Source: Megasphaera elsdenii DSM 20460 (GTDB lineage: Bacteria > Bacillota > Negativicutes > Veillonellales > Megasphaeraceae). From it: DNA of 32,000 nucleotides. Below, piece after piece: positions 1 to 32,000 of this stretch. The notes beneath the pieces were generated by a model that saw nothing but the letters and a program-made list of their open reading frames with translations, searched no databases and was not told the DNA's origin. A program made the translations under genes and the position numbers. The stretch is from assembly GCF_003010495.1 (NCBI RefSeq), contig NZ_CP027570.1, positions 1,260,001 through 1,292,000 on the forward strand, given 5' to 3'. The stretch's first letter is position 1. Every line of letters begins with the position of its first letter.

Positions 1-2
1 AC

Positions 3-1151
3 CTGGCCTTCATCAAGTTCAAAGGCCATTCGTGCCTGCCCGTCCTGACCGGTTTTGCAGCGACCTGCATGAGCGGCGGCGCTTTCGTCACGATACTGAA
101 GTTCGTCATGAATTTGCCGACGGTCGTCTATGTTACGGCCATGCTGCCCCTGGTCGTCGTCATCGGTGCCTTGAATGCCGTTGTCACACCGCTCATGTAT
201 TTCCCGGCCCTGCGCCTCTTCGTTTCCCGGGGCATCCTCGATTCCCTGGAAGAACAGGAAGTCACGTCGGACCACAGCATGTATGATTTGAAGCCGACCC
301 AGGATGGCCTCATTTCCATGGAACATTTGTCGTACATCTATAATAAGCAGAAGACACCCGTCCTGGATGATGTCACCATGACCGTAAATAAAGGTGACTT
401 CCTGGTCATTACCGGTGAAAGCGGCAGCGGCAAGAGCTCCCTGTGCATGGCCATGACCGGTGCCATCCCGCATTATTTCGGCGGCGTCATGAAAGGGATG
501 GTCTATGTCGACGGCCAGGCGACGACACAGACGACCATTTCCCAGTTGGCGACCCGCGTCGGCGCCATGCTCGATGACTACGACAGCCAGCTTGTTGCCA
601 TGACCGTCGAAGAAGAAATCGCCTTCAGCCTGGAAAACCAAGGCGTTGCACCGGATAAAATAGGCCAGGCCATTACGGAAGCCCTGGAAAAGGTCAACAT
701 GACGCCGTACCGCCACCGCCAGGTCACCAAACTGTCCGGCGGTCAGCGCCAGCGTCTGGTCATCGCCGACGTCCTGGCGACTAATCCGGATATCCTCGTC
801 TTCGACGAACCGACGTCGGCCCTGGACCCGGAAGGAACCCATGAATTCTATGAATTGATTCACGATTTGAACGTCAAATACGGCCATACCATCGTCGTCA
901 TCGAACATACGCTGGAAGCGGCCCTGCCCTATGCCAACCGGCTGGTCCTCATCGACCACGGCCACATCCTCAGCGATGCCGATGTGGAAACGACGCTGCG
1001 CTATATGTATGACCATAATATTTGTACCAGTGCCATCCCGAAAATCTTCGCCTGCCAGATGGACCTGGAAAAAGCCGGCTGCCATTTCGATGCCCCGTGG
1101 CTGTCGACGGACGTTGCCGTAGCGGCTGTCCAGAAAGCCGTCCAGCCGTGA
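3..1151 (+). CDS. ABC transporter ATP-binding protein (ECF/CbiO-like), 5' end outside window or N-terminally fused to a membrane segment
   Basis: The frame is open from base 3 with no stop. Walker A GESGSGKSS, ABC signature LSGGQRQR, Walker B ILVFDEPTSALD, H-loop VIEHT. A hydrophobic stretch LPTVVYVTAMLPLVVVIGALNAVV precedes the ATPase domain in the same frame. Confidence 0.8.
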   Translation: MAFIKFKGHSCLPVLTGFAATCMSGGAFVTILKFVMNLPTVVYVTAMLPLVVVIGALNAVVTPLMYFPALRLFVSRGILDSLEEQEVTSDHSMYDLKPTQDGLISMEHLSYIYNKQKTPVLDDVTMTVNKGDFLVITGESGSGKSSLCMAMTGAIPHYFGGVMKGMVYVDGQATTQTTISQLATRVGAMLDDYDSQLVAMTVEEEIAFSLENQGVAPDKIGQAITEALEKVNMTPYRHRQVTKLSGGQRQRLVIADVLATNPDILVFDEPTSALDPEGTHEFYELIHDLNVKYGHTIVVIEHTLEAALPYANRLVLIDHGHILSDADVETTLRYMYDHNICTSAIPKIFACQMDLEKAGCHFDAPWLSTDVAVAAVQKAVQP

Positions 1152-1717
1152 AACTCCTATGCTTGGGCGATAGTCTGACGTATGGTTTTGCCGTCCAGCC
1201 TGACCAAAGCTGGACGGCCCTGGTCTCGGCTAAAAGTCTGATTCATATCGACAACGAAGGTCAATGCGGCGATACGACGACGGGCATGGTCTATCGCCTC
1301 CATCAGTTCGACCTCAGCCGGTATGACGCCTTCTTCGTCATGGGCGGATCCAACGACATTCTCCTCGACGGGGACTTGGAGAATATCTGCCGGAATATAC
1401 GGAATATCGTCACGACGTTCAAGGCCCAGGGAAAACCAGTATATCTGGGCATCCCGCCGCTGACTACGATGGAGAGTGCCATGTACGGTTGGCAGAACGC
1501 CAGAGACGTAGAAAAACACAATGACCAACTGCGTCAGTATCGGCAATGGCTCCTTTCGTATGGCAAAGAAACGGGCTGTCATATCATCGACTTCTATGAA
1601 GCCCTGTTCAATGCCAAACGGCGGACTGGCCGTAACCTCTACGCCGACGGCGTCCATCCCAATGCCGAAGGCTACGCCGTCTTGGCCCGGGAAGTACTGA
1701 AAGTGATGGGGGGTTAG
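1148..1717 (+). CDS. SGNH/GDSL-family hydrolase
   Basis: GTG 1148 overlaps the upstream TGA (GTGA), implying translational coupling. Block I LCLGDSLTYG, block III MGGSND, block V DGVHPNAEGY. The ORF-track start at 1022 lies inside the upstream gene. Confidence 0.8.
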   Translation: MKLLCLGDSLTYGFAVQPDQSWTALVSAKSLIHIDNEGQCGDTTTGMVYRLHQFDLSRYDAFFVMGGSNDILLDGDLENICRNIRNIVTTFKAQGKPVYLGIPPLTTMESAMYGWQNARDVEKHNDQLRQYRQWLLSYGKETGCHIIDFYEALFNAKRRTGRNLYADGVHPNAEGYAVLAREVLKVMGG

Positions 1718-1721
1718 TGGC

Positions 1722-1749
1722 TCGTGATTCGTGGTTCGTAGCTCGTAGG
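1722..1749. repeat. Degenerate heptad run TCGTRNN x4 (tcgtgat tcgtggt tcgtagc tcgtagg) starting just after the GDSL stop
   Basis: Read directly; strict 7-nt register. Confidence 0.6.
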
Positions 1750-1771
1750 GGCCGCCCAAAGGGCGGCCCGC
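1744..1771 (+). repeat. 28-nt GC-hairpin module cgtaggggccgcccaaagggcggcccgc, copy 1
   Basis: Identical 28-mer at 4474-4501. It forms a 9-bp GC stem (GGGCCGCCC/GGGCGGCCC) with an AAA loop. Confidence 0.8.
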
Positions 1772-1781
1772 CTGATTCACT

Positions 1782-1813
1782 AAAAAAGCACTGTCTTTAT
1801 GACAGTGCTTTTT
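1782..1813. terminator. Bidirectional intrinsic terminator between convergent GDSL and MFS genes
   Basis: aaaaaa-GCACTGTC-tttat-GACAGTGC-ttttt; A-run and T-run flank the stem. Confidence 0.7.
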
Positions 1814-1862
1814 ATGAACTATAGGGGCGCGCATGTGGCGCTCCTACAATGTGGGCTACGAA

Positions 1863-1897
1863 CCACCAGCCACTAGCCACTAGCCACTAGCCACTGA
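1863..1897. repeat. Heptad array ccaccag (ccactag)x3 ccactga, reverse complement of the CTAGTGG array at 11264
   Basis: Read directly; 5 units in 7-nt register. Confidence 0.85.
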
Positions 1898-1915
1898 TTT
1901 ACGGGATTCCCACAA

Positions 1916-1945
1916 CGGGCCGCCCTTTGGGACGGCCCCTACAGT
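1916..1945 (-). repeat. GC-hairpin module, inverted and slightly diverged copy (cgggccgccctttgggacggcccctacag)
   Basis: Its reverse complement matches the 1744/4474 module except for a 1-nt insertion and the ctgtagg versus cgtagg end. Confidence 0.65.
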
Positions 1946-1961
1946 GACATCACAGATGTCG

Positions 1962-3299
1962 TTAATGCCCGGCTGTAGGCTGGACAGTGGCCTTTGCATC
2001 GAGGAGAACGTCTTTTTTGGTGGCGCCATTGACTTTATATTTCAAGGTCAGGACCAGGACGCCGGCGCAGAACATGAAGGCGGCCATGAGATAGTAGCCC
2101 ATGTCGAAGCTGCCCGTTTCAGCCTGGACCCAGGCCATCATGTTCGGTCCGAACATGCCGCCCAGGTTGCCGCAGGAGTTGATGAGGGCGATGGAGCCGG
2201 CAGCGGCCGGGCCGGAAAGGAAGGTCGTCGGGATGGTCCACCATACGCCCATGGAAGCATGGATGCCGATAGCCGACAAGCAGATGAGGAACAGGGCGAC
2301 GCCCATGTTGTGAGCGAACGGCGACAAGCCGAGGCCGATAGCACCGACGGTGAGGGCGCCGAAGACGTGCCATACTTTATCGCCTGTAACTGTAGCCGTA
2401 TGGCCGATGACCAGCTGGACGACGAGGGCTGCCATCATGGGGATAGCGATAGCTCCGCCGATGAGCGACGTGGACCAGCCGGAGAGGTTCTTGAGGACGG
2501 TCGGCATCCAGAAGTAGAAGCCCCAGAAACCGACGACCCAGAGGAAGTAGATGAGGCAGAGCTTTAAGACTTTAGCATCTGTAAAAGCCTGGAAGACCGT
2601 GTATTTCTTGACGCTTTGCATCTTGGCCTGTTCTTCCTGGTACATAGTGGTCAAGTATTCTTTTTCAGCATCCGTCAGCCAGCTGGCCTGGTCGGGACGG
2701 TCTTTAACGGCAAAGAAGAAATAGAAAGCGAAACAGAGGGCCGGGATGGATTCCAGGATGAACAATTCCTGCCAACCTAAGAGGCCGAAGAAGGAATGTT
2801 CCAGGAGAACGCCGGCAATCGGTGCGCCGATGATGGTCGAAAGGAGCAGGGACGTCAACATGAGTGACGTAGCCCGGGCCCGTTCAGAGGCTGTGAACCA
2901 GCGGGGGAACAGGAGGGAGTAGATGACCGGGTAGAGGCTGGCTTCCGATGCGCCTAATAGGAAGCGGCACAGGTAGAACTGCCATTCCGTCGTGACGAAG
3001 GCCATGCACAGACTGACGGCGCCCCAAGTGAACATGATGCGGGAAATCCATTTCGAGGCCGAGAACTTAGCGGCGAACAGGGAACCCGGGATTTCCAGGA
3101 GCAAGTAGCCGGCGAAAAAGATGCCAGCGCCGAAACCGTAGACTTCCGGCGACAACCAGGACAGGGTCTGGGTCATGGTCAGTTTGGCGTAGGAAATATT
3201 GACGCGGTCGATGCAGGCTATAATCGAGACGAGAAAGACCGGTAAAATGATGCGAAGATCTCTCCGTCGTTTCAGACTGTCGAAATTGATGTTTTCCAT
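1962..3299 (-). CDS. MFS transporter, anion:cation symporter (ACS)-like
   Basis: 445 aa, about 12 hydrophobic helices, N-terminal IIACIDRVNISYAKL and GYLLLEIPGSLFAAKFSASKW typical of ACS-family MFS permeases. AGGAGG (3308-3313) lies 8 nt before ATG 3299. Confidence 0.8.
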   Translation of the reverse strand: MENINFDSLKRRRDLRIILPVFLVSIIACIDRVNISYAKLTMTQTLSWLSPEVYGFGAGIFFAGYLLLEIPGSLFAAKFSASKWISRIMFTWGAVSLCMAFVTTEWQFYLCRFLLGASEASLYPVIYSLLFPRWFTASERARATSLMLTSLLLSTIIGAPIAGVLLEHSFFGLLGWQELFILESIPALCFAFYFFFAVKDRPDQASWLTDAEKEYLTTMYQEEQAKMQSVKKYTVFQAFTDAKVLKLCLIYFLWVVGFWGFYFWMPTVLKNLSGWSTSLIGGAIAIPMMAALVVQLVIGHTATVTGDKVWHVFGALTVGAIGLGLSPFAHNMGVALFLICLSAIGIHASMGVWWTIPTTFLSGPAAAGSIALINSCGNLGGMFGPNMMAWVQAETGSFDMGYYLMAAFMFCAGVLVLTLKYKVNGATKKDVLLDAKATVQPTAGH

Positions 3300-3346
3300 G
3301 ATGAATTCCTCCTATTATGAGTCATATAGTCATAAGATAAACATGA

Positions 3347-3600
3347 AATAAAAAAACTCCCGTCCACAAGGGACGGAAGTTTATATCCGCGGTACCACCC
3401 AATATTCCTCACCAAAAAAGCAAGGCACTTTTCAACGTACTATCATACGCGTTTCCTGTAACGTGGATCAGACGGTGCAGTTTACTCATTTCAACTGCAA
3501 TTCTCAGAGATGATTTTCCATTTTCCTTCCACCACCGGCTTTCACCATACCCGGCTCGCTGTGCGCTTCCGCAAAAATGTACTCTTTCTCGTCATCGAAT
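3347..3600 (-). promoter_or_regulatory. T-box riboswitch leader (candidate specifier AUC, Ile) controlling the MFS transporter
   Basis: Minus strand features: K-turn GATGAC...TGAGA; specifier-loop 5' side AAGAGTA; distal AGCGAGCCGG...GGTGAAAGCCGG; T-box sequence AATATTGGGTGGTACCGCGG (3385-3407); terminator ACTTCCGTCC-loop-GGACGGGAGT followed by a T-run (3349-3380). Confidence 0.85.
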
Positions 3601-3637
3601 GTCAAAATATAAAATCGATGTTTAACTTACGGTCCTT

Positions 3638-3666
3638 ATCATAGACCCTGTGCATCAATTTGTCAA
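3638..3666 (-). promoter_or_regulatory. Sigma-70-type promoter for the T-box/MFS transcript
   Basis: Minus strand TTGACA (3661-3666), 17 nt spacer, TATGAT (3638-3643). Confidence 0.55.
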
Positions 3667-3696
3667 TAGTCTATTCTAAAATTTCCTATCTGAAAG

Positions 3697-3739
3697 CCTC
3701 TCCTCATAGGAGAGGTGGCCCGAAAGGGCCGGAGAGGTT
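3697..3739. repeat. Double-hairpin module D, copy 1 (cctctcctcataggagaggtggcccgaaagggccggagaggtt)
   Basis: Its reverse complement aligns with 4558-4599 apart from two small loop differences. Confidence 0.75.
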
Positions 3740-3930
3740 TGACCTCTCAGTCAGCTGCGCTGACAGCTCCAGCAAGGCTCTCCGTTTTGGCAACCGTCCT
3801 GTCTTTCTCTCCGGTCAGTCCCTGACGGGCCAAAAAGGGCCTATCAAGGGAGCCACTAACCACTAACAACTTAAAAAGCGCTGTCGCACGAAAGTTTCTG
3901 CCATCATGCGAGGCCCCCCCTTTGCTTAAA

Positions 3931-3998
3931 TGTTTGAGGCGATGGCTTTTAAATTTTGTCCCATCTACATCAAACTTTCAACTTCAAACTTCAAACTC
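3931..3998. repeat. Module C copy 1: 45-nt core plus CAAACTT-type heptads
   Basis: Core 3931-3975 is 42/45 identical to 29911-29955. It is followed by caaactt tcaactt caaactt caaactc in 7-nt register. Confidence 0.8.
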
Positions 3999-4033
3999 AA
4001 AAAGGGCTTGTCGTCGTGCGACAAGCCCTTTTT
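3999..4033 (-). terminator. Intrinsic (bidirectional-looking) terminator at the ssrA 3' end
   Basis: aaaaa-GGGCTTGTCG-tcgtg-CGACAAGCCC-ttttt, 5 nt from the tmRNA 3' CCA. Confidence 0.7.
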
Positions 4034-4037
4034 ATCA

Positions 4038-4388
4038 TGGTGGAGATGAGGAGAGTCGAACTCCTGTCCGTAAATGCCGCCCCATGAACTTCTCCGAGCG
4101 CAGACCTTGTTAGGATCTTAAACCGTTTTCGTACAAGGACAAACTAGACGATTCCAGCCTGTGAGTTTCCCGACACGACTACCAGGCAGAGCCATGTGGT
4201 ATCCCGCTAAGTGACGTCTGCGAGCTGCCCGCAGGATTAGCAGCAGGAGACGTTAGCCGCACTTAGGCAGCTAAAGCAAAATTGTTTTCTTTTGCGTTTA
4301 ATTTAAAAGGTTCACCGATTTACGGGCAGATGAAACCCCGGCTCGCTATTCATGATACAACCATCCACGTCGAAACCTTTACATCCCC
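4038..4388 (-). ncRNA. ssrA: tmRNA (transfer-messenger RNA)
   Basis: Minus strand starts GGGGATGTAAAGGTTTCGACG and ends GGAGTTCGACTCTCCTCATCTCCACCA. The tag reading frame GCA AAA GAA AAC AAT TTT GCT TTA GCT GCC TAA (4263-4295) encodes AKENNFALAA. Confidence 0.95.
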
Positions 4389-4423
4389 ATGGATAGAATC
4401 TCCCTTTACAGGGATTCAAAATA

Positions 4424-4452
4424 AGTATAGCACATATTTTACCGTTTGCCAA
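4424..4452 (-). promoter_or_regulatory. Candidate ssrA promoter
   Basis: Minus strand TTGGCA (4447-4452), 17 nt spacer, TATACT (4424-4429), about 35 nt before the mature 5' end. Confidence 0.4.
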
Positions 4453-4461
4453 TGAAGTTTA

Positions 4462-4470
4462 TGGTATAAT
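4462..4470 (+). promoter_or_regulatory. Extended -10 element TGgTATAAT, candidate promoter of the DUF218 gene
   Basis: Read directly. There is no good -35 at 17 nt. Confidence 0.35.
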
Positions 4471-4473
4471 ATG

Positions 4474-4501
4474 CGTAGGGGCCGCCCAAAGGGCGGCCCG
4501 C
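4474..4501 (+). repeat. 28-nt GC-hairpin module, copy 2 (identical to 1744-1771)
   Basis: Exact 28/28 match read by eye. Confidence 0.8.
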
Positions 4502-4540
4502 AGTTCGCAGGCCGCAGACCGCAGTTCGCCGGTCGTGGTG
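4499..4540. repeat. Heptad run CG-N5 x6 (cgcagtt cgcaggc cgcagac cgcagtt cgccggt cgtggtg)
   Basis: Read directly; 7-nt register. Confidence 0.6.
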
Positions 4541-4557
4541 ATTTATGGTTTACAAGC

Positions 4558-4599
4558 AACCTCTCCGGCCCTTCAGGCCACCTCTCCTAGCAGGAGAGG
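4558..4599. repeat. Double-hairpin module D, copy 2 (inverted relative to 3697-3739)
   Basis: aacctctccggcccttcaggccacctctcctagcaggagagg versus the reverse complement of copy 1, aacctctccggccctttcgggccacctctcctatgaggagagg. Confidence 0.75.
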
Positions 4600-4627
4600 C
4601 TTAACTATACGAAAGGATGTCTTCATT

Positions 4628-5392
4628 TTGTTATTATATATCATTAAATGGCTTTATGCCTGGATCCTGCCGATGGGTGGCATTGTCCTGGCTTTGATTC
4701 TCTTATTGTATTATATGTTTCGCAGACACAGTCCCGGCCGCTGGGCGCTGGCTGTCGTTACGGCTGTCTTTTATCTTTTGTCCATCGAGCCCGTATCGAA
4801 CGGCCTCATCCATCCCTTGGAAACGGCTTATGACCAGCCGCAGGGGACGGCTGTCGCTGGCGATGTCATCGTCCTCCTCGGCGGCGGATCCCGGGCCGGC
4901 GTCCCCGATTTCGACGGTACCGGCCAGGTCGGCAGCGCCGCAGCCAACCGTTTCCTCATGGCCCTGCGCCTGCAAAAGGCTAAGGATCTGCCCATCCTCT
5001 TATCGGGCGGGACCATCCTCGAAGGCGACGCCAATGAATCGGAAATCGAAAAGCGGATGCTCCTCTCCCTGGGCGTGCCGGAAAATAAGATCTTCATGGA
5101 CGACAAGAGCCGCAACACGGCAGAAAATGCCGCTTTTTCCAAGCAAATCTGCGAGCACCAGGGCTGGACGAAGCCCATCCTGGTCACCAGTGCCTTCCAC
5201 ATGCCCCGGTCTGTCCGCTTCTTTACGCGTGAAGGCCTCGATGTGACGCCGTATCCCTGTGATTACCATACGAGCGCTGTGACGAACTGGTCCGGGTACT
5301 CCGTCGTACCCCAGTCTTTTTACTTATTTAACTCCTGTCTGGCCATCAAAGAATACGTCGGCATCGCCGCCGCTTCTTTGCGGATACAATAA
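4628..5392 (+). CDS. YdcF/ElyC-family protein (DUF218 domain) with N-terminal TM helices
   Basis: Motifs VIVLLGGG, ILLSGG, SRNTAENA, ILVTSAFHMPRS. The start is uncertain: TTG 4628 follows GAAAGGA (4610-4616). The ORF-track start at 4535 would translate repeat modules. Confidence 0.7.
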   Translation: MLLYIIKWLYAWILPMGGIVLALILLLYYMFRRHSPGRWALAVVTAVFYLLSIEPVSNGLIHPLETAYDQPQGTAVAGDVIVLLGGGSRAGVPDFDGTGQVGSAAANRFLMALRLQKAKDLPILLSGGTILEGDANESEIEKRMLLSLGVPENKIFMDDKSRNTAENAAFSKQICEHQGWTKPILVTSAFHMPRSVRFFTREGLDVTPYPCDYHTSAVTNWSGYSVVPQSFYLFNSCLAIKEYVGIAAASLRIQ

Positions 5393-5490
5393 ATTGGGAC
5401 ATAAAACGTCCATGGTATTGCAAAATCGTACCCGATGTGGCATACTTACAGTGTAAGTAGTAAGGCCCTCAGGTTCTTAGAATTATGTAA

Positions 5491-6555
<1,065 letters not shown>

Positions 6556-6616
6556 TTTGTAGCGACGCATTTCCCAACGGGTAAACAGCCTCCCGTTACA
6601 AATCAGATTGAACCCT

Positions 6617-6647
6617 AAAGGGGCCGTCGCATGGCGGCCCCTTTTTA
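6617..6647 (+). terminator. Intrinsic terminator after gap
   Basis: GGGGCCG-tcgcatg-CGGCCCC followed by TTTTT. Confidence 0.65.
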
Positions 6648-6682
6648 TTACTCATCGATTACAAAAGGAGTCAAAAACTGTA

Positions 6683-8206
6683 ATGACGAAAAAGAAACCT
6701 GTAATGCTGGTCATCATGGATGGTTTTGGCTGCAGCCATATCGAAAAAGATAACGCCGTAGCCCAGGCAGACCTCAAGGTCTTGCCGAAACTTTGGAAAG
6801 AATATCCTCATTCGTATCTCGGCGCATCGGGCGAAGACGTCGGTCTGCCTGACGGCCAGATTGGCAACTCTGAAGTGGGCCATCTTAATATCGGTGCGGG
6901 ACGTATTGTGTACCAGGCGCTGACAAAAATCACCAAGGACATCAAAGACGGCGCTTTCTTCCAGAAACCGGCTCTCGTCGGTGCTATGGAAAACGTCAAG
7001 GAAAAGGATTCGGCCCTCCATCTGCTGGGCCTCGTCTCTCCTGGCGGCGTCCACAGCAGCGAACAGCATCTCTATGGTCTTTTGGAAATGGCCAAGCGCA
7101 ATGGCTTGAAAAAAGTCTACATCCACGCCTTCCTCGACGGCCGCGACGTACTGCCCCGCAGCGCTGGCGAATACCTCAAGGAACTGGAAGATAAGTGCGT
7201 TGAACTCGGCGTCGGCGAAATCGCTACCATCAGCGGCCGTTATTATGCCATGGACCGCGATAAACGCTGGGAACGCGTTGAAAAGGCTTATGATGCCGTC
7301 GCCCTCGGTGAAGGACCGCAGGAACCGGATGCTCAGACCTGCCTGGAACATTCCTATGCGGCTGACATTTCCGACGAATTCGTCATTCCCACTGTCATCC
7401 ATAAACATCCCGTCCAGGATGGCGACAGTGTCATCTTCTTCAACTTCCGCCCTGACCGGGCCCGCCAGTTGACGACGGCTTTCGTCGTTCCCGATTTCGA
7501 CGGCTTCCCGCGTCCGAAGAAGCTGGATACGTACTTTGCGACCATGACCCGTTATGAAGATGACCTTCCGGTACACGTCGTCTACGATAAGGAACGGATT
7601 CCGGATACCTTAGGCGAAGTCCTGGCTAAGGCCGGCAAGACGCAGCTGCGCATTGCCGAAACGGAAAAATACGCTCACGTCACGTATTTCTTCAATGGCG
7701 GCGAAGAAGAACCGAATCCCGGTGAAGACCGCATCCTCGTACCGTCGCCGAAAGTTGCGACGTATGACTTGCAGCCGGAAATGAACGCGCCCATTGTCAC
7801 GGAAAAAGTCATCGAACAGATCAAGGCCGATAAATATGATATGATCATGCTCAATTTCGCCAACGCCGATATGGTCGGCCATACAGGCGTCTTTGAAGCG
7901 GCTGTCAAAGCTGTCGAAACGGTCGACACCTGCGTCGGCAAAATCGTTGAAGCCTTGAAACCCGTCCAGGGCCAGCTCCTGATCATCGCCGACCATGGCA
8001 ATGCGGAACAGATGGCCGATCCCGATACGGGCTGCCCTTACACGGCTCATACGACGAACCATGTACCGTGCATCCTGGTCAGTGAAGAACATAAAGGGGA
8101 TCACCTGCACGACGGCATCCTGGCCGACGTCGCCCCGACCATGCTGACTTTGGCCGGTATGGACATTCCTGCCGATATGACCGGCAAATGCCTGCTGGAC
8201 CAGTGA
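6683..8206 (+). CDS. gpmI: 2,3-bisphosphoglycerate-independent phosphoglycerate mutase
   Basis: MTKKKPVMLVIMDGFG, NSEVGHLNIGAGR, ADHGNAE. AAAGGAG (6664-6670) precedes ATG 6683; the track start at 6608 is an upstream extension. Confidence 0.93.
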   Translation: MTKKKPVMLVIMDGFGCSHIEKDNAVAQADLKVLPKLWKEYPHSYLGASGEDVGLPDGQIGNSEVGHLNIGAGRIVYQALTKITKDIKDGAFFQKPALVGAMENVKEKDSALHLLGLVSPGGVHSSEQHLYGLLEMAKRNGLKKVYIHAFLDGRDVLPRSAGEYLKELEDKCVELGVGEIATISGRYYAMDRDKRWERVEKAYDAVALGEGPQEPDAQTCLEHSYAADISDEFVIPTVIHKHPVQDGDSVIFFNFRPDRARQLTTAFVVPDFDGFPRPKKLDTYFATMTRYEDDLPVHVVYDKERIPDTLGEVLAKAGKTQLRIAETEKYAHVTYFFNGGEEEPNPGEDRILVPSPKVATYDLQPEMNAPIVTEKVIEQIKADKYDMIMLNFANADMVGHTGVFEAAVKAVETVDTCVGKIVEALKPVQGQLLIIADHGNAEQMADPDTGCPYTAHTTNHVPCILVSEEHKGDHLHDGILADVAPTMLTLAGMDIPADMTGKCLLDQ

Positions 8207-8249
8207 TTATACTCTGTTGTTCTATCGCATCGTGAAGGGAGAGAGTAAG

Positions 8250-9272
8250 ATGGAACAAGATACATTGAGTATCTTTCAAAAAATAGCTCCCGATGTCATG
8301 GGGACAATCAAAGAACGCTATCTGCTGCTGCGGCATATCGCCGACGCCGAGCCCGTCGGCCGGCGGACCCTGGCAGGTCTTTCGGGCCTGTCGGAACGCG
8401 TCGTCCGGTCTCACGTCGACGTCTTGCGGCGCAGTGGCATCGTGCGCTTTACGACGCTGGGCATTGCCATGGAACCGGAAGGCAAACGGCTCATGCCGGA
8501 TCTCCTGGAGTGTTTCCTGCGCCTGAATAATTTGGACGACATGCAGCGCCAGATCCGCCAGAAGCTGGGCCTGAAAAATGTCTATATCGTCCCCGGTGAC
8601 AGCGATAACGATAAGACCGCCAAGGAAGAACTGGGCCGCCGGGGTGCGCTGCTCCTGAACGACCTTTTCGGCAGCGTAGATACGGTCGCTATCAGCGGCG
8701 GGTCGACGATGGCTGAAGTGGCCCGCATGCTTCCGGAATGTCTGGCCAACGTGACTATCTTGCCGGCCCGCGGAAGCATGGGCAACCATGTCGAAGTCCA
8801 GGCCAACTACATCGCCGCCAACATTGCGGCCAAGACCCACAGTTCGTACCGCATGATCCATATCCCGGAAGGCCTCAGTGATTCGGCGCTGCAGATGATG
8901 CTCCAAGCCGACCGCCAGACCCAGGAAAATGTGGCCATGACGGCCCGGGCCCAGGTCGTCATCTTCGGCATCGGCCGGGCGGACCGCATGGCCCGCAAGC
9001 GGGGCATGACGACGCTCCAGCGCGATGCCCTGCACAGCCTCGGCGCCTGTGGCGAATCGCTGGGCTGCTATTGCGGCCTCGATGGCAAGATTTTATATGG
9101 TACGAATAATGTAGGGATTTCATTGCGAGAAATCAAATTTCATCCGCACGTCATCGCCGTAGCCGGTGGCGCCAGCAAGGCCGAAGCCATTGTAGGCGTC
9201 ATGCGGGCCTGCCATACGGGTACGCTGGTCACGGACGAAGGCGCGGCTGAAAAAATCATACAAATGCTTTAA
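8250..9272 (+). CDS. cggR: SorC/CggR-family sugar-binding transcriptional regulator (central glycolytic genes regulator-like)
   Basis: N-terminal wHTH (RTLAGLSGLSERVVRSHVDVLRRSGIV) plus a SorC sugar-binding domain. Its position in the glycolytic cluster fits. GGGAGAGAG precedes ATG 8250. Confidence 0.8.
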   Translation: MEQDTLSIFQKIAPDVMGTIKERYLLLRHIADAEPVGRRTLAGLSGLSERVVRSHVDVLRRSGIVRFTTLGIAMEPEGKRLMPDLLECFLRLNNLDDMQRQIRQKLGLKNVYIVPGDSDNDKTAKEELGRRGALLLNDLFGSVDTVAISGGSTMAEVARMLPECLANVTILPARGSMGNHVEVQANYIAANIAAKTHSSYRMIHIPEGLSDSALQMMLQADRQTQENVAMTARAQVVIFGIGRADRMARKRGMTTLQRDALHSLGACGESLGCYCGLDGKILYGTNNVGISLREIKFHPHVIAVAGGASKAEAIVGVMRACHTGTLVTDEGAAEKIIQML

Positions 9273-9290
9273 TTGGAGGAGGAACCTTTC

Positions 9291-10472
9291 ATGAAAAAAA
9301 CGATTACTGATGTAAATGTCGAAAACAAACGCGTTTTTGTCCGCGCTGACTTCAACGTCCCCCTTGATGAAAACTGCAACATTACAGACGATACGCGTAT
9401 CCAGAAGACGCTGCCGACCATTAAATACTTGCTCGACCATAAAGCAGCCGTCATCCTGGCCAGCCATCTCGGCCGCCCGAAGGGACAGGTCGTCGAAAAG
9501 TATTCGTTGAAACCCGTTGCCAAACGCTTGTCGGAACTCCTCGGCCTTGATGTCAAATTCGCTCCGGATTGCGTCGGTGCAGAAACGAAAGCCATGGCTG
9601 ACGCCCTCAAACCGGGTGAAGTCCTGCTCCTGGAAAATCTCCGTTTCCATAAAGAAGAAGAAAAAAACGGCGAAGATTTCGCCCGCCAGCTCGCTTCTCT
9701 GGCTGAAGTCGGCATCAACGACGCTTTCGGCTGCTGCCACCGCGCTCATGCTTCGGTCGCAGGCATTACGAAATTCCTGCCCATGGCAGCCGGCTTCCTG
9801 CTGGAAAAAGAAATCCGCTTCATCGGCGGGGCTGTCGACAACCCGGCTCATCCTTTCGCAGCCATCATCGGCGGGGCTAAAGTTTCCGACAAGATCGAAG
9901 TCATTTCCAACCTCCTGCCTAAAGTCGACCTCATGATCATCGGCGGCGGCATGGCCAATACCTTCCTGGCTGCCCAGGGCTATGGCATCGGCAAATCCCT
10001 GGTCGAAGCCGACAAAATCGATTTGGCCAAACAGCTCATCAACCAGGCTAAAGAACAGGGAACGAAACTGCTCCTGCCGGTTGATGTCACGGTCGCTGCT
10101 GAATTTAAGAACGACGCCGACCACAAAGTCGTTTCCGTCGATGCTGTCCCGGCTGACTGGATGATCCTCGACGTCGGCACGAAGACGCAGGAACTCTTCG
10201 CTAAAGAACTGGCCCCGATGAAACTCATCGTCTGGAACGGGCCGATGGGCGTATTTGAAATGGAAAACTATGCTAAAGGCACAGAAGCTGTCGCTAAAGC
10301 TGTCGCTGATTCCGAAGCTGTTTCCATCGTCGGCGGCGGTGACTCCGTTTCGGCTGTCAACAAGACCGGCCTGGCCGACAAGATCAGCCACATCTCCACG
10401 GGCGGCGGTGCTTCCCTGGAATATCTCGAAGGCAAACAGCTCCCGGGTGTCGTATCCCTGAGCGATAAATAA
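9291..10472 (+). CDS. pgk: Phosphoglycerate kinase
   Basis: [40 protein letters not shown] precedes ATG 9291. Confidence 0.95.
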
Positions 10473-10501
10473 TCATTCACCTTTAAAGGAGGAAACTCAT
10501 T

Positions 10502-11312
<811 letters not shown>

Positions 11313-11324
11313 TCGCCCCTACAG

Positions 11325-11357
11325 AAAAGGCGCTGTCTTCATGCGACAGCGCCTTTT
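11325..11357 (+). terminator. Intrinsic terminator after tpiA
   Basis: aaaaG-GCGCTGTC-ttcatgc-GACAGCGC-Ctttt. The core 23-mer is identical to the glmS terminator at 29984-30006. Confidence 0.7.
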
Positions 11358-11412
11358 GCTATATCTCCCTACATTTGTTACAATAAAGTCAATGAGAGGG
11401 AGGAGGAATTCG

Positions 11413-12372
11413 ATGAAATATATTTTATATGTCCTTTCTTTTTTCTGCCTGCTCATCGGTGGCGGTGCTTGGTTCTTTTATAACCATCCTGTCGGTGTCA
11501 TCGGCGTTATCCTGTCGCTATATATCTTGTATCGCCTGGAACGGCAGCCGCATAAGCTTTCTTTGAAGTGGCCCGGCAGCAAAGGCAAGGGGGCCAGCCG
11601 CGACCAGGCCGCTTTTGAAAAGGCTCTCAGCGATTTCAACCGCATGGAAGCGGAACGCAGGGGATTGACCGACTCGGATTTGTGCCGGACTGTCGCCAAT
11701 ATGCAGCATATTGCCCGTAATTTCCTCTATTATCTGCAACAGTATCCCGAACGGATCGGCCTGGCAGAACACTTCATCGATTATTACCAGGACCGGGCCG
11801 TCTTCATGGTCCGCAAATATAAGAAGCTCTCGGCGACGGGACTCAGGACGGATAAGGTCGTCCAGACACAGCAGAAACTCAAGACCTTGCTCAGCCAACT
11901 CGACCAGGCCTATGAAGAACAGTTCACCCAGGTCTTGGAAGCCGAGCTGGTGACTATCGATGGAGAAACGACAGTCATGGCTCAGAACCTGTCTGCCCAG
12001 GGCCTGTACAACCCGGAAGCCGCTGTACGGAGAAAGAAGCCATCGTCCCTGAAAGGTTCCCTGGCCCAGTGGAAACAGAAAGCTGCCGACCGCTTCGATG
12101 CCTATACAGACGGAACCTTTTCGTCGATTACGCCGGAACTGCGCCATAAAATCAACGAAGAACGGCTGATTACAGCGGTCCTGGCCTTCTTCCTGGGTTC
12201 CTTCGGCATCCATTACTTCTATTTGAAACGCCCCGTCCGCGGTGTCATCTACGCCCTGTTCTGCTGGACCCTCATCCCAGGATTCCTGGGCCTGCGCGAA
12301 GGTATCCGCTACTTCAGCATGACGACCGACGAATTTTACTACGCCGATTATTTGCATAAATATGGAGCTTAG
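11413..12372 (+). CDS. Membrane protein with an XpaC-like (5-bromo-4-chloroindolyl phosphate hydrolysis family) domain fused to a C-terminal TM2 domain
   Basis: GGGAGGAGG precedes ATG 11413. Two N-terminal TM helices, XpaC-like NMQHIARNFLYYLQQYPERI...HFIDYYQDRAVFMVRKY, and C-terminal TM2-like LAFFLGSFGIHYFYLKRP...GFLGLREGIRYF. Confidence 0.6.
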   Translation: MKYILYVLSFFCLLIGGGAWFFYNHPVGVIGVILSLYILYRLERQPHKLSLKWPGSKGKGASRDQAAFEKALSDFNRMEAERRGLTDSDLCRTVANMQHIARNFLYYLQQYPERIGLAEHFIDYYQDRAVFMVRKYKKLSATGLRTDKVVQTQQKLKTLLSQLDQAYEEQFTQVLEAELVTIDGETTVMAQNLSAQGLYNPEAAVRRKKPSSLKGSLAQWKQKAADRFDAYTDGTFSSITPELRHKINEERLITAVLAFFLGSFGIHYFYLKRPVRGVIYALFCWTLIPGFLGLREGIRYFSMTTDEFYYADYLHKYGA

Positions 12373-13757
12373 AACAGATTACTTATGCTCATTAATTGTG
12401 CGCCTTCCCTTTGGGCGCGTTCTATGACGGGCTGGGTGTATCCGCCTTTACTGAAGAAAATCAGGTGTTTTTTTGTTACTTTTGGGAAGGCGGCTGTAGC
12501 CTGGACTAAATCATCATACTCTTCCATGGGCATAGGACGGTTCCGGTATTTACATTCGCAGAAGATTCCTTCTGTCTCTGTCTTATCGAGTGCGAGAATG
12601 TCGATATCATCCTGCTGTTTCAATAGGGGATTGGTGCCCCACCACTTGCCGATGACAGCGGGGATGAAGGGAAGAGTATGGGCCTTGGCCCGGCGCCAGA
12701 GGTATTCGGTGCAGATTTCTTCAAAGACAGGTCCCATATAGTCGGAAATGCCGTCCATGATTTCTTGGGCAGCTTTTTCTTCGCCTAAGAGGAAGTAATA
12801 ATTTTTTTGTGAGAACGTATAGCGGTACCAAAAACGGTAGTAATGATCTGCAATCACGTAAATGCCTTTTTTACTCGTTTTAGGCTGGCCACAGGGGATG
12901 ATTTTTTTTACCAGGCGGATGTTCTGTAATACTTGCAGATATTTCGTGCATTTGCTCCGGTCTTCGTGAATGCGGTCGGAGATGGTGGAAATCCTATTGG
13001 CTCCATTGGCGATAGCCTCGAGTATACTATTATAAATACCTGGTTCACGCAGTTCCATGCGCAAAAGGAGCTGCGGTTCGTCGTGAAGATAGGCATTTTC
13101 AGATAAAATGTGTTCGGCGATATTTCCGGTAATGTCTTGATATGGATTAAATGCCTTTAAATAGCGAGGGATTCCGCCGAGGATGCCATAGGCCAATAAT
13201 TTTTCTTCTTGTGAATAATTCGGGAAAAACTCAGCACTTTCCAGATAATCAAAAGGCTTTACTTCTAGATGTGCAGTAATCCGCCCATATAAAGGGCTTT
13301 TGTATCCCATGACTTCGTTAATCATAAAGCTGACACTGGAGCCGCAGAGGATGAGAAAGATGTTTTTATTTTGCCAGCTGTGGTCGATAGCATGCTGGAA
13401 AATACTTTTTATCGAAGGATTTTGGGAGGCTAAAAAGGGAAATTCGTCAATGATGAGGACTGTTCGTTTATCGTTGCGGCTTTGTTTTTCGATAAAAGCC
13501 AAGGCTTTTTCCCAATTCGGGAAAGGTGCTAAATAATCACCGGTATAATGTTCCTGAACAGTTTGAGAAAAATCTTCCAAATTTAGGACGTCGTTCTTTT
13601 CCTGGGCCGGGAAAAAGATACAATCGTGAGATTGAGCAAATTTTTGCAAAATCGTCGTCTTTCCCACACGGCGGCGGCCATACATGATTAAAAATTGAAA
13701 AGAAGGAGAACTATATAATTTTTCTAAAAGCGCTAATTCCTGTTTTCTGCCAATCAT
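12369..13757 (-). CDS. AAA-type ATPase (ATPase_2/COG1672) with wHTH and C-terminal DUF234 nuclease-like domain
   Basis: Walker A GRRRVGKTT, Walker B VLIIDEF, wHTH YNSILEAIANGANRISTISDRI, C-terminal DIDILALD...FCECKY. GGAGG (13766-13770) lies 8 nt before ATG 13757, so that start is preferred over ATG 13772. Confidence 0.8.
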   Translation of the reverse strand: MIGRKQELALLEKLYSSPSFQFLIMYGRRRVGKTTILQKFAQSHDCIFFPAQEKNDVLNLEDFSQTVQEHYTGDYLAPFPNWEKALAFIEKQSRNDKRTVLIIDEFPFLASQNPSIKSIFQHAIDHSWQNKNIFLILCGSSVSFMINEVMGYKSPLYGRITAHLEVKPFDYLESAEFFPNYSQEEKLLAYGILGGIPRYLKAFNPYQDITGNIAEHILSENAYLHDEPQLLLRMELREPGIYNSILEAIANGANRISTISDRIHEDRSKCTKYLQVLQNIRLVKKIIPCGQPKTSKKGIYVIADHYYRFWYRYTFSQKNYYFLLGEEKAAQEIMDGISDYMGPVFEEICTEYLWRRAKAHTLPFIPAVIGKWWGTNPLLKQQDDIDILALDKTETEGIFCECKYRNRPMPMEEYDDLVQATAAFPKVTKKHLIFFSKGGYTQPVIERAQREGAQLMSISNLF

Positions 13758-13772
13758 GAGAAAAACCTCCAT

Positions 13773-13832
13773 AAATAAAGTGAAACACGAGTATAATACT
13801 CATAAGTATTATACTCGTGTTTCACTTTATTT
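13773..13832. repeat. Perfect 28-bp inverted repeat with a 4-nt spacer
   Basis: Arm 13773-13800 (aaataaagtgaaacacgagtataatact) is the exact reverse complement of 13805-13832; I checked it base by base. It ends 2 nt from the ATPase SD. Confidence 0.95.
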
Positions 13833-13877
13833 GCAATTATATAGGTTAATCGAATTTTCGAGGTATAATGAATTCAT
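13827..13877 (-). CDS. Candidate 16-codon leader mini-ORF (MNSLYLENSINLYNCK)
   Basis: AAGGAG (13885-13890), 7 nt spacer, ATG (13875-13877). Its TAA stop (13827-13829) lies inside the palindrome arm. There is no homology evidence. Confidence 0.3.
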   Translation of the reverse strand: MNSLYLENSINLYNCK

Positions 13878-14001
13878 CGCGTAACTCCTTTGAGATGGTG
13901 TGTTGTAGCAGATTCATTATACTTTAAAGTATGGTTACGCGATATTTATTTGTTCAAAAAGTTGTGAACTGCTGTAAGAATCATAAAAACAAATAATTGA
14001 C

Positions 14002-14060
14002 CTATATAAGAAGGGCTTGTCACATCAGAAAAGAACAAGTGACAAGCCCTTCTTATATAG
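14002..14060 (-). terminator. Perfect 22-bp inverted repeat downstream of the dehydrogenase gene (probable terminator)
   Basis: ctatataagaagggcttgtcac, a 15-nt loop, then gtgacaagcccttcttatatag. It shares the GGGCTTGTC/GACAAGCCC core with the hairpins at 4004 and 22986. Confidence 0.55.
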
Positions 14061-14083
14061 AGAATTTGAGAGAGAAAGCGTAT

Positions 14084-15349
14084 TTAGATTTCTACGTTGA
14101 AGTGTTTGAGAATCATTTTTTCGGCTTCGGCGTTCCACAATCCTTTGTGGGCTTTGCAGCATTTGTCCAGTTCCAGGAAGAACGGATCTTTTTCACCGAG
14201 TTTGGCGAAGTCTTCGATGGCGGTCATAGGCATATCGAACTGGGTGTAGGCTAATTTTTTGCCGCCCGGGATTTTCGGCAGGTTGAGTGTCGTTTCAGCG
14301 ATGCTGTCGATGCCGCCGACGTGGGTGATCATGACAGCCGGGTCGATGATGCCTTTGGCAGCCAGGGTGTTGGCTTCGATGAGGTCATCGTTGTTGCCGC
14401 CTGTCGTGCCCATGATGTGGGTGCTGGTGTAATGGCAGTCATAGAGGTTGATGTCAGCGCTGAAGTTTTTGTCCGTCGGGCCGGAGAAGAAGTTCATGCA
14501 GCCGTCGAAGGCCAGGAGTTTATTGCCCAATTCGGCGACGGCACGGATTGGTGTGTAGACGAAGACGTCGTCATAGCCATGGCCATCGGTGATTTTCATT
14601 AAGTCGTCATAAGCCGTATCCATGTTGGACGTGTTAACGTAGATGAGTTCGACACCGTGCTGGGCTGCGTATTCCGGCGAGACGACTTCTTTAGCCCGGG
14701 CGATGCGGGCGTCGTTGATGTCGGTGACGACGATGCGCTTCGGTTTGTTTTCAAAGTTGATGCCGTAGCTGATGGCGCCCAGGCCCATGGGGCCGCAGCC
14801 GCCGAGGATGATGATGTTGCCGCCTTCTTTGGTGCCCATGGCGTGGTTGTAATTATGTTTGTTCGTGTGGTAGTTGGCGTGGTAGCCGCCGATGATGCAG
14901 CTCATAGGTTCACCCAGGGAGGCTTCGAAGAAACTTTCGCCGTCATAGGGCATGAGGGCGCCCAGTTCCATGACTTCATGCGGGAAGATGCAGTACGTGC
15001 AGTCGCCGCCGAAGAATTCGTAAGAATAACCCGGAGAAGCCAGGCTGCCTTTATAGTTCAGGGCCGGCTGCTGGGCGAAGCGCATGCCCGGCTTGAACTG
15101 GTCCTGCCATTTCTTGCCGACCTTGACGATGACGCCGGCGAATTCGTGACCTGTGATGATGGGGTGCGTATCCATGTTCTGGGGAGCCCGTTTATGTTTC
15201 TTGCCCTGTTCGACGAGTTTGTACGTCGACATGCAGATGCTGTCGGTAATGATTTTGGCTAAGATTTCGTCGTCTTTGATTTCCGGGAGTTCAAATTCTT
15301 CCAGACGTAAATCGCGGGTACCATACATTCTGACTGCTTTTGTTTTCAT
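14084..15349 (-). CDS. Zinc-dependent MDR dehydrogenase, L-sorbose-1-phosphate reductase (SorE)-like
   Basis: 421 aa. GHEFAGVIV zinc-ADH motif, GGCGPMGLG nucleotide fold, GYSYEFFGG, EPMSCIIGGYHANYH, DGCMNFFSGPTDKNF, NLPKIPGGKK. AGGAGG precedes the ATG. Confidence 0.7.
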   Translation of the reverse strand: MKTKAVRMYGTRDLRLEEFELPEIKDDEILAKIITDSICMSTYKLVEQGKKHKRAPQNMDTHPIITGHEFAGVIVKVGKKWQDQFKPGMRFAQQPALNYKGSLASPGYSYEFFGGDCTYCIFPHEVMELGALMPYDGESFFEASLGEPMSCIIGGYHANYHTNKHNYNHAMGTKEGGNIIILGGCGPMGLGAISYGINFENKPKRIVVTDINDARIARAKEVVSPEYAAQHGVELIYVNTSNMDTAYDDLMKITDGHGYDDVFVYTPIRAVAELGNKLLAFDGCMNFFSGPTDKNFSADINLYDCHYTSTHIMGTTGGNNDDLIEANTLAAKGIIDPAVMITHVGGIDSIAETTLNLPKIPGGKKLAYTQFDMPMTAIEDFAKLGEKDPFFLELDKCCKAHKGLWNAEAEKMILKHFNVEI

Positions 15350-15404
15350 GATAGAATCCTCCTAAGTGATTGTTCCATAATATATGTATTAATAGATTAG
15401 GTGA

Positions 15405-15839
15405 CTATTCTGCTTCGATGTTGGCGAAGGTATCGTAAATCTGATCGACAGAGCTTTTCAGGATTTCGTCGACTTCATCTTCATCGGAACAGGTGACGGC
15501 GATATTGCTGAGTATATCGATGTGTTCGTCACCGACACCGGCGATACCGATGACCAGTTTGACTGTTTCACCGCCCCAATCGGTTCCCTGGGGGAAGGTC
15601 ATGATGACTAAGCCCGATTTCTTGACTTCGCATTTGCCTTCTTCGATACCGTGAGGGATGGCGACGGCGTTGCCGATGGCCGTATTGAAGACTTTTTCTT
15701 TGTCCAGCATGGCCTGGGTGTATTTTTCTGTCGTATAGCCATCATCGTAGAAAATCTTGCCGATTTCTTTGATGACGTCTTCTTTGGCTTTAGACTGGCA
15801 ATTGAGGATGATATTTTTCTTCTGCAAAATCGTGTTCAT
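15405..15839 (-). CDS. mtlF: PTS EIIA component, mannitol/fructose (EIIA-2) type
   Basis: 144 aa with the phosphorylatable His in VAIPHG. AAGGAG precedes the ATG. Confidence 0.85.
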   Translation of the reverse strand: MNTILQKKNIILNCQSKAKEDVIKEIGKIFYDDGYTTEKYTQAMLDKEKVFNTAIGNAVAIPHGIEEGKCEVKKSGLVIMTFPQGTDWGGETVKLVIGIAGVGDEHIDILSNIAVTCSDEDEVDEILKSSVDQIYDTFANIEAE

Positions 15840-15853
15840 GGTATATATCTCCT

Positions 15854-17263
15854 TTATTTACTTTGACGGGCAGCGACTAATTCATCGACGAGCATGCCGT
15901 ATTCAGGGGCTGCCATAAAGTTTGTAATTGTAATCAAGCGGGCTTGGGGAGCACTGGCTTTCGCTCGTTCAGCCAAATCCTGGTGACAGACGACGAGCTG
16001 GGCGTCTGCTGGGATTTCTGAAACGGAAGCGTGACTGACGGTGATGTCGGTCAGGCCGGCTTTCTTGAATTTCTTCTGCAAGACGGCGGCTCCCATGGCA
16101 CTGGAACCCATACCGGCATCGCAGGCGAAGACGACGTTGGTGATGCACTTCAAATCGGCCTGGGCCGGAGCGGCGGCTGCCGGAGACGTGCCTTTCGATT
16201 CAGCCTTCATGTCCTGCATCTTCTGCTGGGCTTCTTCCAGGGATTCGCTGGATTTGGCAGCGGACATCTTGATGATCGGCGAGGCGATGATGAAGGAGAC
16301 GGCAGCAGCAATGACGATGCTCAGGATGACTGAGAGGGTCGAACCCTTCGGCGCCATGGCCAGATAGGAAATGAGGCTGCCCGGGGCCGGCGGACCCGAA
16401 AGACCGAGGTCGAAAATCATGTTGTAGAACAGGGCTGCGACACTGCCGCTGATGGTTGCCAGCAGGAGAGCCGGGTTCATGAGGATGTAGGGGAAGGAAA
16501 TTTCGTGGATACCGCCGAGAAGGTGGATGATCAGGGCGCCGGGAGCGGACTGACGGGTCATGGTGTCTTTCGAGAAGAGCCAGTAAGCCAGGAGAACGCC
16601 TGTGCCGGGGCCGGGATTGGTTTCAATCATGTAGAAGATGGACTTGCCCGTTTCGGCGACTTGTTCGGCGCCGAGGGGAGTGAAGATGCCGTGGTTGATG
16701 GCGTTGTTCAAGAAGAGGACTTTAGCCGGTTCTACGAAGACACCGATGAGCGGGAAGATACCGGCCTGGAGCAGGATCTGGACGCCGGCCGTCAGGAAGG
16801 ACAAGATGATGCCCATGACCGGGCCGATGAGGTAGAAGCCGAGGATGGCCATGACCATGCCCAGGATGCCGACGGAGAAGTTGTTGATGAGCATTTCGAA
16901 GCCCGGCTTGATGCGGCCGTCGACAGCGGCGTCAAATTTCTTGATGACCAGGCCGGCCAGGGGCCCCATGACCATGGCACCCATGAACATGGTGTAGGTC
17001 GTGCCGCAGATGACGCCGACCGTGGCAATGGCACCCATGATGGCGCCGCGCAGGCCGCCGACGATTTTGCCGCCCTGGAAGGCGATGAGCAGGGGCAGGA
17101 CGTAGGTCAGGAAAGGTCCGACCATTTTTGCCAGCTGTTCGTTAGGCAGCCAGCCGCTGGGGATGAATAAGGCCGTAATCAGGCCCCAGGCGATGAAGGC
17201 GCCGATGTTTGGCATGACCATACCGCTGAGGAAACGGCCGAAGGATTGGACTTTTGCTTTCAT
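15854..17263 (-). CDS. mtlA: PTS mannitol-family EIICB permease
   Basis: The N-terminus MKAKVQSFGRFLSGMVMPNIGAFIAWG closely resembles enteric MtlA as I recall it. EIIB Cys in VVFACDAGMGSSAMGA. AGGAGG (17271-17276) precedes ATG 17263; the track start at 17374 is an extension. Confidence 0.9.
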   Translation of the reverse strand: MKAKVQSFGRFLSGMVMPNIGAFIAWGLITALFIPSGWLPNEQLAKMVGPFLTYVLPLLIAFQGGKIVGGLRGAIMGAIATVGVICGTTYTMFMGAMVMGPLAGLVIKKFDAAVDGRIKPGFEMLINNFSVGILGMVMAILGFYLIGPVMGIILSFLTAGVQILLQAGIFPLIGVFVEPAKVLFLNNAINHGIFTPLGAEQVAETGKSIFYMIETNPGPGTGVLLAYWLFSKDTMTRQSAPGALIIHLLGGIHEISFPYILMNPALLLATISGSVAALFYNMIFDLGLSGPPAPGSLISYLAMAPKGSTLSVILSIVIAAAVSFIIASPIIKMSAAKSSESLEEAQQKMQDMKAESKGTSPAAAAPAQADLKCITNVVFACDAGMGSSAMGAAVLQKKFKKAGLTDITVSHASVSEIPADAQLVVCHQDLAERAKASAPQARLITITNFMAAPEYGMLVDELVAARQSK

Positions 17264-17356
17264 GATGATTCCTCCTAAAATCTTTGGAATGAATACGTGG
17301 GACACGAGCAGTACCTGACACTCCGGATTGCACTGCGCTGCTCTCTTGATGGCTAC

Positions 17357-17385
17357 AGTATAACTTGTGTACATATCAAAAGCAA
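17357..17385 (-). promoter_or_regulatory. Candidate mtlA promoter
   Basis: Minus strand TTGCTT (17380-17385), 17 nt spacer, TATACT (17357-17362). Confidence 0.35.
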
Positions 17386-17480
17386 TTAAAAGTAATTTAA
17401 CTTTGTCCTTTTGGAAGATGACAGGACTTGGGAAATGAGGTTTTTACAGGCTTTATCCCTACTGGCAATAACACGGTTTG

Positions 17481-17489
17481 TGGTATAAT
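17481..17489 (+). promoter_or_regulatory. Extended -10 element TGgTATAAT upstream of the LytTR gene
   Basis: Read directly; weak -35 cTGgCA at 17462-17467. Confidence 0.4.
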
Positions 17490-17522
17490 GAAGATGAAAA
17501 ATCATGAAAAGAAGGTGTTGAC

Positions 17523-18296
17523 ATGGGGGCAAAAGCCGTGATCATCGATCACGAACCGCTAATGGCGGCGCAGTTGAAGAAGCTGTTACAGCGTGGGGAT
17601 CCGTCTATCGAGGTAAAATCAATATGTTATGAAGGGGAACAAGCCATGGCTTGTCTGGCGGCTCATCAGCCGGATATCGTCTTTCTGACGCTGGAAATGC
17701 CGCGGGTCAGCGGCATGACCATTGCCAGACAGATTGAAGCGGCCAAGGGCCCTCATCCAGCCGTCGTCTTCGTCACGGGCAAGCGCGATTTTATTTCCCA
17801 AGCGCTGCGGCTCAATGTCCTCGATTATCTGGTCAAACCGGTTACAGAGGAGGAAGTGCGGCGGGTCGTCGAGAAATTCCGCGCTGTCTATATAAAAAAA
17901 GAAGCTCCTTTGCAGGAAGGAGCTTCCGAAACAGCTGTTGACAGCAGCCGACCCAGTTATGCCCGGCGTTTTTCCGTCGATGAAGGCGACAAGATCAAAC
18001 TCATTTCGACGGAAGATATCCGCCTGGTCTATGCAGAGAAACGAAAAGTTTTTCTCGTTACCTTGTCGGGCAAGACGTATCCCAGCCATCTCAGTCTGGT
18101 CCAGTTTGAAAAGCGTCTGCCTGAAGAGGTGTTCTTTCGCTGTCACCGCAATTATATCGTCAACATCGATGAGGTTCAGCAAATCGAACCGTGGTTCAAT
18201 CATCAATACGTCCTCATCGTCAAAGGGATGGAAGACCAGCCCGTGCCCATCGGCCGGTCGTATGTCAAGAAACTCCGGCAGTACGTCGACTTATAG
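17523..18296 (+). CDS. LytTR-family response regulator with degenerate (non-phosphorylatable) receiver domain
   Basis: Receiver fold plus LytTR domain (FFRCHRNYIVNIDEV). The acceptor position reads DIVFLTLEMP where DIxFLDxxMP is expected, and the acidic pair reads IIDHEP where IIDDEP is expected. Confidence 0.85.
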   Translation: MGAKAVIIDHEPLMAAQLKKLLQRGDPSIEVKSICYEGEQAMACLAAHQPDIVFLTLEMPRVSGMTIARQIEAAKGPHPAVVFVTGKRDFISQALRLNVLDYLVKPVTEEEVRRVVEKFRAVYIKKEAPLQEGASETAVDSSRPSYARRFSVDEGDKIKLISTEDIRLVYAEKRKVFLVTLSGKTYPSHLSLVQFEKRLPEEVFFRCHRNYIVNIDEVQQIEPWFNHQYVLIVKGMEDQPVPIGRSYVKKLRQYVDL

Positions 18297-20387
18297 ACTC
18301 AGGGCAGACTCGAAATAGGTCTTGAGGATCCGCTGCAGGTGGCAGCGGATTTTTTCTGGGTCGTGCCCGAGGATGGCCTGGTAAAAAGCGTCATCGCTGA
18401 CTAGGGAACTGCTGATGAAACCCAGCACGTCCGTATGGACCTGGCGATATTCGTCTTCGGGCATGATGAGCAGCAGGACAGTGGCAATGCCTTTGAAATA
18501 GTCGTCCTCAAAGGCTGGGCCGTCGGGGACGCACGTATAGAATAAGGATTGACGGATGGTTTGGGTACGGCAATGAAGCAAAGCAAAGCCCTGGTCTGGG
18601 AAAATCTGGCTGTTCAAGCATTCGCGGCGGATGATGGCGTCGAATAAGAGGGCCGTATCCTCTTCGCCTTTCGTTGCGGCTGCGGCCAGCGTATGGACGA
18701 CTTGGGCAAAGGTAGACGAGGCGGGGACGGTGAATTGCTGATAGTGACGCAGAAGACCGGCCATTTCCCGGGCCAGGAGATGTGTCCGGTCCAGGGCGGA
18801 TAAAAAAGTTTCTCCTGAAGGCGTGACCAGGTCCGGCGCTTTGCGGATGTGGGAATATGTATCAATTTTACCCAGGATATGTTGAAGTTCCGAACCCGTG
18901 ATAAGGGGGGATGTACGCAGGACGTCGGCTCCAGGAATCTGCAGGGGCAGGGTGCTGATGAAGAAATCTGTCTCTTGCAACACCGATTCTGTCAAGCCGT
19001 CCTTGCCATATGTATGGAGCTCGACATAGCTGGGCAGTTTGTTTTGAAGACGGGTCATCATCAGGCGGGCCAGGCCGAAACCGCTGGCGCAGACGATGCC
19101 GATGATGACTTTGCGGGTAAAGACTTTCTTGCCTTTGAGGCGCTCCAGGGCTGCGCCGAAATGGATAGTCAAATAGCCTATTTCTTCTTCGGAAACCGTT
19201 GTATCCAAGGCCTCTGCCAAGATGGTGGCAGCGCGGCGGGATTTTTGGAAAACCGAGGCATATTCCTGTCTGATATCGTCCAGCAGGGGATTGATGATAT
19301 TCAGATGGTGTTTCAAGCGCACGATAGTCGGCTGTAAATGGACGAACAGGCCGCGGATGAATTCATCATCACAGCGCAAATCATAGGCATACTGCGGGTC
19401 GAAGGCTTCAATCATCTTATCGATGATGACGAGAAGGGCTGGTTCGTCCAGTCCGCCCGGACCCTGCCATGGACTGCCGTTATAGCGGATTTTGGCGCCC
19501 TTGATGTGCAGGAGCAGATAAGATATTTCGATGGATGGCATGGGCAGCTGAAATTCCTCTTCCATGCCTTTCAAGATGCGTCGTGCCAAGGTACTGTCTT
19601 CATCATCCGGGATGGCTGGCGGGACAGCAGGTTCTTCCTGCAATTGTCCGCTGGCCACGCGTTCGATGGCGATGGCAATATGGATGACCAGACCGATTTT
19701 GGCGGCATCTGTGAAGTGGGCGATTTTTTCTTCGTGAAGTTTCTGGAGAACCGTATAGACTCGCTGAATCGTATGGCTGTTGAGCAATTTATAGATGCCT
19801 TTATCCGTCACATTCATGACGGCCTTGGTCAAGGCTTCCTGGCCATCATGGAGGTCTTTGAAATCTTCGGCAGACGTCGTTTCGCTGATGAAGCGGCGCA
19901 TGGCTTCGCGGTAGTCTTTTTCACTGCCCGTAAGGACGACGCCGTAGCCTTGCTTCTTCAAAACGGATAAATTATTTTTTTGCAGCCATGGGGCCAGTGC
20001 TTCCAGGTCTGAAGCAGCTGTGGCTTCACTGACACCGAGGAGCTGGCTGTAATAGAAGAGTTTCTTCGGTGTCCGGTCGCGCAGGATTTCAAAGAGCAAG
20101 TAACGGCGGCGATTCTGCTTATCGGTAAAGTCCATAGCCGATGCCGTTTGCAGGGAAGCGGCCAGTCGTTCTTTTTCTTTCTCAGGCCCGATGAGCATGA
20201 GGCCGGCCTTTTTCTTGCGCTGTAATTGCAGGCCATAAGAAGCCAGTGCGCCTGTTGTCCCGTCGAGTTCACGCTGGACCGTCCGCTTGCTGATACCCAG
20301 GTCATCGGCCAGGGTTTGCTCCGATACAAAGTCCGTTTCCGATAGCAGGCGCTGTAAAATCTGTTGCATACGAGGTGTAAAATCCAT
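18291..20387 (-). CDS. mtlR: MtlR/BglG-family PRD-containing transcriptional activator (HTH-PRD-PRD-EIIB-like-EIIA-like)
   Basis: N-terminal HTH (LADDLGISKRTVQREL), PRD histidines (VIHIAIAIER, LFVHLQPTIVRL), EIIB-like GIVCASGFG, EIIA-like GFALLHCRT. GGAGGTG lies 6 nt before ATG 20387. Confidence 0.85.
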   Translation of the reverse strand: MDFTPRMQQILQRLLSETDFVSEQTLADDLGISKRTVQRELDGTTGALASYGLQLQRKKKAGLMLIGPEKEKERLAASLQTASAMDFTDKQNRRRYLLFEILRDRTPKKLFYYSQLLGVSEATAASDLEALAPWLQKNNLSVLKKQGYGVVLTGSEKDYREAMRRFISETTSAEDFKDLHDGQEALTKAVMNVTDKGIYKLLNSHTIQRVYTVLQKLHEEKIAHFTDAAKIGLVIHIAIAIERVASGQLQEEPAVPPAIPDDEDSTLARRILKGMEEEFQLPMPSIEISYLLLHIKGAKIRYNGSPWQGPGGLDEPALLVIIDKMIEAFDPQYAYDLRCDDEFIRGLFVHLQPTIVRLKHHLNIINPLLDDIRQEYASVFQKSRRAATILAEALDTTVSEEEIGYLTIHFGAALERLKGKKVFTRKVIIGIVCASGFGLARLMMTRLQNKLPSYVELHTYGKDGLTESVLQETDFFISTLPLQIPGADVLRTSPLITGSELQHILGKIDTYSHIRKAPDLVTPSGETFLSALDRTHLLAREMAGLLRHYQQFTVPASSTFAQVVHTLAAAATKGEEDTALLFDAIIRRECLNSQIFPDQGFALLHCRTQTIRQSLFYTCVPDGPAFEDDYFKGIATVLLLIMPEDEYRQVHTDVLGFISSSLVSDDAFYQAILGHDPEKIRCHLQRILKTYFESALSL

Positions 20388-20434
20388 GCTATCACCTCCG
20401 TCATCCATGGTATTCCTGTATGTCTTTGCTTTAC

Positions 20435-20463
20435 AGTATAGCTCAGGCTGTGGAAGGCTGCAA
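20435..20463 (-). promoter_or_regulatory. Candidate mtlR promoter
   Basis: Minus strand TTGCAG (20458-20463), 17 nt spacer, TATACT (20435-20440). Confidence 0.35.
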
Positions 20464-20576
20464 TTTAAAGTATTTTAATTTTGTCGTCATAAAAAGTGAC
20501 AGCATTTTTAGAATGCATCGATTGCAGGATGAGGGAGAAAAAATGCCTCATTGTTATAGAATAATGACAGGCCATA

Positions 20577-20585
20577 TGATATAAT
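20577..20585 (+). promoter_or_regulatory. Extended -10 element TGaTATAAT upstream of the DUF47/pit operon
   Basis: Read directly. Confidence 0.35.
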
Positions 20586-20669
20586 TTTAAGTAAGGCCTT
20601 GTAAAGAATCAGAAACAATCGTGTAAATTTTGATAAAGGCTTATTCCTATCTTTTATTTAAGGAGATCG

Positions 20670-21305
20670 ATGACTATGGCATTTCACTTAAAGCCCAAGG
20701 AAGAAAAGTTTTTTTCCCTATTGGACCAACATGCGACATTGAGCTATGAAGCGGCTGAGTTACTGAGCCAGGCTATTAACGGTGAAGTCGCGAAAGAAAC
20801 GGCATTAGAAAAAATCGACGCTCTGGCCGACCAGGCCGATGCGCTGGTCATGGAAACGATGAAGCGCCTCCAGAAGACCTTCATTACGCCTATGGACCGT
20901 GAAGATATCCAGCAGCTGATCGATCAGCTCGATGCAGCTGTCGACAACATCAGTGAAATCATGGATAAAATGTGTATGTACCAAGTCGGCGAAGCTACGG
21001 ATGGCGCTAAGCAGATGGCGACCATTACGGCGAAAGCCATGAAAGAAATCCGCAAATCCATCGGCTACATGAAGGACCTCAAGAAGAATTACCTCAAAGT
21101 CGAAGCGCGGAGCAAGAAAGTCTTGAAATTGGAACAGGACTGCGATGATTTGTACCATGAAGAAATGGCGAACTTGTTCAAGAACTGCAAGGACCCCATT
21201 GAAATCATCAAGTGGAAGGAAATCCTCCAGTCTGTCGAAGACGTCACCGATGATTGTGAAGATTTAGTCGTTACGTTCAGAAGGGTTGTATTGAAGTATG
21301 CCTGA
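20670..21305 (+). CDS. DUF47-family (PhoU-like) Pit accessory protein
   Basis: Helical ~210-aa protein (KEEKFFSLLDQH..., PMDREDIQQLI, DCEDLV) overlapping the downstream pit gene by 8 nt. ATG 20676 is an alternative start with better SD spacing. Confidence 0.8.
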   Translation: MTMAFHLKPKEEKFFSLLDQHATLSYEAAELLSQAINGEVAKETALEKIDALADQADALVMETMKRLQKTFITPMDREDIQQLIDQLDAAVDNISEIMDKMCMYQVGEATDGAKQMATITAKAMKEIRKSIGYMKDLKKNYLKVEARSKKVLKLEQDCDDLYHEEMANLFKNCKDPIEIIKWKEILQSVEDVTDDCEDLVVTFRRVVLKYA

Positions 21306-22287
21306 GCATTGGTTAATTTGGGCCATCGTTTTGTTGGCCGTTCTCTTTGATTATATTAATGGCTTCCACGATACGGCCAATGCCATCGCGACGAGCGTAT
21401 CGACGCGGGCCATTACACCGCGCCACGCCATCATGATGGCAGCGTGCCTCAATTTCGCCGGGGCCATGATCAGCACCGGCGTCGCTAAGACCATTGGCGG
21501 CGACCTGGTCCTCAATCCGGCTGAAATCAGCTTGGAAGTCATCGTAGCCGCCCTCATCGGCTCGATTATCTGGAATGTCCTTACCTGGTATTACCGCATA
21601 CCGAGCAGTTCGTCCCATTCCCTGATCGGTGGTGTCATCGGCGCCGTCTGCATCAGCGTCGGACCGGCAGCCCTCGATATGGGCGGTATCGGCAAAATCA
21701 TCTTGTCTCTGATCCTGTCGCCTGTCGTCGCCTTGGCTACCGGGTATTTCGTCATGATCGGTATCCTCTGGATTGTCCGCAAGTATTCGCCGCTGGCCCT
21801 GAACCGGCAGTTCCGCAAGATGCAGCTCTTGTCGGCCAGCCTGATGGCTTTTTCTCACGGTTCCAATGATGCCCAGAAGGCCATGGGGATCATCGCCCTG
21901 GCTCTCTTGTCCGGCGGTTATATTGAAACTATGGAAATCCCGATTTGGGTCAAGATGGCCTGCGCTACGTCCATGGCTTTAGGGACTTCGGCCGGCGGCT
22001 GGCGTATCATCTCTACGATGGGGACGAAGATCTTCAAGATGGAATCGATCAATGGCTTTGCGGCGGATTTGAACTCGTCCATCGTCATCTTTACGGCCAC
22101 CTTCCTTCATCTGCCGGTCAGTACGACCCACGTCGTATCGGGCTCCATCATGGGTATCGGTTCAGCTGAACGCGTCCGCGCCGTCCATTGGGGCGTCGCC
22201 CGCAGTATGCTCGTCGCCTGGGTCGTTACGATTCCCATCAGTGCCGTCATGTCGGCTATCATTTTCAAAATTATCGATTTTCTTTAA
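21298..22287 (+). CDS. pit: Inorganic phosphate transporter, PiT family
   Basis: GFHDTANAIATSV and HGSNDAQKAMG signature pair; polytopic. Confidence 0.9.
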   Translation: MPEHWLIWAIVLLAVLFDYINGFHDTANAIATSVSTRAITPRHAIMMAACLNFAGAMISTGVAKTIGGDLVLNPAEISLEVIVAALIGSIIWNVLTWYYRIPSSSSHSLIGGVIGAVCISVGPAALDMGGIGKIILSLILSPVVALATGYFVMIGILWIVRKYSPLALNRQFRKMQLLSASLMAFSHGSNDAQKAMGIIALALLSGGYIETMEIPIWVKMACATSMALGTSAGGWRIISTMGTKIFKMESINGFAADLNSSIVIFTATFLHLPVSTTHVVSGSIMGIGSAERVRAVHWGVARSMLVAWVVTIPISAVMSAIIFKIIDFL

Positions 22288-22311
22288 GACTATTTTGGTA
22301 ACTAACCCCTT

Positions 22312-22346
22312 AAAAGGTCCTGTCATCGTGCGGCAGGACCTTTTTT
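22312..22346 (+). terminator. Intrinsic terminator after pit
   Basis: aaaAGGTCCTG-loop-CAGGACCTtttttt. Confidence 0.7.
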
Positions 22347-22385
22347 GCATCCGTCAGTAGAATGAAAGAGGGCGGCATACTAAAG

Positions 22386-22408
22386 AAAGTATATTATTAA
22401 TATACTTT
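22386..22408. promoter_or_regulatory. Perfect 11-1-11 palindrome AAAGTATATTA-T-TAATATACTTT (candidate Rrf2 operator)
   Basis: Read directly; about 50 bp upstream of the Rrf2 promoter -10. Confidence 0.35.
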
Positions 22409-22455
22409 AGGACATTGAAGATACAGAATTAAAACTATACTTTTTTTGTCTTTTA

Positions 22456-22468
22456 TTGTATAATACAA
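22456..22468 (+). promoter_or_regulatory. Extended -10 TGTATAAT embedded in palindrome TTGTAT-A-ATACAA
   Basis: TATAAT at 22459-22464 with TG at 22457-22458. Confidence 0.4.
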
Positions 22469-22494
22469 GATATAGACAACAAGGGGGTAGAAAT

Positions 22495-22971
22495 ATGAGA
22501 TTGAATCAGGCTACGGACTATGCCTTCCGCATGGTCCTCTATTTGGCGTCTCTCCCGGAAGGTACGAAGATTACCGGCGCGGCGCTGGCAGAAAAACAGA
22601 ATATACCAGAACGTTTTTTATTGAAAATCATGCGCAGCCTCACCAAGGCTGGCATCATGAAGTCCTATCGCGGTGTCGAAGGCGGTTTTGCCTTACAGCG
22701 GGCGCCCAAGGACATCACTCTTTTTGATATCATCGACGCCGTCGAAGGGCAGACAGAATTACAGCGCTGTCTCCACGACATCGGCTCGTGCAGCCGCGGC
22801 TGCAGCGGCATGTGTTCTATTTATGCCGCCTTTGCCGACATCCAGCGCGACCTGGCAGCCCGTTTGAAGTCCATCGACTTTGAAACCCTGGCCAAACAGG
22901 AAGCCAATCTCCGCATGGTCCACGAAGCAGAAGCGCAGCTGACGGCCAAAAAAGAAGCGGCAGAAAAATAA
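22495..22971 (+). CDS. Rrf2-family transcriptional regulator with a four-Cys cluster
   Basis: MRLNQATDYAFRMVLYLA..., wHTH, Cys cluster CLHDIGSCSRGCSGMC. AAGGGGG precedes ATG 22495. Confidence 0.85.
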   Translation: MRLNQATDYAFRMVLYLASLPEGTKITGAALAEKQNIPERFLLKIMRSLTKAGIMKSYRGVEGGFALQRAPKDITLFDIIDAVEGQTELQRCLHDIGSCSRGCSGMCSIYAAFADIQRDLAARLKSIDFETLAKQEANLRMVHEAEAQLTAKKEAAEK

Positions 22972-22982
22972 GTCTGTAGTTT

Positions 22983-23017
22983 GAAGGGCTTGTCACCGAC
23001 GACAAGCCCTTTTTTTT
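22983..23017 (+). terminator. Intrinsic terminator after the Rrf2 gene
   Basis: GAAGGGCTTGTC-accgac-GACAAGCCCTT followed by a T-run. Confidence 0.75.
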
Positions 23018-23085
23018 ATGCCCAAAATATTGTAAAATAAGGATACCTATTTAATTTTTATTCTCTTTGTGTGGAGTGAAGCCCT

Positions 23086-23898
23086 ATGTACCTACCCTTT
23101 CAAGGTTTCATCAGCAGCTTCCGGCTGTTGGATATATTGGATATTCTGCTCGTTGCTTTTGTACTCTATAAATTATTCATCCTCATCCGCAATACGCGGG
23201 CTGTCGCCTTGATCAAGGGACTGCTGGTCTTGGGCGTAGTCACTGTCGTCAGTAAGATTTTGGACCTGCACGTCATCAACTGGATGCTGCAGCAGGGGAT
23301 GACGGTCATCCTCGTCGCCTTGCCTGTCGTCTTCCAGCCAGAGTTGAGGCGGGCCCTGGAACAGATTGGCCGGGGCCGTTTCTTCCGATCCGGCCAGGTC
23401 ATCAGTATGGAAGAACTGGAACGGCTCATCGACGAAATCGTCGCTATCAGTGAATCCTTATCGAAGACCCATACAGGGGCGCTCATCGTCTTTGAACGCG
23501 AAGTCGGCCTCAACGATTATATCGACACGGGCATTGCCATCGACGGCCTGGTGTCGCGGGAACTGCTGGGAAATATATTCATCCCCAATACCCCGCTCCA
23601 TGACGGGGCCGTCATCATCCGCGAGAACCGCATCATGGCTGCCGGCTGTCTGCTGCCGCTGACGTCGGACCGGTCCTTGTCGACGGAACTGGGGACGCGC
23701 CACCGGGCGGCCATCGGCATCAGCGAACTAGCCGATGCCGTCGTCGTCGTCGTCAGCGAAGAAACGGGTTCCATTTCCTATACCTATGGCGGTCATATTT
23801 ATCGCCACCTCGATGGCAATGCTTTGCGCAATGTCCTGAAGACGTTCCTGAACCGGACGCCTCAGGGCTTGGCCAATATTTTTAAATGGAGGCCTTAG
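23086..23898 (+). CDS. cdaA: Diadenylate cyclase CdaA (membrane-anchored DAC domain)
   Basis: Three N-terminal TM helices; DAC motifs HTGALIVFE, PLHDGAVII, GTRHRAAIGISE, VVVVSEETGSIS. Confidence 0.92.
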   Translation: MYLPFQGFISSFRLLDILDILLVAFVLYKLFILIRNTRAVALIKGLLVLGVVTVVSKILDLHVINWMLQQGMTVILVALPVVFQPELRRALEQIGRGRFFRSGQVISMEELERLIDEIVAISESLSKTHTGALIVFEREVGLNDYIDTGIAIDGLVSRELLGNIFIPNTPLHDGAVIIRENRIMAAGCLLPLTSDRSLSTELGTRHRAAIGISELADAVVVVVSEETGSISYTYGGHIYRHLDGNALRNVLKTFLNRTPQGLANIFKWRP

Positions 23899-23901
23899 CT
23901 T

Positions 23902-24807
23902 ATGAACAAGCTTGATAAAAAATGGCAGCTCAAGATCGTCTGCCTTCTCTTGGCTATCGTCTTATGGTTCGTCATCATCAACGAACAGAACCCGCTCAGT
24001 GAAGGCAGTTATACCGTGCCGATTACCGTAGAGAACCTCGATTCCCAATACATTACGTCTAATGTGCCCAAGACGGTCTATGTCCGCTTGTCGGGCCCGC
24101 GCAATACGATCATCAACGTCGGCCCGTCGGATATCAAGGCCTATATCGATTTGTCCAATGTCCAGGAAGGGGAAGTGGAAGTACCGGTCCACGTCGAAAT
24201 ACCCGGTGGGACGGAGCTGAAGAAACAGAGCATGACGTCGACGAAAATCACTGTCGATGTCTATACGGTCAAAGAATTTAAATTGACGCCGCATGTCGTC
24301 GGCAAGCTGGACGATAAGGATTTCATCAGCGATCTGAAAATCGTACCGGAAAAAGTCGTCGTCAGCGGGGCACGCCGCCTCATTCAGCAAGTCAACCAGG
24401 CTGTCGTCGATATCCCTGTCAATCAGCGCAATGGCGACTTTGCGATTATGGCGCCGATTCACTTGTACCAGGCCGATGGGACGCCGGTAGAAGGGCTGGA
24501 AATGACTCCCTGGCAGAGCAATGTCAAAGTGACCATAGCCCACAATGCGATTACCAAGACCGTTCCCTTGAACTTGAACGTCCAGGGGGAAACGGCGTGG
24601 AAGACCGTTTCCGTCCAGCCGACGGCTGTCGTCGTCAAAGGGGAAGCGGATACGCTGAAGAATATCGATACCATCGACTTGCCCGATATCGATATCGAGA
24701 ATATGACGGAAGAAAAGACGTGGAAAGTCCTCATTCCGCCGATAGATGGCGTCGTCATGGACCCTGATGAAGTCGACGCTACACTGAGTATCAAGAAAGA
24801 AAAGTAG
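23902..24807 (+). CDS. cdaR: CdaR (YbbR-domain) regulator of CdaA
   Basis: N-terminal TM helix followed by repeated YbbR-like beta domains. It sits immediately after cdaA. Confidence 0.8.
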   Translation: MNKLDKKWQLKIVCLLLAIVLWFVIINEQNPLSEGSYTVPITVENLDSQYITSNVPKTVYVRLSGPRNTIINVGPSDIKAYIDLSNVQEGEVEVPVHVEIPGGTELKKQSMTSTKITVDVYTVKEFKLTPHVVGKLDDKDFISDLKIVPEKVVVSGARRLIQQVNQAVVDIPVNQRNGDFAIMAPIHLYQADGTPVEGLEMTPWQSNVKVTIAHNAITKTVPLNLNVQGETAWKTVSVQPTAVVVKGEADTLKNIDTIDLPDIDIENMTEEKTWKVLIPPIDGVVMDPDEVDATLSIKKEK

Positions 24808-24821
24808 GAAGGGAGATTATT

Positions 24822-26426
24822 GTGCTTAGAGTATTGAATATCCGCACGGCTGTCCCTATGCAGAAGCCTTTGGCAGCTTTAGTGGCTAAAAAGCTTCGAT
24901 GCAGCCGCAGCGATATTTCCGGCCTTACCATTGTCCGCCGGTCCATTGATGCCCGGCGGAAGCCGCGGATTTATTTCGTCTTCACTGTCGACGTTTCTTT
25001 TGCCGACGAAGACCGGGTGTGGAAACGCTGCCGGGATAATAAGGATGTCCGTCGTCTGACCGAGACGCCAGCGCCGGAAATCCATCCCGGTACACAGCCG
25101 ATGGCGCACCGGCCTATCGTCATCGGGACCGGCCCATCCGGCCTGGCAGCTGCCTTGGCCCTGGCGGAACACGGCTACGCGCCTATCGTCTTTGAACGGG
25201 GCTGCGATGTCGATACCCGGACGAAAGATGTAGAAACTTTTTGGCGTGGCGGTCCTTTCAAGGCCTCGTCGAATGTCCAGTTCGGCGAAGGTGGGGCCGG
25301 GACCTTTTCGGATGGCAAATTGACGACCCGCGTCAATCATCCGCTGCTGCGGCGCATCTTGCAGACTTTTGTCGATGCCGGCGCACCGGAGGATATCCTG
25401 TATGCCTATAATCCCCATGTCGGGACCGATGTCCTGCGCCGCGTAGTCAAGAATATGCGTCATACCATCGAAGCCCGGGGCGGGGAAGTCCATTTTTCCA
25501 GCTGCGTCACGGCCATCCATCGCGACGATGAAGGCCGCATTACTTCTGTGACCGTCAATGACAGCGATGAATATCCGGCCGAGCTGGTCGTCATGGGTAT
25601 CGGCCATAGTGCCCGCGATACGTATTACATGCTCCACGACCAGGGCGTTACCCTGGAAAAGAAGCCCTTTGCCGTCGGCGTGCGTATCGAACATTCCCAG
25701 GATGTCATCGACCGGGCCCAGTATGGCTGCCCGGCAGCAGATCTCGGCCTGGAACCGGCGGACTACGCCTTGGTCTACCACAGTCCGGAAGGGCGGTCGT
25801 GCTATTCTTTCTGCATGTGTCCCGGTGGCGTCGTCGTCGGGGCGGCTTCGGAAGAAGGGCGGGTCGTCACCAACGGCATGAGCCTGTACCGGCGCGACAG
25901 CGGTATCGCCAACAGTGCTGTCGTCGTCAATGTCACGGCTGATGACATGGGCGGGGATAGTCCCCTGGCAGGTATCGAGTTCCAGCGCCGATATGAAGAA
26001 CTGGCGTATAAAGCGGGCGGCAGCTGTTATTATGCTCCGGCTCAGACCGTCGGCTCTTTCTTGAAACGGCCTGGGGCACCTCAGGAAGGACCAGTTCATT
26101 CCTATCGTCCCGGCGTGACCTGGACGGACCTGCATGACGTCCTGCCCGGCTTCGTCACGACGACCTTGGAACAGGCCCTGCCTTATTTCGGACGGCGGAT
26201 CCATGGTTTTGACGATGATGCCGTAGTCATGACCGGCGTCGAAACCCGGACCAGTGCGCCTGTACGCATCGTCCGCGGCGAAGACCGCATGGCCCTGGGG
26301 GCGGCTGGCCTCTATCCCATTGGCGAAGGGGCCGGGTATGCCGGTGGCATTATGAGTGCTTTTTTGGATGGCCTGGAAACGGCGATTGAAATCATCCGTA
26401 AATATCAACCTTTGGAGGTAAAGTAA
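24822..26426 (+). CDS. FAD/NAD-dependent oxidoreductase-like protein (COG2509 family)
   Basis: GTG 24822 after GGAAGGGAG. IVIGTGPSGLAAAL dinucleotide fold, FGEGGAGTFSDGKL, GEGAGYAGGI near the C-terminus. Confidence 0.8.
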   Translation: MLRVLNIRTAVPMQKPLAALVAKKLRCSRSDISGLTIVRRSIDARRKPRIYFVFTVDVSFADEDRVWKRCRDNKDVRRLTETPAPEIHPGTQPMAHRPIVIGTGPSGLAAALALAEHGYAPIVFERGCDVDTRTKDVETFWRGGPFKASSNVQFGEGGAGTFSDGKLTTRVNHPLLRRILQTFVDAGAPEDILYAYNPHVGTDVLRRVVKNMRHTIEARGGEVHFSSCVTAIHRDDEGRITSVTVNDSDEYPAELVVMGIGHSARDTYYMLHDQGVTLEKKPFAVGVRIEHSQDVIDRAQYGCPAADLGLEPADYALVYHSPEGRSCYSFCMCPGGVVVGAASEEGRVVTNGMSLYRRDSGIANSAVVVNVTADDMGGDSPLAGIEFQRRYEELAYKAGGSCYYAPAQTVGSFLKRPGAPQEGPVHSYRPGVTWTDLHDVLPGFVTTTLEQALPYFGRRIHGFDDDAVVMTGVETRTSAPVRIVRGEDRMALGAAGLYPIGEGAGYAGGIMSAFLDGLETAIEIIRKYQPLEVK

Positions 26427-27782
26427 ATGGCTAGATTGTTTGGAACTGATGGAGTACGAGGTATTGCCAATGATTCGTTGACACCGGAATTGGCATATCA
26501 TTTGGGCAGAGCAGCTGCCTACATTTTTGGGCAGAACAAAGAACACCCGACCTTTCTCATCGGCCGGGATACCCGCCGTTCCGGCACCATGCTGGCAGAT
26601 ATCCTGGCCGCCGGTATCGCTTCAGCCGGTGGGGACTGCTACATGGTAGGCGTCATTCCGACTCCGGCCATTGCCTACCTGACGCGGACCCATCATATGG
26701 ACGCAGGCGTCATGATTTCGGCCTCGCATAATCCTTTTGAATACAACGGCATCAAGTTCTTCGATGGCTTTGGCTATAAATTGCCGGACGAAACGGAAGA
26801 TAAAATCGAAGAATGTATGCTCAAAGATGAACGGGCAGCTCTCCAGAGCCGTCCGACCGGGGCTGCTATCGGCACGATTTCGACGTGGACTGATTTACAG
26901 CAGGAATATGCTGATTTCATCTGCAAATCGACAGATATCGACTTGTCGGGCTTGAAAGTCGTCCATGACGGGGCCAATGGCTCGGCGTCAGTATTGGGAC
27001 CGGAAATCCTCAAGCGCCTCGGTGCAGAAGTCATTGCTATCCATCATGAACCGAATGGCGTCAACATCAATGAAAAATGCGGGTCCACCCATTTGGAAAG
27101 CTTGAAGGAAACGGTTCTCAAATACGGGGCTGATGTCGGCATTGCCAATGACGGTGACGCTGACCGCTGCCTGGCTGTCGACGAAAAGGGCCAGGAAATG
27201 GATGGCGACCAGATCATGCTCCTCTGCGCCATGAAACTGAAAGCCGAAGGCCGGCTCAAACAGGATACCGTCGTCGGTACGGTCATGAGCAATATCGGTT
27301 TCCATAAAGCGTTGAAAGAAATGGGCTGCAAGACGGAAATCACGGCTGTCGGCGACCGCTATGTCCTGGAAAAGATGCGTAAAGACGGCTATTCCCTGGG
27401 TGGCGAACAGTCGGGCCATATCATCTTCCTCGACTACAATACGACCGGTGACGGCCTGCTCACGGCGGTCCAGCTGCTGAGCATCATGAAACAGCAGAAT
27501 AAGCCGCTGTCGGAATTGGCCGGGCTCATGACACGCTACCCGCAGATTTTGAAAAATGTTCGCGTTCAGACGAAATCCGGCTGGGAAGACAATAACCTCA
27601 TCATGGCGGCCATTTCGGCTGGCGAAGAAGAATTGGGCGATGAAGGCCGCATCCTCGTCCGTCCGTCCGGGACAGAACCCCTCATCCGTGTCATGGCGGA
27701 AGGACCGGACCTGGACCAGCTCGAACGCATCGTCGATGACATCGCCGTCGTCGTCGAACACGAAATGGGGCCTTCCAAATAG
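26427..27782 (+). CDS. glmM: Phosphoglucosamine mutase
   Basis: MARLFGTDGVRG, phosphoserine loop SASHNP, metal loop NDGDADRC, GGEQSGH. Confidence 0.95.
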   Translation: MARLFGTDGVRGIANDSLTPELAYHLGRAAAYIFGQNKEHPTFLIGRDTRRSGTMLADILAAGIASAGGDCYMVGVIPTPAIAYLTRTHHMDAGVMISASHNPFEYNGIKFFDGFGYKLPDETEDKIEECMLKDERAALQSRPTGAAIGTISTWTDLQQEYADFICKSTDIDLSGLKVVHDGANGSASVLGPEILKRLGAEVIAIHHEPNGVNINEKCGSTHLESLKETVLKYGADVGIANDGDADRCLAVDEKGQEMDGDQIMLLCAMKLKAEGRLKQDTVVGTVMSNIGFHKALKEMGCKTEITAVGDRYVLEKMRKDGYSLGGEQSGHIIFLDYNTTGDGLLTAVQLLSIMKQQNKPLSELAGLMTRYPQILKNVRVQTKSGWEDNNLIMAAISAGEEELGDEGRILVRPSGTEPLIRVMAEGPDLDQLERIVDDIAVVVEHEMGPSK

Positions 27783-27817
27783 GTATTGACAAAACCTTGC
27801 AAATATATTAAAGTGTG

Positions 27818-27855
27818 GGAATGGAGTTCAGCGAACTTCATTCCTGCTTTTTTTT
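27818..27855 (+). terminator. Intrinsic terminator after glmM
   Basis: GGAATGGAGTT-cagcg-AACTTCATTCC, then tgc and T8. Confidence 0.7.
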
Positions 27856-27888
27856 GCAGGCGTCTGGAAATCCTTGACGATATAATGG

Positions 27889-28030
27889 ATAGCGCTAGTG
27901 CCTGGTCCGCCAGGCAGACGAGGTAGAGAAGTATCGAACAGTCAGCGGATGTCTCTCGGCAGCTTCAGCCGTTATATGACGGAAAAACACGGCGGTAACG
28001 TCGTCGACAAGTTCGTCATGGGAAGGAACA
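27889..28030 (+). promoter_or_regulatory. glmS ribozyme (GlcN6P-dependent self-cleaving leader)
   Basis: A|GCGCTAGTGCCTGGTCCGCCAGGCAGACGAGGTAGAGAAGTATCGAACAGTCAGCGGATGTCTCTCGG matches the conserved glmS core (AGCGCC..., GACGAGG, AUCGAA, GCGGAUG). The predicted cleavage site is between 27891 and 27892. Confidence 0.9.
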
Positions 28031-28054
28031 TTTTCATATCAGGAGGATATAACT

Positions 28055-29884
28055 ATGTGTGGTATTGTAGGTTACATCGGAGACAGAGAAGCAGCAGATT
28101 TTTTGATGGATGGTCTGGCAAAGCTGGAATACCGCGGTTATGATTCGGCCGGTATCGCCGTCTATCATGACGGCGCCATTGCTGTCCGCAAAAAGGCAGG
28201 CCGTCTGGTCAACCTGGCTGAAGCCGTAAAGGCTCATCCTGTCGTCGGCACGGTCGGCATCGGCCATACCCGTTGGGCAACTCATGGCGGTCCGTCGGAT
28301 GTCAACGCCCATCCCCATACGGATGAAAAAGGCGATTTCGCCATCGTCCACAACGGCATCATCGAAAACTACATGGAATTGAAGGAAGAACTCCTCAAGA
28401 AAGGGTATCACTTCAAGTCGGAAACGGATACGGAAGTCGTCGCCCACTTGTGCGCCGACATGTACGACGGGGATTTCACCAGCACGGTCCGCAAAGTCCT
28501 GAGCCGTCTGCGCGGTTCTTATTCGTTGGTCTTCATGTGCAAATTTGAACCGGATAAGATCATTTGCAGCAAGAAGGATAATCCTCTCATCGTCGGTCTC
28601 GGCCAGGGCGAAAACTACATCGCCTCGGATATCCCGGCCATCCTTAGCTATACCCGCAAGACGTATATCATGAATGATGGAGAAATCGCCATCGTCATGA
28701 AAGATAATGTCTGGGTCACGGACCTCGAAGGCAAACCCATTTCCAAGAAAGTCTTTGAAGTCAACTGGGATGCCGAAGCGGCTGAAAAAGGCGGCTTCGA
28801 ACACTTCATGCTCAAGGAAATCTATGAACAGCCGAAGGCCATCAAAGATACCATGAGCTGCCGCATCACGAAAGACGGCAAACATGTCCACTTCGAAGAA
28901 CTGAACTGGACGCCGGAAGATGTCAACTCTATCGGCAAGATCCTGATCACGGCTTGCGGTACGGCCTACCATGCCGGGCTCCTGGCCAAGTACTTCATTG
29001 AAAAACTGGCCCGCATCCCTGTCGAAGTCGATATCGCTTCGGAATACCGTTATCGCGATCCTTTGACGGACAGCAAGACCCTTTGCATCGTCGTCAGCCA
29101 GTCTGGTGAAACCATCGACACCTTGGCAGCCCTGAAGGAAGCCAAACGCCGTGGCGCCCGTTCCCTGGCCATTACCAACGTCGTCGGCTCGTCCATTTCC
29201 CGTGAAGCCGACCAGGTCGCTTATACCTGGGCTGGCCCGGAAATCGCCGTCGCTTCGACCAAAGCCTATACGACACAGCTGGTCACGCTCCTGCTCCTGT
29301 CTCTGTACATGGGCCGCTTGAACGGGAATTTGTCGGTTGAACGGGAAGAAAAGATTTTAGCCGATTTGACGAAACTGCCGGATCAGTGCCAGGGTGTTTT
29401 CGACCAGGTCGATACGATCAAAGGCCTCTGCGATGCCTTCAAGAATAAAGAAGACGTCTTCTTCATCGGCCGTTCCATGGACTACGGCCTGGCTATGGAA
29501 GGGGCCTTGAAACTGAAGGAAATCTCCTATATTCATGCAGAATCCTATGCCGGCGGTGAATTGAAACACGGCACCTTGTCGCTGATCGAAGCCGGTGTCC
29601 CGGTCATCGCTTTGGCTACGCAGGTAGAAGTCGAAGAAAAGATGATCAGCAACATCAAGGAAGTCAAAGCCCGTGATGCCTATGTCGTCGGCGTCGTCCA
29701 GGAAGGCGATACGGAAGTCGGCAAGACTGTCGATGCCTTGATCAAGGTCCCGGCATCGGACGATTTCGTCATTCCCATCCTGGCCATCATCCCCTTGCAG
29801 CTGCTGGCCTACTACATCGCCGTCAGCCGCGGCAACGACGTAGATAAACCGCGTAACCTGGCCAAAAGCGTTACCGTAGAATAA
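28055..29884 (+). CDS. glmS: Glutamine--fructose-6-phosphate aminotransferase
   Basis: Ntn start MCGIVGY, two SIS domains, C-terminal KPRNLAKSVTVE. AGGAGG at 28041-28046. Confidence 0.97.
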   Translation: MCGIVGYIGDREAADFLMDGLAKLEYRGYDSAGIAVYHDGAIAVRKKAGRLVNLAEAVKAHPVVGTVGIGHTRWATHGGPSDVNAHPHTDEKGDFAIVHNGIIENYMELKEELLKKGYHFKSETDTEVVAHLCADMYDGDFTSTVRKVLSRLRGSYSLVFMCKFEPDKIICSKKDNPLIVGLGQGENYIASDIPAILSYTRKTYIMNDGEIAIVMKDNVWVTDLEGKPISKKVFEVNWDAEAAEKGGFEHFMLKEIYEQPKAIKDTMSCRITKDGKHVHFEELNWTPEDVNSIGKILITACGTAYHAGLLAKYFIEKLARIPVEVDIASEYRYRDPLTDSKTLCIVVSQSGETIDTLAALKEAKRRGARSLAITNVVGSSISREADQVAYTWAGPEIAVASTKAYTTQLVTLLLLSLYMGRLNGNLSVEREEKILADLTKLPDQCQGVFDQVDTIKGLCDAFKNKEDVFFIGRSMDYGLAMEGALKLKEISYIHAESYAGGELKHGTLSLIEAGVPVIALATQVEVEEKMISNIKEVKARDAYVVGVVQEGDTEVGKTVDALIKVPASDDFVIPILAIIPLQLLAYYIAVSRGNDVDKPRNLAKSVTVE

Positions 29885-29891
29885 TCGTTAG

Positions 29892-29977
29892 TTTGAGGTT
29901 TGATGTATGATGTTTGAGGTGATGGCCTTTAAATTTTGTCCCATCCACATCAAACATCAAACTTTCAACTTCAAACT
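29892..29977. repeat. Module C copy 2: TTTGAKG heptads, 45-nt core, CAAAC-type heptads (imperfect long hairpin)
   Basis: tttgagg tttgatg tatgatg tttgagg tgatggc, a loop, then ccatccacatcaaacatcaaactttcaacttcaaact. The core 29911-29955 is 42/45 identical to 3931-3975. Confidence 0.8.
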
Positions 29978-30014
29978 AAAAAAGCGCTGTCTTCATGCGA
30001 CAGCGCTTTTTTTT
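29978..30014 (+). terminator. Intrinsic terminator after glmS
   Basis: aaaaaAGCGCTGTC-ttcatgc-GACAGCGCT followed by T8. Confidence 0.8.
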
Positions 30015-30148
30015 GTCCCCTTTATTCTCCGTTCGGCAGGGGAATCGTCCCTTTCGTCCGGGAAAAGGCGCGGCCTTCTTCTTTTTGCCGTATACTATAC
30101 TCAACGAAATGACAGTGATGATTGCAGATAGATGTGAGGTGTTGTCTT

Positions 30149-32000
30149 ATGTCACGCTTTATCAATAACCTGAAACGCCGCGTTGCCAAAGAGCAGAAGA
30201 AGATTGTCCTGCCGGAATCGGAAAGCCGCCGCGTCCTGCAGGCTGCCGAACGGGTCCAGGCCGAAGGTTTCGCCCGGCCTATCCTCATCGGCCGGCCCCA
30301 GAGTATCGTCGAAGTAGCGTCAGAATATCAAATCGATATGGATGGTATCGAAATCATCGATCCCGAAACATATCCCATGATGGATAAATTCTGTGAATAT
30401 TATGCTAAGCGGCGGGCCAAGAAGGGCATGACTCTTGAAGAAGCACGGAAAGTCTTGTCGGAAAATTATATTTTCTTTGCTGCCTGTCTCGTCGCCTTCG
30501 ATATTGCCGACGGCATGGTCGCCGGGGCTGTCGCTACATCGTCGGAAGTCATCCGGGCGGCCCTGCAGGTCATCGGGCCCCACCCCGGCTTGTCGACGGT
30601 CAGCAGTTCCTTTATCATGATTACGGATAAACCGCAATTCGGCGATGATGGCATCTTCGTCGTCGGGGACTGCAGTGTCGTCATCGAACCGACGCCGCAG
30701 CAGTTGGCCGATATCGCCGTCAGCTGTGTCGAACGGGCCCGCCGGACGGCGCAGATGCTCGATCCGAAAGTAGCCCTCTTGTCGTATTCGACCATGGGAA
30801 GCGGTGCCGGCGAAGAAGTCGACCGCGTCCGCGAGGCCGTCCGCCTGCTGCGGGACCGCAACGTTGATTTCGAATTTGATGGGGAAATGCAGGCCGACGC
30901 TGCCCTGGTGCCTCGTATTGCCCGGCAGAAAGCACCGGGATCGACGGTAGCCGGGCAGGCCAATGTCCTCGTTTTCCCGAATCTCGTTTCCGGCAATATC
31001 TGCTATAAAGTCTTGGAACATCTGGCCGGAGCGACGGCGCTGGGCCCGCTCCTCCAGGGCCTGGCCAAGCCGGTCATGGATTTATCCCGGGGCTGTACGC
31101 CTGAAGATATTACCGACGTCATCGCCATTTGCTGCAGCGATGCCATCTATATGCAGGCCGAAAAGAAACGCGATATCGCCTTTACCAGCCGCTTTGAAAA
31201 GCTCGACCGCCGAGTCGCCGTCGAAAACCGCAATATTTCCATCCAGTTCGATCCGGAAAAGTGCAAGAACTGTACCCTTTGCCGTCGGCGCTGTGCCGAT
31301 GTCATGTCCATGACGGGCTATTATTCTCTGGAAAGTACGGGTGACGTGCCGATTTGCGTCCACTGCGGCCAATGTTCCCTGACGTGCATGTTCGGTGCGA
31401 CGACGACTGTATCCCAGCGCGATGCCATCCAAAAGGCCATCGATGACCCGAAGAAAATCGTCATCTTCCAGACGGCACCGGCTGTCCGCGTCGCTCTTGG
31501 CGATGAATTTGGCCTGCCCTTCGGCTCCGTCGTCCAGGGCAAGATGATTGCCGCTCTGCGGGCTCTCGGCGGGGATTACGTCTTCGATACGAACTTCGGC
31601 GCTGACCTGACCATCATGGAAGAAGCATCGGAACTCCTGTACCGCATGCACAATAAGAAAGAACTCCTGCCGCAGTTCACCAGCTGCTGCCCGTCGTGGG
31701 TTGAATTTACGGAAATCTTTTTCCCTGAACTGATTCCTCACTTGTCGACGGCCAAGAGCCCGATCAGCATGCTCAGTCCTATGATCAAGACCTATTTTGC
31801 CAAACGCATGAAGATCGATCCGGCCGACATCGTGACGGTCTGCGTCACGCCGTGTACGTCGAAGAAAGCCGAAATTGCCCGGCCGGAACGGAATGCTGCC
31901 GGCCGCTATTGGAAGAAGCCGGAAATCCGCGATACGGACTACTGCATTACGACTCGTGAATTGGCGAAATGGATCAAAGACGCCCAAATCGACTTCAACA
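30149..32000 (+). CDS. Phosphate acetyltransferase fused in frame to a 2x[4Fe-4S] + [FeFe]-hydrogenase H-domain module; 3' end outside window
   Basis: GAGG (30136-30139) precedes ATG 30149. I translated every codon to base 32000 and found no stop. Pta motifs ADGMVAGAV, LLSYSTMGSG, FDGEMQADAALVP, GLAKPVMDLSRGC are followed by CKNCTLCRRRC, CVHCGQCSLTC, FTSCCPSW and TPCTSKKAE. Confidence 0.8.
   Translation, partial: MSRFINNLKRRVAKEQKKIVLPESESRRVLQAAERVQAEGFARPILIGRPQSIVEVASEYQIDMDGIEIIDPETYPMMDKFCEYYAKRRAKKGMTLEEARKVLSENYIFFAACLVAFDIADGMVAGAVATSSEVIRAALQVIGPHPGLSTVSSSFIMITDKPQFGDDGIFVVGDCSVVIEPTPQQLADIAVSCVERARRTAQMLDPKVALLSYSTMGSGAGEEVDRVREAVRLLRDRNVDFEFDGEMQADAALVPRIARQKAPGSTVAGQANVLVFPNLVSGNICYKVLEHLAGATALGPLLQGLAKPVMDLSRGCTPEDITDVIAICCSDAIYMQAEKKRDIAFTSRFEKLDRRVAVENRNISIQFDPEKCKNCTLCRRRCADVMSMTGYYSLESTGDVPICVHCGQCSLTCMFGATTTVSQRDAIQKAIDDPKKIVIFQTAPAVRVALGDEFGLPFGSVVQGKMIAALRALGGDYVFDTNFGADLTIMEEASELLYRMHNKKELLPQFTSCCPSWVEFTEIFFPELIPHLSTAKSPISMLSPMIKTYFAKRMKIDPADIVTVCVTPCTSKKAEIARPERNAAGRYWKKPEIRDTDYCITTRELAKWIKDAQIDFN

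Follow-up and report, generated by a model that had tools for sequence, protein, structure and literature searches.

A Megasphaera Gene Predicted to Encode a Phosphotransacetylase Joined to an M2-Type [FeFe]-Hydrogenase

The pta::hydA Gene and Its Upstream Region

The window is the whole stretch of 32,000 nucleotides from Megasphaera elsdenii DSM 20460 analysed here (NZ_CP027570.1, positions 1,260,001 to 1,292,000). Positions are those of the window, and the features described are on the forward strand (+). At the end of the window lies the pta::hydA fusion ORF (30149..32000). The earlier note had read the frame from ATG 30149 as open to the window end, and translation agrees: there are 617 codons without a stop, a run with a chance of ~1e-12 from base composition alone, and the frame is cut by the window end. 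In near-identical contigs the full protein is 814 aa long, and the database protein P0001 is 99.5% identical to the window protein. The window contains the 5' three-quarters (617/814 codons) of a genuine, conserved Megasphaera gene. Judged from its sequence, the product is probably a bifunctional protein of ~90 kDa. The ORF is indeed missing from the ORF listing, as had been pointed out. The listing gives no more than the two antisense shadows, 30320-31021 and 31082-31987, because ORFs running off the source are not included in it.

The upstream glmS ORF ends at 29884. Its intrinsic terminator is found at 29978..30014, where the stem AGCGCTGTC/GACAGCGCT is followed by T8; the RNA fold has -20.2 kcal/mol (z = -6.0 versus shuffles). 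The terminator indicates that the fusion gene is a separate transcription unit. A Shine-Dalgarno-like sequence, GAGGTG (30136..30141), is seen by direct sequence reading 7 nt 5' of ATG 30149. A sigma-70 consensus scan found no convincing promoter in 29885-30148, and an Rfam search of the sequence 5' of the fusion gene gave no known leader or riboswitch. The gene would have its own transcript downstream of the glmS terminator, with translation presumably starting at ATG 30149.

The Phosphotransacetylase Module

The N-terminal part (aa 1-334; 30149..31150) is a phosphotransacetylase (Pta) module of class I, based on Pfam, TIGR00651 and PDB matches. PTA_PTB is detected by Pfam at aa 4-328 (E 6e-113). 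The pta equivalog TIGR00651 (cut-off 311.2) is passed by both the window fragment (347.1 bits) and P0001 (344 bits), versus 277 bits for the stand-alone paralogue downstream. NF007233 is likewise passed (363 bits for the window fragment and 361 for P0001; cut-off 310). PDB matches of this module are 6iow (3e-83) and 1qzt (4e-74).

Residue-by-residue alignment to 1QZT places the catalytic loop DLSRGCTPED at 31079..31108. Ser313, Arg314 and Asp320 of the window protein align with the catalytic Ser309, Arg310 and Asp316 in the Pta of Methanosarcina thermophila, and Arg89 and Arg136 align with its CoA-binding Arg87 and Arg133. All five key residues (the equivalents of R87, R133, S309, R310, and D316) are intact in the window protein. 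The module aligns over the full length with the class I Pta of Methanosarcina thermophila (1QZT/2AF3) and Porphyromonas gingivalis (6IOW), and it retains the catalytic and CoA-binding residues. Class I Pta ends after the C-terminal helix, whereas in the fused Pta this helix runs on via a 10-residue connector into the hydrogenase.

The Hydrogenase Module

The F-domain (aa 372-413; 31262..31387) contains two CX2CX2CX3C motifs, at 31262-31294 and 31355-31387, for two accessory [4Fe-4S] clusters. It is recognised by weak Fer4 Pfam matches and conserved Cys. Among 19 fusion proteins, 7 of the 8 Cys positions are invariant, and the eighth is Ser in P0004 only. The N-terminal ~70% of the H-domain (Fe_hyd_lg_C) follows at 31454..32000, based on Pfam (aa 436-617, E 3e-63, cut by the window end), PDB matches (9gbu, 1e-111; CpI 4xdc, 1e-99) and a residue table. 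Two sequence motifs of the H-cluster are inside the window: L1 FTSCCPSW (31676-31699) and L2 TPCTSKKAE (31847-31873). These four motifs lie exactly where the earlier note had placed them, and the DLSRGC that it named is at 31079-31096. L3 EVMACPGGCIGGGGQP and the SSU-like tail lie past the window end. The third motif and the stop codon, both expected downstream, are present in P0001 and at locus L001.

The patterns L1 TSCCP, L2 PCxxKxxE and L3 ExMxCxxGCxxGGGQP are all found (L3 via P0001 and L001). Full-length P0001 passes TIGR02512 (468.4 bits; cut-off 405.95), and the window fragment scores 315 bits because it is truncated. In CpI numbering, the H-cluster ligands C300, C355, C499, and C503 are invariant in the 19 fusions, and the proton-transfer pathway C299, E279, S319, E282, and R286 is complete in the window protein. 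The intact HydA residues comprise these nine, K358 and the 8 F-cluster Cys. By its two [4Fe-4S] motifs, three H-cluster motifs and SSU-like tail, the HydA part is assigned to the M2-type group A [FeFe]-hydrogenases.

A sensory [FeFe]-hydrogenase was ruled out. The putative sensory groups C/D (M2e/M2f) have lost C299, whose role in the proton-transfer pathway has been described, together with the proton pathway, and carry a C-terminal Cx2Cx4Cx16C cluster with or without PAS (PMC8163306). Here, C299 and the full pathway are kept, the SSU-like tail (PF02256) is present, and there is no extra Cys motif.

Among the closest known systems is the Megasphaera elsdenii-type monomeric, ferredoxin-dependent M2 HydA, which has the same order of N-terminal lead, two [4Fe-4S] motifs, H-domain, and SSU-like tail. 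The fused HydA is 60-65% identical to this type, with the same L1, L2 and L3, including Thr at the CpI-Met353 position. The Thr in L2 (TPC, not MPC) was considered as a fusion-specific oddity and ruled out, as stand-alone Megasphaera HydA has Thr too. The stand-alone type occurs also in the fusion-carrying genomes; an example is P0101, named 'MULTISPECIES: [FeFe] hydrogenase, group A [Megasphaera]'. The window protein differs from it in having a complete Pta (~335 aa) joined at HydA residue 4. hydE/F/G are absent from the window and the fetched loci. The genus Megasphaera makes active HydA, and the maturases HydE/F/G are therefore expected in the genome.

The Junction

The junction peptide is the same in all fusions. 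A 10-residue connector, MQAEKKRDIA (aa 335-344; 31151..31180), can be delimited against L088 and L090, where pta and hydA are split by 31 nt. In the unfused pairs its place is taken by the C-terminal tail of Pta, a stop codon, a spacer and the start of HydA. Next is the native HydA N-terminal lead FTSRFEKLDRRVAVENRNISIQFDPEK (aa 345-371; 31181..31261), whose homologous counterpart in Megasphaera HydA of the stand-alone and adjacent types is residues 4-30. This native N-terminus, FTSRFEKLDRRVAVE..., can be compared with MSVFRSRFKELQRRV... in the stand-alone P0101 and MSDFESRFKELNRRV... in the split pair L090. Of the linker described earlier, only the ~10 residues of the connector are new, and the remainder is the native HydA N-terminus; a 'long novel linker' is ruled out.

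The only in-frame start codons near the junction are ATG 31151 (Met335) and ATG 31304. The earlier note had reported no in-frame start between 31151 and 31304; none is found inside this interval, but both bounds themselves are ATG. It had also concluded that the hydrogenase module with its first cluster could not be initiated separately. Met335 is upstream of the first cluster, and a HydA-only product could therefore in principle start there. One ORF might thus give two proteins, by an internal start at Met335 or by proteolysis of the connector, and the fusion would then be a matter of translational or transcriptional coupling only. The in-frame ATG is exactly at the connector start, the annotation of one NCBI MAG (P0023) begins the hydrogenase at this position, and AF2 predicts the connector to be flexible. 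However, no Shine-Dalgarno sequence is found 5' of ATG 31151 (GCTGCAGCGATGCCATCTAT), and Met335 is not conserved across the fusions (M/L/I/R/Q). The clear Shine-Dalgarno sequence AGGGGTGA of hydA in the true unfused pairs is lost in the fusion. Two separate products are very improbable on these grounds.

Conservation and Distribution

PF01515, PF02906 and PF02256 occur together in ~20 protein clusters at 90% identity, the domain architecture whose tabulation the earlier note had proposed. Their members are 61-100% identical to the query and 808-873 aa long. Both halves are in one open frame at 29/29 junction-matching loci in 24 species-level genomes, and none is split. The fused loci include those of M. 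massiliensis NP3, M. cerevisiae DSM 20462, M. intestinihominis and the complete chromosome of M. sueciensis. dN/dS is 0.005-0.06 across the Pta part, junction and HydA part (dS 0.4-0.6), and 0-0.06 for the junction (aa 331-370). Only 4-8 amino-acid changes are seen versus the closest relatives. Purifying selection across the junction is strong. Pfam, the fused relatives and selection all support a complete short-type Pta and an [FeFe]-hydrogenase module in one polypeptide, as originally read.

Some metagenome assemblies are frameshifted (L099 and L100, where 1 nt is missing from an A5 run) or chimeric (L089), and a miscalled base or assembly chimera could in the same way hide a stop in the window; the gene could also be a decaying remnant. 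However, the 29 independent loci, among them isolate genomes and a finished chromosome, have the same frame and the same junction. The junction protein is (near-)perfectly conserved despite dS of ~0.5, and dN/dS is at most 0.06. The 29/29 fused loci and the low dN/dS effectively rule out a sequencing or assembly artefact, and the probability of an artefact or pseudogene is negligible.

An exhaustive phmmer search of 1.84 billion representatives places the Pta-HydA architecture in a single 50%-identity cluster, found in Megasphaera only, and revealed no Pta-HydA fusion outside this cluster elsewhere in life. Long matches with extra N-termini were ruled out as further fusions of this kind; they are of NuoF/NuoG/Fer2 or rubrerythrin types. 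The fusion-carrying genomes also have stand-alone HydA and stand-alone Pta copies, so that the fusion is an extra copy and not the sole route.

The key residues vary among other fusion lineages. In the Pta module S309P/T, D316G/N/E, and R133H/Q/K are seen, with S309P in several MAG lineages, and the protein is still kept. At C299 of HydA, some lineages have A, S or V instead, and C299V is found in one tandem copy. Pta D316G and HydA C299A occur together in orthologues of the M. massiliensis type. These variations indicate that catalysis by both halves is not needed throughout the family. In one lineage the HydA module is deleted and Pta is kept intact, which suggests that Pta is of value by itself.

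Origin of the Fusion

Unfused pta-hydA pairs, 31 or 60 nt apart, adjoin lytS-lytTR and rseC-rnfCDGEAB. In M. sueciensis-type genomes (L088, L090, L097, and L098), the arrangement lytS-lytTR-pta-hydA-rseC-rnfCDGEAB contains the same two genes in the same order as the fusion. It differs from the fusion in encoding two polypeptides, with a 31-60 nt spacer and a Shine-Dalgarno sequence and ATG of its own for hydA, and in its chromosomal location. The HydA N-terminus of the unfused pairs is homologous to the post-connector sequence of the fusion. In M. sueciensis the unfused pair coexists with a fused paralogue.

The fused clade is supported at 100/100 in the HydA tree, where the fused and adjacent types are separated together from all other stand-alone HydA (99/100) and HydA of the unfused pairs is sister to the fused clade (99/100). 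The Pta-half tree shows no clean single fused clade, and the M. sueciensis-type Pta, with an insert of ~50 aa, branches apart. Since the Pta-half tree is not clean, the case for a single origin rests on the HydA tree and on the junction peptide common to all fusions. A second fusion event, or gene conversion affecting the Pta half, may be involved. Sequence comparison indicates that the fusion is derived from an adjacent pta-hydA gene pair. For a single origin from such a pair, the tail of pta, its stop codon, the spacer and the start of hydA would have had to be lost.

Predicted Structure

AF2 with 76 sequences gave a mean pLDDT of 89, with both modules confidently folded. The pLDDT is <50 at the junction (aa 342-350), and the pTM is 0.60. 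With the 19 fused sequences alone, the mean pLDDT is 65, and the 76-sequence run is usable per domain. No defined inter-domain interface is seen in AF2, where only the 19 fused sequences inform the inter-domain geometry; this geometry is unreliable. Two modules that fold independently and are joined by a tether would fit the models. The Pta enzymes known to date form homodimers, and the fusion should therefore render the hydrogenase dimeric.

Proposed Function

The Pta module would catalyse acetyl-CoA + Pi <-> acetyl-phosphate + CoA, and the HydA module would release H2 in a ferredoxin-dependent manner via two [4Fe-4S] relay clusters and the H-cluster. Pyruvate:ferredoxin oxidoreductase (PFOR) yields acetyl-CoA and reduced ferredoxin together. 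Both consumers of its products would be on one chain, and CoA and oxidised ferredoxin would be regenerated. It is rather likely that the protein is a bifunctional enzyme handling both PFOR products, the activities, the dimer and the physiological coupling all being predicted from the sequence. The fusion would set Pta and HydA at 1:1 stoichiometry in one location. The acetate branch (Pta, then Ack; ATP-yielding) would always be paired with electron disposal as H2, not with chain elongation or propionate. The PTA-ACK branch versus reverse beta-oxidation in chain elongators including Megasphaera has been treated elsewhere (bioRxiv 10.1101/2025.05.02.651941).

Pta and HydA share no substrate, and the coupling would therefore be stoichiometric and spatial rather than chemical channelling. 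The two reactions have no common intermediate, so the gain from fusion is not obvious. The tethering of the two PFOR-product consumers, proposed in the earlier note, is plausible and gains support from the independent pta-hydA-rnf neighbourhood, but it is a rationale that we infer.

The hybrid malic enzyme MaeB (6ZNG, 8JZO) likewise has a PTA_PTB-fold domain covalently joined to an unrelated central-metabolism enzyme. There, the PTA-like domain is at the C-terminus and is considered regulatory. In the fusion, the PTA domain is N-terminal, retains the residues for Pta catalysis, and is much more similar to true Pta. A MaeB-type PTA-like domain was ruled out by PDB matches (1e-45 for MaeB chains versus 3e-83 for true Pta) and by the MaeB model NF009501 (170 bits versus the cut-off of 1178).

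The Pta module might still act mainly as a ligand-sensing or scaffold domain for acetyl-CoA, CoA or acetyl-phosphate, tuning the hydrogenase or docking HydA to PFOR, as in MaeB, which uses PTA_PTB as an allosteric acetyl-CoA-binding module; 6zng, 8jzo and related structures are among the PDB matches. The drift of Pta catalytic positions in some fusion lineages that still keep the protein would fit such a regulatory role. However, all five key Pta residues are present in the window protein, which passes the pta equivalog but falls far below the MaeB cut-off; the Pta half shows dN/dS values as low as the HydA half, the HydA-less lineage kept an intact Pta module, and no confident AF2 interface is seen. 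A mainly regulatory fusion is clearly unlikely. It can be speculated, at a low probability, that Pta gates or positions the hydrogenase through binding of acetyl-CoA, CoA or acetyl-phosphate, or through docking of the Pta dimer to PFOR. If so, H2 release would be allosterically or spatially slaved to the flux of the acetate/ATP branch, in a carbon-flux-controlled hydrogenase or a three-enzyme metabolon from pyruvate to acetyl-phosphate and H2. The lineage-specific reciprocal losses (such as tandem copies with Pta S309P or HydA C299V, and D316G with C299A in the M. massiliensis type) would then be steps to sensor-like or single-activity derivatives. The bifunctional enzyme is the reading preferred here.

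Significance

No published description of a Pta-[FeFe]-hydrogenase fusion was found in a full-text literature search, in which subscription papers are thinly covered and absence is not proof. This agrees with the earlier note, which knew of no such fusion; the protein itself is already in public databases. Its public names are one-sided ('phosphate acetyltransferase', '[FeFe] hydrogenase group A', 'HndD', or a protein cut to the hydrogenase part), and metabolic reconstructions therefore miss one of the two activities.

Other [FeFe]-hydrogenase fusions also carry an extra module on the H-domain chain, such as HydA-rubrerythrin (P0122), NuoF/NuoG-type extensions (P0237) and the archaeal HydA-HyhS hybrids, in which the H-domain and an additional functional module are on the same chain (PMC11216029). 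The partners in these fusions are redox or electron-transfer modules, whereas Pta transfers acyl groups, is not a redox enzyme and has no electron-exchanging cofactor. Known [FeFe]-hydrogenase extensions are electron-transfer or sensory, and the conserved join to a non-redox carbon enzyme is a different link. For enzymology, the protein may represent a natural case of an M2 hydrogenase dimerised on a Pta scaffold.

Megasphaera species are abundant lactate users in the gut and rumen and are industrial chain elongators. As a 'Rosetta-stone', the fusion would tie H2 evolution in Megasphaera to the acetyl-CoA to acetyl-phosphate (ATP) branch, and the pta-hydA-rnf neighbourhood agrees with this. 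The balance of acetate + H2 against butyrate, caproate or propionate governs the product spectrum, H2 cross-feeding and energy yield, and the fusion offers a concrete, testable handle on the acetate + H2 branch point.

A Single Reading Frame for Pta and HydA

One frame, 30149–32000 (+), comprises 617 sense codons and is stop-free on translation, as the earlier note had read it. The probability of such a run by chance is ~1e-12, given the base composition. Merely the antisense shadows 30320–31021 and 31082–31987 appear in the ORF track, because the ORF lister omits ORFs running off the source. The window protein contains PTA_PTB at residues 4–328 (Pfam, E 6e-113) and Fe_hyd_lg_C at residues 436–617, truncated where the window stops (E 3e-63), with weak Fer4 matches between them. 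NCBIfam matches include the pta equivalog, scoring past its cut-off, as well as [FeFe] group A models. Every motif coordinate in the earlier note is correct, and its observation of one frame joining phosphotransacetylase (Pta) to [FeFe]-hydrogenase (HydA) is confirmed.

The database protein P0001 (814 aa) is 99.5% identical to the window protein and carries PF01515, PF02906 and PF02256. The third H-cluster motif and the stop codon were expected past the window end; the motif, EVMACPGGCIGGGGQP, is present in P0001, and the stop is found on its contigs. An SSU-like tail also lies in this part of P0001.

Conservation and Distribution

An alignment of the Pta tail and the HydA head was scanned against one genome per GTDB species, with the results limited to the best 80 of 168 relatives. 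Among these, the whole junction is matched at 29 loci in 24 genomes, including M. intestinihominis, “M. elsdenii” MSK.21.52, Megasphaera sp. WILCCON 0056, Megasphaera sp. MJR8396C, M. massiliensis NP3, M. cerevisiae DSM 20462, a complete M. sueciensis chromosome and many MAGs. Relatives with two separate genes had been raised as a possible refutation; at the junction-matching loci, Pta and HydA are in one open frame in 29/29 and split in 0/29. Some genomes contain two or three fused copies, one example being a head-to-tail tandem at locus L027. For M. hominis, M. paucivorans, Megasphaera sp. AM44-1BH, Anaeroglobus and Veillonella, the matches within this best 80 of 168 are to stand-alone HydA only.

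The DNA at window 25100–32000 is only ~90.6% identical to the nearest species-representative genomes (L005–L008); the window's own species is seemingly absent from the representatives returned. The fusion protein differs from its nearest relatives at 4–8 of 617 residues (98.7–99.5% identity; dN ~0.004, dS ~0.5). Against the five closest relatives (dS 0.4–0.7), dN/dS is 0.003–0.015 for the Pta part, 0–0.03 for the junction and 0.002–0.006 for the HydA part, and it is ≤0.1 against more distant species. The 29 in-frame loci and the low dN/dS rule out both a hidden stop and gene decay. This is almost certainly a real gene of bifunctional architecture.

Searched exhaustively with phmmer, 1.84 billion cluster representatives yielded exactly one end-to-end match, P0002; the other matches cover the HydA part or the Pta part only. 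The architecture is restricted to one 50%-identity family, because only P0002 matches end to end. PTA_PTB was not found in the long matches with extra N-termini, which carry NuoF/NuoG/Fer2 or rubrerythrin modules. Another database protein, P0121 (4122 aa), contains seven tandem H-domains with flavodoxin and FAD-binding domains; the gene model is probably of eukaryote type or a concatenation. Named sources of the fusion are Megasphaera in every case. It is common in metagenomes, and the P0001 cluster has 1563 member sequences.

Neighboring Genes

The gene order 5' of the fusion is cdaA-ybbR-FAD protein-glmM-(glmS ribozyme)-glmS, and relatives L083 and L092 keep this synteny. A strong terminator hairpin follows glmS at 29978–30014 (fold −20 kcal/mol, z = −6), and a Shine-Dalgarno sequence, GAGGTG, is read 7 nt before ATG 30149. 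Together they point to the fusion gene being its own transcription unit.

Elsewhere in the window are a tmRNA gene (4038–4388, −), a T-box leader (3366–3604, −) preceding an MFS transporter gene (1962–3299, −), and a glmS ribozyme (27880–28029, +) preceding glmS (28055–29884). A glycolytic cluster, gpmI-cggR-pgk-tpiA, lies at 6608–11263 (+), a LytTR response regulator at 17523–18296 (+), and a PRD/Mga/EIIA-type regulator at 18291–20408 (−).

On the P0001 contigs, a second, stand-alone PTA_PTB gene (339 aa) starts 180 nt after the fusion stop. This paralogue (pta2, 336–339 aa) is seen at L001 2871–3890 and also at L007, L010, L012, L016, L089 and L099. It is 59% identical to the fused Pta, and reads DLSRAS where the fused Pta reads DLSRGC. 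Against the pta equivalog cut-off of 311 bits, pta2 scores 277, below it, and the fused Pta 344, which makes the fused copy the more canonical Pta. Many contigs (L005–L008, L083–L085) stop ~50–250 bp past the fusion gene; a repeat just 3' of the gene, either paralogous pta2 or another repeated element, is suggested to break the assemblies.

Junction and Origin

The stand-alone Megasphaera HydA P0101 begins MSVFRSRFKELQRRVPIDEH..., and the fusion junction reads ...CCSDAIY-MQAEKKRDIA-FTSRFEKLDRRVAVEN... What the earlier note called a linker holds only for a connector of ~10 residues, because the P0101 N-terminus aligns with the sequence after MQAEKKRDIA; the remainder is HydA's own N-terminus, starting at residue 4. 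The connector opens with an in-frame Met335 (ATG 31151), which refines the earlier note's claim that the hydrogenase module cannot be initiated separately. HydA could be made separately by internal initiation there, but no SD lies upstream and the Met is not conserved among fusions. Such initiation is unlikely.

Unfused adjacent pairs are found at L088, L090 and the M. sueciensis-type contigs L097 and L098. A Pta of 343–354 aa is followed, after 31–60 nt containing the SD AGGGGTGA, by a 485-aa HydA beginning MSDFESRFKELNRRV... These pairs are flanked by lytS-lytTR 5' and rseC-rnfCDGEAB-apbE 3', and M. sueciensis-type organisms hold both an adjacent pair and a fused paralogue. A bootstrapped NJ tree groups the fused HydA modules in a single clade (100/100) and separates fused plus adjacent HydA from all remaining stand-alone HydA in Megasphaera, Anaeroglobus and Veillonella (99/100). 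The junction peptide is common to all fusions. The simplest history would be a pta-hydA operon, its duplication, and one in-frame fusion.

The tree of the Pta halves resolves less neatly. One clade, sister to the downstream pta2 paralogues, holds most of the fused Pta modules, and the M. sueciensis-type Pta branches elsewhere. Gene conversion or a second fusion event could have occurred in the Pta half. The M. sueciensis-type fusions (P0017–P0019; L024 4867–6027, L086; 865–873 aa) contain a ~50-residue insertion inside Pta. Their neighborhood differs, with a WG-repeat protein upstream and radical SAM and DUF4130 genes downstream.

Probable Competence of the Two Halves

The nearest solved relatives of the fused Pta are true Pta enzymes (6iow, 3e-83; 1qzt, 4e-74), whereas MaeB PTA-like domains match only at 1e-45. 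R87, R133, S309, R310 and D316 of 1QZT correspond to R89, R136, S313, R314 and D320, all conserved. For HydA, the nearest solved relatives are Desulfovibrio HydAB (1e-111) and CpI (1e-99). Window-type HydA retains the H-cluster cysteines, K358 and all eight F-cluster cysteines, and its proton pathway is complete (C299, E279, E282, R286, S319); C299 is important in [FeFe]-hydrogenase (PMC8163306). Scores of the full-length protein exceed the curated cut-offs for TIGR00651 and for TIGR02512. The window allele quite probably retains both activities.

In an AF2 model from a 76-sequence alignment, both modules are confident (mean pLDDT 89), residues 342–350 fall below 50, and pTM is 0.60. This looks like two autonomous modules with a flexible tether, within the limit set by the few fused sequences.

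Thr567 (window 31847–31849) gives TPC in Megasphaera HydA, both stand-alone (P0101) and in all fusions, where CpI has Met353 (MPC). Ser/Thr here is typical of M2e/group D enzymes, and Met353 is discussed as tuning catalytic bias (PMC8163306).

Divergent Copies

In syntenic orthologues of the M. massiliensis group, the proton-relay Cys is replaced, giving TSACPSW in L012, L013 and L015 (NP3, UBA1696, MJR8396C) and TSSCPSW in L014; Pta Asp316 is Gly in this group. Of the L027 tandem copies, copy 1 (5023–7464) has Pta S309P and an intact HydA, and copy 2 (7480–9909) an intact Pta and HydA C299V. The pattern resembles reciprocal loss or subfunctionalisation, or else a shift to sensor-like hydrogenases.

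Another lineage has deleted HydA in the syntenic position behind glmS (L092 6001–7062, L093, L094; P0022, 353 aa). It retains Pta, which ends in nine residues left over from the start of HydA (FTSRFDKTE*), and AT-rich non-coding DNA comes next; the lineage is a natural Pta-only derivative of the fusion.

The main alternative to a catalytic Pta half is a MaeB-like regulatory domain. The drift of Pta catalytic positions in some lineages favors it; against it stand the intact Pta residues, pta equivalog score and equal selective constraint of the window allele, and the retention of Pta in the HydA-deleted lineage.

L089 2968–4389 (P0030; also P0029, P0038) encodes a stand-alone 473-aa HydA with a breakpoint near 3249. 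The stand-alone hydA locus L032 is matched by its 5' part and by the ABC-F gene upstream, the fused locus by its 3' 1.1 kb and by pta2 downstream. It is either a real paralogue recombination or a metagenome assembly chimera. Two M. massiliensis-type fusions, L099 1534–3974 and L100 1514–3952 (P0021), have a frameshift where an A5 run has lost one A. The shift is common to two independent run assemblies, and L100 has two more 1-nt deletions; either real pseudogenisation or homopolymer sequencing error may account for them.

Novelty and Proposed Function

The earlier note knew of no described Pta-hydrogenase fusion, and a search of full-text literature, including [FeFe]-hydrogenase papers, likewise found none. 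In databases, the protein carries a name for one half only: “phosphate acetyltransferase”, “[FeFe] hydrogenase, group A” or “HndD”. Naming is inconsistent for the same gene (P0005, P0011, P0016, P0001, P0023), one name being “NADP-reducing hydrogenase subunit HndD”. At L010 4909–7473, the NCBI MAG CDS is 482 aa from an internal Met, although no stop interrupts the frame across the Pta part.

Pta and HydA have no substrate in common. They would consume the two co-products of pyruvate:ferredoxin oxidoreductase and regenerate both of its co-substrates, oxidised ferredoxin and CoA. Megasphaera and other chain-elongating lactate fermenters send acetyl-CoA into reverse beta-oxidation, or through PTA-ACK to yield acetate and ATP (bioRxiv 10.1101/2025.05.02.651941). 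Reverse beta-oxidation uses up reducing equivalents, and the PTA-ACK route needs electrons to exit as H2. The fusion might thus set 1:1 synthesis and co-localisation of the acetate + H2 branch, and the independent pta-hydA-rnf neighborhood points to the same pairing. We give this physiological rationale about an even chance of being right. Pta is a dimer in solved structures, so the fusion should yield a hydrogenase that is dimeric by virtue of its fused Pta.

The fusion is a new domain-architecture variant of two well-known enzymes and does not amount to a new type of system. We found no earlier case of an [FeFe]-hydrogenase joined to a non-redox enzyme of carbon metabolism, and the fusion is directly testable.
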